This document shows, one piece after another, positions 1-40,444 of a stretch of 40,444 nt of DNA. Source of the DNA: Escherichia phage pO111; sequence record OR204652.1. The stretch is one strand, 5' to 3'. Both the position numbers and the translations under genes were made by a program. The notes below the pieces were generated by a model. That model did not search any database and had not been told where the DNA came from. It worked only from the letters and a program-made list of their open reading frames with translations. How positions within the stretch are numbered: position 1 is the stretch's first letter; every line of letters starts with the position of its first letter.

Positions 1-173
1 AGGGACAAGGAGAGACACTCAAGGTAACACCCAAAGGGACAACCCAAAGGTAACACTCAAAGACTCAACCCAACCCTTAGGGAACCCTCAAGGTCAACCG
101 AAGGTTGACTTTAGGTGATTGGCTGGGCTTTAGGTACCCCTATGGGGGAACTTTGGGCGCTTACACTGTGAGA
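1..173. repeat. Direct terminal repeat (genome right end in T7 orientation)
   Basis: 1..173 is identical to 40272..40444; the reverse complement resembles the T7 terminal repeat (TCTCACAGTGTA...). Confidence 0.9.
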
Positions 174-179
174 TAGTCA

Positions 180-350
180 CTCAGATTTTTATGGTATATT
201 TTAAAGGACCCTCTAGGGACTCCTTAGGCCCTCTCTAAGCAACTCTTTAGGTGACACTGATAGGATGGCCTATCTTTAGGTATAGACCTTACGGATAGAC
301 CATTAGAGGCTCTTTATGGGTATACCTTAGGACTTGACTCTATAGGGATG
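180..350. repeat. Array of short CTTTAGG/CCTTAGG motifs next to the terminal repeat (concatemer junction region)
   Basis: Several spaced copies of ctttagg-like heptamers (reverse complement CCTAAAG), as found near T7 genome ends. Confidence 0.55.
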
Positions 351-413
351 AAGTGGTGTGATGCAATCATACCGCTGAATCCCTCGGTGAGCCGTCAGTC
401 TGTCAGGAAGACC

Positions 414-563
414 CTAATCGCCACAAGTGAGTAAAGAGCAAACGGTAGACTCCAGTGAACTGAGGTCTCCAGTAAGCGATGCGTACCCAAGGGCAGCACA
501 AAGTACCACAAGAAATCGGTAGGTGACTCTATGCCGCAGTAGGTTCAACAATAAGCGGAACAT
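414..563 (-). CDS. 19.5: gp19.5-like small protein (49 aa)
   Basis: Manual translation MFRLLLNLLRHRVTYRFLVVLCAALGYASLTGDLSSLESTVCSLLTCGD; ATG preceded by AAGGGAGGAG; downstream of phiOR; below the ORF-track size cutoff. Confidence 0.6.
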   Translation of the reverse strand: MFRLLLNLLRHRVTYRFLVVLCAALGYASLTGDLSSLESTVCSLLTCGD

Positions 564-654
564 GAGTCTCCTCCCTTTATGTTGGTTGTATTAACAATAA
601 TAACAACCTACCTTATAGGTAACTTTAAGTCTTATAGTAATCTTTAGGTAGGCT

Positions 655-677
655 TCTCCCTATAGTGAGTCGAATTA
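655..677 (-). promoter_or_regulatory. T7-type phage RNAP promoter (phiOR position)
   Basis: Reverse complement TAATTCGACTCACTATAGGGAGA matches the T7 promoter consensus with one change in the -17..-13 block. Confidence 0.8.
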
Positions 678-728
678 GAATAATGGTCTGGAATCATATA
701 CTTAGACCTGTATCACTAATTTCAAATA

Positions 729-1172
729 TCAATCACTTAGGTAATCCTCAATGACCCTCTTGACCCACGCCACAGAGAGCTTATGGTATCTCGCTATGGA
801 CGTTGCGGTCCAGCCTTTATGGTATCTTCGAATCACTATGGCCTTACGTTCCTCGCTAGGGTCTCTCTTAGTTGCATCACGTTTACCTGTGGCCTTAGTT
901 GCACGACCTTTTGAGATGCAGTCCTCTATGTTCTCCTTCTGAGTCCCTTCCTTAAGGTGCTCAGGGTTAACACATGAAGGATTATCACATAGGTGCATCA
1001 CAACCATTCCGTCAGCTATCGGTCTGCCTAGATGACAACTCAGGGAATACCTGTGGGCCATCCAATGGACTCCGTTCACACGAATGCGACCATAGCCAGT
1101 CTTCGTCTTACATCCCTTAAAGTTCCAGCAACCAGTCTCCTTATCGACAACATACTTCTTCTTGCTTATCAT
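729..1172 (-). CDS. HNH endonuclease with C-terminal helix-turn-helix (putative free-standing homing endonuclease)
   Basis: 147-aa ORF; motif HLCDNPSCVNPEHL (HNH_3-like) plus C-terminal HTH; ATG with AAGGAGGT Shine-Dalgarno; lies between terminase gene 19 and phiOR. Confidence 0.8.
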   Translation of the reverse strand: MISKKKYVVDKETGCWNFKGCKTKTGYGRIRVNGVHWMAHRYSLSCHLGRPIADGMVVMHLCDNPSCVNPEHLKEGTQKENIEDCISKGRATKATGKRDATKRDPSEERKAIVIRRYHKGWTATSIARYHKLSVAWVKRVIEDYLSD

Positions 1173-1209
1173 ATTACCTCCTTAAAGCGGCCTTCCTTGG
1201 CCTCATAAA

Positions 1210-2970
1210 TCACCACTCAATGAAAGACGTACCGTATCCCTCATCGTCCTCATAGTACACATCAACTCCTCCTACAGACATCTCAATGATATGCGTAGCA
1301 GAAACCGTAGGACGCATCATGTGTTCCTCAAGGAAGTCAGCAAGTACTTCACCCTCGACCTTAACGGAATCCAATTGCATGGACTCACGGAGGTACTCAA
1401 CGCCTAACGCAAGGGAATCCAATCGGTCATCGTGTGCCAGAGCGCCTTTCTCACGGGTAATACGAGTCATCTGGTAGAACAGCGAATACTTAACGTCATG
1501 CTTACCGTCTACGTCACGAGCGGACTGGTAGTCGGCCCTAATGACCTCATCACGAATGACAAGGCGGTGAGTCTGCATGACTGGCTCAAGGGTATCACAA
1601 ATGCGCATCTCCTTCATACCACGAGCACGAATCTCTTCCATCGCACAGTTGTGGTGTTTAAGAAGGATAGGACTGAATACCTTACCAAACATACCGTCAC
1701 CGAAGTTACTCTCGTAGACAACCGTCTGGACCCCCCATTGCTTAGCTTTCTTAGCGAGCAACTCAAGGGTCTTATCGGAGTAACCATCACGGAAACCTCC
1801 AGCTTCCATAAGGTAGATGTAACCGTTCAGGGTGTATAGCACAGCGTAACCTGTTTCGTCCTTACCGCGACCACTAGGGTCAATGACCAGAATCTTCTGT
1901 TGGTACTGACCAGAGTTGTTAGAACAATCGTGGTACGTATGAAGGTCATCACCCTTAAGGCCCACGTTAGGAAGGTCCTCAATGATGTTCTGACGGTTCG
2001 GAAGCCACTGGTAATGCATTGGGGCCTTCTCTAAGTCTAAGGCCGCTACGATAGCGTCACGGAGCCTCAGAGGGTACTTCTCGGCATCACTCAGGTTCGG
2101 GTTAAGCATGAACTGTAACGTAAAGCCAGCCTTACCGTATTCCAACTCACGCTCACGGAGGTCGTCTCGGTCGAATCGAACAGGGTCTGTAGGAGTACCA
2201 GCCAGCGCCTCAGGATTCTCCTCGTACTCCGCACGAAGCATTGGAGCAAGACGTTGGGCATAGTAAAGACTCTCTTCACGCGTCCTTGGGTACAAGGCAG
2301 GCCATATGATAGTGGTATACCCACGGTTATCCTCAAGTTCCTTATACAGAGTCATCTCAGTCTGAGGAGTACCAAGGTAGATAACACGAGATGTGGGCAG
2401 CGGTTTAAGAAGCGCAGCGAACTCTTGAACTAGAGTCCATAGCTTCTCACGGGCACCCATGGTCGCACTGTTAGACGGAATCTCAACGTCATCCGCAATG
2501 ATAATATCAGCACGGCTACCAGTTAACTGACCAGTGATACCTACTGATTTCACACTAGGCGAGTGGTCAGGACTAGCAGGACCAACATCGAAACTAATCA
2601 CAGAGTCACGCTGTCCGGGTCTCGGCTTCAACTCACTGAGAAACGGTAGCAGGTCAATGATGTTCTTGATGAATATGGAGTTAGCGTCTGCACGTTCTTT
2701 AGAAGCTGATACGATAAGTATCTTCAACTGAGGGTCCCGCCATAAGGACCACACAACGAACGCACATGTGATGAACGACTTACCGATACCACGGAAAGCC
2801 TGTAAGATGAACTTCTTGTTGTCCCCATTCGCCAGTACCTTAGCCATGTCAATCTGACACTTAGTGGGCACCGGAAGGTTTAACGCCTTCCATAAGACGA
2901 ACAGGAACGCCACGAAGTCTCCTTTCAGTTGCGCCACTACGAGCGCATTACGATTGGATTGAGTAGACAC
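1210..2970 (-). CDS. 19: Terminase large subunit
   Basis: 586 aa, same length and near-identical sequence to recalled T7 gp19; GTG start after AAGGAGGT. Confidence 0.95.
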
Positions 2971-2979
2971 ATTACCTCC

Positions 2980-3429
2980 TTACTTGGTTTCCTGCTTACG
3001 TTGCAGTTCACGAATAGTATCCTGTAACGCACGAATCCACGCATCACCCTTCTGGGTCACTGCGATAATACGTTTAGCATCTCGGTCGTCAAGTTCGGCT
3101 CGACCATCAGGCTCGAATCCACACTTACCATCGGAGGTTCCGGTAGTCTTGATTCTGACGCGCAACCGCTTATTGTCGCTACGCAAATCAGAAATAATCC
3201 TATCAGTGCTCCCTTCCAGCGCGGCAAGGTCTGCTTGATACTTAGCCGATATCTCATTGATTGCTCTTTGAGTGCTCGCCGTAGCCTCAACTCTCTTAAC
3301 GTACTCATTCTGTACCTCCTGTTTCCACTTGGCGTCCATTGAGTCAGCCCCAAGTTGCCATCCCCATCCGAATAGCATCCCAGCGAGAACCCAAGGGACT
3401 GTTCTCTTAACGATTGCAAGTAATACCAT
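2980..3429 (-). CDS. 18.5: Rz-like i-spanin (gp18.5)
   Basis: ORF track 2980..3477 trimmed to the internal ATG (MVLLAIVKRTVPWVLAGMLFG...) that aligns with the T7 gp18.5 N-terminus. Confidence 0.85.
   Translation of the reverse strand: MVLLAIVKRTVPWVLAGMLFGWGWQLGADSMDAKWKQEVQNEYVKRVEATASTQRAINEISAKYQADLAALEGSTDRIISDLRSDNKRLRVRIKTTGTSDGKCGFEPDGRAELDDRDAKRIIAVTQKGDAWIRALQDTIRELQRKQETK
3057..3308 (-). CDS. 18.7: Rz1-like o-spanin lipoprotein (gp18.7), embedded in the +1 frame of Rz
   Basis: MSTLRELRLRRALKEQSMRY...ICVATISGCASES lipobox; 83 aa from the internal ATG of ORF 3057..3419. Confidence 0.85.
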   Translation of the reverse strand: MSTLRELRLRRALKEQSMRYRLSIKQTLPRWKGALIGLFLICVATISGCASESRLPEPPMVSVDSSLMVEPNLTTEMLNVLSQ

Positions 3430-3811
3430 AAGTTTCCTCCAACAATCTCGCGTGAGTTTCCCTAGCCCAAGAAACAACTTCCTCTAGATTAGTGGTAGGC
3501 GCATAAGTTTCCTTACGACCTCCCATGCGAATGTCACCATAGTAGACCATACAGCCTTTCCTCTTTGCGAATCTAGAGTATACACCCTTTGGTAGTTCCC
3601 TACTACTAATCGTGTTAGCCCTGTTAGCACCTCTAGGTACTGCCCTCAGGTTAGATAACGCATTATCCAGTGTGTCACCATTTATATGATCGATGACGTA
3701 CCCTTCTGGGATTGGACCATTGGCCTCTTCCCAAATCAGGCGGTGTACATTGTGTACCTTACCATTTATGGTTACTCGATAGTACCCTCCACTCAGGTAT
3801 TGACCTTCCAT
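3407..3811 (-). CDS. HNH endonuclease with AP2-like DNA-binding tail (putative homing endonuclease)
   Basis: 134-aa ORF; GYVIDHINGDTLDNALSNLRAV HNH motif; ATG with GGAGA Shine-Dalgarno; sits between gene 18 and Rz and overlaps the Rz start by 23 nt. Confidence 0.8.
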   Translation of the reverse strand: MEGQYLSGGYYRVTINGKVHNVHRLIWEEANGPIPEGYVIDHINGDTLDNALSNLRAVPRGANRANTISSRELPKGVYSRFAKRKGCMVYYGDIRMGGRKETYAPTTNLEEVVSWARETHARLLEETYGITCNR

Positions 3812-3873
3812 AATAATCTCTCCTATCTAAATGATATTCATAAGGGCCACTCATTAGAATGACCCTGAGTATA

Positions 3874-4143
3874 TCACTGTAAAGTGTAAATATCGTCATC
3901 CGTAAGACCGTTATCACCGACTTTCTCTTTGTACTCTTCAAGAGCACCAGCAAGTCCACCCAAGATGTGAACATCCGGTTGCAGCTTGCCAATCTGGAAC
4001 TTGTGGCGGTCTAACAGTTTGTTGATGGCGTTGTAGAGTTGTGGAGAACGACGCTCAGGGTCCGAAAGGTCCGCAAGCATACGCTGAGCCATAGCCGTGT
4101 CCAACATCTCTAAGAACGTAATAAGGCTCTTATCTTTTTCCAT
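3874..4143 (-). CDS. 18: Terminase small subunit
   Basis: 89 aa, near-identical to recalled T7 gp18 (MEKDKSLITFLEMLDTAMAQR...). Confidence 0.95.
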   Translation of the reverse strand: MEKDKSLITFLEMLDTAMAQRMLADLSDPERRSPQLYNAINKLLDRHKFQIGKLQPDVHILGGLAGALEEYKEKVGDNGLTDDDIYTLQ

Positions 4144-4146
4144 ATA

Positions 4147-4350
4147 TTACTCCTTATTGGCTTTCTTCCAGTCAATCATCTTATCGACTACCTTGGCACC
4201 AATCTGAACCACTGTATAGGCGATAGCGGCAACGTAGAACCACTCATTAAGACTCAGCCCGAAGAACAGCCTCGCAGCACCATCAGCCACACCTGTACCC
4301 ACAATAGGTGCAGCCTTAACGATTTCATTGTTGAAGTCTAGGGATAGCAT
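4147..4350 (-). CDS. 17.5: Class II holin
   Basis: 67 aa, near-identical to recalled T7 gp17.5. Confidence 0.95.
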   Translation of the reverse strand: MLSLDFNNEIVKAAPIVGTGVADGAARLFFGLSLNEWFYVAAIAYTVVQIGAKVVDKMIDWKKANKE

Positions 4351-4361
4351 TATAGTCCCCC

Positions 4362-5981
4362 TTAATATTGGAAATCAATTTTAGCAAACCAGAAGAAGTT
4401 GTCTCGGACTGTTGAGCCAGAGGAGATGGCAAATACACTACCGCGCTGTACCCACCACGTAACAGTGTTGGCCTCTTGATACTGGGCGCGAGTAGACGTT
4501 GACACCTGCGTTAAGATCACTCCTCCACTTACCGGTGTATAAGGGAAACCAGTATCTGGAATTATGTTTATGTTTACCTGAGTGTTAGGCGGAACCTGCT
4601 CCGCATAACCCCACACTTCTGCCACGGAAGGGTTTGCAGGGTCAACTCTCCAACCACGTAGTGAGTTGCCGCCTGACATTTGATGCGTATTAGCCAATCT
4701 GTTCCACGTCCCATTAGGGTCTCCCCATGCTAATTCTCCGTACTCCGTCATGAATAGCGCTTCACCAATCTTACCGGGCCAGTGGAACGTTATCATAGGA
4801 CTTCGACCTAGATTGTTCGCTGTGTCCCAACCAGCCATTGGTCTAACCTCTATAGCACCATTATATTTTAAACCTAATGGGTTCTCACCATTCTTTCGGA
4901 AAACATTAAGGCCGTCTGATTCACCGGGGAATATCAAACTGGAGTTCCACGCAAACTCAGACTTTTTCAGGTCTTCTTTGGTTACCATAGTGTTACCGTT
5001 TCGGGTGGCTCGACCTTTAACTGCAAGATCCCTACCAACGTCTAGGTCGCCGGAGACAAAATTATAACCAGAAGGGTTACGCGCTTGGATTGCATCGCTA
5101 ACCATCATGGCACCTTTCATGGTGACGTTGTGACTAACTGGGTCCACAGAGTCGATTGCTCCAGCAAAATCGTTCATGTTACCAAGTTTATCTGCCTCAC
5201 TCTCAGCACGGTCTGCTTGCTGTTCTGCCAAAGTAGCAGATTTAGCGGAAGCAGTAGCTGAGTTCGCAGAGTTCACCTCGGATTGATGGGCAGCAGCCGC
5301 AGAGTTACCAGCAGCGGTAGCCTGTTGTGTAGCAGTGTTCTTGAACTGTTCGGCCTCATTTCGGAACCCCTCAGCCTCATTACGCCACTTATAGGTATTA
5401 GCAGCGTTAGTGCTGGACTCGTTCTTAAAGCCCTCCGCTTGGTTCTTGAAAGCCTCTGCTTCATTGCGGAACTGTAAGGACTCATTACGAGCTTGCCAAG
5501 AACTCTGGTTCATGGTCTTAAGTTGACCTAACGGAACAGCGTCACGGTCATCAACAGCGTTCGCTAGGTTCACGATACGACGACCACGGGCATCCAAGTG
5601 ACCATCATTGTTGACACCAATAGTATCCGCAGTCATGTCACGAGCCTCCTCCGCTACGTGCATCGTTTGAATCTGAGCAACGTTAAGGTCATACGCACGG
5701 AGGATTGAACCGTCCGTAAAGCCAACCAATCGGTCGGTCGTGGAGGTTACTCGACGTAACTCAACGGTCGTGTACCCATCAGCCGGACCCCAAGCCTTGG
5801 TCAGTGAGACGGTAGTACGTGTAGCAAAGCGATAGTCTGTATTAATCGTAAGGACCTTGCGGTCTACACCGATAAGAGTTACCACTACGAACTTACGGGC
5901 TAGATACTCAAACGGGATATTAAAATCACGATTGGAGCCATCTAACGGGTAAGTCAAAACGGTTTTAATTACGTTAGCCAT
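4362..5981 (-). CDS. 17: Tail fiber protein (conserved N-terminal tail-attachment domain, divergent C-terminal receptor-binding region)
   Basis: 539 aa; first ~265 aa match recalled T7 gp17, C-terminal ~270 aa do not. Confidence 0.9.
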   Translation of the reverse strand: MANVIKTVLTYPLDGSNRDFNIPFEYLARKFVVVTLIGVDRKVLTINTDYRFATRTTVSLTKAWGPADGYTTVELRRVTSTTDRLVGFTDGSILRAYDLNVAQIQTMHVAEEARDMTADTIGVNNDGHLDARGRRIVNLANAVDDRDAVPLGQLKTMNQSSWQARNESLQFRNEAEAFKNQAEGFKNESSTNAANTYKWRNEAEGFRNEAEQFKNTATQQATAAGNSAAAAHQSEVNSANSATASAKSATLAEQQADRAESEADKLGNMNDFAGAIDSVDPVSHNVTMKGAMMVSDAIQARNPSGYNFVSGDLDVGRDLAVKGRATRNGNTMVTKEDLKKSEFAWNSSLIFPGESDGLNVFRKNGENPLGLKYNGAIEVRPMAGWDTANNLGRSPMITFHWPGKIGEALFMTEYGELAWGDPNGTWNRLANTHQMSGGNSLRGWRVDPANPSVAEVWGYAEQVPPNTQVNINIIPDTGFPYTPVSGGVILTQVSTSTRAQYQEANTVTWWVQRGSVFAISSGSTVRDNFFWFAKIDFQY

Positions 5982-6033
5982 TTGACCTCCTTAAAGTAAA
6001 TCTAAGAGACTACAGGGAGAAGATTCTTTCACC

Positions 6034-6056
6034 TCTCCCTATAGTGAGTCGTATTA
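6034..6056 (-). promoter_or_regulatory. T7-type phage RNAP promoter phi17
   Basis: Reverse complement TAATACGACTCACTATAGGGAGA, exact consensus. Confidence 0.9.
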
Positions 6057-9000
6057 TTTCCGACGCTCCTTCAAGTTAACACCGTTGGCCTCATAAATCT
6101 TAACCACAAGCTGTTGAGTAAGAGGGTCGTTAGGCACTAACTCTTTGGTAGAGTTCATTAAGCCAGTCATGAAGTCCTGCTCGGTTGCCTTGTTAGGTGA
6201 GTTAACCACACCAGCAGCATTCATTAGGGAGGCCCCAACGTTAGCCACAAAGCCAGCGGAAGGCATCTGCTCCAGAAGGTTCGAACCCATAGCCCCCATT
6301 ACCTCTCTAGAGGTGTACGGTTTGTTTGGGTCACGTTCCTTCATGGTGTCCTTAGGTAGAATCGTAGAGCGAGCCATCTTGGAGGACTCGAACCCTAAAA
6401 CACCGCCAACTAGGTCAGCCATAGCCAAAGGAGCACCCAATTGAGAACTACGAGACAACGAAGCGTGGGCAATCATGGTTGGGTCCAGTGCTCTCTCCAA
6501 GTACTCCCTACGTTTCTCCTTAGGCATCCCATATGCTTTGACGTGTGCAGCCATAGCGTAGTAACCCCCAGCGAGACCCATAGAGATGATACCAGTCAAC
6601 GCAGCGTCAATCGCTCGGTTGTTCTTGTATCCATCATAGAAGGTTCGCAGGAACTTAGAGTTAAGGGACTTGATAGTGAAAGACTTAAACTGCATAACCA
6701 TATTACCCAATGCTCCGAACGCATGGGAATCCTGTAAGGACACCTTATGCGGACGTAGCATTGCCTCATCAGCTACCTTGTCAGCAAGTCGCCATAAGTT
6801 CATAGCCCGTGGGTCCATAGAGAACGCTTGCTTGTCCTTGACGGTAAACTTCCCGTCCTCACCACGTACCATACGTTCCTTGATGAGAGACTTGATGCCA
6901 GCCATCTGCTCAGGAGTTACGGAGGCGCCACGAAGGAATCCTTCTTTCTCCCAGCGGGTAGTCTTACCTGTTAGGGTGGCACTAATAACGTCCCCTAGCA
7001 TACCTTGACGTGCCGCATCCAGAAGGTAGTTAGTGGTCCCGTTCAGCATCTTAGTCCACGGAGAGCGAGCAGCCAGTTCCTGTGTGGAATACTTCAAGGT
7101 CCCTACGATGTTCGCCACAGCAGGTCCAGTATCAGTTGCTTCCCTTAGGCGCTGCACAATGTCAGCACGTTTAGGGCGAATCAACTGGTCCACCTCCTTC
7201 CCGAACAGAGACGCATGGAGTTCCTTGAGTTCCTTAGCGGAAACTGGTTTAGACTTGTAGAGTGTATCACGCAGAATTGGGATACCGTGGCCTAGAGCAC
7301 GCACGTTGCCAGTGGCAATCATCCCAGCAATCTCCGTAAGGTTCTGAGCACCCATGTAGGCGTTCTTAGCGAAGAACCCTAGGTCATTGATGGCACGCAG
7401 CGAGGTTTCCCACACAGTGTCCTGATTACGCCGAGCACGACCAGTAAGAATCTTAACGGTATCCATAAGAGCGTGAACCTCGCCAGTCTTCTTACCGTCT
7501 CCCTCAGCTTTCGCCTTGAGAGCCAAAATCTCATCCTTAAGTTCCTTAGTGGTTTTACCAGTAGACCCCATGATGGCGATGTCACCGTTGATACGGCGGT
7601 CATACGCTGGCATGATGCGGAACATATCGAAGTCCCTTAGGTCGTTCACCGAGAATTGCTGTCCGTCTGGCATAGTGATGGATAGGTCCGAATCAAACAA
7701 GTTACGTGCCTCAAGGAATGAGTTGTTCTCAATACCTACTAAGCCCTCAATGTTCTCTTCAATGATGGAACTGTTGGTGAACTGGTCTGAATGGGAGATA
7801 CCATAAGCCTTATCCATAGCGTACTTCTCTACCATCTCAGGCGTTACTTCCTTCACCCCGTGTAATTCCTTAAGCATCTCATCGACTCTGGCCTTGACCT
7901 CGGGTCTGGAGACGTAGCTGTTCATCCACGAACGAGCAATACCTTCCTGTAAACCTTCGGCACCGTAGCGTTGAATCATCAGTGCTTTAGCATGACGGTC
8001 GTAAACGTGAGGAACGTAAGTCCCTTTGTGGCGACTCTCAGGGAAAATACTAACAGCCTTCGTATTACCGAAGATTGCAGGATTCTCCATAAGTTCACGC
8101 TTGGTGTCAAAGTGACGCTTAATAATGTCCATGACTATTCTCTCAGACGGAGTAAGTACCTTCTGCAACTCTGGGCGCTCAATAGCTAGTGCCGCTCTAC
8201 GATAGATAGTGTAGCGAGTTTCTTCGCGGGACATCTTAGCACCGCCAGTAGAGAACTCAGGGTCTTTCATAGCGTCAGACATAGCTTTGTACAGGTCATT
8301 ATAGGTACGTTGGTCAGTACCATGAAGTCTCTCATGGATGTCGGAAGCTGTTGCACCGAACTTACCTGAGGCACCAGACTGCATACCAGTCGGGGAGCGA
8401 ACAAGGTCGATAGCCACTCTACGGATGTCAGTATCGTCAGACCCCAAGGTCTTCAAGCCAATCTCAGTGAACCCAGCAAGTTTGATTCCTCGTGCAGCCT
8501 TCTCAGGGTCAACCTCGGAGAACTCTTGTAGGGTCTTAGGGTTGATTGGGTTGCTTGCACTTAGAATGGAGCCATCGTGTAACACCACAGCGCCCCTCTC
8601 GGTCGGTAAGTCCTCATAAGGAACACCATTATGTTCACCTGCAAACTTCATGTCCTCAGTGTTCATACGAGAGAGGTCCGTAGAGTTGGCGTTGCGTGCG
8701 GTCTCACGGGCTTCCATTCGCATCATAGGACCAATGAACTCATTGTCGAACTCAGCTTCTGGTTTACTGCGTTTCAGTCCAGCAGCTACAGCGTCACTGA
8801 TTGCAGACATACCAGCGCCAAACACAAAGCCACCTAAGGCCGCCCCAGCGTAGTCTGCGTCACCACCAGCTACGGAGGTACGGAGACCTTCGGATGCAAC
8901 GTTCAGAGCAGCACTTTCTGCACCAACTACAAGAGCCTTATTGATTAACTTAAAGCCCTTACCAGTGACACCGACCATAGGGACATAGCTAAGAGGGTCC

Positions 9001-10010
9001 ACGCCAGCGCCAATAATACCAGCACTCAGTTTTGCACCTAGACCAGCTTCGGCAGCTAGTGAGTCATTCTCAAAGTTCTCGTTAGCCAGCTTAATGAGGT
9101 CGTCAAGATTCTCAGGGGAACCACCAGTTACCACGTTGATGTACGCAGGGTTCTTAACCTCTGTTCTAATCTTCTCTAACTCTTCTGGAGTCCAGATGTG
9201 AGAGTTCCAGCGAGTCGGCGTAATGGTGTCTTTAAACACGTCAAAACCATTATCGAGACGACCAGCACGGAAAGCCATCCCAGCGACTGAGTTGGAGAGT
9301 TCAGCTTCGGCAGCATTTTTGAATCCGAAGAAGGTTGAACGACTGTTGTATTCGTCAAGCGTTTCTCCGTGGGTCTCCCAAAAGTCCTTGGCGAATGGTT
9401 TCGCCGGAGCCTCCTGTTCGATACCCTTAACGTCAAAACTTGTGGACTCAGGTAGTTCCTGTGTCACCTTCTGCTTATGACCAATTCCATCCAATCCTAC
9501 CTCAGCCGGAATGCCTTTACCCTTTGGGGTGATGCCACCAAAAGTTTCCAACTGTCCAGCCATAGGTGACTTAGCAACATCCAGAAGGCTACGCATGTAA
9601 TTACGCCCCTCCTCAGAGATGGACGCGAAGTCTCCCTTTGAGTACGCCTCAAGTTGAGGATTGCCCAAGCGTCCCTCGCCTTGGTTATACGCAAGGGCAG
9701 CTTTGAGTTCATCACCATCAAACTTACCTACCAGACCTGCAAGGTGCTTAGCGGCAGCGTTGATAGCCAATTCAGGGTTAAGTCTGTCATCATCAGGGCC
9801 ATCTGTTACTCGCAATCCCATAGCCTTAGCTGTTGCCTTGGTGAACTGCATCATGCCCAGTGGTCCAGTTTTAGACTTGGCTGTGGGTTGAAACCGTGAT
9901 TCTATCCAAGCGACTTTACGTAAAAGGTCATAAGAGACCCCGTTGGCATCAGCCGCCTTCTGGAACAGACCATCATAATCACTCGGTACGTTCTTATCGT
10001 ACTTATCCAT
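6054..10010 (-). CDS. 16: Internal virion protein D with N-terminal lytic transglycosylase domain
   Basis: 1318 aa, near-identical to recalled T7 gp16. Confidence 0.95.
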   Translation of the reverse strand: MDKYDKNVPSDYDGLFQKAADANGVSYDLLRKVAWIESRFQPTAKSKTGPLGMMQFTKATAKAMGLRVTDGPDDDRLNPELAINAAAKHLAGLVGKFDGDELKAALAYNQGEGRLGNPQLEAYSKGDFASISEEGRNYMRSLLDVAKSPMAGQLETFGGITPKGKGIPAEVGLDGIGHKQKVTQELPESTSFDVKGIEQEAPAKPFAKDFWETHGETLDEYNSRSTFFGFKNAAEAELSNSVAGMAFRAGRLDNGFDVFKDTITPTRWNSHIWTPEELEKIRTEVKNPAYINVVTGGSPENLDDLIKLANENFENDSLAAEAGLGAKLSAGIIGAGVDPLSYVPMVGVTGKGFKLINKALVVGAESAALNVASEGLRTSVAGGDADYAGAALGGFVFGAGMSAISDAVAAGLKRSKPEAEFDNEFIGPMMRMEARETARNANSTDLSRMNTEDMKFAGEHNGVPYEDLPTERGAVVLHDGSILSASNPINPKTLQEFSEVDPEKAARGIKLAGFTEIGLKTLGSDDTDIRRVAIDLVRSPTGMQSGASGKFGATASDIHERLHGTDQRTYNDLYKAMSDAMKDPEFSTGGAKMSREETRYTIYRRAALAIERPELQKVLTPSERIVMDIIKRHFDTKRELMENPAIFGNTKAVSIFPESRHKGTYVPHVYDRHAKALMIQRYGAEGLQEGIARSWMNSYVSRPEVKARVDEMLKELHGVKEVTPEMVEKYAMDKAYGISHSDQFTNSSIIEENIEGLVGIENNSFLEARNLFDSDLSITMPDGQQFSVNDLRDFDMFRIMPAYDRRINGDIAIMGSTGKTTKELKDEILALKAKAEGDGKKTGEVHALMDTVKILTGRARRNQDTVWETSLRAINDLGFFAKNAYMGAQNLTEIAGMIATGNVRALGHGIPILRDTLYKSKPVSAKELKELHASLFGKEVDQLIRPKRADIVQRLREATDTGPAVANIVGTLKYSTQELAARSPWTKMLNGTTNYLLDAARQGMLGDVISATLTGKTTRWEKEGFLRGASVTPEQMAGIKSLIKERMVRGEDGKFTVKDKQAFSMDPRAMNLWRLADKVADEAMLRPHKVSLQDSHAFGALGNMVMQFKSFTIKSLNSKFLRTFYDGYKNNRAIDAALTGIISMGLAGGYYAMAAHVKAYGMPKEKRREYLERALDPTMIAHASLSRSSQLGAPLAMADLVGGVLGFESSKMARSTILPKDTMKERDPNKPYTSREVMGAMGSNLLEQMPSAGFVANVGASLMNAAGVVNSPNKATEQDFMTGLMNSTKELVPNDPLTQQLVVKIYEANGVNLKERRK

Positions 10011-10035
10011 TTAGGGCCTCCTTATGTAGCCTTAA

Positions 10036-12279
10036 TTACTCCTTACGTCCATAGATGAACTTAGGAACCTGTTTACGTTTATCCCGTACTCGCTTAGCTC
10101 CAGCTTCACGGGCCTTAGTAGCAGCAGTGATAGGTGCTCGCTTGTTGGCATCCTTCAATGCCTTCTCGCGTGCTTTCTCTTCAAGTTTCTTCTGGTTCTC
10201 ACTCCAGACCTTAGCGAGTAGCTCTTTGTCATACCGGATTCGCACTTGACCAGTGGTATCCATAAGGTAAATGGAATCACCTTGAGAATACATAGTCAGT
10301 TGCTTATTGGTAATCCACTTGTTGTTCGCTATGATTCCCTTACGTGCTTCCTCCAGAATATCCCGACCTTGCTCCCATGATTTCGGGTCAGAGTTGACTT
10401 GCATCATGTTCTTCGGAATCACACCAATGGTATCACCATCAACATCGTCACCAGTGAACGTGTAGGTAGATTCCTTAAGGAACTTGGTCATCTGCTCCAT
10501 AGCCATGCTTTCGTTCCCTGAGCGATACTTAACTGAGTCATAAATCTTACGTGCAGATTCGCGCAGTGACGCTGGCATACGGGCAATCTCAGGAGCCTTA
10601 GACGCATTCAGTGCAGACTCAAATGCTTTATCGTCCTCAAAGCGTTGCTCTTTGGACCGCTTAACAGTCAGTCGGTCGGCATCAAGAAGAAGCTGAGGGT
10701 CGAGACCTTGCTTGTCCATCATGTCCATCGTCAGGAATAACTCAGCTTGGTCTGGGTATAGCGCAGCAATCAACTGAGGGTCGGCATTACGGATTCTACG
10801 TAGAGCATCCAAAGCTGGGGTATTGTCCGGTAACTTACCGTTAATCACAGCGGCAGACCACTCTTGACCAGCATCTGTTACCATAGTCCCGATTGCTGTA
10901 CGGAATGCACCGTCCTTAGAGTCCGCTTGAAGGTACTTCAACTTCATAGCGTCCTTAGCGCCATCTGGAATATCCATACGGTCAATCTCAGCGAGCTTCT
11001 TATTGGCGTAGTTAACCATATCGCTATGCTTGAACTCACCAGTGTTCTCGTTGACTGGCATATCCTTAAAATCCGTTGAGACCCACTCACCGTTGATTCG
11101 CTTCTGGAATTGCTTGTCGATTACGTCAAGTTTGTTCATTGACTTCCTGGAATCGTCCAGAGCCTTGGCCTGAGCTTTCGTCCATGCATTCATCTGATTC
11201 TGAACTTGTCCCTGTGCGGAGATTAGCCACTCACGTTGTGGTGTCATCTGCTCATCAGGTTGGACCTTATCTAGTTCAGCCTTGATACCTTGAAGCATCT
11301 CCCACGCAGTACGAGGGTCCTCTTGGTTCAGCGCAGAGTTAATCTTCAAGCGATACTGCTCGTTCAGCTTAGCGTCAGTCTCAAACTGAGAGCGCTGTGC
11401 TGTCACCATTAGAGCATTCCACTGTTCCTCACCCATCAACTCTCGGTAAGTCGTAGTGGCTCCGTTAAGTGTTACCTTCTTGTCCCCGACTCGCATCAGG
11501 AAGTCAGCACCACCAGCACGGCTAGAAGCGTCACTGAACGCTTGGCTTATAAGCTGTGTGGCTTGAGCATCAGATGGTATTGCCCCAGTAACCAGACCAT
11601 TGTCGATGTACTTCTCAAAGAAGTCAGCAGAGTCTTGGCGGCGAAGCATATCAGGGTCTTGAAGGACACCGTTGAGTTCCACTCGGCTGTTCATGATGGC
11701 ACCCTTCTGAGCTTGTTGGCTCAAGAAGTTATCATGTGCGCCATACAGTGAGATGTTACGCTCAGTGATGTCCCCGTTGAAACCACGCTGATAATCAACG
11801 TCCTCAGGGTCAATACCGAACTGCTCAGCGTATGCCTTAGCGCCCTCTTGAAGACGACTATGGCGATACTGTTCCATCTCTTCACGAGTACGGAAGACAC
11901 CCTCTTTAACCTTCTGCATAACGTCATCGTCCACAAGGTACGCAGCGTTACGACCGGTCTTGACTCGTAGTGCTTCCATAGCGTATGGGTCATCCTGATA
12001 CAGAAGGGTCCCGTTGTTGAGAGCCTCTCGGCGTTGCTCAGGAGTCAACTTACGAATGATCTCGTTAGAGCGTTCATCAGCTAGGTCACGTGCTCGTTGT
12101 TCCTTAGCGGTATACATATCGGCACCAGCCTTAGCGAACCGACCAATGGTGTCCAATAGGCTTGACTTTGGCTGTTCGGCCTGAGTGGTTACCGCACGAT
12201 AGCCCATACCGCCAGCGCCACTACGTAACCGAGAGAGTCCCGGCTGTGCCGCTTGAAGGGCAGATTCAATTTTATTCAT
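10036..12279 (-). CDS. 15: Internal virion protein C
   Basis: 747 aa, same length and position as T7 gp15. Confidence 0.93.
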   Translation of the reverse strand: MNKIESALQAAQPGLSRLRSGAGGMGYRAVTTQAEQPKSSLLDTIGRFAKAGADMYTAKEQRARDLADERSNEIIRKLTPEQRREALNNGTLLYQDDPYAMEALRVKTGRNAAYLVDDDVMQKVKEGVFRTREEMEQYRHSRLQEGAKAYAEQFGIDPEDVDYQRGFNGDITERNISLYGAHDNFLSQQAQKGAIMNSRVELNGVLQDPDMLRRQDSADFFEKYIDNGLVTGAIPSDAQATQLISQAFSDASSRAGGADFLMRVGDKKVTLNGATTTYRELMGEEQWNALMVTAQRSQFETDAKLNEQYRLKINSALNQEDPRTAWEMLQGIKAELDKVQPDEQMTPQREWLISAQGQVQNQMNAWTKAQAKALDDSRKSMNKLDVIDKQFQKRINGEWVSTDFKDMPVNENTGEFKHSDMVNYANKKLAEIDRMDIPDGAKDAMKLKYLQADSKDGAFRTAIGTMVTDAGQEWSAAVINGKLPDNTPALDALRRIRNADPQLIAALYPDQAELFLTMDMMDKQGLDPQLLLDADRLTVKRSKEQRFEDDKAFESALNASKAPEIARMPASLRESARKIYDSVKYRSGNESMAMEQMTKFLKESTYTFTGDDVDGDTIGVIPKNMMQVNSDPKSWEQGRDILEEARKGIIANNKWITNKQLTMYSQGDSIYLMDTTGQVRIRYDKELLAKVWSENQKKLEEKAREKALKDANKRAPITAATKAREAGAKRVRDKRKQVPKFIYGRKE

Positions 12280-12285
12280 AGCTCA

Positions 12286-12876
12286 TTACCTCCCCGTCTT
12301 GGTTCCTTTAGCGGCAACAATAGGTGCCTTAGTTGTGGGCTTAGAGTCGAACGCACCGGATGCGTAAGCACTCGCAGCGGAAGACCCCATGATAGCAAGT
12401 GGGTCAAGAACCATCTGTAGCTTACTCTTCTGTTTCTGTTCGCCCTTATAGATTTCGTCAATCTGGCTCGCAGCACTTTGAGTGCCACCAAGTTGTTGTG
12501 CGAAGATTGCTTGGTAGTCGCGGCGATAGTTCTCAGTTACCATATTGGCTTCCCGAATGAACTGTCCTTCTGTGACTCGCTTAATGCGGTCCATTGAGGA
12601 ACCTTCTAGCATACTCTCTCCGATAGCCGCTCGGATAGACCCAAGAGCTTGTACCTTCTGCATGTTCTGTGAGGTCAACTCAGAGGACGCTTCCTCAAGT
12701 TTACTTCGAGCTTGCAACGATAGGTCAGCATTCTGGATGTTCGTCTGCTTCATAAGTTCAAATGCTTGACGACGACCAGCGGCTGTCTGTGAGGCAATCA
12801 TTTTAGCTTGAGCGTTCTGACTGCCTACGGCCTGAGCGCCAGCTATAGCGATAGGGATTGCGGCTGCCCAACACAT
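12286..12876 (-). CDS. 14: Internal virion protein B
   Basis: 196 aa, same length and position as T7 gp14. Confidence 0.92.
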   Translation of the reverse strand: MCWAAAIPIAIAGAQAVGSQNAQAKMIASQTAAGRRQAFELMKQTNIQNADLSLQARSKLEEASSELTSQNMQKVQALGSIRAAIGESMLEGSSMDRIKRVTEGQFIREANMVTENYRRDYQAIFAQQLGGTQSAASQIDEIYKGEQKQKSKLQMVLDPLAIMGSSAASAYASGAFDSKPTTKAPIVAAKGTKTGR

Positions 12877-12879
12877 AAA

Positions 12880-13296
12880 TCACCCTCCTTTCGTTATTGT
12901 GAATAATTGAAAATGACCATCTCGTGTGTACTCTTCATGAAATACCGCACCGATAGTCTTGAGGAAACGAATGTGGGACGTATTACCTACCCATACGTAA
13001 TTCCAAAGAGTATCATACTTCTCAAGCATCTTATCGCGATACTCCATGATTAACTTACGGAACTCTCGCTTAGCTTTTCCGCTAAGTCTCCACACTTGGT
13101 CACTCGTAACGAACCAGCACTGGTCCCCACAGTTACCACCGATAGCTAGAGGGAACCCATAGAGGCTCAACGTGACACACTCGGAAGCATCAGGGAAACT
13201 CGGCTCAATACCAGCAGCCTTAGCTTCAAGAATGTCATGGTGAGCCGGAGTGAATACCTCAAAGTCTGTACTTTTAGTAGGTCTTATAATCATCAT
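12880..13296 (-). CDS. 13: Internal virion protein A (gp13)
   Basis: ORF track trimmed to the internal start MMIIRPTKSTDF (138 aa, matches T7 gp13); the longer ORF would begin upstream of the phi13 promoter. Confidence 0.9.
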   Translation of the reverse strand: MMIIRPTKSTDFEVFTPAHHDILEAKAAGIEPSFPDASECVTLSLYGFPLAIGGNCGDQCWFVTSDQVWRLSGKAKREFRKLIMEYRDKMLEKYDTLWNYVWVGNTSHIRFLKTIGAVFHEEYTRDGHFQLFTITKGG

Positions 13297-13322
13297 AAGA
13301 AACCCTCCCGTAGTCGTATTGT

Positions 13323-13345
13323 TCTCCCTATAGTGAGTCGTATTA
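13323..13345 (-). promoter_or_regulatory. T7-type phage RNAP promoter phi13
   Basis: Reverse complement TAATACGACTCACTATAGGGAGA. Confidence 0.9.
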
Positions 13346-13375
13346 ATTTCGAACCACCACAGGGAGAACACTTAA

Positions 13376-15760
13376 TTAAATACCTGAACTTCTCCGTAAG
13401 TAGTTACCTTCCCAGCCACACCCAATGATGTTCAGCGGGGTAGTCTCATCAGACAAGATAGACACGGTATTGAACTTGGCGTTACCAACCACAGGGAATC
13501 GGTATTGTCCTGTCCCTAAGTTCAATCGCCCAGCCCTCAGAGTGTTAGAGCCTAAGCGGGCACCAGCCATTGTGTACTTCCAGTTGGACGATTGGTTCTC
13601 AACATAAATGTCGAACGTCCCAGAGTTCTCATAGTTCACCCACGCTCGGCGTAACTGCAAGCGACCAATGTCTTCCGTGGAGGTAGACCCATCGTCGGCA
13701 GTTTGCTTGATGAGGAACTTAGAGAACTCATAGACGAAGTTGATGTTGAACCCAATGTATACCATACGTCCCTCTAAGTTACCGTTGAATCTCAGCCAAG
13801 GGTCACTATTCCACCCAGCAGTTGGTTGCTCAAATACAGTTATCTTACCATCAGGCTCCAATACTGTGATTTTGCCCCTCCCGAAGTTTGCACCATAAAT
13901 GGTTGGGATGTGGATGGAAGTTTCGTAGGTGTCATCGTTGTACGTTCCACTTGGAATCGTATAGCGAATCTTCATATCCATAAAGGCCCGATAAGGCTCA
14001 CCTTGTAAGTCAATGGCGTTCTTAGTAAAAGAGATTCTAGCTAGGAACGTATTGAACTCATTGCGAAGAATCACATACATATCGGAGCTTATACTCTGAC
14101 AAGCTAGAACCTGCACGTTTTCCCCAAAGTCCCAGTGAGACCACGACTGTTGTCGTAGCTCTTCATTCAGGTACAGGAATTTGTACATGAAGATTTTGCT
14201 AGGGTCCCCATGAGATAGTACCGAGCAGAAGTTTTCAGTGCCACTACCGCAAATGCTGAACACACCATTGGGGATGTAGTTAGGAACATGTGCTGTAATG
14301 TCCTCAGCGTTCTTAACGGAACTGACATCCTGCACAGCGTAGTATCTGTGGATGGACGTGAAGCTGGACCTCGGACTAGCAAAGTAGACATTACGCCCAA
14401 TCCCATAAGGTCTCGCTTGGTCCTGCACATCAAACTGAGTCGTCAGGTTCAACTCAACCGACTTTGATGTAAGGGTGCCTGACGCTGTCAGAACGAATTG
14501 TGCTTCGTCGGACCAGATGAGTAACTCTTCTGAGAACGGAACGGCATACTTAAGGATTGCTATTCGGTTGGTACTCACAGCTACGTCTATAGGGTCGTCA
14601 TCACTAAGGTTCGCAATGGACGCAGGGTAGAAGTTGAAGTATTTGGCTGTACGACTCAGTATGATGTTCTCCCCACTAAGTAATCCTAAGCGGTTACGGA
14701 AGAAGAACACATCGTTGATGCTTGAACCAACAAAAGAAGGCCAAGGGTTAGTGTCAACGTCACCACAAGACTTAGGAGACCACTCAAGCCGCTTGAAGTC
14801 GAAATTCCCGTCAGCGGCTCTCACAAGAGCGTGTGGCATGGTTTCCCATAGAACGTGGCTCTCAGTGTTCCAACCCAAAGTCTCAACCCAAACTTTCCGC
14901 TCAGCGTCATACTTAACGTAATACTGGTCGGCAGACTTAGAGGCGTCCCCTACGATTTTAACCATGTAGCCGTTAGGAGCATTAGGTGGTAACTTAGAGA
15001 ACGACTGAGCGTAGTGGGTAACAGGGTTAATCAACTGGTCTGCGTAGCCATCTTTAGTCGTGAAGGAGGTAATCTGTTGACCACTAGGTGCGGTTACATG
15101 GATGAACCCTTGCCCTACATTTACAGTCCAACCAGACAAGTTAGTGCGCATCTGCTTGGCTAACTCTTCGGCTAACCATTGGGCATCCGTATTGTTTACG
15201 TGTGCCGGTTGACTACCATCTGGTATTTTATACTTAGCAACAGTTTTACCGTTAATGTATACAATTAGTTCCCTACCATACTGACCACCACGAACGTTAA
15301 TCAATCCGTCTTGCTTAGGGTTGTAATTCGGTAAGTTGACAGACGTTGTGTTCTTCTGTACAACAATGTTGCGGTTAACGATGAACGTGTAGTCTGCTAC
15401 AGTAACCATTCGCAGGTCGTTGCGTGGATTAGCGGTCTTGATATAGTCGGAACCGTTAGGATACCTAACTTGCTTCTCGTTACCAGCAAGGTCGAACACT
15501 CTGATTCCACTACCAGTGAACACAGCGTAATACCGTTCGTGCTCATCTCGGTTAATCAGATGGATGTACGGAGCTTGACCTAAAGCACCGTTGTTTCCAA
15601 GTGTCTTTAAGAATACCAGAGGTGGACGCTTTTGGAGGCCCTCGGTCTCCGAAGACCAACCATTAACTTGGCGTGACCCTTGGTCGGGATATCGAAGGAT
15701 GTCAGGCTGTTGACTGATACCACCCTTCAAGTTCTTAATTGATTGGCTAATGAGTGCCAT
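13376..15760 (-). CDS. 12: Tail tubular protein B
   Basis: 794 aa, same length and position as T7 gp12. Confidence 0.93.
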   Translation of the reverse strand: MALISQSIKNLKGGISQQPDILRYPDQGSRQVNGWSSETEGLQKRPPLVFLKTLGNNGALGQAPYIHLINRDEHERYYAVFTGSGIRVFDLAGNEKQVRYPNGSDYIKTANPRNDLRMVTVADYTFIVNRNIVVQKNTTSVNLPNYNPKQDGLINVRGGQYGRELIVYINGKTVAKYKIPDGSQPAHVNNTDAQWLAEELAKQMRTNLSGWTVNVGQGFIHVTAPSGQQITSFTTKDGYADQLINPVTHYAQSFSKLPPNAPNGYMVKIVGDASKSADQYYVKYDAERKVWVETLGWNTESHVLWETMPHALVRAADGNFDFKRLEWSPKSCGDVDTNPWPSFVGSSINDVFFFRNRLGLLSGENIILSRTAKYFNFYPASIANLSDDDPIDVAVSTNRIAILKYAVPFSEELLIWSDEAQFVLTASGTLTSKSVELNLTTQFDVQDQARPYGIGRNVYFASPRSSFTSIHRYYAVQDVSSVKNAEDITAHVPNYIPNGVFSICGSGTENFCSVLSHGDPSKIFMYKFLYLNEELRQQSWSHWDFGENVQVLACQSISSDMYVILRNEFNTFLARISFTKNAIDLQGEPYRAFMDMKIRYTIPSGTYNDDTYETSIHIPTIYGANFGRGKITVLEPDGKITVFEQPTAGWNSDPWLRFNGNLEGRMVYIGFNINFVYEFSKFLIKQTADDGSTSTEDIGRLQLRRAWVNYENSGTFDIYVENQSSNWKYTMAGARLGSNTLRAGRLNLGTGQYRFPVVGNAKFNTVSILSDETTPLNIIGCGWEGNYLRRSSGI

Positions 15761-15780
15761 TAGAGCCTCCTTAATACTTA

Positions 15781-16371
15781 TTAGCGAGTCAGTAGACCAG
15801 AAGTGAACGCATCACCATCCAGCATGTTATAACCGCCGTAATCCACTTCGTACTCCATACAGAGGCGTCGAGCCTCATCTTCCTCTTCTTGGAGTACACC
15901 CTCTACTTCTGGTGCCCCAAAGAATCGGTTGTTGAACTGACGTGAAGCCTTAGTGACAATCCAGTAGCGGAAGCACTCAGGCATCTCATCGTAGTCTCTG
16001 AGACGAATAATGTTCACAGTAATGCCAGAGTCAAAGCGGTCTGATTGACTCGTTCGGTCATACACATAGCCACCTCGATTAACATAGACTGATTGACCGG
16101 AAGTAGCCATTAGGGACAAATAGTCATCGCTGTACACAATCAGGTTGGAGTAAACATCAGGTAATAGCGTTATGCCTTCCTCAATGTTGAACGTCCAGCC
16201 ACGAGACTGAATCTGTCTGTTAATCTTATTGAGAATGCGCCGAGCGTTCGCTACATCTGCGTTAGCATCACCTTCCAGCGTCGATACCGGAGGTTCACCG
16301 ATAGATGCCAGAATGTCATTCACAGCGGATAACTCAGCGGCAGTCTCAACGTTCATATCGTATGAGCGCAT
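15781..16371 (-). CDS. 11: Tail tubular protein A
   Basis: 196 aa, same length and position as T7 gp11. Confidence 0.93.
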
Positions 16372-16390
16372 ATAGTTCCTCCCATTAAAG

Positions 16391-16438
16391 CAAAAAACCC
16401 CTCAAGACCCGTTTAGAGGCCCCAAGGGGTTATGCTAG
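16391..16438 (-). terminator. Tphi-type terminator for phage RNAP
   Basis: Reverse complement CTAGCATAACCCCTTGGGGCCTCTAAACGGGTCTTGAGGGGTTTTTTG, GC hairpin plus U-tract downstream of gene 10. Confidence 0.92.
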
Positions 16439-16441
16439 TTA

Positions 16442-17631
16442 TTACTCAGCAGCGGTAGCAGCAGCCAACTCTGCTTCCCTTCGGGCTTTGTTAGCAGCGC
16501 GTGTGCGTGCAGCTTTTTGTGCTGGAGTTAGACTCTCTTCGGTAGTAATGCTCACCTCTTCGGGACTAGCAGCGACCGTTGAGGCCACTTTCAGCATTAC
16601 GCTGCCGTGAAAACCACAGCACCAGCAGCTTCTGGACGCAGACCACCGTGGCCCATTGCGTACTTCGCGATGATCTGGTCAGCTTGGAAGTTGGCTCGAC
16701 GAGCACGTTCCAGAGCCAAGTCACGCAGCTTCACAGTACCTACCGCAGAGCGGTGCATGAACAGGCCGATAACGTTGTCCTTAGCAACCTTGTCAGTACC
16801 GCTCTTAGTGGCAGGGAAGGCGTGCTTCTGACCAGTGGTATCTTCGCGAGAGGTGCCAGCGCCACCAGCGGTGAGGTGAGGAACTTCTACAACCTCAAAG
16901 CCCATAACGTTGCGGATAGAACCCTTCTCAGGGTCAATCAGTGCAGCGTAGTTTGCAGCGTTCGGCATCAGTGCTGCCAGAATCGCAGAGTAGCTATCTG
17001 GGTCACAGTAGAACACACGGTCAGCAGCCGGAACATAGTTCTTGGTCAGAGCCGCTCGAGCCTTGGTCAGAGCCGCAATAATCTCCTTACCCAGAGCAAC
17101 TTGGTCGGTAAGCGCAGTCTTAGCCTGAGTAGTCTCAATCACAGTTGCAGTGCCTAGACCAGCGATGTTCTCGTCAGAGGTGCTTGCCAAGTTACACAGA
17201 CCGGCAATCTCTGCCAGAACTGCACCGTCAGCAGCCATCGCCAGAGACTCACCCAACTGGGAGGTGTACTCAGAGCGGACATCATAATGGTTCATTGCGT
17301 CCTCAATATCGTAAATCAGGACGTCAGCCGTCAGGAGACCGTCAATGGTGATGACCTTCTCGGTGTGTTTGATGTCTTTACGTTTATCGTCGAGGTTCTC
17401 ACCAGGAGCCAGATACGCTGCCTGAGTGCGACCCAGAACAGGGAACTGAGCGGATTTACCGCTGGAAATAGAGCGGACCATGTGGCGAGAAGTCGTAACG
17501 GAGGTGCGTGCGAATGCGGTAAGAACTTCACCACCGAATACTTTCAGGAACAGCGCCAGTTTGTCTGCACCATTGCTCACGCCTTTACCTTGGTTAGTAC
17601 CCAGTTGCTGTCCACCAGTCATGTTAGCCAT
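16442..17631 (-). CDS. 10B: Minor capsid protein 10B, produced by -1 ribosomal frameshift near the end of 10A
   Basis: Slippery GGTTTTC just before the 10A stop; the -1 frame continues about 52 codons (MLKVASTVAASPEEVSITTEESLTPAQKAARTRAANKARREAELAAATAAE) to a TAA at 16442..16444. Confidence 0.7.
16597..17631 (-). CDS. 10A: Major capsid protein 10A
   Basis: 344 aa, MASMTGGQQLGTNQGKG..., near-identical to recalled T7 gp10A. Confidence 0.95.
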   Translation of the reverse strand: MANMTGGQQLGTNQGKGVSNGADKLALFLKVFGGEVLTAFARTSVTTSRHMVRSISSGKSAQFPVLGRTQAAYLAPGENLDDKRKDIKHTEKVITIDGLLTADVLIYDIEDAMNHYDVRSEYTSQLGESLAMAADGAVLAEIAGLCNLASTSDENIAGLGTATVIETTQAKTALTDQVALGKEIIAALTKARAALTKNYVPAADRVFYCDPDSYSAILAALMPNAANYAALIDPEKGSIRNVMGFEVVEVPHLTAGGAGTSREDTTGQKHAFPATKSGTDKVAKDNVIGLFMHRSAVGTVKLRDLALERARRANFQADQIIAKYAMGHGGLRPEAAGAVVFTAA

Positions 17632-17693
17632 ATGTATATCTCCTTCTTAAGAAAGTTTAAACAAGAATGATTTCTAAAGGGAAACCGTTGTGG

Positions 17694-17716
17694 TCTCCCT
17701 ATAGTGAGTCGTATTA
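17694..17716 (-). promoter_or_regulatory. T7-type phage RNAP promoter phi10 with its leader
   Basis: Reverse complement TAATACGACTCACTATAGGGAGACCACAACGGTTTCCC followed by AAGGAGATATACATATG. Confidence 0.92.
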
Positions 17717-17729
17717 ATTTCAGAGTCTA

Positions 17730-18653
17730 TCAGAAGTTCGAATCGATTACTTTCTGTTCGACTTGACGACGATAGTTTGCATCGGTGCGATACCGAGGGT
17801 CACTCATAGCCTTAATCATCTCGCTACGGTCAGCAAATCCTTCACGCTTAGTAGCTTGAGGTTTCGCCGGAATAGCTCGACTGGTTACACTACGAGTTGG
17901 CTTACGACCGAACGCCTTAGTACGAGACTCGCCAGCCAAGTTAATGATAGCCTTAACTGTTGCTAAGTCACGATTGGTCAACGCATTGTCCAGCGACTGT
18001 GCAGCCTCAGGGTTGTGCGTCTCAAGGTGATTGTACAGTGCGTCAAAACGCTCACGACCGCCAGCGTACTCAATGACACTGTTTACGTACTGCTCCACAA
18101 GAGCTTCTTGACCACGAATGTACGAATCAATGAAAGCCTTAGTGTAGCCAATTTCAGCCAGCTTAGCGTAGGACTCAGCGGACAACTCTTCGTTCTCCTC
18201 GTACTCACGCTGGATGGCCTCGATGGTCTCGACGCTCATGCCACGCTCGGCAGCAATGTTAATCATCTCTTGGAAGCCCTCTTCGTGCTCACCAAGTTGC
18301 TCAGAGGCAGCTACCAGTTCTTCTGGAGTCTCACCCAGCGGGGTAAACTCTTCGGAACCTTCGGTGTCCTCAAAGCCTTCTTCACCAGTGTCCACATCGG
18401 TCGGCTCAGAGCCATCGCCAATACGAACCTGAATGCGACCTTCGTCATCCTCTTGACCGAACGGGTCAGAGTTGTCATACAGGTCACGTTCTGTTTCCAC
18501 TTCGTCTGACGCTAACTCGATTGCATCATCGCCATCACGGGCAGCAACATCAAGAGCCAGCATATTCTGCTCATGTTCCTCAATGGAACCACCAGACATC
18601 ACAGCGGAGTTCACGCCAAAAGATGCATATACGTCTGCATTAGATTCAGCCAT
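17730..18653 (-). CDS. 9: Capsid assembly scaffolding protein
   Basis: 307 aa, acidic, same length and position as T7 gp9. Confidence 0.92.
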   Translation of the reverse strand: MAESNADVYASFGVNSAVMSGGSIEEHEQNMLALDVAARDGDDAIELASDEVETERDLYDNSDPFGQEDDEGRIQVRIGDGSEPTDVDTGEEGFEDTEGSEEFTPLGETPEELVAASEQLGEHEEGFQEMINIAAERGMSVETIEAIQREYEENEELSAESYAKLAEIGYTKAFIDSYIRGQEALVEQYVNSVIEYAGGRERFDALYNHLETHNPEAAQSLDNALTNRDLATVKAIINLAGESRTKAFGRKPTRSVTSRAIPAKPQATKREGFADRSEMIKAMSDPRYRTDANYRRQVEQKVIDSNF

Positions 18654-18729
18654 TATTATTGTCTCCTTAAAGTTGAACTACAGGGAGACGCAGCGAAGGT
18701 CCGCAGTACGGATTGCCTCGAAGTCTTAC

Positions 18730-18752
18730 TCTCCCTATAGTGAGTCGTATTA
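18730..18752 (-). promoter_or_regulatory. T7-type phage RNAP promoter phi9
   Basis: Reverse complement TAATACGACTCACTATAGGGAGA. Confidence 0.9.
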
Positions 18753-20360
18753 AATGCCCGGCTGTAGACCTACGGAATCAGCGGCAGCAGCCATAGCCTC
18801 AGGTGAAGCTGTAGCCTGCGCAGCCATACCTTGACCAAGCGCAGCAGCACCACTATCCATACCCATTTGCATAGACTGTTGAGCCATCCTCTGTTGCTTC
18901 TGTTCTTCGGTAAGAAGGATACCAGAAGTGTCAATACCGATAGCGTTAGCAATGCGCAACTTAATCATTGCAAGGTTGATGTCAGGGTCGTCACGCATAG
19001 GAGCAAGAGCAGCCCACGCAGCGACACAACGCTCCAGCTTATCAAGGTCTTGTCCTCGACCGATTGCTTCCAGACCTGTACTAATGGTTGGCTCTACTGC
19101 TTCCTTAGGTAACTCAGGAATCTGTTGCGTGGCTTGTAGCTGCTTCAAGAGCACTCGTACCAGAGGCAATTGTAATTCTTGAGAAAGGATGGAGTAGACA
19201 CCACCTAAAGTATCTTCAAGTTCAGAAGCGACATACCGAATCTCTTCGGCTGTCACACGTTCACCTGTGCGCTGAACCGCAGAGTTCAACATAAAGGCAA
19301 ACGAAAGGCGAGCCTCAATAGCGTCACTGACAGCCTTGGCTACAGTAAAGTCTGCTTGCTTCTCCAGTTGGAGGAACGAGATGTCTTCTGGACGACCAGT
19401 AACGAAGTCACCAGTCTGAGCTTTGGTCAGTCGGCGTGGCTGGGTGATACCAGCAGGATTCACTAAGCCGATAACCTTAGAGCTAATCATGGACATCTTG
19501 ACGATAGCCTCTTGGAGATTCTCAAGGGACCGTAAGTCACCTAAGTATTCCTCAATGTACGAACGACCGTAGGATTCACCGTCAAGACGAACCATTCGAA
19601 TCGGGATGTATGGGCAAGCATCTTTAGGATATGCACCATCGGAGCCTTGTATCTCCATACCTTCAACCTCTTCGTAGCGGAGATATTCGTCTGACTCTTC
19701 GTCCAAGTAGATGTGAGTGTACACATCAATGGTCTCATCAGGTTTCTTCTCACCGCCTTGACCTTCTACAGCCTTACGGATGTCCTCAGGGAGAGCACCA
19801 AAAGCTATCTGGTCACGAGTCACCATTTGCAGAACGTTGCCGAATGCGTCTCGTTGGACCACATAAGAAGACAATCGGTACAGCTTCATGGGATTGTAGT
19901 TTGACCCTTCTGGTTCCGGTAGGTACAGTAGGACGTTACCCGCTACGACTAACTGCTTGAGAGCCTCAAAGAGAGTTACTCGGTAGCTGTTAGACTCAAT
20001 GTAGTTCATGATAATGCGCTCTACCATTGAGAGGCCCTCATCAACCTTAGCGAGTCCATCGGGGTCGCTCAGTAGTTGTTTTGCCTCGAACTCAGAGATG
20101 GTTAAGCGCATCCAAGTCTGCATGGGGAATAACGCCAGCATTAGTTTAGACGCTAGGTTATTCAGGCCACGGGCACCAACGGCTTGCCACGGAGTTGTGT
20201 AGTCTGTAGATGCGTTGTCGGAGTCCTTAGGGAATAAGGAGGGGATGGTATATTGAGCGCAATTCTGAGCGCGTGTCTCATAAGGAGCACGGTCGTTCTT
20301 TAAACGCTCATAGACGGACTTTGCGCCCTCCTCCGCAAGTCCTGTTCGTTTCTCAGCCAT
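18750..20360 (-). CDS. 8: Portal (head-to-tail connector) protein
   Basis: ORF track trimmed to MAEKRTGLAEEG (536 aa as in T7 gp8); its ATG overlaps the upstream HNH stop as TAATG. Confidence 0.93.
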   Translation of the reverse strand: MAEKRTGLAEEGAKSVYERLKNDRAPYETRAQNCAQYTIPSLFPKDSDNASTDYTTPWQAVGARGLNNLASKLMLALFPMQTWMRLTISEFEAKQLLSDPDGLAKVDEGLSMVERIIMNYIESNSYRVTLFEALKQLVVAGNVLLYLPEPEGSNYNPMKLYRLSSYVVQRDAFGNVLQMVTRDQIAFGALPEDIRKAVEGQGGEKKPDETIDVYTHIYLDEESDEYLRYEEVEGMEIQGSDGAYPKDACPYIPIRMVRLDGESYGRSYIEEYLGDLRSLENLQEAIVKMSMISSKVIGLVNPAGITQPRRLTKAQTGDFVTGRPEDISFLQLEKQADFTVAKAVSDAIEARLSFAFMLNSAVQRTGERVTAEEIRYVASELEDTLGGVYSILSQELQLPLVRVLLKQLQATQQIPELPKEAVEPTISTGLEAIGRGQDLDKLERCVAAWAALAPMRDDPDINLAMIKLRIANAIGIDTSGILLTEEQKQQRMAQQSMQMGMDSGAAALGQGMAAQATASPEAMAAAADSVGLQPGI

Positions 20361-20761
20361 TAAATATGTCTCCATGTCTTACCACATCGAGCGTCACTAA
20401 TGGTTCTCCTATGGATGCCATACATTTCTGACAACTCAGTGTTGGTTAAATTTGATGCACGAATCTCACGCACAATGGCCTCAGTGAGCTTGGCACCGTA
20501 ATGCTCTTCACCTCTGGATGCGTTCGCTCTACCTTTAGTTACACAGTCCATACGGTTATCACGCTGAGTGCCAGCTACAAGATGTTCAGGGTTGATACAC
20601 AGAGGATTGTCACAGGTATGCATTATGACCATACCAGTCGGTATCTCACCCTTTGATTTGATGTATGCTACCCTGTGAGCCAGCTGTGTCTTACCTTTGT
20701 AACCAACGAGACCGTACCCTCCTTTAGTCGTACAACCAGTATGAAGGATACAATCTGTCAT
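20360..20761 (-). CDS. HNH endonuclease with C-terminal helix-turn-helix (gene 7.7 position)
   Basis: 133 aa; HTCDNPLCINPEHL motif; same architecture as the ORFs at 729..1172 and 30008..30436. Confidence 0.8.
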   Translation of the reverse strand: MTDCILHTGCTTKGGYGLVGYKGKTQLAHRVAYIKSKGEIPTGMVIMHTCDNPLCINPEHLVAGTQRDNRMDCVTKGRANASRGEEHYGAKLTEAIVREIRASNLTNTELSEMYGIHRRTISDARCGKTWRHI

Positions 20762-21063
20762 ATATTTATACCCCCACCGGAGCTACGAGCTACACTTAAT
20801 GACTTCTTACCACCAGCACGGGCCTTCTTACGTCCGCTTTCGGTCTGTGCTTCGTCCTCAGTGGAAACCTCTTTCTCAGGAACGTCAACAATCTGTGCAG
20901 CAGGAGTAGCAGCGGCAGCTTGTGGAACTTCCACTACCTGTGCCTCACCAGCACCACCAGCCAGACCGCTGGCAACCTGTTTAACCGGACGGGTCACTTC
21001 CTTAGCAACTTTCTTAACGGCTTTCTTAACGGACTTTGTTACTTTCTTAACTACCTTACCCAT
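20758..21063 (-). CDS. 7.3: Tail/host-range protein gp7.3
   Basis: 101 aa, lysine-rich N-terminus MGKVVKKVTKSVKK, matches recalled T7 gp7.3. Confidence 0.9.
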   Translation of the reverse strand: MGKVVKKVTKSVKKAVKKVAKEVTRPVKQVASGLAGGAGEAQVVEVPQAAAATPAAQIVDVPEKEVSTEDEAQTESGRKKARAGGKKSLSVARSSGGGINI

Positions 21064-21066
21064 AAC

Positions 21067-21468
21067 TTATACCTCCTTAAAGTATACACGCATCGTCTCG
21101 CCTTCATGCTTACAACGAGACACCCAATCGCAATCATGGAGTTCTGCAAGGCACTTAAAGCGTTTCGCAAGGAATCGCTGTAAGCCCTTAGAGTCTGCCT
21201 CAGGATTAATGACAACTGACGTTACGTCCAGAATGTCTCCTTTGTGATGAATGTCACAGCTTACGCACCACGCGAAGTACGCTACATGTTTTCCGGTAGA
21301 GTCCAGAACGTACTCTTCACGACAACCAGACATGTCCATTACTTCGTCTACGTAGAGGCTGTAGTCCACAAAGTGTCCTTCGAATCCCTTAGGCAACCCA
21401 AGGTGTTCCACAGTCCACCGGATTGCACGGAAGCGACTCTTGGCCTCCACACATGTGAACTCAGACAT
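21067..21468 (-). CDS. 7: Host-range protein gp7
   Basis: 133 aa from the ATG at 21468 (MSEFTCVEAKSRF...); the first codon of the track ORF is GTG. Confidence 0.88.
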   Translation of the reverse strand: MSEFTCVEAKSRFRAIRWTVEHLGLPKGFEGHFVDYSLYVDEVMDMSGCREEYVLDSTGKHVAYFAWCVSCDIHHKGDILDVTSVVINPEADSKGLQRFLAKRFKCLAELHDCDWVSRCKHEGETMRVYFKEV

Positions 21469-21734
21469 CACTTCTTGCCTCCGAATGCGGACTTACGGAT
21501 TGAAGATTTCATACGAGCGGAGCCATTATCGCTGGCCTTATACTTCGCTACGGAATCATCACGTTCGACCTTGAGGCCCTTGCGTCCAGACACTTCGGTG
21601 CCTTCGGTATCCGTCTCATCAGAAGACCCACCGAACTCCACGCTTGACACTTCTTGGGTCAGAGGCGCTGGCTCAATGGCTCGAATCTGATTGGTATCCA
21701 TCTTTGGAGTTTTAATTTTCGGTGAGAAACACAT
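21468..21734 (-). CDS. 6.7: Virion protein gp6.7
   Basis: 88 aa from the internal ATG (MCFSPKIKTPKMDTNQIR...) with GGGGAGGA Shine-Dalgarno. Confidence 0.8.
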   Translation of the reverse strand: MCFSPKIKTPKMDTNQIRAIEPAPLTQEVSSVEFGGSSDETDTEGTEVSGRKGLKVERDDSVAKYKASDNGSARMKSSIRKSAFGGKK

Positions 21735-21738
21735 AGTG

Positions 21739-21993
21739 TCAATCCTCCCCATCGTCTCTTAGTTGTTCCTTGCGCAACTCAATCTCGTCAATGACGTTAG
21801 AGGCATACTGTAGTCCCTGAATGAAACCCAAGATGTGGGCCTCACTACAGCCATTAGCACGCATAAGTCCTATATGACCAGACGCTTCGAGGTACGCATA
21901 GTTGAATCGAACCTGTAGATACTCAGCAGTCGCACGAGGCACGTCTGGAATATCGTTAGGGTTCTTAAGTAATTGGTTAATAGGTGTTAACAT
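21739..21993 (-). CDS. 6.5: gp6.5 protein
   Basis: 84 aa, [30 protein letters not shown] matches recalled T7 gp6.5. Confidence 0.9.
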
Positions 21994-22047
21994 GATAAAG
22001 ATTCCTCTTAGAGTTAAATCTTAAAGTAATAATCATAAAGGCCCCTA

Positions 22048-22070
22048 TCTCCCTATAGTGAGTCGTATTA
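22048..22070 (-). promoter_or_regulatory. T7-type phage RNAP promoter phi6.5
   Basis: Reverse complement TAATACGACTCACTATAGGGAGA. Confidence 0.9.
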
Positions 22071-22090
22071 ATTTAGGGACCTTGAGTTTA

Positions 22091-22204
22091 TCACTTAGTG
22101 TCGTGTAACGACTTGATTATTCGGGCTAAGTCCCAAAGGCCCCACGAAATGAGGCCCATTCCGAGAACACAAAGACCAATGCCAATATACGCTACGGTCT
22201 CCAC
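22091..22204 (-). CDS. 6.3: gp6.3-like small hydrophobic protein (37 aa, GTG start)
   Basis: Manual translation (V/M)ETVAYIGIGLCVLGMGLISWGLWDLARIIKSLHDTK; GGAG 8 nt upstream; overlaps the gene 6 stop; 37 aa as in T7 gp6.3. Confidence 0.5.
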   Translation of the reverse strand: METVAYIGIGLCVLGMGLISWGLWDLARIIKSLHDTK

Positions 22205-23094
22205 AGGTAAATCTCCTTGTCAATAAAGTTATACTCATTGAACCGTAGGATGCGAGCCATCTGGCCCTGCTTGATAACATCCTCTTCGGTCATACCAGCC
22301 TTCGCTCCGATAGACTTAATGCAGTCCCAAAGCGTCTCATGAGGCTCAGGGTCGCGTTTAACCCACTTAGTTACCTCTTGGCCTTTGTTCTTCCCAGACT
22401 TAAGCACAGACGTTTTAGGCTCGGTAATGAACGGGTTATTCAAGAAGTCCTCGGCAGTATCACCCCACCCAGCAATCCCCGAGTAACCATCAGTGATATC
22501 TCCCTTGATTGTCTGGAAGAGGTGCCACCAGTCCGCTGATTCTTCTGTCTGTGTCAGGATGTTACCAGTGGTACACCACAGGAAGTCACAGTTAGGGATG
22601 GTCTTAAAGTCCTTATCGCATGAGATAATTACAGCTTTACGGGCACCGAAGGCAGACGGATTGGAAGCAATCACTCCCATAACGTCATCACCCTCAAGCA
22701 TCGGCTCACGAATGCAGTAGAACTCTTCGCGCTCAAAGAGAGCCTCAAGGAACTCAAAGTAACCTACAGGTTTCTTCGTGGCCTTACGGTTAGCTTTATA
22801 GTTCGGGTCTACCAGTTCTTTACGCCAGTTGACACTATCTGTGAACGCAAGGACAATCGGAGCACCTACCCAAGCCTTCTTACGGGTCTCATAGGACTTA
22901 ATGGAATCCTCAAGAATCTTACGGGCCTTAGCGTGGTCACAGCAGCGGTGCCAAATCTCTTCCTCCCAAGAGGCATCAAACTCGGCAGCACTCATAGCTT
23001 GGAAGACCAGCCAGTCACCATCCATCACAAGTATACCCTTGTCGTTACAACCTTCACGTAACTCGTAGAATTGTTTAAGGTCAAGCAGCGCCAT
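22192..23094 (-). CDS. 6: 5'-3' exonuclease
   Basis: 300 aa, same length and position as T7 gp6. Confidence 0.93.
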   Translation of the reverse strand: MALLDLKQFYELREGCNDKGILVMDGDWLVFQAMSAAEFDASWEEEIWHRCCDHAKARKILEDSIKSYETRKKAWVGAPIVLAFTDSVNWRKELVDPNYKANRKATKKPVGYFEFLEALFEREEFYCIREPMLEGDDVMGVIASNPSAFGARKAVIISCDKDFKTIPNCDFLWCTTGNILTQTEESADWWHLFQTIKGDITDGYSGIAGWGDTAEDFLNNPFITEPKTSVLKSGKNKGQEVTKWVKRDPEPHETLWDCIKSIGAKAGMTEEDVIKQGQMARILRFNEYNFIDKEIYLWRP

Positions 23095-23239
23095 TAAGTT
23101 TCTCCTCTAGCTCAGCCACGTATTCGTCAGCTTCCATAAGTTGGTTCTTAAGGCTATCGTTCTCACGTTCCAGAGAATCAATATAACCCTGCATATCGTT
23201 CCACGCATCACGAGGAATCGTTACAGTGTCACGTCCCAT
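23081..23239 (-). CDS. 5.9: gp5.9 (RecBCD inhibitor-like)
   Basis: 52 aa from the internal ATG; MGRDTVTIPRDAWNDMQGYIDSLERENDSLKNQLMEADEYVAELEEKLNGAA matches recalled T7 gp5.9. Confidence 0.85.
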   Translation of the reverse strand: MGRDTVTIPRDAWNDMQGYIDSLERENDSLKNQLMEADEYVAELEEKLNGAA

Positions 23240-23448
23240 CAGACACACCCTCCCATTCGTTTCAGAAAGCGAGTACCGGAAGCAGTGATTTCCCAAGCAC
23301 CACCGTTTCGTCCGCTTGTGGTCAGACACGAGATGTGACCACGGGATGCGGCCTCAGCTACGAGGCTCGCGTTGTTACGTACATAGTTGGACTGGAAAGT
23401 CTTAGGGCAACTCTTGATTGCTTGCAGCACTTTCAGGTAGTCGGACAT
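23239..23448 (-). CDS. 5.7: gp5.7
   Basis: 69 aa, MSDYLKVLQAIKSCPKTFQSNYVRNNASLVAEAASRG matches recalled T7 gp5.7. Confidence 0.9.
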   Translation of the reverse strand: MSDYLKVLQAIKSCPKTFQSNYVRNNASLVAEAASRGHISCLTTSGRNGGAWEITASGTRFLKRMGGCV

Positions 23449-23750
23449 TAGAACACCTCCCGTACAGTTGCTGGGGAGAATCGCATCAATTTACGTTCAG
23501 ACTCACTCAGGTCCTTGTAGTTATCCTTAACGAAGGAACGAAGTCCTTGCTTAATCAGGAACGTAGCGAGGCCATCGGGACCATGCGTCAACGCTTGGAC
23601 CAGTAACTCTTTCTTAAAGTCGTCAACTTGTTCACCAGCGGCTACTGCCTTGGCAACTCGCATAACGCAGTCTCGCAGGTTTTGTTCACCTTCACTAGTT
23701 ACCACAGCGGTAACGTCGAAGGACACTTTAAATTTCTTGGTCATAGCCAT
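23448..23750 (-). CDS. 5.5: gp5.5 (H-NS binding protein family)
   Basis: 100 aa, matches recalled T7 gp5.5. Confidence 0.9.
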   Translation of the reverse strand: MAMTKKFKVSFDVTAVVTSEGEQNLRDCVMRVAKAVAAGEQVDDFKKELLVQALTHGPDGLATFLIKQGLRSFVKDNYKDLSESERKLMRFSPATVREVF

Positions 23751-23769
23751 AATGATTTCTCCTATAGAA

Positions 23770-23925
23770 TTAGTGACATACGGCCCAATTAGGACCCATC
23801 TTACCTTCGGTATCCAGAAGACACCGGAAGTTCCAGTGGTCTCCTACCCAGCGCATCGCTTCCTGTGCAGTCTCAATGACCACCTGAGCAATCTCTTCGG
23901 TACGGCAACCTACTTGAATCTCATC
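23770..23925 (-). CDS. 5: DNA polymerase gene 5, exon 2 (C-terminal 51 codons)
   Basis: Manual translation DEIQVGCRTEEIAQVVIETAQEAMRWVGDHWNFRCLLDTEGKMGPNWAVCH*, which continues the T7 gp5 sequence right after ...AYMAWVH. Confidence 0.85.
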   Translation of the reverse strand, partial: DEIQVGCRTEEIAQVVIETAQEAMRWVGDHWNFRCLLDTEGKMGPNWAVCH

Positions 23926-24526
23926 CTTTCTGTATTCTCCTATTACTAGGAGTGTCGGACTATATCATCAGCCTTTGAGTTGACTGTCTGGCGCTTCGGG
24001 TAACGAGGGAATCTCACCCTCGGCCCTACTCCTTTCGGATAGTCTCTACGCCTTCCACTCTCTAATCCACTTACAAGCGGCAGAGAACGTTACACCAAAC
24101 TTCTCACCTAAGTGTGCTCCTGTACATCCAGTCTCCAACCAGTATTCCTTCGCGGACTCTTTACGGTCAGCGTAGCGTTCCCTGTTTGTCTTGACTGTAT
24201 GCTCAGAACCTTCTAGTAACTGGAGGTGCTCTACGTTACAGCACGCCCTGTTCCTACACTTGTGGTCTACTTCATACCCTTCTGGTATATCTCCGTAGTG
24301 TTCCTTCCAGACTGTCCTGTGATACATCTCTAGGACACCGTTCGTCTTCTTTCGGAAATAACCATCAGTATTAAGTTTGTGTGACGTAGGGATGATACAA
24401 CCACTCGCTGTGGTCGCAAGGATTAACTTCTTGCCTCTCATATATCCTCCCTATGGCTTGGCTCGGTATTGCCCTAGAAGGGTTTCACCGAGTTCACCAG
24501 ATTTAATGTGCACAATGAGATAGTTT
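23926..24526 (-). mobile_element. Group I self-splicing intron in DNA polymerase gene 5, carrying an HNH homing-endonuclease ORF
   Basis: 601 nt between the gp5 exons; exon 1 ends in U; GUGCAC near the intron 5' end can pair with exon end GUGCAU (U-G wobble); R-like AGAGACUA and S-like GAUAUAGUCC elements; CUCCUA-GUAA-UAGGAG hairpin; intron ends in G. Confidence 0.8.
24046..24441 (-). CDS. Intron-encoded HNH homing endonuclease
   Basis: 131 aa ORF inside the intron; YEVDHKCRNRACCNVEHL HNH-type motif; ATG with GGGAGGA Shine-Dalgarno; stop codon overlaps the R-like element. Confidence 0.82.
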   Translation of the reverse strand: MRGKKLILATTASGCIIPTSHKLNTDGYFRKKTNGVLEMYHRTVWKEHYGDIPEGYEVDHKCRNRACCNVEHLQLLEGSEHTVKTNRERYADRKESAKEYWLETGCTGAHLGEKFGVTFSAACKWIREWKA

Positions 24527-26485
24527 ATGCACCCATGCCATGTACGCAAAGTCCCCATCCCAGCCATGCTTCAAGCCTTTCTCTACGAGCATCTCTTCGG
24601 TCTTGATAATCCACAGTTTGCAGATGAGAGCACCAGCAGATTGTAATAGGGTATTCAAGGCAGCGTGAGGACTACGGACGTGTACCTTACGACCATCCAG
24701 ACCTTTAATCCAGCGGCGTTTCCACTTGACTCGCTGTTCGCCAGCTACCCACTGAGAGGACTCAACAAGTGTCTGTTGGATAGACTCACGGAGTGCTGCA
24801 ATCGCTGGGGTGTTCTCAAGGAATTTCTTCTTGAGTTCCTTACCGCGCTCTTTACCAGCACCAACAATCTGTCCAATCTTCTCATCACCAGCACCATAGA
24901 GGAACCCATAGATAAACGTCTTAGCGTTATCACGGGTAGGCAATTCGGCAGCTATCTGGTTCTTAGTGTGGATGTCGCCATTGAGAATCTCGTGAGCGTA
25001 CTCACCGTTGTCAAAGCGAGCCATGAAGTGGGCCAAGCATCGCAACTCCAGACCGGAGGCGTCTATACCAGCCTGAACCCAAGGCTTACCTGTAAGTCCA
25101 TCTAGGTGATGTTCAGCGCCAAAAGCAGCGCGGCACTGCTCACCATAAGGAGAACGGACACCGGGTATCTGTGCGAGGTTAGGGAAAGCGTGAGTAGCGC
25201 GCCCAGTAACAGCGCCGTTGGGATTAACAGAACCATGAATTTTACCATCCTCAGCAACGTAACGAAGCCACGCCTTGTCTCCCTCAGCTGACTGTCCGAT
25301 TCTCTTCTGAATCATCAAGTATTCTTTAATGAGGTCGATTGCAGCTTGCTTCTCAGGGTCATCTACACGTACTCCTTCGAGTACCTCATCGTCCACCACA
25401 GGCGCACCCTTATCGGTGTACTTCGTGGGGACCCACCCAGCCTCTTGAAGTTTCTTCTGAATGTGGTCACGGGACGAAGGGTTAAACACTACGTGCTCTA
25501 CCGGAGTATATGGGGCACCAGCAACGTACTCGCGGGTATCCAGTTCGCAAGGCTCACGGCCTTCTCGTTGTGCCTTGTTCTTAGGCTTCTTAAAGATACC
25601 ACCAACTTTAGGTGTCTTAATGCGAGGGTATTTAGGCAGTGGTTTACCTGTCCGAGGATGGCAGAACATCTCAGTGCCACCTTTAGGCTGATACCACGAG
25701 CCGAACGTTTCGGTCAGCTTACGCAGCAACTCTGAGCGGCGAGCAGCCAACTCTACGTACAACTCCTCGATTGCTTTCGTGTCAAACGGGAATCCATTAC
25801 GCTCTTGCTTAGCGAGTAGCCATGCAGCGCGATGTTCAACATCAACGGCCTCAAGGGATTCTGACCAGAACGTAGTGTAGCCTACGTCCGTAAAGTCAAT
25901 CTCAGGAGGGAAGTAATGTTTATCAGAGAGTAGCTTCTCAAGGAGAGCCTTAGTGACCACAACGTCCTGAACGTTATAGGCCATCATCTCTTCGTTGAAG
26001 TTCCACCACTCCATTCCGTCAACGTATTCTTCACCTTGCTCTTCAAGCATACGCTTAAAGTCATCCTTGTATTCACCCTTCATCTCACCTAAGCGATAGC
26101 CCCACGCCTCCAAAGCGTGAGACCCAAAGCGTTTACCGGGCAACTTACCGGAACGCAGAAGACCCATATCGGTGTCTTTAAGGTTAGAGTGAATCAATCG
26201 TGACAGCACAAGGGTGTCGATACAGTTCTCACGGGGAAGGTGGAACTCACGGTTCAATTGTAGCTTTGCCAGTTTGGTCAATGCGGGAACGTCATACTTG
26301 TGACCGTTGTGGAACACGATAAGACCGCCTCGTGCAACCTCGGCTTCCAGCGCATCCAGATACGCACCGAAGTCACTCGGACGGTAGCTTACGTACTCAG
26401 CGGTGGAGTAGTCATAGATAACCCCGCAGTGGAACTTAGTGACGCTCTCTAAGAGGGCGTTAGCTTCGATGTCAGAAACGATCAT
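24527..26485 (-). CDS. 5: DNA polymerase gene 5, exon 1 (653 codons)
   Basis: Near-identical to recalled T7 gp5 residues 1-653; the unspliced ORF runs 7 extra codons (KLSHCAH*) into the intron. Confidence 0.9.
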
Positions 26486-26514
26486 ATTGATTTCTCCTAT
26501 TGATTACTTACCTG

Positions 26515-26739
26515 TCAGAGCACGAACGATTCGATATGCGCTATGCGGGTCATTGAGTCCTTACAGGAGGTCTCAAAGTCCATCTTAGGTTTCTTCCAGC
26601 CAGTCTGTCTTGTCCAAGTCCAACCTAAGCTCTTCAAGATGTGAACAGCGGAGCGAGTCTTAGCTTCATGGTACTTAACGTCCTCAAGTTCAGCTTCCAG
26701 TTTAGCGATTTCTGCTTGGATAACTTTAGGGTCACGCAT
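26515..26739 (-). CDS. 4.7: gp4.7-like protein (74 aa)
   Basis: ATG 12 nt downstream of the phi4.7 transcription start; track ORF trimmed to MRDPKVIQAEIAKLEAE...; shorter than the 135 aa recalled for T7 gp4.7. Confidence 0.6.
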   Translation of the reverse strand: MRDPKVIQAEIAKLEAELEDVKYHEAKTRSAVHILKSLGWTWTRQTGWKKPKMDFETSCKDSMTRIAHIESFVL

Positions 26740-26745
26740 GGTAAT

Positions 26746-26768
26746 ATCTCCTATAGTGAGTCGAATAG
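26746..26768 (-). promoter_or_regulatory. T7-type phage RNAP promoter phi4.7 (variant)
   Basis: Reverse complement CTATTCGACTCACTATAGGAGAT; core -11..+2 conserved. Confidence 0.75.
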
Positions 26769-26775
26769 TATTCAT

Positions 26776-26803
26776 GAAGGCCACCACTTGGGCGACCTTG
26801 AGT
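26776..26803 (-). promoter_or_regulatory. Putative RNase III processing hairpin (R4.7-like)
   Basis: Motif gaaggccacc...gggcgaccttgag shared with the hairpins at 33971, 34543 and 38731. Confidence 0.5.
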
Positions 26804-26812
26804 ATACAACTC

Positions 26813-27082
26813 TTAGCTATCAATCTTGTCAAGGATAGCCATAGCTTCATTGACGCGACCAGCTTCATGAATTGCAGTCACGGCAGCTTTGGTAAGCGCA
26901 TTGACCAGACGCAGTGCTTGCTCATCCGTCAACGTCATACGCTGAGTGTGATTCTTAGAGGACTTAGAGTCCTTCCAGCGGTAAACCATAGTCGCCTTAC
27001 CGTTGCGAACGTTGATATGAACTCGACGGTTCCACTGGTCAGCGGTATCGGATAGACGGATGGTTTCAGCTACGTTAGACAT
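26813..27082 (-). CDS. 4.5: gp4.5
   Basis: 89 aa from the internal ATG (MSNVAETIRL...), same length as T7 gp4.5. Confidence 0.8.
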   Translation of the reverse strand: MSNVAETIRLSDTADQWNRRVHINVRNGKATMVYRWKDSKSSKNHTQRMTLTDEQALRLVNALTKAAVTAIHEAGRVNEAMAILDKIDS

Positions 27083-27101
27083 AATGGTTTCTCCTGTTTG
27101 A

Positions 27102-27314
27102 TTACTCAAAGAATTTGGAAAGCTGTTGAGCTTGGCTTGCTACACGGGCAGCTTCGGTAACTTTAGTGGATGCGCTATCAGCCAGTTCGTTGGAGCGAAT
27201 CGCCAGAGCGCGTGACTGAGTGGCCTCTTTACGAGCCTCATCGTTCAGACGTTTAGCTTCCACGTTGTACATACGAACCAACAGTTGGCCTAATTTCTTA
27301 ATCAGTTTGAACAT
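27102..27314 (-). CDS. 4.3: gp4.3
   Basis: 70 aa, same length and position as T7 gp4.3. Confidence 0.85.
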   Translation of the reverse strand: MFKLIKKLGQLLVRMYNVEAKRLNDEARKEATQSRALAIRSNELADSASTKVTEAARVASQAQQLSKFFE

Positions 27315-27325
27315 GGGTGTCTCCT

Positions 27326-29075
<1,750 letters not shown>

Positions 29076-29107
29076 TCAATGATGCGAACAAAGGGAAACC
29101 GTTGTGG

Positions 29108-29130
29108 TCTCCCTATAGTGAGTTCAATTA
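29108..29130 (-). promoter_or_regulatory. T7-type phage RNAP promoter (phi3.8 position) with a phi10-like leader
   Basis: Reverse complement TAATTGAACTCACTATAGGGAGACCACAACGGTTTCCC; gene 4 follows directly, with no gene 3.8. Confidence 0.8.
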
Positions 29131-29131
29131 A

Positions 29132-29587
29132 TTAGCCACGGTCTGACGCGACAAGTTCGTTCTTCTCCCACCAACGCTTAAGGTCGAACGAAGGGCAAGC
29201 CTTCGGAGCCACATCGTGATGGGCTTTCAGTACAGCGCCTTCGTACTTAGCCAGTAGTGTGACAAGCAGTGAGCGAAGGGATTGCATCTGGGCTGGCGTA
29301 AAGTTAGCGTCGAACTTGCCTTTATCGTCAATGCCACCAACAAGGCAGACACCGATGGAGTTATGGTTGTGACCCTTAGCGTGAGAACCTACAGCCATCT
29401 CATCTCGGCCTTCCTCTACAGTGCCATCGCGCTTGATGATAAAATGATACCCGACATCAAGCCAACCTTGCTCTTTATGCCACTGACGAATCTCACGGAC
29501 ACCTACATTCTGATTTGGCTTGGTAGCCGAGCAGTGAACAAAGATTGCGTCAGTAGATTCGCGTTGTTTAAACTGTACACGAGCCAT
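29132..29587 (-). CDS. 3.5: Lysozyme (N-acetylmuramoyl-L-alanine amidase, RNAP inhibitor)
   Basis: 151 aa, MARVQFKQRESTDAIFVHCSATKPNQNVG matches recalled T7 gp3.5. Confidence 0.95.
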   Translation of the reverse strand: MARVQFKQRESTDAIFVHCSATKPNQNVGVREIRQWHKEQGWLDVGYHFIIKRDGTVEEGRDEMAVGSHAKGHNHNSIGVCLVGGIDDKGKFDANFTPAQMQSLRSLLVTLLAKYEGAVLKAHHDVAPKACPSFDLKRWWEKNELVASDRG

Positions 29588-30036
29588 TATTTCTTCTCCT
29601 TCTTAATAATCATTTTGTCCCAAGGAATCTCCTTACTAGGTTCTTTAAGCCATTCCGCAGGTATCAACTTGTCTGCGAACTTAATGCTATGTTTTTCTGC
29701 CCACTCACCGTAGCTGGTGGGAGACCCTTTGTATAACTTGGTGCGACTTGAAGAGAACACGATGCGTATATCGAGGGATGGGAACTGTTCGCGAATAAGT
29801 AAATGTTTCTTACGGTCTTCCGCTTCAAATAGTCCCTTGAACTCTACTATAATACCGTTTGGTAAAAGCGCATCTGGTGTGTATTTATGATTACTCGCTG
29901 GGATTACGTAGGGGATTGAGAAAGACTCATACTTAGCCTTGACCCCCATGCTCTCCAAGCGAGCCATATTCTTCTCTTCAAGTCCACTTCGGTAGTTTCC
30001 TACACGTTTAATTCCTCTTGCTGCGTAACCTGCCAT
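29587..30036 (-). CDS. 3: Endonuclease I (Holliday junction resolvase)
   Basis: 149 aa, matches recalled T7 gp3. Confidence 0.93.
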   Translation of the reverse strand: MAGYAARGIKRVGNYRSGLEEKNMARLESMGVKAKYESFSIPYVIPASNHKYTPDALLPNGIIVEFKGLFEAEDRKKHLLIREQFPSLDIRIVFSSSRTKLYKGSPTSYGEWAEKHSIKFADKLIPAEWLKEPSKEIPWDKMIIKKEKK

Positions 30037-30436
30037 AAGTCCTCCTGTTTCGTATCATACTGATAGTCGCAGGAGAAACCCCAAAGTCATCAGCCAATTC
30101 GTAGCCTTTCTTTGTGGAAGACATTATGGTTAGTACATCATCATCACTAAGTTTATGTCCTTTACGTCCCCTCCCCTTGGAGGCCATATCTGCTAGGTTC
30201 TCAGCTTGAGTCCCTAGAGATAAGTGTTCAGGGTTGCAGCACTTACGGTTATCACAAGAATGCATTACAACATCGTTAGGTGCTGCCCCAGCCATGACCC
30301 TGTGAATGTAAACGGGGCGACCAGTTTCTGGGTTGCGAATCTGACCGTACCCATTTGTTTTCACAGAGCCTTGCCACTCCCAGCATCCAGAAGACGTAAC
30401 CTCAATTCGCTTGAGGATTTTCTCCTGCAAGCCCAT
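30008..30436 (-). CDS. HNH endonuclease with C-terminal helix-turn-helix (gene 2.8 position)
   Basis: 142 aa; HSCDNRKCCNPEHL motif; overlaps the gene 3 start by 29 nt. Confidence 0.8.
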   Translation of the reverse strand: MGLQEKILKRIEVTSSGCWEWQGSVKTNGYGQIRNPETGRPVYIHRVMAGAAPNDVVMHSCDNRKCCNPEHLSLGTQAENLADMASKGRGRKGHKLSDDDVLTIMSSTKKGYELADDFGVSPATISMIRNRRTYGRLRSKRN

Positions 30437-30438
30437 AA

Positions 30439-31140
30439 TTAAAAGTCACCGTCTGAATCTTCTTCGTAAGAGTCTTCGTCAGATTCCTGAGACCAGTCTT
30501 CTTCGTCGCATGGTTTGCTCGCTTTGGCAGAACCAGAGGCAACATAACCGTTCTCTTCGATCTCGTCACCCCAATCATCACTGTCGCCACCAAAGGTAGC
30601 CAGTTCGACCAGCATGACAGACTCTAGCTGTAGCTTAACACTTGCGCCGACTGCCTGATTCCATTTATACGGAACCAGAGAGTATTTGACTTTCAGCTTA
30701 GAGCCACCACCGATAATCGGCACATCTTCCATTTTCTTGCCCTTGGAGTCAACCACAGTCAGGTTGATGTGCTTAGTTTCTTTGGTCTTCTTGTCCTGAT
30801 AGGAAGCATATGACTTGAACTTAAAGGTAGTCGTACCGTCACCGTTATCGAAGAACGGCATGTCCCCTTCATACGGTTTCAGCGGTTTCTTACCACGAGC
30901 TACAGCAGGCGGGTTTGCTTCGTATTCCTCAACGGCAGCAGCATAAGCCTCTTCGTGGCACTTCACGATTTCATCGACCATACGTTGACAACGCGGGTCT
31001 TTGTTGGGAATAGTCAGGTCAACTTTGTAGACACCACGAGGGTTCCCAAAGCCACGCTCTTCGTTGCCGTAGTCCGGCTTAGAGAGGTAAGCGTAAGGTT
31101 CAGCAGTACCCAGCGCAGAGGTGAAAATCTTCTTAGCCAT
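30439..31140 (-). CDS. 2.5: Single-stranded DNA-binding protein
   Basis: 233 aa with acidic C-terminal tail ending DGDF, matches recalled T7 gp2.5. Confidence 0.95.
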   Translation of the reverse strand: MAKKIFTSALGTAEPYAYLSKPDYGNEERGFGNPRGVYKVDLTIPNKDPRCQRMVDEIVKCHEEAYAAAVEEYEANPPAVARGKKPLKPYEGDMPFFDNGDGTTTFKFKSYASYQDKKTKETKHINLTVVDSKGKKMEDVPIIGGGSKLKVKYSLVPYKWNQAVGASVKLQLESVMLVELATFGGDSDDWGDEIEENGYVASGSAKASKPCDEEDWSQESDEDSYEEDSDGDF

Positions 31141-31184
31141 AATGTTAATCTCCTTTAGGTTTCGTTTAGTTTCTCAGAGGGAGT

Positions 31185-31205
31185 CTTCCCCAATAGTGAG
31201 TCGTA

Positions 31206-31208
<3 letters not shown>
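31185..31208 (-). promoter_or_regulatory. T7-type phage RNAP promoter phi2.5 (variant start region)
   Basis: Reverse complement TAATACGACTCACTATTGGGGAAG. Confidence 0.8.
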
Positions 31209-31513
<305 letters not shown>

Positions 31514-31521
<8 letters not shown>

Positions 31522-32056
31522 CGTAGCACTTATCCTTATGTTTCTCGTACAGTTCACCATAGAACCCAGCTTTCGCCATGTCCTTCTCTAAGTAAGCCAG
31601 TTCGGATTTCTTACCGGCACGTAGGCGGTACTTAAGGATGTTCCCGTAGCAGTACCCTTTGAACTGTTCACGGGTCATCGAACGGGCAATCACTTCGATA
31701 GCCTCAATGTCGTCGAACAGCATGTAATGGGAAGGCTTAGTGACACCTTCGATTGACTCAGTTGCTGGCTGGTCATCTGTCGGAGTTACCTCTGGTTTAT
31801 CCAGTTTAGGTTTACGTGGGTCCATCGCTCGGATTTCACCTAAGGTTATCTTTTGATCGTTATCTGCTGGGCAGAGGTAACAGGGGACATTAGAGCAGAG
31901 TAGTCCGCAGCCATTCAAATCATCTGGGCGACCTTCGTTATTGTCTATCAACGTAATGATCATCTCTTGTTCATGTTCGGTCATATCGTTAGCTCCTTTA
32001 GTACAGGTATGTGGGTAACGGTCGTCTTTCTCTAAGCAAGCTATGCAACCAGACAT
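31514..32056 (-). CDS. 1.7: Nucleotide kinase gp1.7
   Basis: 180 aa, cysteine-rich; aligns with recalled T7 gp1.7 but lacks about 16 N-terminal residues. Confidence 0.88.
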
Positions 32057-32316
32057 CAGAACACCTCCTTGATACGTTTGAGTAGCAGACGGACGAACGG
32101 GAAGCTGGTCACTGCCACGCTAAGAACCGGACGTTTCTTGTCTATTGCTTTCTCAAAGTCACCGCGAGTGATAATGATGTGGACGCTCGGCGCAAAAGGA
32201 ACTGTGTCACCAATAAGAGGTAACTTAGCTCGGCGCTCGCTCGCGCATACGATTGAACGGTCAGCACGGCGAACCGTGAAATTCTTAATGTTTTTGTTGT
32301 AATGAAGTCGAAACAT
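32056..32316 (-). CDS. 1.6: gp1.6
   Basis: 86 aa, [31 protein letters not shown] matches recalled T7 gp1.6. Confidence 0.9.
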
Positions 32317-32321
32317 ATAGT

Positions 32322-32344
32322 GTCTCCTTTAGTGAGTCGTATTA
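32322..32344 (-). promoter_or_regulatory. T7-type phage RNAP promoter phi1.6
   Basis: Reverse complement TAATACGACTCACTAAAGGAGAC. Confidence 0.85.
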
Positions 32345-32431
32345 AGCATGACCATCTGGCATATCGTCATCGCTACAGTGGAGCGCAAGGCATCCTATGA
32401 TGATGATTAGTAATGGCATTGCGTACATCAT
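32342..32431 (-). CDS. 1.5: gp1.5 (29 aa)
   Basis: Manual translation MMYAMPLLIIIIGCLALHCSDDDMPDGHA between phi1.5 and phi1.6. Confidence 0.6.
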   Translation of the reverse strand: MMYAMPLLIIIIGCLALHCSDDDMPDGHA

Positions 32432-32438
32432 GGTATGT

Positions 32439-32461
32439 ACCTCCTTTAGTGAGTCGTATTA
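32439..32461 (-). promoter_or_regulatory. T7-type phage RNAP promoter phi1.5
   Basis: Reverse complement TAATACGACTCACTAAAGGAGGT. Confidence 0.85.
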
Positions 32462-32492
32462 AACGCAGAAAGGCCCACCCTAAGGTGAGCCA
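32462..32492 (-). terminator. Early-region intrinsic terminator TE (for host RNAP)
   Basis: mRNA GGCUCACC-UUAG-GGUGGGCC hairpin followed by UUUCUGCGUUU; matches the recalled T7 TE. Confidence 0.85.
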
Positions 32493-32497
32493 GTTAG

Positions 32498-32995
32498 TTA
32501 TTGTAGCTCAGCTAGTAGTTTGTCGCGGGTCGCTACAGCCTCGTTAAGTGACTTGTGATATGAGACATATCGTCTGCCGAACTTCCTAACGGAGACGGTG
32601 TATAGGTTTCTATCATGTCTCTTATTGATGTGCTTAAGCCCCAGCTTGTTGGTGCAGAATGCTCCTTTGTTCTGATTGTTCTCAGCGCTTGTGACCACTC
32701 TGAGATTCTCTATGAGGTTATTCTGCTTATTTCTATCGATATGGTCTATCTGTAAACCGTCTGGTATAGGGCCGTTAGCAAGTTCCCACACTACTCTGTG
32801 AACCATTAAGTAGTGCGCCTTTCCTTCCACCCTGACACATAGAGTCCAATACCCAGTCTTCTTTAGATAGCCAACGGGCTTCCCATTAATACGCGAGAGG
32901 CCACTAGGAGACTCCCTGTCAATCTTAAATCTTTTCGCTACGATTTCCCTCAACTCCACGGAAGCAGGTGAAGGAAGGATGTCTGAGACTTCCAC
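32498..32995 (-). CDS. HNH endonuclease (free-standing, putative homing endonuclease) at the gene 1.4 position
   Basis: 165 aa; LQIDHIDRNKQNNLIENLRVVTSAENNQNKG HNH motif; GTG start with GGAGG Shine-Dalgarno; overlaps the last 71 nt of the ligase gene. Confidence 0.8.
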   Translation of the reverse strand: MEVSDILPSPASVELREIVAKRFKIDRESPSGLSRINGKPVGYLKKTGYWTLCVRVEGKAHYLMVHRVVWELANGPIPDGLQIDHIDRNKQNNLIENLRVVTSAENNQNKGAFCTNKLGLKHINKRHDRNLYTVSVRKFGRRYVSYHKSLNEAVATRDKLLAELQ

Positions 32996-33941
32996 TTTCT
33001 GTTTCCTCCATATAATTTACTTGGCAAGACCATCCGTTATAGTAGTCCTCCCCGTGCTCCTTAACGTTGGCGGTAAATTCGTCCATTAAGGCGCGAGAGA
33101 TATTGTTAGCGTCTACAATACGCCCTGTCTCAAGAAGCACCGTGAACCCTATTACCTTACCTTCGTTGGCTAGACCTTTCGTACCCCAGTTTACACCTTG
33201 GATGATACCGTCTGCTTCGTTCTCTGGCTTGAGTTTCCACCAGCCGGACTTCTTACCGCGCTTGTAGATGCACATCGGGTCTTTCACAATGAGACCCTCA
33301 TGCCCTTCTTCACGCTTCTTCTCGTACAGTTGCTGTAGTTCTACCATGTCGTAAATCTCGTAAGACTCAGCCGCTTGCCATTCGATTTCAGGGAAGTATT
33401 CCTGTAGCAGAGGCAGCATGTTCTTAACGTGTTCCTGCATGAGCAGCGTCATGACATCACAGTCTTCTCCAGACTCTACGATGTGCAGCGGTAGGATAGC
33501 ATACAGTTTGACACTCAGACGTTTGGTGTCCAACGCGAACTCAACCTTGGACCCCTTGAGTGGTGGCACACCGCCAACGTCGAACTCAAAGTTCTTCTTG
33601 TTGAGCCACTTGGTGCGCAGAAGACCGGAGCCAGTGTTGAAGTCTACACCTTTGACCATCAGTTCACCATCGAGCATGAAGCCGTCAGGGTAGAAGCATC
33701 GGTCATCACGAAGGAGGCGTTGCCAGCGAGAGTCAAAACCGTTCAAATGCTCAAGTGCCGGAATCGTTTTAGAAACACGAGAGAGCCAGCAACTGTTAGC
33801 AGTGTTGTCTACGCAGATGTTCCCACGTACACCATCGTACTTACAATCGACAATTAGGTATCCCGCATTGTCTAAGGCCTTCTTCACAGCGGATTCAACA
33901 AAAGACACAGCTTTAAATGGGATGGTCTTAATGTTCATCAT
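32925..33941 (-). CDS. 1.3: ATP-dependent DNA ligase
   Basis: 338 aa with the adenylation motif KYDGVRG; N-terminus MMNIKT as in T7 gp1.3; shorter than the 359 aa recalled for T7. Confidence 0.93.
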   Translation of the reverse strand: MMNIKTIPFKAVSFVESAVKKALDNAGYLIVDCKYDGVRGNICVDNTANSCWLSRVSKTIPALEHLNGFDSRWQRLLRDDRCFYPDGFMLDGELMVKGVDFNTGSGLLRTKWLNKKNFEFDVGGVPPLKGSKVEFALDTKRLSVKLYAILPLHIVESGEDCDVMTLLMQEHVKNMLPLLQEYFPEIEWQAAESYEIYDMVELQQLYEKKREEGHEGLIVKDPMCIYKRGKKSGWWKLKPENEADGIIQGVNWGTKGLANEGKVIGFTVLLETGRIVDANNISRALMDEFTANVKEHGEDYYNGWSCQVNYMEETESGSLRHPSFTCFRGVEGNRSEKI

Positions 33942-33970
33942 GATTAGTATCTCCTATCGGTTAAACGACT

Positions 33971-33999
33971 AAGGCCACTCATTGAGCGACCTTAAGCAT
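33971..33999 (-). promoter_or_regulatory. RNase III processing hairpin (R1.3-like)
   Basis: mRNA UUAAGGUCGCUCAAUGAGUGGCCUUAGUCG just downstream of phi1.3. Confidence 0.6.
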
Positions 34000-34022
34000 T
34001 GTCCCTATACTGAGTCGTATTA
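34000..34022 (-). promoter_or_regulatory. T7-type phage RNAP promoter phi1.3 (variant)
   Basis: Reverse complement TAATACGACTCAGTATAGGGACA. Confidence 0.8.
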
Positions 34023-34292
34023 CTTCCAGTGCTTCATATCACTGTGAACCTTGCGGAGCCATTCGGTCTGTGCATTACAGCGAACGTCTTCATCATCCTG
34101 TTCGAAACACTTAGCGGTCAGCATTAAGCCATCCCGTAAGACCACTCGAAGTGTCTCTCCTGCGACCATCCGGCGCTGTGCGAAGTCCTCATAGCGATAA
34201 GTCTCAACGACCACATTTGCATCATGGTCTTCTTTAAGTCGTTCGATAGCGTATTTGTACGCTATTAAGTTACCACTATATAAACGTCCCAT
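34020..34292 (-). CDS. 1.2: gp1.2 (dGTPase inhibitor family)
   Basis: 90 aa from the internal ATG (MGRLYSGNLIAYKYAIERL...); N-terminus matches recalled T7 gp1.2. Confidence 0.8.
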   Translation of the reverse strand: MGRLYSGNLIAYKYAIERLKEDHDANVVVETYRYEDFAQRRMVAGETLRVVLRDGLMLTAKCFEQDDEDVRCNAQTEWLRKVHSDMKHWK

Positions 34293-34293
34293 C

Positions 34294-34422
34294 TTATTGA
34301 CCCTCCCAGCAGCGTTTATGTGCACGGGTTCGCAATGGTTTATTAAACTTGCGACCCTTGGTTGCCTCGAAGTCATGAGCGTTACGGTTAGAACGTTTGG
34401 TCATCTTTTCGAAGTTACGCAT
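34294..34422 (-). CDS. 1.1: gp1.1 (42 aa, basic)
   Basis: Manual translation MRNFEKMTKRSNRNAHDFEATKGRKFNKPLRTRAHKRCWEGQ with GAGAGGA Shine-Dalgarno. Confidence 0.65.
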   Translation of the reverse strand: MRNFEKMTKRSNRNAHDFEATKGRKFNKPLRTRAHKRCWEGQ

Positions 34423-34435
34423 ACTTAAAGTCCTC

Positions 34436-34500
34436 TCTTAGTAATTCTTTAATTTAAATCTCTAATTAACACTTAAGGGTCTTAAAGTTAAACCTTAAGG
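34436..34500. other. AT-rich segment downstream of phi1.1A/B (candidate primary replication origin region)
   Basis: About 75% A+T directly downstream of the tandem promoters, where the T7 primary origin lies. Confidence 0.4.
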
Positions 34501-34523
34501 TCCTCCTATAGTGAGTCGTATTA
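34501..34523 (-). promoter_or_regulatory. T7-type phage RNAP promoter phi1.1B
   Basis: Reverse complement TAATACGACTCACTATAGGAGGA. Confidence 0.85.
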
Positions 34524-34542
34524 ACCGGAAGAAGGTCAATCA

Positions 34543-34572
34543 TAAAGGCCACTCTCGCGAATGACCTTGAGT
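34543..34572 (-). promoter_or_regulatory. RNase III-type hairpin (R1.1-like)
   Basis: Motif aaggccactc...gaccttgag between phi1.1A and phi1.1B. Confidence 0.5.
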
Positions 34573-34575
34573 TTG

Positions 34576-34598
34576 TCCCTCTATAGTGAGTCGTATTA
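34576..34598 (-). promoter_or_regulatory. T7-type phage RNAP promoter phi1.1A
   Basis: Reverse complement TAATACGACTCACTATAGAGGGA, the variant start region recalled for T7 phi1.1A. Confidence 0.85.
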
Positions 34599-34606
34599 AT
34601 TTGACG

Positions 34607-37258
34607 TTACGCAAACGCGAAGTCTGAATTAAGGATGTCTTGGAGATTCAAGTTACCCTTAGCCGGAAGTGCTGGCATTTTATCCAATTGAGACTCATGT
34701 AACTGGTCAGCGAACTGGTCGTAGAAGTCAGCCAGTACATCACAAGATTCATAGGTGTCAACCATAGTTTCGCGCACAGCTTTGAACAGGTTGGCAGCGT
34801 CAGCCGGAATGGTCCCGAAGGAGTCATGAATCAGTGCAAACGATTCGATTCCGTACTTCTCATGCGCCCACACTACAGTCTTACGCAGGTGGCTACCGTC
34901 TTGGCTGTGTACAAAGTTAGGAGCGATACCGGACTCCTGTTTGTGTGCATCAATCTCGCTATCCTTGTTTGTGTTAATGGTAGGCTGTAGACGGAACTGA
35001 CCGAGGAAAATCAGGTTCAAGCGAGTCTGAATAGGCTTCTTGTATTCCTGCCACACAGGGAAGCCGTCAGGAGTCACCCAATGCACAGCGCAACGCTTGC
35101 GAAGAATCTCTCCGGTCTTCTTATCTTTGACCTCAGCAGCCAGCAGCTTAGCAGCAGACTTGAGCCAGTTCATAGCCTCTACAGCAGCCACTACGGTAAC
35201 GCTCACTGACTCCCAGATCAGCTTAGCCATATACCCAGCAGCCTGATTAGGTTGGGTGAACATCAGACCTTTGCCTGAATCAATAGCTGGCTGTATGGTG
35301 TCCTCAAGGACTTGCTGGCGGAAGCCGAACTCTTTGGACCCGTAAGCCAGAGTCATGACTGAACGCTTAGTCACGCTACGAGTTACACCGTAAGCCAGCC
35401 ATTGACCAGCCAGTGCCTTAGTACCCAGCTTGACTTTCTCAGAGATTTCACCAGTGTTCTCATCAGTCACGGTAACTACTTCGTTATCGGTCCCGTTGAT
35501 TACATCCGATTGCAGAATCTCGTTGACTTTCTTGGCAACAATCCCGTAGATGTCCTGAACGGTTTCGCTAGGCAGCAGGTTAACAGCACGACCACCCACC
35601 TCATCGCGGAGCATTGCGGAGAAGTGCTGGATACCGGAGCAAGACCCATCGAACGCCAGTGGCAGCGAGCAGTTGTAGCTCAAGCCGTGGTGCTGTACCC
35701 CAGCGTACTCAAAGCAGAACGCGAGGAAACAGAACGGAGAATCTTGCTCAGCCCACCAAGTGTTTTCCAGAGGAGACTTAGCGCAAGCCATGATGTTATC
35801 GTGGTTATCCTCAATGAACTTGATGCGCTCAGGGAACGGAACCTTATCGACACCAGCGCAGTTAGCCCCGTGAATTTTCAGCCAGTAGAATCCTTCCTTA
35901 CCGATTGGTTTACCTTTAGCCAGCGTCAGCAGTCCCTTGGTCATGTCGTTACCTTGCGGGTTGAACATTGACACAGCGTAAACGCGACCACGCCAGTCCA
36001 TGTTGTAAGGGAACCAGATGGCCTTATGGTTAGCGAACTTATTGGCTTGCTCAAGCATGAACTCAAGGCTGATACGGCGAGACTTACGTGCCTTGTCCTT
36101 GCGGTACACAGCGGCAGCTGCACGTTTCCAAGCGGTCAGTGCCTCAAGATTCGTGTCGATGTCTTCCGGTTTCATCGGGAGTTCTTCACGCTCAATAGAC
36201 GGGATGTCTTCAACTGGACAATGCTTCCACTTGGTGATTACGTTGGCGACCGCTAGGACTTTCTTGTTGATTTTCCATGCGGTGTTTTGCGCAATGTTAA
36301 TCGCTTTGTACACCTCAGGCATGTAGACATCTTCGTAGCGCATCAGTGCTTTCTTGCTGTGAGTGCGTACCAGCGCCAGAGGACGGCGACCGTTAGCCCA
36401 ATAGCCACCACCAGTAATACCAGTCCACGGCTTAGGAGGAACTACGCAAGGCTGGAACATTGGGGAAATACCAGCTAGTGCTCCAGCGCGAGTGGCGATG
36501 GCCTCAGCGTATTCAGGCGCGAGTTCGATAGTCTCAGAGTCTTGCCCCACTACGCCAGCGTTTTGACGATGTAAGCTAACCATTCCGGTTGACTCAATGA
36601 GCATCTCAATGCAGCGCACCCCAACGTGAATTGAGTCTTCCTTATGCCACGAAGACCACGCCTCGCCGCCCATTAGACCCTTAGAGAGCATGTCAGCTTC
36701 GACAACCTGCATGAATGCCTTCTTGTAGACGTGCCCTACGCGCTTGTTGAGTTGTTCCTCAACGTGTTTCTTGAAGTGCTTGGCCTCAAGGTCACGGATG
36801 CGACCAAAGCGCGCCTCATCCTCAATGGCTCGACCGATTGCGCTTGCTACAGCCTGAACGGTTGTATTGTCTGCACTGGTTAGACAAGCCAGAGTGGTTT
36901 TGATGGTGATGTACGCTACGGCTTCCGGCTTGATTTCTTGCAGGAACTGGAAGGCTGTCGGGCGTTTGCCGCGCTTAGCTTTCACTTTCTCAAACCAGTC
37001 GTTGATGCGTGCAATCATCTTAGGGAGCAGGGTAGTAATGAGAGGCTTAGCGGCCGCATTGTCTGCAACATCACCGGCCTTGAGTTGACGCTCAAACATC
37101 TTGCGGAAGCGTGCTTCACCCATTTCGTAAGACTCATGCTCAAGGGCCAACTGCTCGCGAGCTAGACGCTCACCATAGTGATCAGCCAGAGTGTTGAACG
37201 GGATAGCGGCTAGTTCGATGTCAGAGAAATCGTTCTTAGCGATGTTAATCGTGCTCAT
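34607..37258 (-). CDS. 1: DNA-directed RNA polymerase (single-subunit, T7-type)
   Basis: 883 aa, near-identical to recalled T7 RNAP; consistent with the T7-consensus promoters across the window. Confidence 0.97.
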   Translation of the reverse strand: MSTINIAKNDFSDIELAAIPFNTLADHYGERLAREQLALEHESYEMGEARFRKMFERQLKAGDVADNAAAKPLITTLLPKMIARINDWFEKVKAKRGKRPTAFQFLQEIKPEAVAYITIKTTLACLTSADNTTVQAVASAIGRAIEDEARFGRIRDLEAKHFKKHVEEQLNKRVGHVYKKAFMQVVEADMLSKGLMGGEAWSSWHKEDSIHVGVRCIEMLIESTGMVSLHRQNAGVVGQDSETIELAPEYAEAIATRAGALAGISPMFQPCVVPPKPWTGITGGGYWANGRRPLALVRTHSKKALMRYEDVYMPEVYKAINIAQNTAWKINKKVLAVANVITKWKHCPVEDIPSIEREELPMKPEDIDTNLEALTAWKRAAAAVYRKDKARKSRRISLEFMLEQANKFANHKAIWFPYNMDWRGRVYAVSMFNPQGNDMTKGLLTLAKGKPIGKEGFYWLKIHGANCAGVDKVPFPERIKFIEDNHDNIMACAKSPLENTWWAEQDSPFCFLAFCFEYAGVQHHGLSYNCSLPLAFDGSCSGIQHFSAMLRDEVGGRAVNLLPSETVQDIYGIVAKKVNEILQSDVINGTDNEVVTVTDENTGEISEKVKLGTKALAGQWLAYGVTRSVTKRSVMTLAYGSKEFGFRQQVLEDTIQPAIDSGKGLMFTQPNQAAGYMAKLIWESVSVTVVAAVEAMNWLKSAAKLLAAEVKDKKTGEILRKRCAVHWVTPDGFPVWQEYKKPIQTRLNLIFLGQFRLQPTINTNKDSEIDAHKQESGIAPNFVHSQDGSHLRKTVVWAHEKYGIESFALIHDSFGTIPADAANLFKAVRETMVDTYESCDVLADFYDQFADQLHESQLDKMPALPAKGNLNLQDILNSDFAFA

Positions 37259-37439
37259 TTTGTACCTCTTTCGGTCAGGAATCGTATCTATTCAGGCCAC
37301 CCGTAGATGACCTGTAAGATAAGACTATCAGCCCATTAGCATTGCGTCAAGTTTCTTATCAATGTTGAGCTGAAGACCATTAGCGATAGCCATCCGGTCA
37401 GCTTGGAACCAGTGCGCTGCGATTCGTTCCTCAAGCACC

Positions 37440-38408
37440 TTAAAGTCCCCCCGCGAACATGTGCGCCCAGAGCATAGCGTTATTGGTTCTTCCTAGTACA
37501 TCTACAGCTACCTCATGGTTACGACGTTCTTGACGCTCAGCCATGCGCCACGCATTAAGCATCCTCTCACGCTTGGCGCGGTGTGCCTTACGTTCCTTAC
37601 GGTTACGGCGTTTCATTCTGCGAGCTTCTAAGCGCCCCTCATGGCGTTCTTTACGCCCCTTGGCGCGGTCAATTTCTTTCTGTCGTGCGACTTCCTCGAC
37701 TTCCTTGATGAGTTCCTCAGGGTCCATGCTGAAAGCGCCACCGTCTTTCTTCTGTGAGAATGACACCGGGTCGGTAATGTACGGTACGTCGTTATCGTCG
37801 AACATGATGTTACCGCTGTGCATGTCAAACGAAGCGATGCCCTCAAAGAACTTGCGGATTAGCTTACAAGTCTCGATGAACTCCCCATCCCATCCGGTAC
37901 GTTTATCATACGCAGACGAGTTGTAATCAATAATGTCGCTTGCAATCGAAGCATATTTATCGTGCACTCCATTATCATACGATTCACAGTCGTTGAGTGC
38001 ATCAAGCACCACCGTGTAACAACCAGCATGACGCTGAACGTCGTAGACGTTAGGGATACCAGCGCGGCCCTGATACATGCGGCAGAATGCGATATACGCA
38101 GCGCCTGAATCCTCTTTCTTAAAGCCCACCTTAATCACTCTGTTAGGTAGCAGCGGGTGACTATAAGCAGCCGAGAAGTGACCATTACCAAGCATCTTGA
38201 AGCCAGCGTCAGCGGTCAGGCACTTTAAGGTAGTCCACCAGTCTTGAAATTCAAGCGGCTTGTCCAGCTTGGTGATTTCACCGTCACACGTTTCGCTGTT
38301 GACCATCTCGACCAGTAAATCAATGAGCATACCTTGACGCTTATCAAGTTCACAGATTGGCAGTGCTTTGATTGCGTCGATAGCGTTCATGATGTCGATA
38401 GCGTTCAC
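37440..38408 (-). CDS. 0.7: Serine/threonine protein kinase gp0.7, C-terminally truncated by a +1 frameshift
   Basis: 322-aa ORF matching recalled T7 gp0.7 up to ...NAMLW; frame is lost in a G6 run at 37447..37452; the remaining 37 codons are out of frame down to 37328; GTG start at 38408. Confidence 0.85.
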
Positions 38409-38436
38409 TTTGTGCGTTCTCCAGTGTTAAATGTGA

Positions 38437-38574
38437 TTAGATATTGTTGAGCTTGCGATTGGTGCGCAGTTCACGCTTAAGGCGTTCGATTCGGTGTTTC
38501 ATTGCGAAGCCATCAGGTGTGCAAACTGTAGCGCCGTTCTTGGTGTGGATAGGCATAACGTAGTATTTCAGCAT
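38437..38574 (-). CDS. 0.6: gp0.6-like small protein (45 aa)
   Basis: MLKYYVMPIHTKNGATVCTPDGFAMKHRIERLKRELRTNRKLNNI; ATG overlaps the gp0.5 stop. Confidence 0.55.
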   Translation of the reverse strand: MLKYYVMPIHTKNGATVCTPDGFAMKHRIERLKRELRTNRKLNNI

Positions 38575-38729
38575 TTGCGCAGTGCTCCCGTAATGATACA
38601 AGCGACCAAGTAAGAGCCTACAGCTACGCCTAAGGACTTCCCAAAGGATGCGCCTACAGCTAGACCCAGAGCGGTGAGTAGACCGATAGTAAGCATATAC
38701 ATTACTCCCGTAAGTAAAGTGATAATCAT
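38568..38729 (-). CDS. 0.5: gp0.5-like small membrane protein (53 aa)
   Basis: Manual translation MIITLLTGVMYMLTIGLLTALGLAVGASFGKSLGVAVGSYLVACIITGALRKC; hydrophobic. Confidence 0.55.
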   Translation of the reverse strand: MIITLLTGVMYMLTIGLLTALGLAVGASFGKSLGVAVGSYLVACIITGALRKC

Positions 38730-38730
38730 G

Positions 38731-38760
38731 AAGGCCACTCGCTAGGAGCGACCTTGAGCC
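38731..38760 (-). promoter_or_regulatory. RNase III processing hairpin (R0.5-like)
   Basis: aaggccactcgctaggagcgaccttgagcc between genes 0.4 and 0.5. Confidence 0.55.
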
Positions 38761-38762
38761 TA

Positions 38763-38918
38763 TCACTCAGCAGACTCCAAGGCTATTGCCTTGTTGTTTT
38801 CGTACAGTTCCTTAAGGTGTTCCATTGCGAGCGACCAATCAAAGCCACAGCGCACCATGTCGCTATAGAACAGTACAGTTTGAGCGGTCAGACCGTATTG
38901 CGTGGTGTTGTTAGCCAT
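38763..38918 (-). CDS. 0.4: gp0.4 (51 aa; host cell-division inhibitor in T7)
   Basis: Manual translation [51 protein letters not shown]; start overlaps the ocr stop as TAATG. Confidence 0.7.
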   Translation of the reverse strand: MANNTTQYGLTAQTVLFYSDMVRCGFDWSLAMEHLKELYENNKAIALESAE

Positions 38919-39280
38919 TACTCTTCGCCCTCTTCGTAGTCTTCCTCTTCTTCGACTTCCTCAAGATACTCGTTCAGTAAGTCTTCTGCATCTTCCCAGA
39001 GGTCGATTGTGAGTTGCTCATAGATACGTGCTTGCAGGATACGGATTACGTCCTTGGTGTCCGGCATAAGACCAGAGTCCTCAAACTCAAGGTCAATGCC
39101 CTCGCTTGCCATTACACTGAAAATGTCGCTGTAGTAGTGCGGAACAGCATTATCAGCCGCCATATGCACTGCATCGTGCAGGTCATCAGCGTCACGGATG
39201 TCATCATAACGGATGTTTTCTTTCAGCATTTCGTAAGCGTGATCTAAAACGTTGTTATAAGTCATGTTAGACATAGCCAT
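38918..39280 (-). CDS. ocr: Ocr anti-restriction protein (DNA mimic)
   Basis: 120 aa, highly acidic, [30 protein letters not shown] near-identical to recalled T7 gp0.3. Confidence 0.95.
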
Positions 39281-39320
39281 TGTGTGTTACCTCATAGTGT
39301 TGTTAGTGGATATCATAAAG

Positions 39321-39372
39321 GGCACCTTGCGATACCCTTGAGTTATCCGCTACGTGTGTACACTCAAGAGCC
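39321..39372 (-). promoter_or_regulatory. RNase III processing hairpin R0.3 upstream of ocr
   Basis: mRNA GGCUCUUGAGUGUACACACGUAGCGGAUAACUCAAGGGUAUCGCAAGGUGCCC, matches the recalled T7 R0.3 region. Confidence 0.6.
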
Positions 39373-39555
39373 GTTTACCAGATTGTTAAAGAACTTTAAG
39401 CTACAGTTTCATCGAGCCGAGGCTGTTTCAGTGTTAGCCGTCACTTGCGTTATATATCCGACAAGCTCTTTATTATCGTGGTCGCTTGTGCTTTCGGCAT
39501 CTATCCACTATGTCGCGTTTTTACACCTACGACACTCGGTGTCTTTCTGTGGTAC

Positions 39556-39584
39556 ATCTTACAGCTTTTAAAGGAGGCTGTCAA
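39556..39584 (-). promoter_or_regulatory. Extra (fourth) sigma70-type early promoter
   Basis: On the minus strand: TTGACA, 17-nt spacer, TAAGAT then GTACCACAG, a hybrid of the A2 and A3 promoters. Confidence 0.6.
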
Positions 39585-39702
39585 CCTGTTATTCTTTTAT
39601 GCGATGAGTGACCGAATTCGACTCATGGCTAGTGCCTTATCCTTGGCGGGTCACGGGCAGGTTTCTCGGTTCCTATCCCTACACCCTTACTGCTTGTGGT
39701 AC

Positions 39703-39731
39703 ATCGTACCGTGTTTACTACATGTTGTCAA
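39703..39731 (-). promoter_or_regulatory. Early sigma70 promoter A3
   Basis: AAACGGTTGACAACATGTAGTAAACACGGTACGATGTACCACA, near-identical to recalled T7 A3. Confidence 0.85.
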
Positions 39732-39808
39732 CCGTTTTGTTTCACCTTGTGTGCCGTGGTGCGCTTAAGTCACCTAGAAGACACCGTGCTACCGTGTTGA
39801 CGCTGTGC

Positions 39809-39838
39809 ATCTTACTGCATGTTACTGCGTGTTGTCAA
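39809..39838 (-). promoter_or_regulatory. Early sigma70 promoter A2
   Basis: TTGACAACACGCAGTAACATGCAGTAAGATGCA, near-identical to recalled T7 A2. Confidence 0.85.
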
Positions 39839-39937
39839 TGCCTGTTTTTCGTATGACTTATCAGGCTGTCTACTTATCCGGTTGACCCCGGTATCTCAGG
39901 GAGTGGCTTTTAGGCCGTTGTCCCGTTGACGAGATGA

Positions 39938-39966
39938 ATAGTAACCGGTAGGACTCTTTAAGTCAA
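39938..39966 (-). promoter_or_regulatory. Early sigma70 promoter A1
   Basis: AAAAAAGAGTATTGACTTAAAGAGTCCTACCGGTTACTAT, A/T-rich upstream element plus TTGACT; resembles T7 A1. Confidence 0.8.
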
Positions 39967-40024
39967 TACTCTTTTTTTTAAATTCTTTAATTTCTCTCTT
40001 TAAGTCCTCTTTAAGTAGTCTCTC

Positions 40025-40047
40025 TCTCTCTTTAGTGAGTCGTATTA
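40025..40047 (-). promoter_or_regulatory. T7-type phage RNAP promoter near the left end (phiOL position)
   Basis: Reverse complement TAATACGACTCACTAAAGAGAGA. Confidence 0.75.
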
Positions 40048-40054
40048 AAGACAA

Positions 40055-40270
40055 TGATTAAAGATTATCTCTTTATAGGTAACAACAAGGCATCTTTAGG
40101 AATAGGCTTTAGGCTGGTCTTTAGGTCTGGTCTTTAAGGATACTTTAAGATAGGCGTTGACTTGGTGAGTCTTTAGGTGTAGTCTTTAGGTTGTAGACAC
40201 GGTAGGAATTACTTTAGGAGGTGACTTTAGGAGGTGACTTTAGGAGGATACTTTAGGAGGCTGGAACAGA
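40055..40270. repeat. Array of CTTTAGG heptamer repeats, including a 13-bp tandem repeat (actttaggaggtg) at 40211..40262
   Basis: At least 9 copies of ctttagg (reverse complement CCTAAAG), 4 of them in tandem 13-bp units. Confidence 0.7.
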
Positions 40271-40271
40271 T

Positions 40272-40444
40272 AGGGACAAGGAGAGACACTCAAGGTAACA
40301 CCCAAAGGGACAACCCAAAGGTAACACTCAAAGACTCAACCCAACCCTTAGGGAACCCTCAAGGTCAACCGAAGGTTGACTTTAGGTGATTGGCTGGGCT
40401 TTAGGTACCCCTATGGGGGAACTTTGGGCGCTTACACTGTGAGA
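40272..40444. repeat. Direct terminal repeat (genome left end in T7 orientation)
   Basis: Identical to 1..173. Confidence 0.9.

What the first reader, a model, noticed from the sequence alone, without database searches (positions are those of the whole stretch)
729..1172. HNH-HTH endonuclease gene between terminase large subunit and phiOR
A 147-aa ORF with an HLCDNPSCVNPEHL HNH_3-type motif and a C-terminal helix-turn-helix, with a strong AAGGAGGT Shine-Dalgarno, occupies the interval after gene 19. In T7 this interval is short and non-coding (about 100 bp, from memory). It has the same domain architecture as the HNH ORFs at 20360..20761 and 30008..30436, so it looks like a third paralog that has spread to a new site.
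Basis: partly seen in the sequence, partly recalled or inferred. Interest (0 to 1): 0.55.

Follow-up and report, generated by a model that had tools for sequence, protein, structure and literature searches.

The report
Known T7-group homing endonuclease gene 19.4
The ORF is a real, intact selfish-type HNH nuclease gene sitting just after the terminase gene of a T7-like phage, but the same gene at the same spot is already annotated in some two dozen related phages (gene 19.4 of phage 13a), so it is ordinary.

Summary
Observation confirmed. Window 729..1172 (minus strand) is a 147-aa ORF with an AAGGAGGT Shine-Dalgarno. It has an HNH_3 nuclease domain and a C-terminal HTH_23 domain, and lies between gene 19 (terminase large subunit) and promoter phiOR of a complete T7-like genome. 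T7 has only a ~98-nt non-coding spacer there.

It is not new. Orthologues of 94-99% identity occupy the same site in about 23 GenBank records, annotated 'HNH endonuclease' or 'homing endonuclease'. Phage 13a calls it gene 19.4 (70% identity), and Berlinvirus Yepe2 has a 'gp7.7 homolog' there (53%).

The two other HNH ORFs are the T7 gene 2.8 and 7.7 counterparts. They match this ORF only over the nuclease domain (41-48%), so they are old paralogues, not a recent intragenomic spread.

The predicted fold is closest to the nicking homing endonuclease I-HmuI, and the putative catalytic and zinc residues are invariant. dN/dS is about 0.05-0.1. Presence is patchy (6 of 13 close relatives) and does not follow the gene 19 tree, and the left junction is sharp.

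Best reading: a free-standing HNH homing endonuclease gene, expressed late with gene 19. Cleavage, target and mobility are inferred, not shown. Interest is low.

The parts
729..1172 (-). 147-aa HNH-HTH endonuclease ORF, orthologue of phage 13a gene 19.4; the stop codon is included
   Evidence: ORF list. Pfam HNH_3 plus HTH_23. PHROG 6254. tblastn orthologues. dN/dS of 0.05-0.11.
930..1058 (-). HNH_3 core (residues 39-81), with the proposed general base H60, metal ligand N81, and Zn ligands C62, C67 and H72 (plus C15 upstream)
   Evidence: Pfam stretch 39-81. These residues are invariant in the 37-sequence alignment A2. H60 aligns with H34 of T7 gp3.8, the residue mutated as the active-site His in bioRxiv 10.1101/2025.09.07.674715. 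The roles of the residues are inferred.
738..863 (-). C-terminal three-helix HTH (residues 104-145), the presumed DNA-recognition module. Most of it lies in the segment that is swapped relative to 13a gp19.4.
   Evidence: Pfam HTH_23 at 27.4 bits, above the cut-off. AF2 helices at 105-118, 123-130 and 134-146. Window 770..950 is only ~42% identical in nucleotides to 13a, against ~93% in the N-terminal part.
1176..1183 (-). Shine-Dalgarno AAGGAGGT, 3 nt before the ATG
   Evidence: Read directly from the sequence. Conserved in all HEG+ relatives.
587..1203 (-). HEG+ haplotype block: everything that differs consistently from relatives lacking the gene, from 6 nt after the gene 19 stop to the hairpin before the gene 19.5 ribosome-binding site
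   Evidence: Fixed-difference scan of 8 HEG+ against 7 HEG- loci. There are none in the last 600 nt of gene 19. The first is at 1202 and the last at 587.
655..677 (-). phiOR promoter (TAATTCGACTCACTATAGGGAGA, T at -13), 51 nt downstream of the ORF stop
   Evidence: Pattern search: 12 matches in the window against 0.01 expected. Annotated as phiOR in 13a at the same position.
1210..2970 (-). Gene 19, terminase large subunit, immediately upstream (37-nt gap)
   Evidence: 98.5% amino-acid identity to T7 gp19. T7 annotation.
414..563 (-). Gene 19.5, the next gene downstream of phiOR
   Evidence: ORF list. tblastn to the T7 and 13a gene 19.5.

Best explanation
This is a free-standing homing-endonuclease gene of the I-HmuI-like HNH_3 class. 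It is orthologous to gene 19.4 of coliphage 13a and occupies the intergenic slot between gene 19 and promoter phiOR of a complete T7-like genome.

- **Protein.** It has an N-terminal zinc-stabilised beta-beta-alpha-metal nuclease domain. The proposed roles are H60 as general base, N81 as metal ligand, and C15/C62/C67/H72 as zinc ligands. A flexible linker joins it to a C-terminal helix-turn-helix that would supply sequence recognition.
- **Expression (inferred).** It has its own strong ribosome-binding site. No promoter or terminator separates it from gene 19, so it should be made late, on the class III transcripts that run through genes 17-19.
- **Proposed mechanism (inferred).** In a mixed infection with a relative that lacks the gene, the enzyme nicks or cuts the ~90-nt gene 19/phiOR spacer of that genome, or its junction with gene 19. 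The HEG+ genome no longer has that sequence. Recombinational repair from the HEG+ genome then copies the gene and its flanks into the recipient.

Shown here are the gene, its domains, conservation, selection, patchy distribution and junctions. Nuclease activity, target site and mobility are inferred.
For: **Domains and fold**
- HNH_3 and HTH_23 both score above the Pfam cut-offs. PHROG 6254 scores 3e-60.
- The AlphaFold model has mean pLDDT 89.4. Its best PDB match is I-HmuI (1u3e, probability 1.00, E=1.2e-3), followed by I-PpoI. The C-terminal part matches Fis and resolvase HTH domains only weakly.

**An active gene, not a relic**
- C15, H40, H60, C62, N64, C67, N69, H72 and N81 are invariant across 37 homologues down to 35% identity.
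- dN/dS is 0.05-0.11 at dS 0.17-0.48, excluding the two closest pairs (dS about 0.03).

**Same site in other phages**
- 13a gene 19.4, HZ2R8 'HNH endonuclease' and Yepe2 'gp7.7 homolog' all lie between gene 19 and phiOR.

**Mobility signature**
- Among 13 IMG/VR loci with gp19 at least 96% identical, 6 carry the gene and 7 do not.
- The two kinds are intermixed in gene 19 neighbour-joining trees, including the 3' 560 nt.
- The left junction is sharp, 6 nt after the gene 19 stop. There are no fixed HEG+/HEG- differences in the last 600 nt of gene 19.
- The spacer of HEG- genomes is conserved between the T7-like and the Berlinvirus-like loci of this sample (genus known only for Yepe2). It is replaced in the HEG+ genomes of both lineages.

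**Expression context**
- The nearest upstream T7-type promoter is phi17 at 6034..6056. No terminator-like site was found in 300..1500.
Against: - No cleavage, nicking or homing has been measured for this protein or, as far as my searches show, for any orthologue.
- The target site is unknown.
- The trees carry no support values. T7-group phages are mosaic in general, so the patchy distribution could reflect ordinary recombination or deletion rather than endonuclease-driven homing.
- Strong purifying selection over dS of about 0.5 is more than a purely selfish gene strictly needs. It hints at a benefit to the phage.
- The Foldseek match to I-HmuI is modest (TM 0.45, E about 1e-3).
Confidence: 0.8

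Rival explanations
1. Domesticated or dual-use protein. The gene is kept because it helps the phage rather than, or as well as, spreading itself. It might mask DNA ends from break-sensing defence systems through DNA binding, or damage competing co-infecting phages (interference competition).
For: - dN/dS of about 0.08 is maintained over dS up to 0.48.
- A 2025 preprint reports that T7 gp3.8 and another I-HmuI-like HNH protein attenuate the GAPS4 defence system independently of the catalytic His (bioRxiv 10.1101/2025.09.07.674715).
Against: - T7 and 7 of 13 close relatives do without the gene.
- The catalytic and zinc residues are invariant. That would not be needed for a binding-only role.
- Nothing ties this particular protein to any defence system.
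- This reading is not exclusive of homing.
Confidence: 0.25
2. Packaging accessory nuclease. An HNH protein encoded next to the terminase assists terminase cutting of concatemers, as HK97 gp74 does in cos phages.
For: - The gene lies 37 nt downstream of the terminase large-subunit gene.
- HNH genes next to terminase genes are a known pattern (PMC3592412 abstract).
Against: - There is no match to the classical HNH family PF01844 at E up to 1. The match is to HNH_3.
- T7 and most relatives package DNA without this gene.
- The genome has 173-bp direct terminal repeats, not cos ends.
- The C-terminal HTH varies between alleles, unlike a conserved partner of a 98%-conserved terminase.
Confidence: 0.03
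3. Recent intragenomic duplication.7 or 2.8 endonuclease that jumped to a new site within this genome.
For: The HNH domains are 41-48% identical. GenBank records label some orthologues 'gp7.7 homolog'.
Against: - Identity is low and limited to about 85 residues, and the C-terminal domains do not align.
- Orthologues at the same site are 53-99% identical in other phage genera and species.
- PHROG places this ORF in 6254. The other two ORFs score best in PHROG 59 and PHROG 1872.
Confidence: 0.03
4. Decaying relic or spurious ORF with no function.
For: Homing endonuclease genes often degenerate after fixation.
Against: - The reading frame is intact in all 8 orthologues examined.
- dN/dS is 0.05-0.11.
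- Active-site residues are invariant.
- The strong Shine-Dalgarno is conserved.
Confidence: 0.02

Closest known systems
Gene 19.4 of coliphage 13a (EU734174, gp19.4) and the 'HNH endonuclease' / 'homing endonuclease' CDS of HZ2R8, HZP2, IME390, N30, CICC 80001, JeanTinguely, Yanou and others
   Same: Same gene at the same site, between gene 19 and phiOR, with the same upstream leader and Shine-Dalgarno. Identity is 94-99% in about 23 records and 70% to 13a gp19.4.
   Different: Compared with 13a, residues 1-81 are 96% identical, but the linker and HTH are only ~40% identical. This is a swap of the DNA-binding module. None of these proteins appears to have been characterised biochemically.
T7 gp7.7 and gp2.8 (HNH endonuclease-like proteins of T7) and their counterparts in this window (20360..20761, 30008..30436)
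   Same: Same HNH_3 zinc-containing nuclease core, and the same small size with a C-terminal helical DNA-binding tail.
   Different: Only 39-48% identical, and only over about 85 residues. They sit at different genome sites, have a different C-terminal domain, and score best in a different PHROG.
I-HmuI (PDB 1U3E), intron-encoded HNH nicking homing endonuclease of Bacillus phage SPO1
   Same: It is the best structural match to the model. Both combine an HNH beta-beta-alpha-metal nuclease with a C-terminal helix-turn-helix. Pfam HNH_3 is, from my own knowledge, the family that contains I-HmuI.
   Different: - This ORF is free-standing rather than intron-encoded.
- It is shorter (147 aa against 174 aa).
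- It carries a Cys/His zinc site (a zf-His_Me_endon match just below the Pfam cut-off, 26.2 against 27 bits).
- Sequence similarity is too low for a PDB sequence hit.
- Nicking has not been tested.
Free-standing homing endonucleases of T4-like phages (MobE, SegB, SegG)
   Same: They are intergenic and promoter-less or co-transcribed, patchily distributed among relatives, and expected to spread with their flanking DNA (PMC2790892 and PMC2330249 abstracts).
   Different: The Seg proteins belong to a different nuclease family (GIY-YIG). Homing is shown experimentally for them and not here.
HK97 gp74-type HNH proteins next to terminase genes
   Same: An HNH protein encoded adjacent to a terminase gene.
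   Different: The HNH family differs (no PF01844 match). The gene is dispensable in the group, since T7 lacks it. The phage has direct terminal repeats rather than cos ends.

Membership tests
HNH_3 / I-HmuI-like His-Me finger endonucleases | Sequence match to the family profile above the curated threshold | tested here: met
   PF13392 at 35.2 bits against a cut-off of 24.8, E=9.3e-9.
HNH_3 / I-HmuI-like His-Me finger endonucleases | Beta-beta-alpha-metal fold | tested here: met
   The AF2 model has pLDDT 89.4, with strands 57-60 and 73-76 followed by helix 78-87. The top Foldseek PDB hit is I-HmuI 1u3e (probability 1.00, E=1.2e-3, TM 0.45), then I-PpoI. The match strength is moderate.
HNH_3 / I-HmuI-like His-Me finger endonucleases | Catalytic His (general base) and metal-binding Asn retained | tested here: met
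   H60 and N81 are invariant in 37 homologues. H60 aligns with H34 of T7 gp3.8, the residue used as the active-site mutant in bioRxiv 10.1101/2025.09.07.674715. The assignment of roles is inferred.
HNH_3 / I-HmuI-like His-Me finger endonucleases | Site-specific DNA nicking or cleavage | not testable with these tools
   Needs purified protein and substrate DNA.
Free-standing homing endonuclease gene (HEG) | Stand-alone gene in an intergenic region, not inside an intron or intein | tested here: met
   It lies between the gene 19 stop (1210) and phiOR (677) and has its own Shine-Dalgarno. There is no Rfam match here.
Free-standing homing endonuclease gene (HEG) | Presence/absence polymorphism among close relatives at one fixed site, not following phylogeny | tested here: met
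   6 HEG+ and 7 HEG- among 13 loci with gp19 at least 96% identical. They are intermixed in gene 19 neighbour-joining trees, which carry no support values. The junction is identical in all HEG+ loci.
Free-standing homing endonuclease gene (HEG) | Target sequence present in the HEG- allele and absent or altered in the HEG+ allele | tested here: inconclusive
   The ~90-nt spacer of HEG- genomes, with its conserved TGCATAGGGATGCA hairpin, is replaced in HEG+ genomes. Gene 19 shows no fixed differences. This is consistent with the feature, but the real target is unknown.
Free-standing homing endonuclease gene (HEG) | Endonuclease-dependent unidirectional transfer with co-conversion of flanks in mixed infection | not testable with these tools
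   Only an indirect hint is available. In this sample the gene is strictly linked to a distinct haplotype running from phiOR to gene 19.5.
HK97 gp74-like packaging HNH proteins | Classical HNH (PF01844) domain | tested here: not met
   PF01844 is absent from the Pfam hits at E up to 1.
HK97 gp74-like packaging HNH proteins | Conserved in all relatives that share the terminase, in a cos-type phage | tested here: not met
   It is absent from T7 and from 7 of 13 close relatives. The genome ends in 173-bp direct repeats.

The most novel reading that the evidence does not exclude
The gene 19/phiOR endonuclease is an actively homing nickase whose DNA-recognition module is exchanged between alleles, while the nuclease domain and flanks stay about 93-96% identical. 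Examples are the window type, the 13a/Vi06 type and the Berlinvirus type. The exchange would retarget the enzyme as recipient spacers change. Its unusually strong purifying selection would reflect an added benefit to the phage, such as competitor exclusion or masking of DNA ends from break-sensing defences, as reported for T7 gp3.8.
Probability: 0.2. Interest if true: 0.4.

Novelty: already known. Interest (0 to 1): 0.12.

Why it matters
It matters little beyond correct annotation. The gene should be labelled as the gene 19.4-type HNH homing endonuclease, one of four HNH genes in this genome.

This complement differs from that of T7. The window has the 2.8-site, intron-5, 7.7-site and 19.4-site genes. 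It lacks the HNH gene 3.8, and also gene 5.3, which is not HNH-like here.

It is one more example of how mobile nuclease genes account for much of the gene-content variation among otherwise near-identical T7-group phages.

The one modestly useful lead is a natural experiment for how free-standing homing endonucleases change specificity. The nuclease domain is conserved, the HTH module is swapped, and the ancestral spacer is well defined and conserved. No member of this group has been tested biochemically.

Tried and rejected
- **PDB sequence search.** No hit at E up to 1. The fold search was needed instead.
- **NCBIfam.** Only meaningless sub-threshold hits.
- **Rfam, whole window at gathering thresholds.** Nothing was found. 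In particular there is no RNA element at the finding.
- **Pairwise MAFFT of the window against T7 across the indel.** It gave a spurious alignment inside the insert. I replaced it with direct junction inspection and a 15-sequence alignment.
- **An 'empty' allele carrying the window-type phiOR flank.** I looked for one and found none. Coverage classes are 100%, 88%, 87% and then 49% or lower. All 7 HEG- loci carry the T7-type flank.
- **T at -13 of phiOR as a marker of the HEG+ allele.** Rejected, because the HEG- locus L037 also has AATTCGACTC.
- **Packaging-HNH idea.** Considered and rejected.
- **Literature searches.** Searches for gp19.4, gene 19.4 or a study of this endonuclease found nothing specific. 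One search failed on a term that was too short.
- **First translation of the gene 5 region.** It used the wrong frame and was redone.

Full report
**What the window is.** The window is a complete T7-like (Teseptimavirus-type) genome given as the reverse complement of the usual T7 orientation. It carries 173-bp direct terminal repeats (1..173 = 40272..40444). Twelve T7-type promoters all lie on the minus strand. Gene 19 (terminase large subunit) is 1210..2970 (minus strand) and is 98.5% identical to T7 gp19. phiOR is 655..677 (minus strand) and gene 19.5 is 414..563 (minus strand).

**Checking the observation.**
- The ORF at 729..1172 (minus strand) exists as described. It is 147 aa with an ATG start, preceded by AAGGAGGT at 1176..1183, and starts 37 nt after the gene 19 stop.
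- Pfam finds HNH_3 (E=9.3e-9, residues 39-81) and HTH_23 (E=2.7e-6, residues 104-145), both above their curated cut-offs. A match to the zinc-binding loop of His-Me endonucleases falls just below its cut-off.
- PHROGs places the ORF in phrog_6254 'HNH endonuclease' at 3e-60.
- In T7 the interval from the gene 19 stop (39130) to the phiOR start (39229) is 98 nt with no annotated ORF.
- The ORFs at 20360..20761 and 30008..30436 also have HNH_3 domains. Their C-terminal HTH matches are weaker and below threshold.

**Is it new? No.**
- tblastn against 50,697 phage records finds the same protein at 94-99% identity in about 23 records. These include HZ2R8, HZP2, AH67C600_Q5, CQ615, IME390, PHB20, ESh6, JB01, CICC 80001, N30, vB_Yep_9, LNA7, YpYeO9, Yanou, JeanTinguely and 3A_8767. 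RefSeq names it 'HNH endonuclease', and some authors name it 'putative homing endonuclease'.
- More distant matches are Rambo 'homing endonuclease' at 82%, phage 13a gp19.4 at 70%, Vi06 at 67%, and 50-53% in Yepe2 ('gp7.7 homolog'), the fPS Yersinia phages, BP12A and PP74.
- In 13a, HZ2R8 and Yepe2 the annotated gene lies exactly between gene 19 and phiOR.
- The gene has therefore carried a name (gene 19.4) in a 2008-series GenBank accession (EU734174). The window's copy is 98.6% identical to a RefSeq protein.

**Relationship to the two other HNH ORFs.**
- BLASTP gives 48% identity over 85 aa to the 7.7-site ORF and 41% over 91 aa to the 2.8-site ORF. In both cases only the nuclease domain aligns.
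- Those two ORFs align with each other over their whole length, including the C-terminal tail.
- The 2.8-site ORF is 58% identical to T7 gp2.8. The 7.7-site ORF is 47% identical to T7 gp7.7.
- The three are therefore old paralogues of one nuclease family. The ORF under study belongs to a separate lineage that is resident at the gene 19/phiOR site. A recent duplication within this genome is ruled out.

**Anatomy of the protein.**
- In an alignment of 37 homologues down to 35% identity, the invariant residues are C15, G26, A39, H40, H60, C62, N64, C67, N69, P70, H72, L73 and N81.
- H60 aligns with H34 of T7 gp3.8. That residue was mutated as the HNH active-site histidine in a 2025 preprint (10.1101/2025.09.07.674715).
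- I infer that H60 is the general base, N81 the metal-binding Asn of an H-N-N variant, and C15/C62/C67/H72 a structural zinc site.
- AlphaFold2, run with this alignment, gives mean pLDDT 89.4. The model has a small beta-sheet, the beta-beta-alpha unit (strands 57-60 and 73-76, helix 78-87), a low-confidence linker (residues about 90-104) and three C-terminal helices.
- Foldseek against the PDB ranks I-HmuI first (1u3e, probability 1.00, E=1.2e-3, TM 0.45), then I-PpoI and SMAD MH1 domains, which are His-Me finger derivatives. Fis and resolvase HTH domains match the tail only weakly.
- From my own knowledge, I-HmuI is a nicking enzyme with the same nuclease-plus-HTH layout. I-PfoP3I, from a T7-like cyanophage, is also a nicking HNH enzyme (PMC3428280). 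A nickase is therefore the most likely activity, but this is an inference.

**Is it a working gene?** Among eight orthologues the reading frame is intact. Nei-Gojobori dN/dS is 0.05-0.11 for pairs with dS of 0.17-0.48. This is strong purifying selection, not decay.

**Insertion site and distribution.**
- I fetched 80 loci around gp19 relatives from IMG/VR. Among the 13 with gp19 at least 96% identical, 6 carry the gene and 7 do not. Among the loci with gp19 about 80% identical that carry a Yepe2-type phiOR (TATTGGGA), 2 carry a 48-52% orthologue at the same place. None of the loci at about 79.6% identity has it.
- In neighbour-joining trees of gene 19, carriers and non-carriers are intermixed. 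This holds for the whole gene and for three segments, including the 3' 560 nt next to the site. For example, L025+ pairs with L026-. These trees have no support values, so this is suggestive only.
- A scan for fixed differences between 8 carriers and 7 non-carriers finds none in the last 600 nt of gene 19. The first is at window 1202, just after the shared TGATTTATG. The differences continue to window 587.
- The carrier allele is thus a ~617-bp block (587..1203). It replaces the ~250-bp block of non-carriers. Only the phiOR core is shared inside it.
- In the Berlinvirus-like lineage the replacement is tighter. It runs from ~10 nt after the gene 19 stop to exactly position -17 of phiOR.
- The ~90-nt spacer of non-carriers is homologous between the two lineages. 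It holds a conserved small hairpin, TGCATAGGGATGCA in T7. Carriers have lost it.
- Together with the absence of protective changes in gene 19, this makes the spacer, or its junction with gene 19, the most economical guess for the target. It remains only a guess.

**Module swap.** Against 13a the nucleotide identity is about 93% through gene 19 and through the first ~220 nt of the ORF. It drops to about 42% across window 770..950, which covers the linker and most of the HTH, then partly recovers and is back to over 90% only from about window 630. At the protein level, residues 1-81 are 96% identical and the rest about 40%. Vi06 shares the 13a-type tail. The DNA-binding module has been exchanged or has diverged independently of the nuclease, as expected for modular homing endonucleases.

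**Expression.** The nearest upstream phage promoter is phi17 at 6034..6056. No terminator-like site was found in 300..1500. The gene should therefore be read on late transcripts together with genes 17-19 and translated from its own Shine-Dalgarno. This is inferred.

**Rivals.**
- *Packaging helper of the HK97 gp74 kind.* This is unlikely. There is no PF01844 match, the gene is absent from T7 and half of the close relatives, and the genome has direct terminal repeats.
- *Benefit to the phage.* Interference with competitors, or attenuation of break-sensing defences as reported for T7 gp3.8, is compatible with the strong selection. It does not exclude homing.
- *Decay or a chance ORF.* Excluded.

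**Verdict.** The 'new site' idea is wrong, because this is the known gene 19.4 locus of the T7 group. Novelty: already known. Interest is low.

Noticed in passing
window 23770..26485 (minus strand); intervening sequence 23926..24526: Gene 5 (DNA polymerase) is split after '...AYMAWVH' and resumes at 'DEIQVGCRTEE...'. The 601-nt gap matches Rfam group I intron RF00028 over the full model (38.4 bits, below the gathering score of 50, E=4e-8). It contains a 131-aa HNH ORF (24046..24441), the fourth HNH gene of this genome. From memory, this resembles the known intron plus I-TslI-type endonuclease in DNA polymerase genes of T7-like phages.
   Followed up: partly
L012 (Salmonella phage Vi06) 347..1183: In Vi06 the terminase gene 19 itself is interrupted at '...IIIADD | VEIPSNS' by ~830 bp holding a 200-aa ORF. 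This is probably another intron or homing-endonuclease insertion, in addition to its 19.4-type gene.
   Followed up: partly
window 583..607: A 6-bp stem with an AT-rich loop lies just before the gene 19.5 ribosome-binding site (GGTTGT...ACAACC). T7 has GGTGAT...ATCACC at the same place. The stem is kept through paired changes between the two haplotypes, which suggests a conserved RNA or DNA hairpin. It also marks the right edge of the HEG+ block.
   Followed up: no
window 1189..1202 (minus strand) and T7 39140..39165: Genomes without the endonuclease have a conserved hairpin (TGCAT-AGGG-ATGCA) right after gene 19, shared by T7-like and Berlinvirus-like lineages. Carriers have a different small palindrome (GGCC-AAGGAA-GGCC) in the same position, upstream of the Shine-Dalgarno.
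   Followed up: partly
window 29061..29131 and 23751..23769: The mobile-gene complement differs from T7. There is no gene 3.8 (only 71 nt lie between genes 3.5 and 4A, with a phi3.8-like promoter at 29108..29130). There is no gene 5.3 between gene 5 and gene 5.5. The intron ORF and the 19.4-type gene are extra.
   Followed up: partly
window 1..173 and 40272..40444: An exact 173-bp direct terminal repeat shows that the window is a whole linear genome in reverse orientation.
   Followed up: yes
L004 (Yepe2) and L055, downstream of phiOR: The Yepe2-like loci L004 and L055 carry a tandem array of a ~13-nt unit (GTGACTACTCTTA) a short way downstream of phiOR; L049 has at most a single copy.
   Followed up: no

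What the first reader, a model, noticed from the sequence alone, without database searches (positions are those of the whole stretch)
3407..3811. HNH endonuclease gene inserted between terminase small subunit and Rz, overlapping the Rz start
As I recall T7, gene 18 and gene 18.5 are about 95 bp apart. Here the gap is about 445 bp and holds a 134-aa HNH ORF (DHINGD...NLRAV plus an AP2-like tail) with its own GGAGA Shine-Dalgarno. Its 3' end overlaps the first 23 nt of the Rz reading frame. The flanking genes 18, 17.5 and 18.5 are near-identical to T7, which suggests a recent homing-endonuclease insertion.
Basis: partly seen in the sequence, partly recalled or inferred. Interest (0 to 1): 0.6.

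Follow-up and report, generated by a model that had tools for sequence, protein, structure and literature searches.

The report
Free-standing HNH homing endonuclease cassette
A T7-like phage carries a selfish nuclease gene between its small terminase and Rz spanin genes; annotated relatives sit at the same spot in other T7-like genera, so it is a well-documented but ordinary case.

Summary

It is absent from T7 and from the T7-like records listed. It is not a simple insertion. A 431-nt cassette (3399..3829) replaces the 75 nt that in T7 follow the R18.5 hairpin, including the gene 18.5 ribosome-binding site, start codon and first eight codons. The 3' end of the cassette supplies a new ribosome-binding site, ATG and N-terminus for Rz, which produces the 23-nt overlap.

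The same family, with the same junctions and the same overlap, is already annotated as HNH or homing endonuclease in Przondovirus and Kayfunavirus. In Helsettvirus it is decayed. Three near-identical copies occur in other T7-like assemblies, with dN/dS about 0.04.

"Recent insertion" is not supported. The copies differ by 3-5% within the genus and by about 30% between genera.

The replaced segment contains a 15-mer, CTACGTGAAATCTGA, that is identical in endonuclease-free genomes with very different spacers. I propose it as the target site. This is untested.

Verdict: a new member of a known kind, of modest interest.

The parts
3874..4143 (-). Gene 18, terminase small subunit (89 aa). This is the upstream neighbour.
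   Evidence: PF11123 DNA_Packaging_2, E=1e-15. 99% aa identity to T7 gp18.
3830..3878 (-). Two-stem hairpin homologous to the T7 hairpin between genes 18 and 18.5. From my own knowledge this is the RNase III site R18.5. It overlaps the gene 18 stop codon, and the cassette starts at its 3' foot.
   Evidence: Aligned with T7, KP32, K1F, YZ1, fPS-54-ocr and L004. The RNAalifold consensus has 18 pairs, 5 of them with compensatory changes.
3399..3829 (-). The 431-nt cassette that has no counterpart in T7. It replaces T7 36867..36941 (75 nt).
   Evidence: BLASTN of the window against T7: 3830..4349 matches 36345..36866, and 1204..3398 matches 36942..39136. The hand alignment agrees.
3818..3823 (-). 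Shine-Dalgarno sequence GGAGAG of the HNH gene, 6 nt before its ATG.
   Evidence: Read from the sequence.
3407..3811 (-). HNH-AP2 homing endonuclease ORF, 134 aa.
3623..3748 (-). HNH_3 catalytic core (aa 22-63). D41, H42, N54 and N63 align with I-HmuI D74, H75, N87 and N96.
3428..3592 (-). C-terminal domain with an AP2-like DNA-binding fold (aa ~74-128): three strands plus a helix.
3435..3440 (-). Shine-Dalgarno sequence GGAGGA for Rz, lying inside the HNH coding sequence.
   Evidence: Read from the sequence. It is conserved in IME321, YZ1, fPS-54-ocr and fPS-9.
2980..3429 (-). Gene 18.5, Rz i-spanin (149 aa). Its first 23 nt (3407..3429) overlap the HNH ORF. About the first 10 codons come from the cassette. 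Homology to T7 resumes at 3398.
   Evidence: PF03245. Gene calls of 149 aa in L004-L006. Alignments.
3057..3308 (-). Gene 18.7 (Rz1 o-spanin) embedded in 18.5. It is unaffected by the cassette.
   Evidence: The ORF is. Its position corresponds to T7 37032..37283.

Best explanation
The ORF is a free-standing homing endonuclease gene. It encodes a small two-domain protein: an I-HmuI-like HNH (His-Me finger) nuclease fused to a DNA-binding domain with an AP2-like fold.

It travels as a 431-nt cassette that begins exactly at the 3' foot of the hairpin after gene 18 and ends 8 nt after its own stop codon. The cassette has its own ribosome-binding site but no promoter. It must therefore be read from late T7-RNA-polymerase transcripts; the nearest upstream promoter is phi17.

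Its last ~35 nt encode, in another frame, a substitute ribosome-binding site, ATG and N-terminus for Rz. The spanin gene stays expressed even though its original leader and first codons were removed.

Inferred mechanism: when the phage co-infects a cell with an endonuclease-free relative, the enzyme nicks or cuts that relative's DNA in or near the 75-nt segment that the carrier lacks. My candidate site is the 15-mer CTACGTGAAATCTGA, identical in all the endonuclease-free genomes I retrieved. Recombinational repair by the phage's own machinery then copies the cassette into the cut genome.

Shown here: the protein family, the intact active site, the fold, purifying selection, the exact boundaries, occupation of the same site in four genera, and decay products. 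Inferred only: nuclease activity, the target site and actual homing.
For: Protein identity:
- HNH_3, E=3e-19; PHROG HNH families.
- The only PDB sequence hit is I-HmuI, with the D-H...N...N residues aligned and invariant in 29 homologues.

Expression and context:
- No T7-type promoter lies between 6034 and 677 other than phi17 and phiOR.
- No intron signal around the ORF.

Boundaries and distribution:
- Boundaries against T7.
- The same cassette with sharp boundaries separates close relatives that carry or lack it: IME321 vs KP32 (flanks 95-97% nt) and YZ1 vs K1F (flanks 91-96% nt).
- Homologues at this locus are annotated as HNH or homing endonuclease.
- Decay stages at the same locus in Helsettvirus: a 1-nt frameshift in fPS-54-ocr and a 210-nt internal deletion in fPS-9. 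Both keep the 3' end that carries the Rz start.

Mobility and selection:
- T7-like carriers (window, L004, L005) are no closer to each other in the flanks (93-96%) than to T7. The cassette is 94.7-97.4% identical among them. For window vs L005 the cassette is significantly more similar than the flanks, p=9e-5.
- dN/dS 0-0.05.

Candidate target:
- The 15-mer is unique in T7 and absent from the window.
- It is present at the homologous position in 38 endonuclease-free T7-like contigs whose surrounding spacers differ.
Against: - No enzymatic activity, cleavage site or homing event has been shown for any member of this family. I found no paper on it.
- Between genera the cassette is about as diverged at nucleotide level (70-71%) as the flanking genes (58-81%). 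Long vertical residence with repeated loss therefore cannot be excluded.
- Only one of three pairwise tests shows the cassette to be significantly more similar than its flanks.
- The 15-mer was found by exact-match search, so its invariance is partly ascertainment. K1F carries a 1-nt variant.
- Strong purifying selection is also what a gene useful to the phage would show.
Confidence: 0.8

Rival explanations
1. The nuclease is kept because it benefits the phage rather than as a purely selfish element. For example, it could act as a weapon that cuts the genomes of co-infecting T7-like competitors (interference competition or marker exclusion). The cassette is then held in place because it now provides the Rz start.
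For: Very strong purifying selection (dN/dS 0-0.05). The candidate target is conserved across genera, so many competitors would be vulnerable. Decayed copies keep the Rz-start part, which shows the cassette's 3' end has become functionally necessary.
Against: The element is absent from T7 and from all T7-like (Teseptimavirus) records listed. It decays in Helsettvirus. That is the normal life cycle of a selfish element. This rival is not exclusive of homing.
Confidence: 0.15
2. The gene is ancestral to this group of phages, and T7 and most relatives lost it. On this view the window shows retention, not gain.
For: The same gene occupies the same junction in four genera. Between-genus nucleotide divergence is similar to that of the neighbouring genes.
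Against: Endonuclease-free genomes of different genera share a specific 75-nt-type segment: the identical 15-mer and an Rz N-terminus starting MLE... Deletion of the cassette could not regenerate this segment. Real decay products look different and keep the cassette ends. Presence of the cassette does not follow backbone similarity.
Confidence: 0.1
3. It is a terminase-associated HNH that assists DNA packaging, like HK97 gp74, as its position inside the terminase/lysis module might suggest.
For: It lies between the small and large terminase genes. The literature links some HNH proteins next to terminases with packaging; this is cited in PMC8861465.
Against: T7 and the T7-like relatives listed package DNA without it. 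It matches the HNH_3 family and has an AP2-like domain, the make-up of homing enzymes. Decayed copies exist in phages that were isolated and sequenced.
Confidence: 0.03

Closest known systems
HNH or 'homing endonuclease' genes annotated between the terminase small subunit and Rz in Klebsiella phages (Przondovirus, e.g. vB_KpnP_IME321 YP_009806253, P509) and Escherichia phages (Kayfunavirus, e.g. YZ1 YP_009798560, TM1, BUCT788)
   Same: Same protein family (73-79% aa identity) and same length (133-134 aa). Same left junction after the hairpin. Same 20-23-nt overlap that supplies the Rz start.
   Different: The host backbone here is a T7-like Teseptimavirus. No record in the 50,697-record phage collection encodes a copy with 80% or more aa identity. 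Nucleotide identity to those copies is only about 70-72%. None of them appears to have been characterised experimentally.
I-HmuI, the intron-encoded HNH nicking homing endonuclease of Bacillus phage SPO1 (PDB 1U3E)
   Different: I-HmuI is intron-encoded and uses helical and helix-turn-helix DNA-binding modules. The protein here is free-standing and has an AP2-like domain. Only about 30% identity, over 70-80 residues.
The HNH homing endonuclease gene between the lysis gene and the terminase large subunit in Hafnia phage Ca and Citrobacter phage CR44b (PMC8861465)
   Same: It is a free-standing HNH gene in the terminase/lysis module of a T7-like phage. It overlaps its neighbouring genes and is polymorphic for presence or absence.
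   Different: It sits at a different junction (Rz/terminase large subunit rather than terminase small subunit/Rz) and belongs to a different HNH lineage. An HNH about 41% identical lies near that position in L104.
Other HNH genes of T7-like phages: T7 genes 3.8 and 7.7, and the group I intron HNH in the DNA polymerase gene
   Same: All match HNH_3 and vary in presence between related phages. This window has four more such ORFs.
   Different: They are only distant paralogues (phmmer E 1e-14 to 0.06 within the window). They sit at other loci and have other C-terminal domains (HTH, zinc loop).

Membership tests
HNH_3 (PF13392) / I-HmuI-like His-Me finger endonucleases | Profile match above the curated threshold | tested here: met
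   68.7 bits against a cut-off of 24.8, E=3.3e-19, aa 22-63.
HNH_3 (PF13392) / I-HmuI-like His-Me finger endonucleases | Catalytic and metal-binding residues (I-HmuI D74, H75, N87, N96; the roles are from my own knowledge of the 1U3E work) | tested here: met
   D41, H42, N54 and N63 align to them. They are invariant across 29 homologues.
HNH_3 (PF13392) / I-HmuI-like His-Me finger endonucleases | Beta-beta-alpha-metal fold | tested here: met
HNH_3 (PF13392) / I-HmuI-like His-Me finger endonucleases | Metal-dependent DNA nicking or cleavage | not testable with these tools
   Needs purified protein.
AP2 DNA-binding domain (PF00847) | Pfam profile match | tested here: not met
   No PF00847 hit even at E<=1.
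AP2 DNA-binding domain (PF00847) | Three-stranded sheet packed on a helix, superimposable on solved AP2 domains | tested here: met
AP2 DNA-binding domain (PF00847) | Homology link through intermediate sequences that do match PF00847 | tested here: met
   Distant homologues P0020, P0024, P0026, P0030 and P0033 carry PF00847 plus PF13392. Their AP2 regions align with aa ~74-125.
Free-standing homing endonuclease gene | Presence/absence polymorphism between close relatives, with sharp boundaries | tested here: met
   Window vs T7, IME321 vs KP32 and YZ1 vs K1F.
Free-standing homing endonuclease gene | Located between genes, not inside an intron or intein | tested here: met
   It lies between gene 18 and 18.5, with no Rfam hit at E<=1 in 3350..3900. 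For contrast, the gene 5 insertion does hit Intron_gpI.
Free-standing homing endonuclease gene | Element history incongruent with backbone history | tested here: inconclusive
   Carriers are no closer to each other than to T7 in the flanks. The cassette is significantly more similar than the flanks in one of three pairs (p=9e-5, 0.09, 0.33).
Free-standing homing endonuclease gene | The carrier lacks the sequence present in the empty allele (self-immunity) | tested here: met
   The 75-nt T7 segment and its 15-mer are absent from the window. This is a necessary condition only.
Free-standing homing endonuclease gene | Cleavage of the empty allele and super-Mendelian inheritance in crosses | not testable with these tools
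   Needs enzyme assays and mixed infections.
Terminase-associated packaging HNH (HK97 gp74 type) | Consistently present and required within the phage group | tested here: not met
   Absent from T7 and from all T7-like records listed. Decayed in Helsettvirus phages.

The most novel reading that the evidence does not exclude
This endonuclease family recognises a short element, CTACGTGAAATCTGA, in the leader of the Rz gene. The element is kept identical in endonuclease-free T7-like phages of several genera for an unknown reason of their own. That would explain why one family has colonised exactly the same junction in Teseptimavirus, Przondovirus, Kayfunavirus and Helsettvirus. The cassette also entrenches itself by replacing the Rz translation start, so that even dead copies cannot be cleanly lost. 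If true, the enzyme could act as a cross-genus weapon between co-infecting T7-like phages. It would also point to an unrecognised functional element in the T7 18.5 leader.
Probability: 0.35. Interest if true: 0.5.

Novelty: new member of a known kind. Interest (0 to 1): 0.3.

Why it matters
The gene itself matters little. HNH homing endonuclease genes are common in T7-like phages, and this family is already annotated at this very junction in other genera.

It is useful for three reasons:
- It gives a clean set of filled, empty and decayed alleles of one locus across four genera.
- It shows how a selfish cassette can take over the translation start of its downstream host gene.
- It yields a concrete, cheap-to-test candidate target site in the model phage T7. 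That could provide a new site-specific nicking or cutting enzyme and a marker-exclusion system for T7 genetics.

Tried and rejected
- Rfam searches gave nothing. The whole window at gathering threshold and 3350..3900 at E<=1 had no hits, so the gene is not in an intron and no curated RNA family covers the hairpin.
- Scans for sigma-70-type promoters and terminators in 2900..4400 gave counts no higher than shuffled sequence. A T7-promoter search found none inside the 18-18.5 interval. The idea of a cassette-borne promoter was dropped.
- Pfam AP2 did not hit. The AP2 claim therefore rests on fold and on intermediate homologues only.
- The Vibrio ICP3-type and Pantoea DNA hits turned out to be about 50-nt matches to the hairpin only, not to the gene.
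- IMG/VR held only three close copies, all of the Klebsiella type.
- I looked for a conserved RNA structure in the endonuclease-free 18.5 leader that might explain the 15-mer. RNAalifold gave -1.8 kcal/mol, so no support.
- Literature searches for a characterised enzyme at this locus, or for the 15-mer, found nothing relevant. The single hit for the 15-mer is a T7 CRISPRi paper whose title and abstract show no link to this locus; I did not open it.
- Between-genus dS is saturated, so the transfer could not be dated.

Full report
**What the window is.** The 40,444-nt window is a complete T7-like (Teseptimavirus-type) genome in reverse orientation. It has 173-nt terminal repeats (1..173 = 40272..40444). 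Its nearest records are phages 13a and T7, at about 93% nucleotide identity. All genes discussed lie on the minus strand.

ORF 3407..3811(-) is 134 aa and starts at an ATG. GGAGAG lies six nt upstream of that ATG.
- Gene 18 (terminase small subunit) is 3874..4143.
- Gene 18.5 (Rz) starts at the ATG at 3429, behind GGAGGA at 3440..3435, and ends at 2980. That gives 149 aa, the same as the gene calls on three related contigs.
- The HNH stop codon is at 3409..3407, so the two frames share 23 nt.
- The 18-18.5 gap is 444 nt here and 94 nt in T7.

**What the protein is.**
- Pfam gives HNH_3 at 68.7 bits against a threshold of 24.8. The best PHROG families are all HNH endonucleases.
- The only solved structure found by sequence is I-HmuI. 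Its D74, H75, N87 and N96 align with D41, H42, N54 and N63. Those columns are invariant in an alignment of 29 homologues.
- An AlphaFold model built on that alignment is confident, with mean pLDDT 93.7.
- Pfam AP2 does not hit directly. However, more distant homologues carry PF00847 at the aligned position.
- The gene is under strong purifying selection. Against three other T7-like copies, 9-23 nucleotide differences produce 0-3 amino-acid changes, dN/dS 0-0.05.

**Anatomy of the difference from T7.** BLASTN of the window against T7 gives two blocks: 3830..4349 = T7 36345..36866, and 1204..3398 = T7 36942..39136. So 431 nt (3399..3829) stand in place of 75 nt of T7 (36867..36941).
- The lost T7 segment holds the spacer after the hairpin, the 18.5 ribosome-binding site, the ATG and the first eight codons.
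- The cassette starts at the 3' foot of the hairpin that follows gene 18. From my own knowledge this is the RNase III site R18.5; the record's feature table does not list it.
- That hairpin is conserved in genomes with and without the cassette. Five of its base pairs show compensatory changes.
- The cassette ends 8 nt after the HNH stop codon.
- Its last ~35 nt encode, in a second frame, a new ribosome-binding site, ATG and N-terminus for Rz: MVLLAIVKRTVPW..., against MLEFLRKLIPW... in T7.
- No T7-type promoter lies in the interval. The nearest upstream one is phi17 at 6034..6056. The gene must therefore be read from late transcripts.

**The same element elsewhere.** Protein and DNA searches of 50,697 phage records found the family at this same junction in three other genera.
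- In Klebsiella phages (Przondovirus) and Escherichia phages (Kayfunavirus) it is about 72% nt and 71-79% aa identical. It is often annotated 'HNH endonuclease' or 'homing endonuclease'.
- In IME321 the gene is 134 aa and overlaps Rz by 23 nt. In YZ1 it is 133 aa with a 20-nt overlap.
- Close relatives without the gene exist in each genus. Compared with them the cassette has the same sharp boundaries: IME321 vs KP32 with flanks 95-97% nt, and YZ1 vs K1F with flanks 91-96% nt.
- In Helsettvirus the element is decaying. fPS-54-ocr has a 1-nt frameshift, giving an annotated 84-aa ORF. fPS-9 has a 210-nt internal deletion that removes the catalytic core.
- Both decayed copies retain the 3' end that carries the Rz ribosome-binding site and ATG. 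This shows that the cassette's 3' end has become necessary to the host gene.

**Within T7-like phages.**
- No record in the phage collection encodes a copy with 80% or more aa identity. The listed T7-like records all lack the element. IMG/VR holds only Klebsiella-type copies.
- Three SRA-derived assemblies do carry it in a T7-like context, at 98-100% aa identity.
- These carriers are no closer to each other in the flanking genes (93-96%) than each is to T7. The cassette is 94.7-97.4% identical among them.
- For window vs L005 the cassette is significantly more similar than the flanks (p=9e-5). For the other two pairs it is not.
- This fits movement of the cassette between diverged backbones, but the evidence is limited.

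**'Recent' is not supported.**
- The copies differ by 3-5% within the genus and by about 30% between genera.
- Between-genus nucleotide divergence is like that of the neighbouring genes.
- Synonymous sites between genera are saturated.

**What the cassette replaced.** The endonuclease-free alleles of T7, KP32 and K1F share two things:
- an Rz N-terminus starting MLE;
- a 15-nt block, CTACGTGAAATCTGA, with one extra A in K1F.

The block is unique in T7, at 36884..36898, and absent from the window. Thirty-eight of them have the hairpin signature upstream. They comprise 23 distinct leader sequences whose spacers differ widely around the identical 15-mer. None has this HNH nearby. Because the scan required an exact match, the invariance is partly ascertainment. 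I found no conserved RNA fold for the leader and no literature on the motif. It is my candidate for the enzyme's recognition site. This is an inference, not a result.

**Mechanism proposed.**
1. The gene is expressed late from read-through transcripts.
2. The HNH-AP2 protein binds and nicks or cuts the empty allele of a co-infecting relative. I-HmuI, the closest solved relative, is a nicking enzyme (my own knowledge).
3. The phage's recombination system repairs the break from the carrier genome. This copies the cassette together with its replacement Rz start.
4. The carrier is immune because it lacks the 75-nt segment.

**Rivals.**
- A beneficial competition weapon. This is compatible with homing and is favoured by the strong purifying selection.
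- An ancestral gene lost in T7. This is disfavoured because the empty alleles share specific sequence that deletion of the cassette could not recreate, and because real decay products look different.
- A packaging HNH. This is disfavoured by the sporadic distribution and by the family type.

**Comparison with known systems.** This is a member of an already annotated, but apparently uncharacterised, family of free-standing HNH-AP2 homing endonuclease genes of T7-like phages. What is new is only its presence in a T7-like (Teseptimavirus) backbone. A related but distinct case, an HNH gene between Rz and the terminase large subunit that overlaps both neighbours, was described in Hafnia phage Ca (PMC8861465).

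**Verdict.** This is a new member of a known kind, with interest about 0.3. The most interesting open points are the conserved 15-mer and the capture of the Rz start.

Noticed in passing
window 23926..24526 (-), HNH ORF 24046..24441: The DNA polymerase gene (gene 5) is split. Exon 1 ends ...AYMAWVH at about 24527. A 601-nt insertion sits exactly between T7 16311 and 16312. The C-terminal ~47 codons resume at about 23925 (ORF 23770..23883 reads ...VVIETAQEAMRWVGDHWNF...CH). Rfam Intron_gpI matches 23936..24536 over the full model at 38.4 bits (below the gathering score of 50; E=3e-8 in the local search). This is a group I intron carrying an HNH_3 ORF of 131 aa.
   Followed up: partly
window 32498..32995 (-): A further HNH_3 ORF (165 aa, Pfam E=2e-21) lies just downstream of the ligase gene, in a stretch (about 32462..33081) with no match in T7. 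It is the closest paralogue of the studied gene within the window (phmmer E=1e-14).
   Followed up: partly
window 729..1172 (-): A 147-aa ORF with HNH_3, a zinc-loop (zf-His_Me_endon) match and an HTH_23 domain lies downstream of the terminase large subunit. The stretch (587..1203) has no match in T7. The same gene is present in contig L004.
   Followed up: partly
window 29060..29132 and 20360..20761 (-): T7 gene 3.8, annotated as an HNH endonuclease in the RefSeq record, is absent here. Only 71 nt separate the lysozyme and primase genes. A gene 7.7-type HNH (133 aa) is present. The window has five HNH ORFs in all, against two annotated in the T7 RefSeq record.
   Followed up: partly
T7 36884..36898 (L010); 38 IMG/VR loci among L060-L139: The 15-mer CTACGTGAAATCTGA lies between the R18.5 hairpin and the Rz ribosome-binding site. 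It is identical in endonuclease-free T7-like genomes whose surrounding spacers differ widely. I know of no function for it, found no conserved RNA fold, and found no literature.
   Followed up: partly
window 3310..3370 (-), Rz transmembrane region: A cluster of about 7 substitutions is unique to the window relative to T7 and to all three other carriers. It changes LFGLGWHLGSD to LFGWGWQLGAD. It could be a small recombination patch just downstream of the cassette.
   Followed up: no
window 4350..5190 (-), C-terminal part of tail fibre gene 17: There is no nucleotide match to T7 (T7 35415..36344 is unmatched). The receptor-binding end of the tail fibre is therefore of a different type from T7's.
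   Followed up: no
L004 2025..2408; L005 around the gene 18 stop codon: Related carrier contigs differ locally. L004 has an extra 127-aa ORF between the tail fibre and holin genes, and a different upper stem in the hairpin. L005 has a 6-nt AGTGAT duplication at the gene 18 stop codon.
   Followed up: no
window 3824..3876 (-) versus Vibrio phage ICP3, position ~13.7 kb: The hairpin sequence after gene 18 matches Vibrio cholerae T7-like phages (ICP3, N4, VP4) at 86-88% over about 50 nt, at a quite different genome position. This suggests that a processing-site hairpin sequence is shared between distant T7-like phages.
   Followed up: no

What the first reader, a model, noticed from the sequence alone, without database searches (positions are those of the whole stretch)
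2980..3429. Embedded Rz/Rz1 spanin gene pair
The Rz1 lipoprotein ORF (3057..3308, lipobox ISGC) lies entirely within the Rz gene in the +1 frame, a fully nested gene arrangement. It is canonical for T7 but worth recording because the upstream HNH insertion overlaps the Rz start.
Basis: partly seen in the sequence, partly recalled or inferred. Interest (0 to 1): 0.2.

Follow-up and report, generated by a model that had tools for sequence, protein, structure and literature searches.

The report
T7-type nested spanin genes, HNH-capped
This is the ordinary phage T7 pair of nested lysis genes (Rz with Rz1 inside it). The one twist is that a selfish HNH endonuclease gene, already seen at this spot in related phages, now supplies the start of Rz.

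Summary
The window is a complete T7-like genome in reverse orientation, so everything lies on the minus strand.

- **Rz (gene 18.5):** 2980-3429, 149 aa, 85% identical to T7 gp18.5.
- **Rz1 (gene 18.7):** 3057-3308, 83 aa, 95% identical to T7 gp18.7. It is fully nested in the +1 frame, with its own AGGAGGT ribosome-binding site, lipobox ISGC and a 35-aa proline-rich mature part.
- **Conservation:** the nested ORF and lipobox are present in 10 of 10 phages from six genera compared.
- **HNH gene:** 3407-3811 overlaps Rz by 23 nt. It belongs to a 431-nt cassette (3399-3829) that replaces 75 nt of T7 sequence, including the native Rz ribosome-binding site, ATG and first 25 coding nt.
- **New Rz start:** the Rz ribosome-binding site, ATG and first ~10 codons now come from the cassette. 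The KR-anchored membrane segment is kept.
- **Precedent:** the same HNH, at the same site with the same 20-23-nt overlap, is annotated in Przondovirus, Kayfunavirus and Teetrevirus, and in an unclassified Enterobacter phage. In Helsettvirus (Yersinia phage fPS-53) the copy at that site is truncated and no longer overlaps Rz. None of 186 curated T7-group records has it, but three T7-like contigs assembled from public sequencing runs do.

Verdict: ordinary and already known. Low interest.

The parts
2980..3429 (-). Rz / gene 18.5, the inner-membrane spanin subunit (i-spanin), 149 aa including stop
   Evidence: ORF and translation. PF03245 at 29.3 bits, above its cutoff of 25.4. PHROG 1327 at 2e-62. 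85% identity to T7 gp18.5. The AlphaFold2 single-sequence model has helices at 13-23, 33-95 and 115-148 (low confidence).
3057..3308 (-). Rz1 / gene 18.7, the outer-membrane lipoprotein spanin subunit (o-spanin), 83 aa, nested in the +1 frame of Rz
   Evidence: PF17531 at 7.5e-40. PHROG 4306. 95% identity to T7 gp18.7. The nested ORF is conserved in 10 of 10 phages.
3162..3173 (-). Lipobox ISGC (Rz1 residues 46-49). Cys49 is the predicted lipidated residue, residue +2 is Ala, and the mature peptide is 35 aa
   Evidence: Regular-expression match to [LVI][ASTVI][GAS]C. The consensus is as given in PMC6139136.
3314..3320 (-). Rz1 ribosome-binding site AGGAGGT, 5 nt before the ATG at 3308
   Evidence: Upstream sequence. 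The site is conserved in the T7, JeanTinguely and cp30 alignment.
3346..3402 (-). Rz N-terminal membrane segment (about residues 10-28, TVPWVLAGMLFGWGWQLGA), preceded by K8 R9
   Evidence: Kyte-Doolittle hydropathy. Model helix 13-23.
3436..3440 (-). Rz ribosome-binding site GGAGG, 6 nt before the ATG at 3429. It lies inside the HNH coding sequence
   Evidence: The motif GGAGGAAAC(A/T)TATGG is shared exactly by the window, IME321 and fPS-53. YZ1, EclP26 and Sekstaphage-1 carry close variants of it.
3407..3811 (-). Free-standing HNH homing-endonuclease gene, 134 aa, overlapping Rz by 23 nt
   Evidence: PF13392 HNH_3 at 3.3e-19. PHROG 99. A profile of the family hits PDB 1u3e, I-HmuI, at 8e-8. 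The structure model has pLDDT 88 and its top Foldseek hit is I-HmuI.
3399..3829 (-). The HNH cassette: 431 nt that replace T7 nt 36867-36941 (75 nt: the 3' part of the 18/18.5 spacer, the native 18.5 ribosome-binding site, ATG and first 25 coding nt)
   Evidence: BLAST breakpoints against T7. Alignments.
3830..3878 (-). Stem / internal loop / stem hairpin homologous to the R18.5 RNase III site of T3 and T7. It is retained, and the cassette begins directly 3' of it
   Evidence: R18.5 stem-loop as annotated in T3. Fold energy -21.6 kcal/mol, z = -4.5, same shape as in T7, T3 and K11, with the upper stem differing from T7 at several positions but still fully paired.
3874..4143 (-). Gene 18, terminase small subunit (neighbour)
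   Evidence: PF11123.
4147..4350 (-). Gene 17.5, class II holin (lysis partner)
   Evidence: PF10746 at 3.5e-35.
1210..2970 (-). Gene 19, terminase large subunit (neighbour). The Rz stop codon TAA overlaps its ribosome-binding site TAAGGAGG

Best explanation
The locus is the T7-type embedded two-component spanin, the last-step lysis device of the phage.

**How the spanin works (inferred from family knowledge).** Rz (gp18.5) is anchored in the inner membrane by an N-terminal membrane segment, and its largely helical domain reaches into the periplasm. Rz1 (gp18.7) is translated independently from its own ribosome-binding site and ATG in the +1 frame inside Rz. It is exported, lipid-modified at Cys49 by the lipoprotein pathway, and sorted to the outer membrane because residue +2 is Ala rather than Asp. 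The two C-terminal ends bind across the periplasm. Once the holin (gp17.5) and the amidase have removed the cell wall, the complex fuses the inner and outer membranes and releases the phage.

**What the sequence shows directly.** These points are shown: the ORFs, frames, ribosome-binding sites, lipobox, hydrophobic segments and homology. The cellular steps above are not tested.

**What differs from T7.** A 431-nt free-standing HNH homing-endonuclease cassette sits directly 3' of the R18.5 RNase III hairpin. It has replaced the native Rz translation-initiation region. The new Rz ribosome-binding site and ATG lie inside the last 34 nt of the HNH ORF, and the first ~10 Rz codons are cassette-derived. 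A Lys-Arg pair and the membrane segment are preserved, so Rz should insert normally.

**Expression and spread of the HNH gene (inferred).** The HNH gene has no promoter of its own. It is presumably expressed late from the phi17-type transcript. It most likely spreads by cutting HNH-less alleles in co-infecting relatives and being copied in during repair.
For: **Spanin pair**
- ORFs, frames and ribosome-binding sites.
- Pfam and PHROG hits for both proteins.
- 85% and 95% identity to T7 gp18.5 and gp18.7.
- Nested +1 ORF with lipobox in 10 of 10 phages from six genera.
- The Rz/Rz1 overlap diverges 3-5% from relatives, against 9-14% for the Rz-only 5' part.
- Hydropathy and helix pattern fit an i-spanin.
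- The holin gene lies next door.

**HNH gene**
- HNH_3 domain. The family profile and the structure model both match I-HmuI best.
- Presence/absence polymorphism at one site: 0 of 186 T7-group records at 90% identity or more carry it, and 42 records in the search with the Przondovirus IME321 locus, which matched 460 records (379 of them Klebsiella phages). It is also present in Kayfunavirus, Teetrevirus, Helsettvirus and an Enterobacter phage.
- The ribosome-binding site, ATG and 20-23-nt overlap are conserved in the intact HNH-bearing alleles.
- Three T7-like contigs from public sequencing runs carry the same gene order. All 9-10 HNH nucleotide differences from two of them are synonymous. HNH divergence from L061 is 2.5%, against 6-11% in its flanks.
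- No T7-type promoter inside the cassette.
Against: - No signal-peptide or lipoprotein predictor could be run.
- With the annotated 83-aa start, the lipobox Cys is at position 49, which is unusually far from the N-terminus.
- The Rz structure model is low confidence (pLDDT 64, single sequence).
- The Foldseek match of the HNH model to I-HmuI is weak by E-value (0.028).
- No cleavage site, homing event or spanin activity has been tested for this phage.
- Against the third T7-like relative (L060) the HNH gene is about as diverged as its flanks. In this lineage it may therefore be inherited vertically and no longer be actively mobile.
Confidence: 0.9

Rival explanations
1. The HNH insertion has damaged Rz. 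The real Rz start was lost, translation begins at a downstream codon or not at all, the protein lacks a proper membrane anchor, and the spanin is crippled.
For: The native ribosome-binding site, ATG and first 8 codons of T7 18.5 are absent. The N-terminal residues differ completely from T7.
Against: A strong GGAGG sits 6 nt before an in-frame ATG at 3429. The same or a closely similar signal is present in all six HNH-bearing alleles compared and in three T7-like relatives. K8, R9 and the hydrophobic segment are retained. The Rz ORF is intact in every intact HNH-bearing genome, including 42 records matching the Przondovirus locus, which argues that the allele is viable.
Confidence: 0.04
2. Rz1 actually starts at the internal Met18 (MRYRLSIKQ...), giving a 66-aa precursor with a conventional-length signal peptide. 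The 83-aa annotation is then too long.
For: With Met18 as the start, the lipobox Cys falls at position 32, inside the usual 15-35 range for lipoproteins (that range is from my own knowledge). The Pfam O_Spanin_T7 model covers only residues 25-83.
Against: The upstream ATG has a near-perfect AGGAGGT site at 5-nt spacing, whereas Met18 has only AAGAG (alignment). Met18 is absent in K11, IME321, YZ1, EclP26 and fPS-53, which keep the long basic N-region. PHROG 4306 aligns over residues 1-83.
Confidence: 0.12
3. The HNH protein is not a selfish homing element but a packaging accessory working with the flanking terminase subunits, as HNH proteins do in HK97-like cos phages.
For: The gene lies between the terminase small (gene 18) and large (gene 19) subunit genes.
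Against: It is absent from T7 and from all 186 close T7-group records, and from most of the records matching the Przondovirus locus, all of which package DNA without it. A truncated copy exists in fPS-53. The same genome carries at least five other HNH_3 genes in unrelated places, one of them inside a group I intron. The best structural and sequence relative is the homing endonuclease I-HmuI.
Confidence: 0.04
4. The nested +1 ORF is a chance open frame and not a gene.
For: About 5% of synonymous recodings of Rz give a +1 ATG-ORF of at least 83 codons.
Against: Pfam E 7.5e-40. Lipobox, hydrophobic core and ribosome-binding site are conserved across six genera. The T7 RefSeq note states that gp18.7 interacts with gp18.5.
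Confidence: 0.01

Closest known systems
Phage T7 genes 18.5 / 18.7 (Rz-like i-spanin and Rz1-like o-spanin; NC_001604 37... 36917-37348 and 37032-37283)
   Same: Same gene order (17.5 holin, 18, 18.5 with 18.7 inside, 19). Same +1 nesting. 85% and 95% protein identity. Identical lipobox context LICVATISGC. Same Rz1 ribosome-binding site.
   Different: The Rz N-terminus is MVLLAIVKRTV instead of MLEFLRKLI, and 2 aa longer. The Rz C-terminus is 6 aa longer, as in T3 and JeanTinguely (QETK versus QEIK). 75 nt of the 18/18.5 spacer and the 18.5 5' end are replaced by a 431-nt HNH cassette.
HNH/Rz overlap alleles of other Studiervirinae, e.g. Klebsiella phage vB_KpnP_IME321 (NC_048014: HNH 36392-36796, Rz 36774-37235), Escherichia phages YZ1 and Sekstaphage-1, Enterobacter phage vB_EclP_26
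   Same: Homologous HNH (64-79% aa identity) at the same site directly 3' of the R18.5 hairpin. HNH and Rz overlap by 20-23 nt. The Rz ribosome-binding site and ATG are embedded in the HNH codons for L-E-E-T-Y-G. The HNH stop TAA sits in the Rz K-R/K-S codons.
   Different: The phage backbone is a different genus: here Teseptimavirus, about 93% nt identity to T7. The window's HNH is at most 79% identical to any record in the curated phage collection or in IMG/VR.
Lambda Rz / Rz1 (prototype embedded spanin)
   Same: Embedded +1 architecture, a type II inner-membrane subunit plus an outer-membrane lipoprotein subunit, and a Pfam PF03245 hit for Rz (definitions in PMC6139136).
   Different: Only distant sequence similarity (PF03245 E 1e-6). 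T7-type Rz1 belongs to its own Pfam family, PF17531. The T7-type pair is not part of a contiguous holin-endolysin-spanin cassette, because the amidase gene 3.5 lies elsewhere.
I-HmuI (PDB 1u3e), the HNH homing endonuclease of Bacillus phage SPO1
   Same: HNH_3-type beta-beta-alpha-metal nuclease core. Profile E 8e-8, Foldseek probability 1.0, 33% identity over 63 columns.
   Different: I-HmuI is encoded inside an intron and carries different C-terminal DNA-binding modules. This HNH gene is free-standing and has a three-strand-plus-helix C-terminal domain of uncertain class. AP2-type hits reach only E about 1.

Membership tests
Two-component spanin, i-spanin subunit (Rz-like, PF03245 / PHROG 1327) | Sequence membership in the Rz family | tested here: met
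   PF03245 at 29.3 bits, above its gathering cutoff of 25.4. PHROG 1327 at 2.1e-62. 85% identity to T7 gp18.5.
Two-component spanin, i-spanin subunit (Rz-like, PF03245 / PHROG 1327) | Single N-terminal membrane segment with N-in / C-out (type II) topology | tested here: met
   A hydrophobic stretch within residues 1-28 is the only strongly hydrophobic part of the protein, and it is preceded by K8 R9. Model helix 13-23. This rests on hydropathy only. No topology predictor was available.
Two-component spanin, i-spanin subunit (Rz-like, PF03245 / PHROG 1327) | Mostly alpha-helical periplasmic domain: two helical segments joined by a linker | tested here: inconclusive
   The AlphaFold2 single-sequence model gives helices 33-95 and 115-148 with a disordered linker 96-114 containing Cys103. 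Mean pLDDT is only 64.
Two-component spanin, o-spanin subunit (T7 type, PF17531) | Sequence membership | tested here: met
   PF17531 at 135 bits, E 7.5e-40. PHROG 4306. 95% identity to T7 gp18.7.
Two-component spanin, o-spanin subunit (T7 type, PF17531) | Lipoprotein signal: basic N-region, hydrophobic core, lipobox [LVI][ASTVI][GAS]C | tested here: met
   ISGC at residues 46-49 after ALIGLFLICVAT, with ten Arg/Lys residues upstream. The consensus is from PMC6139136. SignalP and LipoP were not available.
Two-component spanin, o-spanin subunit (T7 type, PF17531) | Outer-membrane sorting (no Asp at +2) and a short proline-rich mature domain | tested here: met
   The mature peptide is CASESRLPEPPMVSVDSSLMVEPNLTTEMLNVLSQ, 35 aa, with Ala at +2 and 4 Pro. 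The sorting rule is from general knowledge of the Lol pathway.
Embedded spanin gene architecture | The o-spanin gene lies wholly inside the i-spanin gene in the +1 frame, with its own start signals | tested here: met
   3057-3308 lies within 2980-3429. The offset is 121 nt, i.e. +1. AGGAGGT sits 5 nt upstream of the ATG.
Embedded spanin gene architecture | Outer-membrane disruption activity and Rz-Rz1 complex formation | not testable with these tools
   This needs lysis or complementation assays. The only support is the RefSeq note that T7 gp18.7 interacts with gp18.5.
Free-standing HNH homing endonuclease (HNH_3, I-HmuI-like) | HNH / beta-beta-alpha-metal nuclease domain with conserved catalytic residues | tested here: met
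   PF13392 at 3.3e-19. D41, H42, N50 and N54 are invariant in 19 homologues. Profile hit to 1u3e at 8e-8. Model pLDDT 88 with I-HmuI as the top structural hit.
Free-standing HNH homing endonuclease (HNH_3, I-HmuI-like) | Sporadic presence or absence at one fixed site among otherwise collinear relatives | tested here: met
   0 of 186 close T7-group records. 42 of the 460 records matched by the Przondovirus IME321 locus. The same site is occupied in five other lineages, four of them classified genera. Clean junctions.
Free-standing HNH homing endonuclease (HNH_3, I-HmuI-like) | Cleaves the empty allele and is copied in, with co-conversion of flanking sequence | not testable with these tools
   Hints only. 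Identity to T7 falls to 70-88% within about 50-100 nt of the cassette and rises to 95-100% beyond that. However, part of this divergence is specific to this genome even when compared with HNH-bearing relatives.
Free-standing HNH homing endonuclease (HNH_3, I-HmuI-like) | C-terminal AP2-type DNA-binding domain (recalled from memory for HNH-AP2 endonucleases) | tested here: inconclusive
   No Pfam AP2 hit even at E 10. The model has a three-strand sheet plus helix (residues 77-128). AP2 structures match only at E about 1, probability about 0.2.

The most novel reading that the evidence does not exclude
The HNH element may be specialised for the Rz translation-initiation region.

- Its target would be the block AACGGGAGGCATTATGCT, which is identical in the HNH-less alleles of T7, T3 and K11 and is missing from every HNH-bearing allele.
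- The element would protect its own genome by carrying a recoded replacement start for Rz inside its own 3' end.
- As a result, the i-spanin's N-terminal tail and its translation, possibly coupled to HNH translation, would be dictated by a mobile element.

One supporting hint comes from the overlap. HNH Gly129 stays synonymous (GGT/GGC/GGA) while Rz residue 2 drifts V/A/E, so the HNH frame is the constrained one there.
Probability: 0.3. Interest if true: 0.3.

Novelty: already known. Interest (0 to 1): 0.12.

Why it matters
The practical value is for annotation.

- The Rz/Rz1 pair should be called on the minus strand.
- Rz should start at 3429, inside the HNH gene. It should not be called as a truncated or frameshifted gene.
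- The nested Rz1 ORF, which gene callers often miss, should be kept.

Biologically it is a neat but unsurprising example of a selfish endonuclease gene settling next to a lysis gene without breaking it, by bringing a substitute start signal. It also adds the T7 genus itself to the genera known to carry this particular element. No open question becomes newly testable.

Tried and rejected
1. ORF length as evidence for Rz1: too weak on its own (5% of synonymous recodings reach it), so I relied on homology and conservation.
2. A co-conversion signature around the cassette: a divergence gradient against T7 exists. But the 5' Rz segment is equally diverged from the HNH-bearing T7-like relatives, so it is not clean evidence. 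It partly reflects lineage-specific changes (L22W, H25Q, S28A).
3. A hairpin hiding the Rz ribosome-binding site in T7 that the cassette would remove: the folds were not consistent between T7, JeanTinguely and K11. Dropped.
4. An AP2 domain in the HNH C-terminus: not detected by Pfam and only weakly by fold search.
5. An own promoter in the cassette: no T7-type promoter was found, and sigma-70-like matches were not above shuffled expectation.
6. Literature on this specific HNH/Rz junction: three full-text searches found nothing specific. Only general spanin definitions were obtained.
7. PDB sequence search with Rz: no meaningful hit.
8. IMG/VR scan for closer HNH relatives: nothing above 79% identity. 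The large protein database did give 98-100% matches in assemblies of public sequencing runs.

Full report
**What the window is.** The 40,444-nt window is a complete T7-like genome in reverse-complement orientation. Bases 1-25,000 (minus strand) align over 88-92% of their length at about 93% identity to phages 13a and T7, and the alignment runs to the right genome end. A whole-genome BLAST against T7 shows collinearity and terminal repeats at 1-173 and 40272-40444.

**Checking the observation.** Reading the sequence and the ORF list gives the following:
- Gene 19 (terminase large subunit): 1210-2970.
- Rz (gene 18.5): 2980-3429, ATG to TAA, 149 aa.
- Rz1 (gene 18.7): 3057-3308, ATG to TGA, 83 aa.
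- HNH ORF: 3407-3811, 134 aa.
- Gene 18: 3874-4143.
- Holin gene 17.5: 4147-4350.

Rz1 starts 121 nt after Rz, so it is in the +1 frame and entirely inside Rz. The HNH stop lies 23 nt inside Rz. The lipobox ISGC is at Rz1 residues 46-49, preceded by ALIGLFLICVAT and a very basic N-region. The mature peptide is 35 aa with Ala at +2 and four prolines.

**Is it more than chance?** Length alone is weak evidence. A +1 ATG-ORF of at least 83 codons appears in 5% of synonymous recodings of Rz and in 1.7% of codon shuffles. Homology is decisive:
- Rz1 matches Pfam O_Spanin_T7 at E 7.5e-40, and Rz matches Phage_lysis above its gathering cutoff.
- PHROGs names both proteins Rz-like spanins, at 2e-62 and 7e-40.
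- Identity to T7 gp18.5 is 85% and to gp18.7 is 95%.
- In ten phages from six Studiervirinae genera, the +1 frame inside Rz is always open from an ATG and always carries a lipobox (ISGC, VSGC, VSAC or IGGC).
- The doubly coding stretch diverges 3-5% from relatives, against 9-14% for the Rz-only 5' part.

**Anatomy of the proteins.**
- Rz has its only strongly hydrophobic stretch at the N-terminus, with K8 R9 before TVPWVLAGMLFGWGWQLGA.
- A low-confidence single-sequence AlphaFold2 model shows helices 13-23, 33-95 and 115-148. A disordered linker between the last two holds the single Cys103. This is the usual i-spanin layout.
- Rz1 has a near-perfect ribosome-binding site, AGGAGGT, 5 nt before its ATG.
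- The internal Met18 has only AAGAG upstream and is not conserved outside the T7/T3 group. The 83-aa start is therefore the better call, although it puts the lipobox Cys unusually far from the N-terminus.

**The HNH element.**
- Against T7, window 3399-3829 (431 nt) replaces T7 nt 36867-36941 (75 nt).
- The left junction lies directly after the lower stem of a stem / internal loop / stem hairpin at 3830-3878. This hairpin is homologous to the annotated R18.5 RNase III site of T3. It folds as in T7, T3 and K11, although the upper stem differs from T7 at several positions.
- The right junction lies in Rz codons 8-11. T7 reads ATGCTAGAATTTTTACGTAAGCTAATCCCTTGG (MLEFLRKLIPW). The window reads ATGGTATTACTTGCAATCGTTAAGAGAACAGTCCCTTGG (MVLLAIVKRTVPW).
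- So the native ribosome-binding site, ATG and first codons of Rz are gone. A new GGAGG, 6 nt before a new ATG, lies inside the HNH codons for L-E-E-T-Y-G.
- The cleaner pair IME321 (with HNH) versus K11 (without) shows the same breakpoints.
- There is no T7-type promoter in the cassette. The nearest upstream one is at 6034-6056, in the phi17 position. HNH, Rz and Rz1 are therefore presumably made from the late transcript.

**What the HNH gene is.**
- It has a Pfam HNH_3 domain at 3.3e-19, with invariant D41, H42, N50 and N54 in 19 homologues.
- The family profile hits the homing endonuclease I-HmuI (PDB 1u3e) at 8e-8.
- A pLDDT-88 model has I-HmuI as its best structural match, followed by I-PpoI.
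- The C-terminal three-strand-plus-helix domain could not be assigned. AP2 matches are weak.

**Distribution of the HNH gene.**
- In the curated phage collection, 62 records hold a 60-80% identical protein. In all six records whose annotation I fetched, and in cp30, the gene lies between gene 18 and Rz.
- These records cover Przondovirus (Klebsiella phages), Kayfunavirus (YZ1), Teetrevirus (Sekstaphage-1), an unclassified Enterobacter phage (vB_EclP_26), and a truncated copy in Helsettvirus fPS-53.
- In the intact copies the HNH gene overlaps Rz by 20-23 nt, and the start signal is the same or a close variant.
- Only 42 of the 460 records matched by the Przondovirus IME321 locus have it. None of 186 T7-group records at 90% identity or more has it.
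- IMG/VR holds nothing closer than 79%.
- The large protein database has a 98% match and exact matches. Their contigs, from three public sequencing runs, are T7-like and carry the identical gene order 18 / HNH / Rz (149 aa) / 19.
- Against two of these contigs, all 9-10 nucleotide differences in the HNH gene are synonymous. Against L061, HNH divergence is 2.5%, compared with 6-11% in its flanks. The gene is therefore under purifying selection and somewhat younger than its surroundings.
- Against the third contig, the HNH gene is as diverged as its flanks, so vertical descent within a T7-like sub-lineage is also likely.

**Interpretation.**
- The pair is the canonical T7 embedded spanin and most likely works as in T7 and lambda. 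An inner-membrane Rz and an outer-membrane lipoprotein Rz1 bridge the periplasm and fuse the two membranes after holin and amidase action. Definitions are from PMC6139136. The mechanism itself is inferred and was not tested here.
- The HNH gene is a free-standing homing-endonuclease gene. It has settled next to Rz by bringing a substitute start signal and N-terminal tail for it.
- This arrangement is already annotated in other genera, so it is not new in kind. Its presence in a T7-genus backbone is new only relative to curated phage collections.

**Rivals considered.** The alternatives were a broken Rz, a chance ORF, a packaging-accessory HNH, and a Met18 start for Rz1. Each is discussed under rival explanations with its evidence. 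None is favoured.

**Verdict.** The feature is ordinary and already known, and interest is low. Its main use is correct annotation of the Rz start and of the nested Rz1 gene.

Noticed in passing
window 23936-24536 (-), with ORF 24046-24441 (-): The DNA polymerase gene is split by a ~600-nt insertion between T7 nt 16311 and 16312. The insertion matches the Rfam group I intron model over its full length (38.4 bits, E 3.4e-8, below the gathering score of 50). It contains a 131-aa HNH_3 ORF.
   Followed up: partly
window 729-1172 (-): A 147-aa HNH_3 + HTH_23 endonuclease-like ORF lies between gene 19 and the phiOR-like promoter (655-677), in a segment that does not align to T7. The T7-like relative L060 has a similar gene after its gene 19.
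   Followed up: partly
window 20360-20761, 30008-30436, 32498-32806 (all -): Three more HNH_3 ORFs sit in segments that do not align to T7: at the gene 7.7 position, at the gene 2.8 position, and after the ligase gene. Most of the genome's differences from T7 are HNH genes.
   Followed up: partly
window 4362 to about 5190 (-): The C-terminal half of the tail-fibre gene 17 product does not align to T7 at the DNA level. This is probably a host-range difference.
   Followed up: no
window 3346-3398 (-): The membrane segment of Rz carries three changes (L22W, H25Q, S28A) that are absent from T7 and also from the three HNH-bearing T7-like relatives. This segment is 9-14% diverged from all comparators.
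   Followed up: partly
window 3425 (-): In the HNH/Rz overlap, the third base of HNH Gly129 varies (GGT/GGC/GGA) among T7-like relatives. The change is silent in HNH but alters Rz residue 2 to V, A or E, so the HNH frame is the constrained one there.
   Followed up: yes
L001 / L009 / L010 (T7, K11, T3), spacer between genes 18 and 18.5: HNH-less alleles of distant genera share two identical non-coding blocks, TCCTACGTGAAATCTGA and AACGGGAGGCATTATGCT. HNH-bearing alleles lack both. The blocks could be the endonuclease target or a regulatory element. Neither possibility was tested.
   Followed up: no
L005 (Yersinia phage fPS-53) 801-1222: The HNH gene at the same site is interrupted. The annotated ORF is only 255 nt and the protein match comes in two pieces. 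This is a decaying copy of the element.
   Followed up: partly

What the first reader, a model, noticed from the sequence alone, without database searches (positions are those of the whole stretch)
20360..20761. Paralogous HNH-HTH endonuclease at the gene 7.7 position (one of six HNH genes in the genome)
This 133-aa ORF (HTCDNPLCINPEHL) sits between gp7.3 and the portal gene, with stop and start overlaps on both sides. Counting the intron ORF, the genome carries six HNH-family endonuclease genes (729, 3407, 20360, 24046, 30008, 32498), which is high for a 40-kb T7-like phage. I cannot confirm from memory whether T7 gp7.7 is this same protein.
Basis: inference. Interest (0 to 1): 0.45.

Follow-up and report, generated by a model that had tools for sequence, protein, structure and literature searches.

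The report
Mobile HNH nuclease gene beside portal
This is an intact but ordinary copy of a selfish "homing" nuclease gene wedged between gene 7.3 and the portal gene of a T7-like phage; most relatives have nothing in that slot, and T7 itself carries a different version there.

Summary
The 133-aa ORF at 20360-20761 (minus strand) is real. It has an N-terminal HNH/His-Me nuclease domain and a C-terminal helix-turn-helix, and it overlaps gene 7.3 (ATGA) and the portal gene (TAATG). [quoted passage not shown]

T7 gp7.7 is the closest T7 protein, but only at 47% identity. The flanking DNA is about 93% identical to T7, and that similarity breaks exactly at the ORF. The slot is empty in 74 of the 79 related loci that reached it. 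Elsewhere it holds at least four deeply diverged alleles. The window's allele recurs at the same junction in five genera.

The gene is under purifying selection (dN/dS 0.06-0.23). Genomes that carry it share a distinct haplotype over the first ~126 nt of the portal gene. One genome keeps only the gene's last codons, which looks like a deletion scar.

This is the signature of a free-standing homing endonuclease gene, I-HmuI-like in fold. Six HNH genes is the highest count among eight genomes sampled (the others have 1-4), but similar expansions are published. The family and near-identical proteins are already in databases. Interest is low.

The parts
20360..20761 (-). gp7.7-family HNH-HTH endonuclease gene (133 aa, stop codon included); the free-standing homing endonuclease gene
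   Evidence: ORF. Pfam HNH_3 51.7 bits. PHROG HNH families, E down to 7e-31. 98.5% identical to a Shigella phage ESh6 protein.
20528..20761 (-). Nuclease domain, residues 1-78. Pfam HNH_3 covers residues 27-70 (20552-20683). Invariant H48, C50, C55, H60, N69, D72; C4 nearly invariant.
20387..20482 (-). C-terminal three-helix helix-turn-helix DNA-binding module (residues 94-125)
20758..20775 (-). 5' junction: the last codons of gene 7.3 are recoded synonymously (GGG GGT ATA AAT ATA TGA), with an ATGA stop/start overlap. The intergenic Shine-Dalgarno sequence found in empty-slot genomes is absent.
   Evidence: Alignment with empty-slot and T7-type genomes. The same junction occurs in five genera.
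20360..20382 (-). Conserved 3' tail of the gene (codons for KTWRHI plus the stop). It carries the GGAG ribosome-binding site for the portal gene and forms the TAATG overlap.
   Evidence: Similarity to T7 resumes at 20382. The tail is conserved in all allele types. It survives alone as a scar in locus L042.
20235..20360 (-). First 126 nt of portal gene 8. This haplotype is shared by all genomes that carry a 7.7 gene and differs from empty-slot genomes. It is the candidate target, immunity or co-conversion tract.
   Evidence: 13 fixed differences lie in nt 1-126 and none in nt 127-1500. Between-group distance is 0.17-0.22 against 0-0.11 within groups, and the excess decays by about nt 270-420.
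20758..21063 (-). Gene 7.3 (101 aa), the upstream neighbour
   Evidence: ORF. Synteny with T7.
18750..20360 (-). Gene 8, portal / head-tail connector (536 aa from the T7-equivalent start), the downstream neighbour
   Evidence: ORF. 92.9% DNA identity to T7 gene 8.
22048..22070 (-). T7-type promoter (phi6.5 equivalent), the nearest one upstream. The next is at 18730-18752 (phi9 equivalent), so the gene has no promoter of its own.
   Evidence: Exact matches to the T7 class III promoter consensus.
729..1172 (-). HNH-HTH ORF after the large terminase gene (gene 19.4 slot)
   Evidence: HNH_3 35.2 bits. 70% identical to 13a gp19.4 and 97% to the ESh6 ORF.
3407..3811 (-). HNH ORF of the 3.8-like subfamily, between gene 18 and gene 18.5
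   Evidence: HNH_3 68.7 bits. phrog_99. It lies in a break in T7 similarity at 3399-3829.
24046..24441 (-). HNH ORF inside the DNA polymerase intron
   Evidence: HNH_3 61.3 bits. 98% identical to the ORF inside the split gene 5 of phage 13a.
23936..24536 (-). Group I intron interrupting DNA polymerase gene 5
   Evidence: RF00028, full-length match, 38.4 bits (below gathering score 50), E 4.8e-8. A 601-bp insertion relative to T7.
30008..30436 (-). HNH-HTH ORF in the gene 2.8 slot
   Evidence: HNH_3 29.8 bits. 58% identical to T7 gp2.8.
32498..32995 (-). HNH ORF of the 3.8-like subfamily, just after the ligase gene 1.3
   Evidence: HNH_3 76 bits. phrog_99.

Best explanation
The ORF is a free-standing homing endonuclease gene of the T7 gp7.7 family. 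It is a selfish, dispensable gene encoding a small two-domain enzyme: an N-terminal His-Me (HNH) nuclease, probably braced by a zinc site (C4, C50, C55, H60), and a C-terminal helix-turn-helix that reads DNA sequence. It has no promoter of its own. It is transcribed late from the phi6.5-type promoter and is translationally coupled to gene 7.3 upstream and to the portal gene downstream. Its own 3' end supplies the portal gene's ribosome-binding site. The following steps are inferred, not shown. In a mixed infection with a relative whose 7.3/8 junction is empty, the enzyme nicks or cuts that genome at or just inside the start of the portal gene. Repair copies the gene, together with about 130-270 nt of the adjacent portal-gene sequence, from the carrier genome. 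The carrier is protected because the insertion and the synonymous changes beside it alter the site. Over time the gene spreads between lineages, is swapped for other alleles and is lost again.
For: 2. Sharp cassette boundaries. DNA similarity to T7 is 92.6-92.9% on both sides and vanishes exactly over 20383-20761.
3. Sporadic presence. Only 5 of 80 Studiervirinae loci hold a gene in this slot, 74 are empty, and one locus does not reach the slot. Among the 14 closest loci, 4 are occupied. In empty genomes the 7.3 stop, Shine-Dalgarno sequence and gene 8 ATG are contiguous.
4. Several allele lineages occupy the one slot. These are the W type, the T7 and C5 types (72% identical to each other), the 13a type and the L044 type, which are 44-47% identical to the window's protein.
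5. Cross-lineage spread. The W-type allele sits at the identical junction in Teseptimavirus, Teetrevirus, Berlinvirus, Helsettvirus and Kayfunavirus.
6. Flank signature. VAC1 and an empty-slot genome are 99.7% identical in gene 8. Of their 17 substitutions, 7 lie within about 30 nt of the insert, and all 7 are synonymous. In Teseptimavirus, all 13 fixed differences between carrier and empty genomes lie in gene 8 nt 1-126. There are none upstream.
7. The gene is kept functional: dN/dS is 0.06-0.23.
8. Loss. Locus L042 keeps only the last codons (RKTWRNN*) in a 100-nt spacer.
9. Dispensability. T7 gp7.7 has been deleted seamlessly without loss of viability (PMC12153263, PMC9825161).
Against: No cleavage activity, target site or homing event has been shown for this protein, nor, in the papers I could search, for T7 gp7.7. 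The flank signature is not universal. The pairs fPS-9/L082 and RN5i1/L047 show no differences in the first ~57 nt of gene 8, so the target may span the insertion point itself and not lie inside gene 8. The carrier-linked haplotype in Teseptimavirus comes from about 20 related genomes and could partly reflect shared ancestry. The slot survey used one IMG/VR sample of 80 loci that includes near-duplicate genomes.
Confidence: 0.8

Rival explanations
1. The nuclease is kept mainly because it benefits the carrier phage as a competition weapon. It cuts the genomes of co-infecting relatives that lack it or carry another allele, excluding their markers. Gene spread is then a side effect and not the reason the gene persists.
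For: The gene is under purifying selection. Several divergent alleles persist in one slot, which could reflect different specificities. A genome carrying six such genes suggests accumulation is tolerated or favoured.
Against: This shares every mechanistic step with homing and cannot be told apart from sequence alone. The slot is empty in most relatives, a deletion scar exists, and T7 tolerates deletion (PMC12153263). All three argue against a strong general benefit.
Confidence: 0.12
2. It is a domesticated HNH accessory factor of the packaging or portal machinery, like HK97 gp74, which stimulates terminase cutting. Its place beside the portal gene would then be functional.
For: The gene is adjacent to and translationally coupled with the portal gene. 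HNH proteins next to packaging genes are known helpers of terminase in other phages (Kala et al. 2014, as cited in PMC8861465).
Against: It is absent from 74 of 79 related loci, whose portal proteins are 77-98% identical. T7 gp7.7 is dispensable (PMC12153263, PMC9825161). Its closest structural relative is a homing enzyme with an HTH domain. The same family occupies non-packaging slots such as 2.8.
Confidence: 0.03
3. The protein has lost catalysis and acts only as a sequence-specific DNA-binding protein (a regulator), or the gene is a decaying relic.
For: HNH homing enzymes are often found in decay. The HTH domain could act alone. Neither point rests on a tool result here; both are general knowledge of homing endonuclease genes.
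Against: The ORF is full length. All residues invariant across the family are present. dN/dS is far below 1. The model is well folded.
Confidence: 0.05

Closest known systems
Bacteriophage T7 gp7.7 (annotated HNH endonuclease, non-essential)
   Same: Same slot between 7.3 and 8. Similar length (130 vs 133 aa). Same HNH_3 domain. Same N-terminal M-x-D-C-I start and the same KTWRHI end, with the TAATG overlap onto gene 8. It is the best T7 match over the full length.
   Different: Only 47% identical, although the flanking DNA is about 93% identical. The 5' junction differs. The T7 gene starts after the old gene 8 Shine-Dalgarno sequence, 13 nt past the 7.3 stop. This allele overlaps a recoded 7.3 stop and has lost that spacer. 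T7 gp7.7 is about as close to T7 gp2.8 (49%) as it is to this protein.
W-type 7.7 alleles in Shigella phages ESh6 and ESh2, Escherichia phage Tarrare, Klebsiella phage VAC1, Salmonella phage RN5i1, Yersinia phage fPS-9 and Escherichia phage ST31
   Same: Same lineage (98.5, 97, 80, 70, 67, 65 and 58% identity), same length and the same ATGA and TAATG-type junctions. Tarrare and VAC1 annotate it as an HNH homing endonuclease.
   Different: None in kind. The host genomes belong to five genera, and their gene 8 leaders differ.
I-HmuI (PDB 1U3E), intron-encoded HNH nicking homing endonuclease of Bacillus phage SPO1
   Different: I-HmuI is encoded in an intron, is longer (174 aa) and nicks one strand. 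This gene is free-standing, and its chemistry (nick or double-strand cut) is unknown. This subfamily also carries a Cys/His cluster reminiscent of I-PpoI (Pfam zf-His_Me_endon 27.2 bits, cut-off 27).
Free-standing homing endonuclease genes of phage T4 (seg and mob genes) and the HNH gene expansion reported in the T3-like phage Sxt1
   Same: These are intergenic selfish nuclease genes, sporadic among close relatives and linked to co-conversion of flanking markers. Several occur per genome (PMC10448857; PMC11680406 reports four extra HNH genes in Sxt1).
   Different: The T4 seg genes are GIY-YIG enzymes. Homing has been shown experimentally for several T4 genes but not for this family (my own knowledge for the T4 genes).

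Membership tests
HNH / His-Me finger nucleases (Pfam HNH_3, PF13392) | Sequence match to the family profile above the curated cut-off | tested here: met
   51.7 bits against a cut-off of 24.8, residues 27-70. PHROG HNH families, E 7e-31.
HNH / His-Me finger nucleases (Pfam HNH_3, PF13392) | Beta-beta-alpha metal fold with the catalytic His and the metal-binding Asn retained | tested here: met
T7 gp7.7 family | Location between gene 7.3 and portal gene 8 | tested here: met
   Synteny with T7 and 13a.
T7 gp7.7 family | Closer in sequence to 7.7-slot proteins than to HNH proteins of other slots | tested here: met
   The nine best matches in the comparison set are all 7.7-slot proteins (44-80% identity). 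T7 gp2.8 follows at 40%. The margin over gp2.8 is small for the T7, 13a and C5 alleles.
Free-standing homing endonuclease gene | Presence/absence polymorphism at one precise site among closely related genomes | tested here: met
   5 of 80 loci occupied. Empty sites are contiguous and conserved.
Free-standing homing endonuclease gene | Flanking-marker linkage or co-conversion next to the gene | tested here: met
   13 fixed differences in gene 8 nt 1-126 and none beyond or upstream. In the VAC1/L024 pair, substitutions cluster at both junctions. Not seen in two other pairs.
Free-standing homing endonuclease gene | Site-specific cleavage of the allele that lacks the gene, and over-transmission in mixed infection | not testable with these tools
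   Needs biochemistry and phage crosses. No published test for this family was found.
I-HmuI-like intron-encoded nicking endonucleases | Encoded within a self-splicing intron | tested here: not met
   The gene lies between two coding genes and shares stop/start overlaps with both. Rfam finds no intron here. The sister ORF at 24046 is intron-encoded.
HK97 gp74-type packaging HNH proteins | Conserved and required partner of the terminase/portal module | tested here: not met
   Absent from 74 of 79 related loci. T7 gp7.7 is deletable (PMC12153263, PMC9825161).

The most novel reading that the evidence does not exclude
The 7.3/8 junction is a contested homing site. At least four deeply diverged HNH lineages replace one another there while sharing one cleavage-immune portal-gene leader and one 3' tail that doubles as the portal gene's ribosome-binding site. 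If the alleles differ in specificity, they could attack each other's carriers as well as empty genomes. That would make this slot a compact natural system for studying competition between homing endonuclease genes, and for mapping how a 130-aa HNH-HTH enzyme changes its target.
Probability: 0.25. Interest if true: 0.35.

Novelty: already known. Interest (0 to 1): 0.15.

Why it matters
It matters little beyond annotation. The result shows that 'gene 7.7' is an optional selfish cassette and not a core T7 gene. It should therefore be left out of phylogenies and core-genome sets, and the first ~130-270 nt of the portal gene next to it may carry transferred sequence. The slot is already used as a safe insertion site in engineered T7 (PMC12153263). 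The natural junctions show what has to be preserved there, namely a ribosome-binding site for gene 8. The family is biochemically untested, so its small HNH-HTH enzymes could be a source of new nicking or cutting specificities. That is a generic prospect for any homing endonuclease.

Tried and rejected
- A sequence search of the PDB with the protein gave only an insignificant HTH hit (E 0.93). The fold comparison was needed to reach I-HmuI.
- Rfam at gathering thresholds found nothing in the whole window. The DNA polymerase intron appeared only with the E-value threshold.
- Literature searches for gp7.7 function returned only genome-engineering papers showing dispensability. I found no biochemical or homing study.
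- I considered that the ORF is the vertically inherited T7 gp7.7 ortholog. I rejected this because protein identity is 47% inside about 93% identical flanks, with breakpoints at the ORF ends.
- I considered that the six HNH genes arose by duplication within this genome. I rejected this because intragenomic identities are at most 48% and four of the six have closer relatives elsewhere.
- I considered a packaging-helper role because of the portal adjacency. I rejected it on the distribution.
- The idea that the target always lies in the gene 8 leader is weakened by two carrier/empty pairs with identical leaders.

Full report
**What the window is.** The 40,444-bp window is a complete T7-like (Teseptimavirus) genome given as the reverse complement. 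All genes are on the minus strand. There are 173-bp terminal repeats, and the genome is collinear with T7 at about 80-93% DNA identity. It carries 12 T7-type promoters, all on the minus strand. No record in the phage collection matches it closely throughout. The best records give about 91-93% identity over 85-95% of the stretches tested.

**The observation.** ORF 20360-20761 (minus strand, 133 aa) exists as described and contains HTCDNPLCINPEHL.
- Its ATG overlaps the TGA of gene 7.3 (ATGA, 20758-20761).
- Its TAA overlaps the T7-equivalent ATG of portal gene 8 (TAATG, 20358-20362).
- Pfam HNH_3 scores 51.7 bits against a cut-off of 24.8. The C-terminal HTH hits are weak.
- A tblastn scan finds exactly six HNH loci in the window.

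**Relation to T7 and to the other HNH genes.** T7 gp7.7 is the best T7 match: 47% identity over all 133 residues, E 6e-39. T7 gp2.8 gives 40%. Within the window, the ORF at 729 gives 48% over 85 aa and the ORF at 30008 gives 35% over 124 aa.
- T7 gp5.3 is unrelated. It is a PD-(D/E)XK nuclease.
- The six window genes fall into two subfamilies. The HNH-HTH type comprises 729, 20360, 24046 and 30008. The gp3.8-like type comprises 3407 and 32498.
- Four of the six have a closer relative in another phage than within this genome. The ORF at 729 is 97% identical to an ESh6 ORF and 70% to 13a gp19.4. The ORF at 24046 is 98% identical to the 13a intron ORF. The ORF at 30008 is 58% identical to T7 gp2.8. 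The ORF at 20360 is 98.5% identical to the ESh6 protein.
- For 3407 and 32498 I found nothing closer than 47% in the small comparison set.
- These genes are therefore family members acquired separately, not duplicates made in this genome.

**The slot is a variable cassette.** DNA similarity to T7 runs at 92.6% up to window position 20762. It resumes at 92.9% from 20382. It is lost exactly over the ORF, except for the ORF's last 22 nt.

Close relatives show three states:
- this allele (ESh2, ESh6);
- a T7-type allele (T7, C5, YpsP-G);
- an empty slot (NC-A, ESh1, WW2, Salmonella phage C2, PDP351P2). In these, the 7.3 stop, the spacer TCAGGAGGTGACAC and the gene 8 ATG are contiguous.

In 80 IMG/VR loci retrieved with the portal protein, only five hold a gene in the slot, 74 are empty, and one does not reach the slot. 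Among the 14 closest loci, four are occupied.

The occupied slots hold at least four deeply diverged lineages: the W type, the T7 and C5 types (72% identical to each other), the 13a type and the L044 type. They are 44-47% identical to the window's protein. All begin M-x-[D/E/A/N]-C-[I/V], and nearly all end in KTWRHI or a one-residue variant.

The W type occurs with the same ATGA and TAATG-type junctions in five genera:
- Teseptimavirus: Tarrare, 80%;
- Teetrevirus: VAC1, 70%;
- Berlinvirus: RN5i1, 67%;
- Helsettvirus: fPS-9, 65%;
- Kayfunavirus: ST31, 58%.

**Junction anatomy.**
- T7- and C5-type genes sit exactly between the old gene 8 Shine-Dalgarno spacer and the gene 8 ATG, so they use that ribosome-binding site.
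- W- and 13a-type genes overlap a synonymously recoded end of 7.3 (GGC ATC AAC ATT TAA becomes GGT ATA AAT ATA TGA) and lack the spacer.
- In every type, the last ~22 nt (ACATGGAGRCAYATYTAATG) supply a GGAG for gene 8.
- In IMG/VR locus L042, a 100-nt spacer with no HNH gene still ends in ...CGTAAGACATGGAGGAATAATTAATG. This reads RKTWRNN* in frame and looks like a deletion scar that kept the portal gene's ribosome-binding site.

**Flank signature.**
- VAC1 and an empty-slot genome (L024) are 99.7% identical in gene 8. They still differ by four synonymous changes in the last 15 nt of 7.3 and three in the first 27 nt of gene 8. That is 7 of the 17 substitutions in 1.2 kb.
- In Teseptimavirus I compared eight carriers, covering all allele types, with ten empty genomes. 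All 13 fixed differences lie in gene 8 nt 1-126, and none lie in nt 127-1500.
- Between-group distance there is 0.17-0.22, against 0-0.11 within groups. The excess decays by nt 270-420.
- Upstream there are no fixed differences and no excess divergence.
- Two other carrier/empty pairs (fPS-9/L082 and RN5i1/L047) have identical gene 8 leaders. The signature is therefore not universal, and the target may span the insertion point itself.

**The protein.**
- H48, C50, C55, H60, L61, G64, N69 and D72 are invariant in 38 homologues. C4, Y16, H29, R30, D51, P53, P58, R78 and G84 are nearly invariant.
- The AlphaFold model is confident (pLDDT 91.4). It shows a beta-beta-alpha core and three C-terminal helices.
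- dN/dS against ESh6, ESh2, L015 and VAC1 is 0.06-0.23.

**Expression.** The nearest promoters are the phi6.5 equivalent (22048-22070) and the phi9 equivalent (18730-18752). The gene is therefore part of the late 6.5-8 transcript and is translationally coupled on both sides. The coupling is inferred from the overlaps.

**Interpretation.** The following observations together are the standard signature of a free-standing homing endonuclease gene:
- sharp cassette boundaries;
- sporadic presence;
- several alleles in one slot;
- spread across genera;
- a downstream-biased linked haplotype;
- purifying selection;
- a deletion scar;
- published dispensability of T7 gp7.7 (PMC12153263, PMC9825161).

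Cleavage, target site and homing itself are inferred, not shown. A packaging-helper role like that of HK97 gp74 is contradicted by the distribution. A competition benefit to the carrier phage cannot be separated from selfish spread using sequence alone.

**Is six high?** HNH loci found with the same query set were:

| Genome | HNH loci |
|---|---|
| Window | 6 |
| 13a | 4 |
| T7 | 3 |
| ESh2 | 3 |
| ESh6 | 3 |
| Tarrare | 3 |
| Bas104 | 2 |
| WW2 | 1 |

. The window is the richest of the eight, but the sample is small. The T3-like phage Sxt1 is reported to carry four HNH genes that are absent from T3 and T7 (PMC11680406).

Relative to T7, this genome:
- lacks the 3.8 and 5.3 genes;
- has divergent alleles in the 2.8 and 7.7 slots;
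- has extra HNH genes after the ligase gene, between genes 18 and 18.5, after gene 19, and in a DNA polymerase intron.

**Novelty.** Near-identical proteins are already deposited: ESh6 at 98.5%, plus a metagenomic cluster. Tarrare and VAC1 annotate the same lineage as an HNH homing endonuclease. T7 gp7.7 is annotated as an HNH endonuclease. The finding is correct but ordinary.

Noticed in passing
window 23936-24536 (-), ORF 24046-24441: DNA polymerase gene 5 is split by a 601-bp group I intron carrying an HNH ORF. Rfam RF00028 matches the full model but scores below the gathering cut-off (38.4 vs 50 bits, E 4.8e-8), so a default scan misses it. The ORF is 98% identical to the one inside the joined gene 5 of phage 13a, and Bas104 has the same arrangement. 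Introns of this kind in T7-like phages PhiI and W31 were described in 2004 (cited in PMC3428280).
   Followed up: partly
locus L042 (IMGVR_UViG_3300034358_000001), about 1895-1995: The 100-nt spacer between 7.3 and gene 8 has no HNH gene but ends with the conserved last codons of a 7.7 gene (RKTWRNN*) and its GGAG. It looks like a deletion scar that preserved the portal gene's ribosome-binding site.
   Followed up: partly
window 20235-20360 (-): The first ~126 nt of the portal gene form a haplotype shared by every genome carrying a 7.7 gene, whatever the allele type, and distinct from empty-slot genomes. Beyond about nt 270-420 the two groups are no more different than genomes within a group.
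   Followed up: yes
window 32498-32995 (-) and 32925-33941 (-): Read from its first GTG, the HNH ORF after the ligase gene overlaps the ligase ORF by 71 nt. Its true start is probably further downstream and was not determined. The ligase ORF as listed (338 aa) is shorter than that of T7 (359 aa).
   Followed up: no
window 29046-29081 and 23478-23768: The T7 gene 3.8 (HNH) and gene 5.3 (PD-(D/E)XK nuclease) slots are empty here. The set of nuclease cassettes differs from T7 at almost every slot, although the backbone is about 90% identical.
   Followed up: partly
window 18750-20375 (-): The mechanical ORF for the portal gene begins at an in-frame ATG 15 nt upstream of the T7-equivalent start (20360). 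The upstream ATG lies inside the 7.7 coding sequence and is probably not used.
   Followed up: no
whole window: This is a complete genome with 173-bp terminal repeats. The best public phage records reach only about 91-93% identity over 85-95% of the stretches tested, so it is probably a species-level new Teseptimavirus.
   Followed up: partly

What the first reader, a model, noticed from the sequence alone, without database searches (positions are those of the whole stretch)
23926..24526. Group I intron with an HNH homing endonuclease splitting DNA polymerase gene 5
The gp5 reading frame matches recalled T7 DNA polymerase through ...AYMAWVH, then reads KLSHCAH-stop. The missing 51 codons (DEIQVGCRTEEIAQVVIETAQEAMRWVGDHWNFRCLLDTEGKMGPNWAVCH) resume exactly 601 nt downstream, and joining them gives a 704-aa product, the T7 gp5 length. 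The intervening RNA has group I hallmarks: exon 1 ends in U; GUGCAC at intron nt 14-19 can pair with exon end GUGCAU to give the U-G pair of P1; an R-like AGAGACUA and an S-like GAUAUAGUCC can form P7; a CUCCUA-GUAA-UAGGAG tetraloop hairpin precedes a terminal G. A 131-aa HNH ORF with its own Shine-Dalgarno sits inside, and its stop codon overlaps the R-like element. T7 itself has an uninterrupted gene 5 followed by free-standing gene 5.3, which is absent here. Group I introns in DNA polymerase genes of some T7-like phages have been reported, so this is probably a member of that class rather than new biology, but it is the most unusual structure in the window.
Basis: partly seen in the sequence, partly recalled or inferred. 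Interest (0 to 1): 0.8.

Follow-up and report, generated by a model that had tools for sequence, protein, structure and literature searches.

The report
Known self-splicing intron in T7-like polymerase
The DNA polymerase gene of this T7-like phage is interrupted by a 601-base self-splicing group I intron that carries its own HNH homing endonuclease gene; it is real, but it is the I-TslI intron already described in phages PhiI and W31 and annotated in phage 13a.

Summary
Gene 5 runs 26485..24527, is interrupted by exactly 601 nt (24526..23926) and resumes at 23925..23770. The joined product is 704 aa and aligns 1-704 without a gap to T7 DNA polymerase. T7 DNA is contiguous across the two junctions.

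The insert is a subgroup IA2 group I intron:
- P1 has a U.G pair at the 5' splice site, and there is a 7-bp P10.
- P3-P9 are present, including P7.1-GUA-P7.2, and the intron ends in G.
- Across 19 relatives, 96% of proposed pairs hold (about 40% in slid controls), and 28 of 65 pairs show compensatory changes.
- Rfam Intron_gpI matches at E=4.5e-8, but at 38.4 bits it is below the gathering score of 50. An ORF-less relative scores 58.9.

The 131-aa ORF in P6a has an HNH_3 domain. It is 85% identical to I-TslI of phage PhiI and sits in the same 90% cluster. The literature lists the PhiI and W31 introns as 601 nt with a 131-aa ORF. The intron is 99.2% identical to the one in phage 13a, whose gp5 is annotated as a two-piece join.

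Identical flanking exon tracts within roughly 6%-diverged DNA (117 nt upstream, 44 nt downstream) point to acquisition by homing. Verdict: real, correctly interpreted, already known. Interest is low.

The parts
24527..26485 (-). Gene 5 (DNA polymerase) exon 1, 653 codons, ending ...AWVH (His653), last base U
   Evidence: ORF list; 93.5% identical to T7 gene 5 up to T7 base 16311; spliced product matches T7 polymerase 1-704
23926..24526 (-). Group I (IA2) intron, 601 nt
   Evidence: Absent from T7 at an exactly contiguous site; Rfam RF00028 38.4 bits, E=4.5e-8; 99.2% identical to the phage 13a intron; covariation
24508..24532 (-). P1: exon GUGCAU (24532..24527) pairs with the internal guide GUGCAC (24513..24508), with a U.G pair at the splice site. 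It is extended by AA (24526..24525) pairing with UU (24515..24514).
   Evidence: Sequence; 100% of cells paired; G-C changes to A-U in ECBP2, PAS59 and Vp_R1; recovered by the MFE fold
24514..24520 (-). P10 guide UCUCAUU, pairing with the first 7 nt of exon 2, GAUGAGA (23925..23919)
   Evidence: Sequence; at the second guide position the pair is C-G in 5 sequences (including the window) and U-A in 7, tracking GAG/GAA in exon 2
24495..24501 (-). P3 5' strand UCUGGUG, pairing with CGCCAGA (23993..23987)
   Evidence: 7 bp, 100% paired, 5 of 7 pairs with compensatory changes
24463..24491 (-). P4 (UCGGUG/UACCGA) enclosing P5 (CCCU/AGGG)
   Evidence: P4 100% paired and P5 92% paired, with compensatory changes; recovered by the MFE fold and the Rfam alignment
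24453..24462 (-). P6 5' strand GCC and P6a 5' strand CCAU. Their partners GUGG (24058..24055) and GGC (24052..24050) lie in the last codons of the ORF.
   Evidence: P6 100% paired with C-G to U-A changes; P6a 85.5% paired. In the L006, L014 and L015 copies the aligned P6a columns do not pair; a replacement ACUG/CAGU pairing was seen by eye only.
24446..24451 (-). Shine-Dalgarno GGGAGG for the intron ORF, 4 nt before the AUG
   Evidence: Sequence; a purine-rich GGAG/GGAGG is conserved in all relatives
24046..24441 (-). I-TslI-type HNH homing endonuclease gene, 131 aa plus stop, located in the loop of P6a
   Evidence: Pfam HNH_3 E=6.7e-17; 85% identical to I-TslI of PhiI; same 90% cluster; dN/dS 0.06-0.26 against relatives
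24040..24044 (-). P7 5' strand GACUA, pairing with UAGUC (23962..23958)
   Evidence: 98.9% paired; two pairs change on both sides in the Arash relative
23998..24039 (-). P7.1 (UCC-GAAA-GGA), GUA linker, P7.2 (GGG..CGAGGG-loop-CCCUCG..CCC): the IA2 signature
   Evidence: GUA is invariant in 19 sequences; P7.2 changes A-U to U-A in 8 sequences; recovered by the MFE fold
23969..23986 (-). P8 hairpin CAGUC-AACUCAAA-GGCUG
   Evidence: 96.8% paired, 4 of 5 pairs with compensatory changes
23937..23952 (-). P9 hairpin CUCCUA-GUAA-UAGGAG
   Evidence: 100% paired, 4 of 6 pairs with compensatory changes
23926..23926 (-). Terminal G (omega G) at the 3' splice site
   Evidence: Sequence; G in all 19 aligned relatives
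23770..23925 (-). Gene 5 exon 2: 51 codons starting at the catalytic Asp654 (DEIQV...AVCH) plus stop
   Evidence: continues T7 gene 5 from base 16312
23882..24643 (-). Block nearly identical to phage 13a (5 mismatches, all inside the intron) within roughly 6%-diverged gene 5: intron plus co-converted exon flanks
   Evidence: Mismatch map against 13a

Best explanation
This is a copy of the mobile, self-splicing group I intron (subgroup IA2) that carries the HNH homing endonuclease I-TslI. It is inserted in phase 0 between His653 and the catalytic Asp654 (motif C, HDE) of the T7-type DNA polymerase gene.

Proposed mechanism:
- The intron is transcribed as part of the gene 5 mRNA.
- The RNA folds into P1-P9. 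An exogenous guanosine attacks after the U of the P1 U.G pair.
- P10 aligns exon 2, and the freed exon-1 3'-OH attacks after the terminal G. This joins ...GUGCAU to GAUGAG... and restores the 704-aa polymerase.
- The ORF in the P6a loop is translated from its own Shine-Dalgarno sequence. In mixed infections its product cuts or nicks intron-less gene 5 alleles near the insertion site. Repair from the intron-bearing genome copies the intron and short exon flanks into the recipient (homing).

Shown here: the exact junctions, the conserved and covarying RNA structure, the HNH domain under purifying selection, close kinship to I-TslI, a patchy distribution among close relatives, and a co-conversion-like tract.

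Inferred from published work on PhiI and W31, not tested on this copy: splicing and endonuclease activity.
For: - Junctions: T7 DNA is contiguous across the 601-nt insert. The spliced product is 704 aa and aligns gap-free to T7 polymerase structures.
- RNA, database match: Rfam Intron_gpI matches full length, E=4.5e-8. An ORF-less relative passes the gathering score at 58.9 bits.
- RNA, structure: a hand-drawn P1-P10 structure, counted on an unbiased MAFFT alignment of 19 ORF-deleted relatives, gives 96.3% standard pairs against 37-45% for slid partners. 28 of 65 pairs show changes on both sides, and 0 of 500 shuffles reach any measure.
- RNA, folding: the MFE fold independently recovers P1, P4, P5, P7.1, P7.2 and P9.
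- IA2 signature: P7.1-GUA-P7.2 is present and invariant, as described for the PhiI and W31 introns in PMC3428280.
- ORF: HNH_3 domain, 85% identity to I-TslI AAV53690, same 90% cluster, and intact in all 20 relatives with dN/dS 0.06-0.26.
- Literature: the PhiI and W31 DNA polymerase introns are 601 nt with a 131-aa I-TslI ORF (PMC1995217). They are group IA2 with the ORF in P6a, at E. coli Pol I position 881 (PMC3428280). I-TslI is cited as an intron homing nicking endonuclease (PMC8845596).
- Annotation: 13a gp5 and K1F DNA polymerase are annotated as two-piece joins.
- Mobility: the intron is 97-99% identical across Teseptimavirus, Berlinvirus, Kayfunavirus, Yersinia and Klebsiella phages, while this genome is only about 92% identical to its nearest relatives. 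Close relatives EG1, IME390, PHB20, JacobBurckhardt and PVN09 are absent from the complete list of 39 intron-bearing records. Exon tracts of 117 and 44 nt are identical to 13a.
Against: - The Rfam score of this copy (38.4 bits) is below the curated gathering score (50), and nothing is reported at the gathering threshold. The roughly 400-nt ORF insertion is the likely reason, but this was not tested directly on an ORF-deleted version of this copy.
- P6a is the weakest helix (85.5% paired).
- No RNA or protein data exist for this phage.
- The two primary papers (Bonocora and Shub 2004, 2009) could not be opened. Their content is taken from citing papers and from memory.
- The DNA of PhiI and W31 (AY769989, AY769990) is not in the searchable collections, so nucleotide identity to them was not measured.
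Confidence: 0.95

Rival explanations
1. Genes in pieces without splicing: a free-standing HNH gene has split gene 5 into two separately translated polypeptides (653 aa plus about 51 aa) that assemble into an active polymerase.
For: Many database records annotate exactly this, with two 'DNA polymerase' CDS flanking an HNH gene. Fractured genes split by homing endonucleases are known in phages (PMC2677866, listed).
Against: - Exon 2 begins with Asp654 and has no start codon or Shine-Dalgarno at its 5' end. The first in-frame start is a GUG 14 codons in.
- The non-coding 85 nt and 120 nt flanking the ORF are more conserved than the ORF itself and show 28 compensatory base-pair changes in a group I fold. 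A simple gene insertion does not explain this.
- There is a significant Rfam group I match.
- Citing papers describe the near-identical PhiI and W31 inserts as group I introns.
Confidence: 0.02
2. A decayed intron remnant that no longer splices, leaving a polymerase pseudogene or a sequencing or assembly artefact.
For: At least one related record (Citrobacter phage NS1, L023) shows insertions, a broken P7 and no exon 2 after the intron. Damaged or misassembled copies therefore do exist.
Against: - In this copy every core helix pairs perfectly and the ORF is intact.
- It differs at only 5 of 601 positions from the phage 13a copy.
- Gene 5 is essential for T7-type phages (established knowledge), and the window is a complete genome with terminal repeats from an isolated phage.
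Confidence: 0.02
3. A protein-level or translational solution instead of RNA splicing, namely an intein or ribosomal bypassing.
For: None beyond the fact that an essential gene is interrupted.
Against: - The insert is not in frame with exon 1: a stop follows after 7 codons, which rules out an intein.
- 601 nt is far longer than any known translational bypass (T4 gene 60 bypasses 50 nt; established knowledge).
- The ORF has its own start and Shine-Dalgarno sequence.
Confidence: 0.005

Closest known systems
I-TslI group I introns in the DNA polymerase genes of coliphages PhiI and W31 (Bonocora and Shub, J Bacteriol 2004; Curr Biol 2009)
   Same: - Same host gene and same insertion site (His|Asp of motif C, E. 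coli Pol I position 881 according to PMC3428280).
- Same intron length (601 nt) and ORF length (131 aa) (PMC1995217).
- Same subgroup (IA2, P7.1-GUA-P7.2) and same ORF position (P6a).
- The endonuclease is 85% identical to I-TslI of PhiI and in the same 90% cluster.
   Different: The ORF differs from PhiI I-TslI at 19 of 131 residues. The host genome is a T7-type (Teseptimavirus-like) phage. Nucleotide identity to AY769989 and AY769990 could not be measured.
Intron of Escherichia phage 13a gene 5 (EU734174, gp5 annotated as a two-piece join with an internal endonuclease)
   Same: 99.2% nucleotide identity over all 601 nt, identical junctions, and identical flanking exon tracts of 117 and 44 nt.
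   Different: Five substitutions. The rest of gene 5 is about 6% diverged and the genomes are about 92% identical.
Free-standing gene 5.3 HNH endonucleases of T3 and phiYeO3-12-type phages (F-TslI)
   Same: Homologous HNH_3 domain, 45-50% identical over the N-terminal ~100 residues. Encoded next to the same polymerase gene. From memory of the 2009 paper, it cuts the same site in intron-less gene 5.
   Different: - Located downstream of an uninterrupted gene 5, not inside an intron.
- Shorter, about 100-110 aa (101 aa in L011; 110 aa for phiYeO3-12 gp5.3). The L011 protein shows no match to the C-terminal helix-turn-helix-like tail, which is itself only weakly detected in the window protein.
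- No such gene exists in this window.
HNH-encoding group I introns in DNA polymerase genes of Bacillus phages SPO1, SP82 and Bastille (I-HmuI, I-HmuII, I-BasI) and cyanophage Pf-WMP3 (I-PfoP3I)
   Same: Group I introns in family A polymerase genes carrying HNH nicking endonucleases. Pf-WMP3 is also IA2 with the ORF in P6a (PMC3428280).
   Different: Different insertion site (position 674 against 881), a different ORF location in SPO1 (P8), and no detectable nucleotide similarity in the searches run here.

Membership tests
Group I intron | P1 formed by the end of exon 1 and an internal guide sequence, with a U.G wobble pair at the 5' splice site | tested here: met
   GUGCAU/GUGCAC with U(24527).G(24513). 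18 of 18 relatives keep the U.G pair, and the outer pair covaries G-C to A-U.
Group I intron | Conserved catalytic core P3-P9, including the P3/P7 pseudoknot | tested here: met
   All helices were located. 96.3% of cells are paired against about 40% in slid controls. P3 has 5 of 7, P7 2 of 5, P8 4 of 5 and P9 4 of 6 pairs with compensatory changes.
Group I intron | Terminal G at the 3' splice site, and P10 pairing of the guide with exon 2 | tested here: met
   G at 23926 is invariant in 19 sequences. P10 is UCUCAUU/GAUGAGA, with C-G/U-A covariation.
Group I intron | Precise excision restores an uninterrupted host reading frame | tested here: met
   In silico splicing gives 704 aa, gap-free against T7 polymerase. 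The intron-less T7 and L011 alleles are contiguous at the same nucleotide.
Group I intron | Score against the Rfam RF00028 covariance model | tested here: inconclusive
   Full-length match at 38.4 bits, E=4.5e-8, but below the gathering score of 50, and no hit at the gathering threshold. The ORF-less relative in phage Arash scores 58.9.
Group I intron | Guanosine-dependent self-splicing | not testable with these tools
   From memory of Bonocora and Shub 2004, the PhiI and W31 introns splice in vivo and self-splice in vitro. The citing papers opened here only describe them as group I introns. Not measured for this copy.
Subgroup IA2 | Extra helices P7.1 and P7.2 between P7 and the 3' strand of P3, linked by G-U-A | tested here: met
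   UCCGAAAGGA-GUA-GGGCC...CCC at 24039..23998. GUA is invariant. The criterion is as stated in PMC3428280.
I-TslI intron of PhiI and W31 | Same insertion site in gene 5, 601-nt intron, 131-aa ORF in P6a | tested here: met
   601 nt and 131 aa, the same figures as in the PMC1995217 table. The ORF lies between the P6a strands. The site is His653|Asp654, taken here (from memory) to be the T7 equivalent of the position-881 motif C site that PMC3428280 gives for the PhiI and W31 introns.
I-TslI intron of PhiI and W31 | Endonuclease orthologous to I-TslI (AAV53690) | tested here: met
   85% identity over 131 of 131 residues, E=8e-91. Same 90%-identity cluster.
HNH homing endonuclease | HNH (beta-beta-alpha-metal) nuclease motif | tested here: met
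   Pfam HNH_3, 61.3 bits against a cut-off of 24.8, residues 40-82. The motif DH-x8-N-x2-H is visible in EVDHKCRNRACCNVEH.
HNH homing endonuclease | Site-specific cleavage of the intron-less allele and promotion of homing | not testable with these tools
   Only indirect evidence is available: the co-conversion-like tract, the patchy distribution and purifying selection. Activity is cited for I-TslI (PMC8845596).

The most novel reading that the evidence does not exclude
The I-TslI-type intron is not confined to T7-like phages. Recognisably homologous copies (ribozyme plus HNH ORF, 66-71% nucleotide identity) sit at the same His|Asp site of motif C in family A polymerases of unrelated lineages:
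- Gordonclarkvirinae: ECBP2, SU7, PAS59.
- Vibrio phage Vp_R1 (Grimontviridae).
- Klebsiella RCIP0053, Edwardsiella WAG25P1 and Aeromonas PT2.

There the polymerase is annotated as two genes. An ORF-less relative of the ribozyme occupies a different site (motif B) in Salmonella phage Arash. If this is unpublished, the family would be a cross-family mobile element that tracks one catalytic motif. It would also offer a natural series of ORF-less, ORF-containing and free-standing forms for testing the 'intron and endonuclease unite later' model.
Probability: 0.35. Interest if true: 0.3.

Novelty: already known. Interest (0 to 1): 0.15.

Why it matters
For this window it matters mainly for annotation. 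The polymerase gene must be annotated as a spliced join (26485..24527 plus 23925..23770, minus strand). The 131-aa 'hypothetical protein' (WMM35739.1 in the source record) is an I-TslI-type homing endonuclease.

Biologically it is one more example of a well-understood selfish element. It targets the codons of a catalytic motif in an essential gene and spreads between co-infecting T7-like phages, dragging short exon tracts with it. It adds no new mechanism.

Tried and rejected
- An Rfam search of the whole window at gathering thresholds found nothing. The intron appears only with the E-value threshold.
- A PDB sequence search with the HNH protein gave no meaningful hit.
- The primary papers could not be opened: PMC529087, PubMed 19200727 and PMC2856452. 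Citing papers were used instead.
- A search for a paper on phage pO111 found nothing relevant.
- A search for literature on introns in phiEco32-like polymerases found nothing relevant.
- The Rfam alignment folded the start of the ORF into a local P6a hairpin. I rejected this in favour of P6/P6a pairing across the ORF. P6 pairs in all 19 sequences, with C-G to U-A changes. P6a is weaker (85.5% paired) and its aligned columns do not pair in L006, L014 and L015, where a replacement ACUG/CAGU pairing was seen by eye only. This placement matches the published 'ORF in P6a' description.
- I considered whether CCAUAGGGAGG upstream of the ORF is a T7-type promoter remnant. I rejected this by eye: only the ATAGGGAG part matches, the upstream specificity region does not, and the distant relatives keep only a GGAG-type Shine-Dalgarno sequence.
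- Intein and ribosomal bypassing were rejected from the reading frames.

Full report
**What the window is.** The 40,444-base window is a complete T7-like phage genome stored in reverse orientation. It aligns with T7 end to end on the opposite strand at about 80-97% identity and has direct terminal repeats at 1-173 and 40272-40444. The intron ORF's protein is an exact match to WMM35739.1, 'hypothetical protein [Escherichia phage pO111]', recorded on a 40,444-bp contig. The nearest genomes in the phage collection (SYGE1, JeanTinguely, 13a) are only about 92% identical. All features below are on the minus strand.

**Checking the observation.**
- The long ORF 26485..24503 ends ...[15 protein letters not shown]-stop.
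- Translation of 23925 downward gives DEIQVGCRTEEIAQVVIETAQEAMRWVGDHWNFRCLLDTEGKMGPNWAVCH, then a stop at 23772..23770.
- Exon 1 is 1959 nt, or 653 codons. Exon 1 plus exon 2 gives 704 aa.
- That product aligns residue 1-704 to 1-704 of T7 DNA polymerase (PDB 6n7w, 2ajq, 1t7p) with no gap and only about six substitutions.
- At the DNA level, window 26506..24527 matches T7 up to base 16311 and window 23925..23769 continues from base 16312. The insert is therefore exactly 601 nt, 24526..23926.
- An intron-less metagenomic allele (L011) is contiguous at the same nucleotide.
- The junction lies between His653 and Asp654. This is the HDE of polymerase motif C. Asp654 is one of the two catalytic aspartates of T7 polymerase (established knowledge), so the unspliced product would be inactive.

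**The RNA structure.** Rfam's group I model matches 24536..23936 full length (model 1-253) at 38.4 bits, E=4.5e-8. This is below the curated gathering score of 50, which is why the default search reported nothing. I located the helices by hand and verified them base by base:

| Element | Sequence or feature |
|---|---|
| P1 | GUGCAU/GUGCAC, with the splice-site U.G pair, extended by AA/UU |
| P10 | UCUCAUU/GAUGAGA, 7 bp with exon 2 |
| P2 | absent |
| P3 | UCUGGUG/CGCCAGA |
| P4 | UCGGUG/UACCGA |
| P5 | CCCU/AGGG |
| P6 | GCC/GGC |
| P6a | CCAU/GUGG, pairing across the ORF |
| P7 | GACUA/UAGUC |
| P7.1-GUA-P7.2 | present |
| P8 | CAGUC/GGCUG |
| P9 | CUCCUA-GUAA-UAGGAG |
| 3' end | 11-nt tail ending in G |

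An MFE fold of the ORF-deleted RNA independently recovers P1, P4, P5, P7.1, P7.2 and P9 (z = -2.2).

**Comparative test.** BLAST found the whole element in 39 phage records at megablast sensitivity and in 57 at 80% coverage or more with sensitive settings. I fetched 19 distinct copies ranging from 99% to about 66% identity:
- T7-like phages of four genera.
- Aeromonas PT2, Klebsiella RCIP0053 and Edwardsiella WAG25P1.
- The Gordonclarkvirinae phages ECBP2 and PAS59.
- Vibrio Vp_R1.
- An ORF-less relative in Salmonella phage Arash.

I removed the ORF and aligned them with MAFFT, without reference to structure. On that alignment my structure gives:
- 96.3% standard pairs, against 37-45% when partners are slid by 1-3 columns.
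- 28 of 65 pairs with changes on both sides, spread over 103 cells.
- 0 of 500 shuffles reaching any of the five measures.

P1, P3, P4, P6 and P9 are paired in 100% of cells. The splice-site U.G pair is kept in 18 of 18 sequences. The P10 guide covaries with the synonymous GAG/GAA codon of exon 2. The terminal G and the GUA linker are invariant. The weakest helix is P6a, at 85.5% paired. The ORF-less Arash relative passes the Rfam gathering score (58.9 bits). That fits the idea that the roughly 400-nt ORF insertion depresses the score of the ORF-bearing copies, which range from 29.9 to 39 bits.

**The ORF.** The ORF at 24441..24046 encodes 131 aa and is preceded by GGGAGG four nt upstream.
- It has a Pfam HNH_3 domain (E=6.7e-17) and weak helix-turn-helix signals at its C-terminus.
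- Its last 14 nt supply the 3' strands of P6a and P6, and its UAG stop ends one nt before P7. Ribosomes finishing the ORF would therefore transiently disrupt the core. This last point is inference, by analogy with I-TevI.
- It is intact in all 20 relatives and evolves under purifying selection, with dN/dS 0.06-0.26.
- The ORF diverges much faster than the ribozyme: 79% against 97% nucleotide identity to Sekstaphage-1.

**Identity with known elements.**
- The protein falls in the same 90% cluster as I-TslI of phage PhiI (AAV53690) and is 85% identical to it over its full length.
- A published table lists the DNA polymerase introns of PhiI and W31 as 601 nt with a 131-aa I-TslI ORF (PMC1995217). 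These are the same numbers as here.
- PMC3428280 describes those introns as group IA2 with the ORF in P6a, at E. coli Pol I position 881.
- I-TslI is cited as an intron-encoded homing nicking endonuclease (PMC8845596).
- The phage 13a record, whose intron is 99.2% identical, annotates gp5 as a two-piece join with an internal endonuclease, and K1F does the same. The K1F intron is also mentioned in PMC4925675.
- From memory, not verified here: Bonocora and Shub showed in vivo and in vitro splicing in 2004. In 2009 they showed I-TslI-dependent homing, with the free-standing T3 gp5.3 cutting the same site.

**Evidence of mobility in this genome.**
- Against 13a, gene 5 is about 6% diverged. The block 24643..23882 is the exception: it has only five mismatches, all inside the intron, and perfectly identical exon tracts of 117 nt upstream and 44 nt downstream. 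This is the pattern expected from homing with co-conversion.
- The intron is 97-99% identical in phages of different genera and hosts.
- Several of this genome's closest relatives (EG1, IME390, PHB20, JacobBurckhardt, PVN09) are missing from the complete list of 39 intron-bearing records.
- T7's empty site reads GTACAT|GATGAAATC. All 18 aligned intron-bearing alleles read (G/A)TGCAT, as required for P1.

**Rival explanations.**
- A non-spliced 'gene in pieces' does not explain the covarying non-coding flanks, and exon 2 lacks a start codon.
- A decayed remnant is contradicted by perfect helices and an intact ORF.
- Inteins and translational bypassing are excluded by the reading frames.

**Verdict.** It is a near-identical copy of an element that has been described, characterised and annotated. 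Novelty is 'already known' and interest is low. The practical consequence is annotation: the source record apparently calls the endonuclease a hypothetical protein.

The only mildly new thread is the wider distribution of the family. It occurs at the same HDE site in non-T7-like phages, where it is annotated as split polymerases, and an ORF-less relative sits at a motif B site in phage Arash. I did not find either reported in the searchable literature.

Noticed in passing
window 729..1172, 3407..3811, 20360..20761, 30008..30436, 32498..32995 (all minus strand): There are five further free-standing HNH_3 endonuclease genes of 133-165 aa (Pfam E from 4.5e-7 to 1.7e-21). Four lie wholly or mostly in stretches with no BLAST match to T7 (587..1203, 3399..3829, 20383..20761, 32462..33072); the fifth, 30008..30436, lies inside a stretch that aligns with T7 at about 80%. 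The 20360..20761 gene occupies the T7 gene 7.7 slot. The genome therefore carries at least six HNH genes in total.
   Followed up: partly
window 23748..23772; T7 locus L026 2984..3340: The slot that holds gene 5.3 in T7 is empty here: the exon-2 stop is at 23772..23770 and the gp5.5 AUG is at 23750. T7 gp5.3 itself is a PD-(D/E)XK (PDDEXK_5) protein, not an HNH. Three different arrangements therefore exist at this locus: the intron with an HNH gene, a free-standing HNH gene (T3-type, L011), and a free-standing PD-(D/E)XK gene (T7).
   Followed up: partly
window 23882..24643: This co-conversion-like block is identical to phage 13a except for 5 intron substitutions. It is embedded in gene 5 sequence that is about 6% diverged, which suggests recent acquisition of the intron from a 13a-like donor.
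   Followed up: yes
L013 (ECBP2), L017 (PAS59), L016 (Vp_R1), L014 (RCIP0053), L015 (WAG25P1), L012 (PT2), L006 (IMG/VR): Homologous intron-plus-HNH elements (598-647 nt) sit at the same His|Asp codons of motif C in family A polymerases of phages outside the T7 group. In L013, L015 and L017 the polymerase is annotated as separate CDS flanking an HNH or hypothetical gene; in L014 all flanking CDS are 'hypothetical protein' and in L016 no exon-2 CDS is annotated. L006, L014 and L015 have an extra P2 hairpin (ACGUUGAGUAAUUGACGU) that the window copy lacks.
   Followed up: partly
L018 (Salmonella phage Arash, OQ632216) about 1060..1330: An ORF-less relative of the same ribozyme (Rfam 58.9 bits) interrupts a different family A polymerase in motif B. 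The inferred junction is ...SVTF|GLLYG, in phase 2. The record annotates the two halves as 'DNA polymerase nu' and 'DNA polymerase theta'. P7 shows two compensatory pair changes relative to the window copy. The splice sites were inferred by eye only.
   Followed up: partly
L023 (Citrobacter phage NS1, MN715150.2) 395..1003: This copy has a 7-nt insertion in exon 1 and a 10-nt insertion in P6. Its P7 3' strand is mutated (UACUC), P7.1 is broken, and unrelated sequence follows the 3' splice site. It is either a decayed copy or an assembly problem near the start of the record.
   Followed up: no
window 1..173 and 40272..40444: Direct terminal repeats, which also match the T7 terminal repeat at about 86%. 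The window is a whole linear T7-like genome in reverse orientation, identified as Escherichia phage pO111 by an exact protein match and the contig length.
   Followed up: partly
window 4350..5151: This stretch has no nucleotide match to T7. By position between the flanking T7 matches it corresponds to the distal part of T7 gene 17 (tail fibre), which would be consistent with a different host range. It was not examined.
   Followed up: no

What the first reader, a model, noticed from the sequence alone, without database searches (positions are those of the whole stretch)
30008..30436. HNH-HTH endonuclease at the gene 2.8 position overlapping the endonuclease I start
A 142-aa ORF (HSCDNRKCCNPEHL plus HTH) lies between SSB gp2.5 and endonuclease I and overlaps the gene 3 start by 29 nt. 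It is the third member of the same architecture family. Possibly orthologous to T7 gp2.8 (139 aa), but I cannot verify that from sequence memory.
Basis: inference. Interest (0 to 1): 0.35.

Follow-up and report, generated by a model that had tools for sequence, protein, structure and literature searches.

The report
T7 gene 2.8-type HNH homing endonuclease
The ORF is a real, intact copy of the known T7 gene 2.8 type of selfish "homing" DNA-cutting enzyme, sitting between the DNA-binding-protein gene and the endonuclease I gene of a T7-like phage; it is a divergent allele of an ordinary, well-known kind of element.

Summary
The window is a complete T7-like (Teseptimavirus) genome read on its reverse strand. 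ORF 30008..30436(-) encodes 142 aa between gene 2.5 (SSB) and gene 3 (endonuclease I), and overlaps the gene 3 start by 29 nt.

It is a His-Me/HNH nuclease (Pfam HNH_3 and zf-His_Me_endon above threshold; PHROG HNH families at 1e-28) joined to a C-terminal three-helix HTH. A confident AlphaFold model (pLDDT 89.7) best matches the homing endonucleases I-HmuI and I-PpoI. The catalytic and zinc residues H59, C61, C66, H71 and N80 have exactly the I-PpoI spacing.

It aligns without gaps to T7 gp2.8 (58% identity, E 3e-59). It is therefore the positional homologue, but a divergent allele: the best database match is 89%, and the best match among deposited phage genomes is below 60%.

Most related phages have an empty 2.5|3 junction. 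Others carry one of about four HNH lineages there, or short scars of a deleted one. One distant phage carries this allele plus gene 3 at 90-97% nt identity against a roughly 65% background. dN/dS is 0.12.

Best reading: a free-standing homing endonuclease gene. It is a new member of a known kind and of low interest. Cleavage activity and target site are untested.

The parts
30008..30436 (-). Gene 2.8-type free-standing HNH-HTH homing endonuclease ORF, 142 aa
   Evidence: ORF list. Pfam HNH_3 and zf-His_Me_endon. PHROG HNH families at 1e-28. 58% gapless identity to T7 gp2.8. dN/dS 0.12 against the 89% allele in L004.
30272..30436 (-). N-terminal beta-rich region (residues 1-55) with invariant C18 in the GCWEW motif and near-invariant G29-Y30-G31 and H45-R46. 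Probable first zinc ligand and DNA-contacting sheet.
   Evidence: Family alignment A1 conservation. AF2 strands E11-13, E19-21, E31-34, E41-43. This region aligns to the N-terminal sheet region of I-HmuI in the profile match.
30179..30271 (-). Beta-beta-alpha-metal (His-Me finger) catalytic core, residues 56-86. H59 is the presumed general base, C61/C66/H71 (with C18) the zinc ligands, N80 the metal-binding Asn.
   Evidence: H59, C61, C66 and N80 are invariant and H71 near-invariant in 61 homologues. The alignment to I-PpoI 'HLCHNTRCHNPLHL...N' has identical spacing. AF2 gives E56-59, E72-75, H77-86.
30047..30154 (-). C-terminal three-helix HTH DNA-binding domain, residues about 95-130
30008..30046 (-). 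3' end of the ORF. It carries the gene 3 Shine-Dalgarno AGGAGG (30046..30041) and the gene 3 ATG (30036..30034), then the 29-nt overlap. It encodes the conserved tail ..RRTYGRLRSKRN.
   Evidence: Read directly from the sequence. The same arrangement occurs in T7, L004, L007 and FE44-type alleles. This end is retained in the deletion scars of CHRF_10025, L088 and L089.
30434..30441 (-). Gene 2.5 stop TAA, then TT, then the ORF's ATG. The spacing suggests translational coupling of the ORF to gene 2.5.
   Evidence: Sequence. Coupling is an inference from the 2-nt spacing and the absence of a strong SD.
30439..31140 (-). Gene 2.5 (SSB), the upstream flank. Its 3' half is more diverged from relatives than its 5' half.
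   Evidence: Pfam SBB_T7. Sliding identity.
29587..30036 (-). Gene 3 (endonuclease I), the downstream flank. It belongs to gene 3 allele lineage 'A', only 63% nt identical to T7 gene 3, and was co-transferred with the ORF into L007.
   Evidence: Pfam Phage_endo_I. Identity matrices. Sliding identity.
31186..31208 (-). T7-type promoter (phi2.5 position, 3 mismatches to the consensus). It probably drives 2.5-2.8-3-3.5 as one class II unit. The next promoter-like site is at 29108..29130.
   Evidence: Pattern search: 12 matches in the window against 0.01 expected by chance.

Best explanation
The ORF is a free-standing homing endonuclease gene (HEG) of the T7 gp2.8 family.

Expression (inferred). 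It is transcribed by the phage RNA polymerase together with genes 2.5, 3 and 3.5. Translation is probably coupled to termination of gene 2.5.

The protein (shown by prediction). It is a small two-part enzyme. The N-terminal part is a beta-sheet region plus a His-Me-finger (HNH) nuclease core held by one Cys3-His zinc site. H59 is the presumed general base and N80 the ligand of the catalytic metal. The C-terminal part is a three-helix HTH that gives sequence-specific DNA binding, arranged as in I-HmuI.

Mechanism (inferred). In a mixed infection with a related phage that lacks the gene, the enzyme nicks or cuts that phage's DNA near the 2.5|3 junction. T7 recombination then repairs the break from the HEG-carrying genome. 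This copies in the HEG and some flanking sequence.

Consequence of the overlap. The HEG's 3' end supplies the Shine-Dalgarno sequence and ATG of gene 3. That end therefore survives even when the HEG later decays.

What is shown and what is not. Shown: fold, catalytic residues, family membership, sporadic distribution, scars, a transfer tract and purifying selection. Inferred: expression, actual cleavage, the target site, and whether the enzyme nicks or makes a double-strand break.
For: Nuclease identity:
- Pfam HNH_3 and zf-His_Me_endon score above their thresholds. PHROG HNH families score 1e-28.
- The family profile matches I-HmuI over its full length (4.9e-4). It also matches the I-PpoI catalytic/zinc motif with identical spacing.
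- C18, H59, C61, C66 and N80 are invariant in 61 homologues.

gp2.8 family membership:
- 58% gapless identity to T7 gp2.8, E 3e-59, at the same position and with the same overlap into gene 3.

Mobility signatures:
- Of 80 IMG/VR loci with a gene 3 homologue, 45 have gene 2.5 abutting gene 3 by a 1-nt overlap and about 12 more leave 33 nt or less between them. Six of the 80 carry an HNH of one of the three types used as queries. A further 15, whose gp2.5 match is only 27-30% identical, show a 470-480 nt gap that was not identified.
- ESh6 is empty. PHB19 carries a different 165-aa HNH at the same site.
- CHRF_10025, L088 and L089 keep only the first 23-50 nt of an L091-type HEG fused to the gene 3 SD.
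- L007 is about 65% nt identical to the window in genes 2.5 and 3.5, but 84-98% identical across the HEG and 73-98% across gene 3.

Functional constraint:
- dN/dS = 0.12 against the 89% allele.

Literature:
- T7 2.8, 3.8 and 7.7 are treated as homing endonucleases, and the triple deletion is viable (bioRxiv 10.1101/2025.09.07.674715).
Against: No cleavage activity or target site is known for any gp2.8-family protein, as far as I could find. None can be derived here.

The T7-type and window-type alleles form a graded series (89, 73, 71, 58% identity) at one site with the same gene 3 overlap. That fits long residence with ordinary recombination as well as active homing.

Gene 3 allele type is not tied to HEG type. 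Lineage A of gene 3 occurs with three HEG types and with scars. The L007 tract could therefore be plain homologous recombination.

The diverged patch in the 3' end of gene 2.5 codes for a low-complexity acidic tail that may simply evolve fast.

The L007 copy is frameshifted, which shows the element does decay.
Confidence: 0.7

Rival explanations
1. A domesticated HEG-derived protein kept because it helps the phage. One example would be binding DNA ends or nicks to blunt break-sensing host defences, independently of nuclease activity. Another would be interference with co-infecting phages. Its own mobility would not be the reason it persists.
For: dN/dS of 0.12 shows selection on the protein. 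The preprint 10.1101/2025.09.07.674715 reports that catalytically dead T7 gp3.8 and bas24_0090 attenuate the GAPS4 defence. It also reports that T7 lacking 2.8, 3.8 and 7.7 loses competitions only when GAPS4 is active. The gp2.8 lineage has stayed for a long time at one site.
Against: gp2.8 itself was not tested alone in that work. Most relatives do well with an empty site. Scars and a frameshifted copy show frequent loss. Catalytic residues are strictly conserved, which a purely binding role would not require.
Confidence: 0.2
2. A decaying, no longer functional remnant of an old insertion, kept only because its 3' end provides the gene 3 ribosome-binding site and start codon.
For: The 3' end does carry the gene 3 SD and ATG. 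Scars in other phages retain just that end. The L007 copy has a 1-nt deletion.
Against: The reading frame is intact over the full length. All invariant family residues are present. dN/dS is 0.12. The fold prediction is confident.
Confidence: 0.07
3. A general phage nuclease or regulator rather than a mobile element. Candidates would be host-DNA breakdown, packaging-associated HNH activity, or an HTH repressor of neighbouring genes.
For: It has an HTH domain and a nuclease domain. A paralogue (729..1172) lies next to the terminase gene.
Against: The gene is absent from most T7-like relatives and is deletable in T7. From established knowledge, T7 host-DNA breakdown is done by gp3 and gp6, and T7 packaging needs no HNH factor. 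The closest structural matches are site-specific homing enzymes.
Confidence: 0.03

Closest known systems
Bacteriophage T7 gp2.8 (gene 2.8 product, 139 aa)
   Same: Same position between genes 2.5 and 3. Nearly the same length. Gapless 58% identity, E 3e-59. Same GCWEW...HSCDNxxCCNPEHL...HTH layout. Same C-terminal tail overlapping the gene 3 SD and start.
   Different: Only about 45-77% nt identity, where the flanks are 86-98%. ATG start 2 nt after the 2.5 stop, rather than GTG directly after it. 29-nt rather than 20-nt overlap with gene 3, and three extra C-terminal residues. It is linked to a different gene 3 allele, 63% nt identical to T7's.
I-HmuI (SPO1 intron-encoded HNH nicking homing endonuclease, PDB 1u3e)
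   Different: I-HmuI is intron-encoded and has no Cys3-His zinc site in the core (motif DHKDGNK...). This protein is free-standing and has the Cys-rich motif. Sequence identity is only 18%. Whether this protein nicks, as I-HmuI does, is unknown.
I-PpoI (His-Cys box homing endonuclease, PDB 1a73/1cyq)
   Different: From memory of the literature, I-PpoI is a eukaryotic nuclear intron enzyme, an obligate homodimer with a second zinc site and no HTH. The match here covers only the core and is weak in sequence (E 0.15).
Other HNH genes at the 2.5|3 junction of T7-like phages (PHB19 165-aa type; L091/L144 type)
   Same: Same insertion site, same broad family (39-49% identity) and same HNH + HTH layout.
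   Different: They are distinct lineages. PHB19 and the L091/L144 proteins have an extra 10-15-residue insertion between the nuclease core and the HTH, and all have different N- and C-termini.
T4 free-standing HEGs (Seg/Mob; intronless homing, e.g. SegF)
   Same: A gene inserted between conserved genes. Sporadic distribution. Localized replacement of flanking sequence, as expected from co-conversion. The comparison with T4 rests on general knowledge.
   Different: T4 Seg proteins are GIY-YIG enzymes, and homing has been shown experimentally for them. No experiment exists for this family.

Membership tests
HNH / His-Me finger (beta-beta-alpha-metal) nucleases | Profile match to curated HNH models above threshold | tested here: met
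   PF13392 HNH_3 at 29.8 bits (cut-off 24.8). PF05551 zf-His_Me_endon at 27.4 bits (cut-off 27). PHROG HNH families at 1e-28.
HNH / His-Me finger (beta-beta-alpha-metal) nucleases | General-base His at the end of beta-1 and metal-binding Asn/His in the alpha helix | tested here: met
   H59 and N80 are invariant in 61 homologues. They align to the motif His and final Asn of I-PpoI; the numbering H98/N119 is from memory.
HNH / His-Me finger (beta-beta-alpha-metal) nucleases | Beta-beta-alpha fold | tested here: met
   AF2 gives E56-59, E72-75, H77-86 with pLDDT about 95. Best structural matches are I-HmuI and I-PpoI. This is a prediction, not a solved structure.
HNH / His-Me finger (beta-beta-alpha-metal) nucleases | Metal-dependent DNA cleavage | not testable with these tools
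   Needs biochemistry.
T7 gp2.8 family (positional homologues) | Significant full-length sequence similarity to T7 gp2.8 | tested here: met
   58% identity, no gaps, 138 aa, E 3e-59.
T7 gp2.8 family (positional homologues) | Location between gene 2.5 and gene 3, with the 3' end overlapping the gene 3 start | tested here: met
T7 gp2.8 family (positional homologues) | Divergence in step with flanking genes (strict vertical orthology) | tested here: not met
   The ORF is 45-77% nt identical to T7, against 86-98% in genes 2.5 (5' half) and 3.5. It is a separate allele lineage.
Free-standing homing endonuclease genes | Sporadic presence or absence at a fixed site among close relatives | tested here: met
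   45 of 80 IMG/VR loci have gene 2.5 abutting gene 3, and ESh6 is also empty. Several HNH lineages occur in others.
Free-standing homing endonuclease genes | Evidence of horizontal movement with flanking co-conversion | tested here: inconclusive
   The L007 tract is 84-98% nt identical across the HEG and 73-98% across gene 3, against a background of about 65%. L089 and L090 are near-identical except next to the site. This is compatible with homing but also with ordinary recombination.
Free-standing homing endonuclease genes | Invasion-decay-loss cycle (degenerate copies and scars) | tested here: met
   Frameshifted copy in L007. 33-nt and 76-nt scars keep the HEG 5' end and the gene 3 SD.
Free-standing homing endonuclease genes | Site-specific cleavage of the HEG-less allele and super-Mendelian inheritance in crosses | not testable with these tools
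   No experimental data on gp2.8-family enzymes were found.
I-HmuI-like HNH + HTH architecture | C-terminal helix-turn-helix DNA-binding domain after the nuclease core | tested here: met

The most novel reading that the evidence does not exclude
The 2.5|3 junction of T7-like phages may be a turnover hotspot. Successive HNH lineages would replace one another there, and each would embed the Shine-Dalgarno sequence and start codon of gene 3 in its own 3' end. That would make clean loss costly, a mild 'addiction'. It would explain why every scar keeps that end. It would also explain why the gp2.8 lineage is held under purifying selection, possibly with an added anti-defence benefit like the one reported for T7 HEGs against GAPS4.
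Probability: 0.25. Interest if true: 0.4.

Novelty: new member of a known kind. Interest (0 to 1): 0.15.

Why it matters
The finding matters little on its own. It confirms that the ORF is a gene 2.8-type HNH homing endonuclease and adds one more divergent allele. The best match among 5.8 billion clustered proteins is 89%, and the best among deposited phage genomes is below 60%.

The comparative picture is mildly useful: empty sites, about four HNH lineages, scars, a transfer tract, and the HEG supplying gene 3's translation signals. It makes the 2.5|3 junction of T7-like phages a convenient, easily engineered place to test homing and HEG turnover. T7 genetics is simple and gp2.8 has never been characterised biochemically.

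Tried and rejected
- A single-sequence phmmer search against PDB found nothing. A family profile was needed.
- NCBIfam gave no hit.
- The Rfam gathering scan of the whole window gave no hit.
- The sigma-70 promoter and terminator scan around the ORF gave no more sites than shuffled sequence. The antisense ORFs (30224..30442+, 30114..30209+) have no support.
- I considered that the HEG type and the gene 3 allele move as a fixed cassette, and rejected it as a general rule. Gene 3 lineage A occurs with the window-type, T7-type (L090/FE44-like) and PHB19-type HNHs, and with scars. It holds only for the L007 tract.
- I considered that the diverged 3' end of gene 2.5 marks the cleavage site. I kept this only as speculation, because that stretch codes for a low-complexity acidic tail.
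- The IMG/VR scan with the ORF itself found no close relative other than T7. The 89% and 70-77% alleles came only from the large protein collection.
- The literature searches found no biochemical study of gp2.8.

Full report
**What the window is.** The 40,444-bp window is a complete T7-like phage genome read on its reverse strand. All long ORFs lie on the minus strand. The structural half is about 93% identical in nucleotides to T7, 13a and relatives. Twelve T7-type promoter matches occur on the minus strand, against 0.01 expected by chance.

**The observation.**
- ORF 30008..30436(-) has an ATG start and encodes 142 aa.
- Gene 2.5 (30439..31140; Pfam SBB_T7, 4.8e-89) ends with TAA two bases before the ORF's ATG.
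- Gene 3 (29587..30036; Phage_endo_I, 1.3e-74) starts 29 nt before the ORF's stop.
- The gene 3 Shine-Dalgarno sequence AGGAGG (30046..30041) and its ATG lie inside the ORF's 3' end.
- The motif HSCDNRKCCNPEHL is at residues 59-72.

**What the protein is.**
- Pfam gives HNH_3 (4.5e-7) and zf-His_Me_endon (4.4e-6), both above their curated cut-offs, plus a sub-threshold HTH_38.
- PHROGs gives several HNH endonuclease families at 1e-23 to 1e-28.
- An alignment of 61 homologues shows C18, H59, C61, C66, G75 and N80 invariant. W19, W21, G29-Y30-G31, H45, R46, D62, N63, N68, P69, H71 and L72 are nearly invariant.
- An AlphaFold2 model built on that alignment is confident (mean pLDDT 89.7). It shows an N-terminal sheet, a beta-beta-alpha core (E56-59, E72-75, H77-86) and C-terminal helices 98-106, 111-118 and 122-129.
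- The family profile matches I-HmuI over its full length (E 4.9e-4). It also aligns the core to I-PpoI 'HLCHNTRCHNPLHL...N' with identical spacing. So H59, C61, C66, H71 and N80 correspond to the I-PpoI general base, three ligands of its first zinc site and its metal-binding Asn. The I-PpoI residue roles are from my memory of the literature.

The protein is therefore an intact His-Me-finger nuclease with a Cys3-His zinc site, joined to an HTH. The overall layout is that of I-HmuI.

**Relation to T7 gp2.8.**
- BLASTP against T7 gp2.8 gives 58% identity over 138 residues without a gap, E 3e-59.
- Both genes sit between 2.5 and 3. Both end in a '..(Y/H)GRLR' tail encoded by the gene 3 ribosome-binding site and start region.
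- The nucleotide identity to T7 is only about 45-77% across the ORF. It is 93-98% in the 5' part of gene 2.5 and 83-98% in gene 3.5.
- No deposited phage genome has a full-length match above 60% protein identity.
- In the 5.8-billion-cluster protein collection the best match is 89% (P0001). Next come 73%, 71% and 70% (P0002-4).
- These, the T7 clade and the window form a graded family at this site.

The ORF is the positional homologue of gp2.8, but it is a distinct allele lineage.

**Evidence that bears on mobility.**
1. *Sporadic distribution.*
   - Of 80 IMG/VR loci with a gene 3 homologue, 45 have gene 2.5 abutting gene 3 by a 1-nt overlap, and about 12 more leave 33 nt or less between them.
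   - Six of the 80 carry an HNH related to one of the three query types. By pairwise identity these fall into the T7 type, a PHB19-like type and a separate L091/L144 type.
   - Fifteen loci with a very distant gp2.5 match show a 470-480 nt gap that I did not identify.
   - Shigella phage ESh6 is empty. E. coli phage PHB19 has flanks 92% identical to the window but carries a different 165-aa HNH there.
2. *Scars.* Salmonella phage CHRF_10025 and L088 have a 76-nt spacer, and L089 has a 33-nt spacer. Each keeps the first 23-50 nt of an L091-type HNH gene (MTLKEKLEAY...) fused to the gene 3 SD.
3. *A near-isogenic pair.* L089 (scar) and L090 (T7-type HNH, FE44-like) are about 98% identical through genes 2.5 and 3, except for the last roughly 130 nt of gene 2.5 next to the site.
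4. *A transfer tract.* L007 is a distant T7-like contig. It is about 65% nt identical to the window in genes 2.5 and 3.5, but 84-98% identical across the HNH gene and 73-98% across gene 3. Its copy has a 1-nt deletion.
5. *Selection.* dN/dS between the window and the 89% allele (L004) is 0.12, compared with 0.03 for gene 3. The protein is under purifying selection.

These are the expected signatures of a free-standing HEG going through invasion, maintenance and decay. They do not prove present-day homing.

**A limit on the cassette idea.** Gene 3 has two deep allele lineages that are about 63% nt identical. The window's lineage occurs with window-type, T7-type and PHB19-type HNHs, and with scars. 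HEG type and gene 3 allele are therefore not fixed partners.

**Expression context.** A phi2.5-position promoter lies at 31186..31208. The next promoter-like site is at 29108..29130. Genes 2.5, 2.8, 3 and 3.5 are thus probably one class II transcription unit (inference). A sigma-70 promoter and terminator scan found nothing beyond chance.

**Literature.** I found no biochemical study of gp2.8. A 2025 preprint (10.1101/2025.09.07.674715) treats T7 genes 2.8, 3.8 and 7.7 as homing endonucleases. It deletes all three without loss of viability. It reports that phage HEGs, including catalytically dead gp3.8, attenuate the GAPS4 defence. That supports the ordinary classification and supplies the main rival reading, a retained benefit rather than pure selfishness. 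Barth et al. 2023 (PMC10448857) describe HEGs near essential genes and at recombination boundaries in other phages.

**Verdict.** It is a new, divergent member of a known kind, the gp2.8-type HNH-HTH free-standing homing endonuclease. Activity, target and cleavage mode remain untested. Interest is low.

Noticed in passing
window 23936..24536 (-), with ORF 24046..24441 (-); exons 24503..26485 and 23770..23883: The DNA polymerase gene (gene 5) is interrupted after '...YMAWVH'. The C-terminal exon ('VIETAQEAMRWVGDHWNFRCLLDTEGKMGPNWAVCH') lies about 620 nt downstream. The intervening sequence matches the Rfam group I intron model RF00028 over its full length (38.4 bits, E 3.9e-8, below the gathering score of 50). 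It contains a 131-aa HNH ORF (HNH_3, 6.7e-17). This resembles the intron with I-TslI known from the T7-like phage W31 (PMC3428280).
   Followed up: partly
window 729..1172 (-): A 147-aa HNH_3 + zf-His_Me_endon + HTH_23 ORF lies just downstream of the large terminase gene 19 (1210..2970). It is a paralogue of the 2.8-type ORF (41% identity over 91 aa, 2e-18).
   Followed up: partly
window 20360..20761 (-): A 133-aa HNH_3 + HTH ORF lies at the gene 7.7 position, just upstream of the portal gene. It is a paralogue (35% identity to the 2.8-type ORF, 39% to T7 gp2.8).
   Followed up: partly
window 3407..3811 (-) and 32498..32995 (-): Two further HNH ORFs are of the other subtype (DHI(N/D)xN motif, no Cys box). 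One is 134 aa and lies between the tail-fibre and terminase regions. The other is 165 aa, lies just after the ligase gene, and its listed GTG start overlaps the ligase 3' end. Together with the others this makes six HNH genes in a 40.4-kb genome.
   Followed up: partly
window 29060..29132: There is no gene 3.8 between gene 3.5 (lysozyme, 29132..29587) and gene 4 (27360..29060). Only a 71-nt spacer with a T7-type promoter-like site (29108..29130) is present, whereas T7 carries an HNH gene (3.8) there.
   Followed up: no
L087 1666..1741 (CHRF_10025), L088, and L089 about 1985..2000: The 'empty' 2.5|3 junctions of these phages are deletion scars. They keep the 5' end of an L091-type HNH gene (..TLREKLRAY..TPSGC / MTLKEKLE) fused to the gene 3 SD.
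   Followed up: yes
L007 about 3095..3105: The copy of the window-type HNH gene in the metagenomic contig SRR30128514_0 lacks one base (GGCGGGGCAGC where the window has GGCTGGGGCAGC), which shifts the frame. The gene caller therefore reported a 122-aa N-terminally truncated product (P0005). This is either a decaying copy or an assembly error.
   Followed up: partly
L002 2815..2890 (phage PHB19, MN481365.1): The deposited annotation starts gene 3 late (126 aa). An in-frame ATG (ATGGCAGCATGTTACGCAGCACGAGGAATT..., MAACYAARGIKRVG) overlaps the end of the HNH gene, as in the window. It would give a full-length endonuclease I.
   Followed up: partly
window 31514..32056 (-): A 180-aa ORF at the gene 1.7 position has a DUF3310 domain (4e-21) only in its C-terminal third. 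Its N-terminal part is Cys-rich with no family hit.
   Followed up: no
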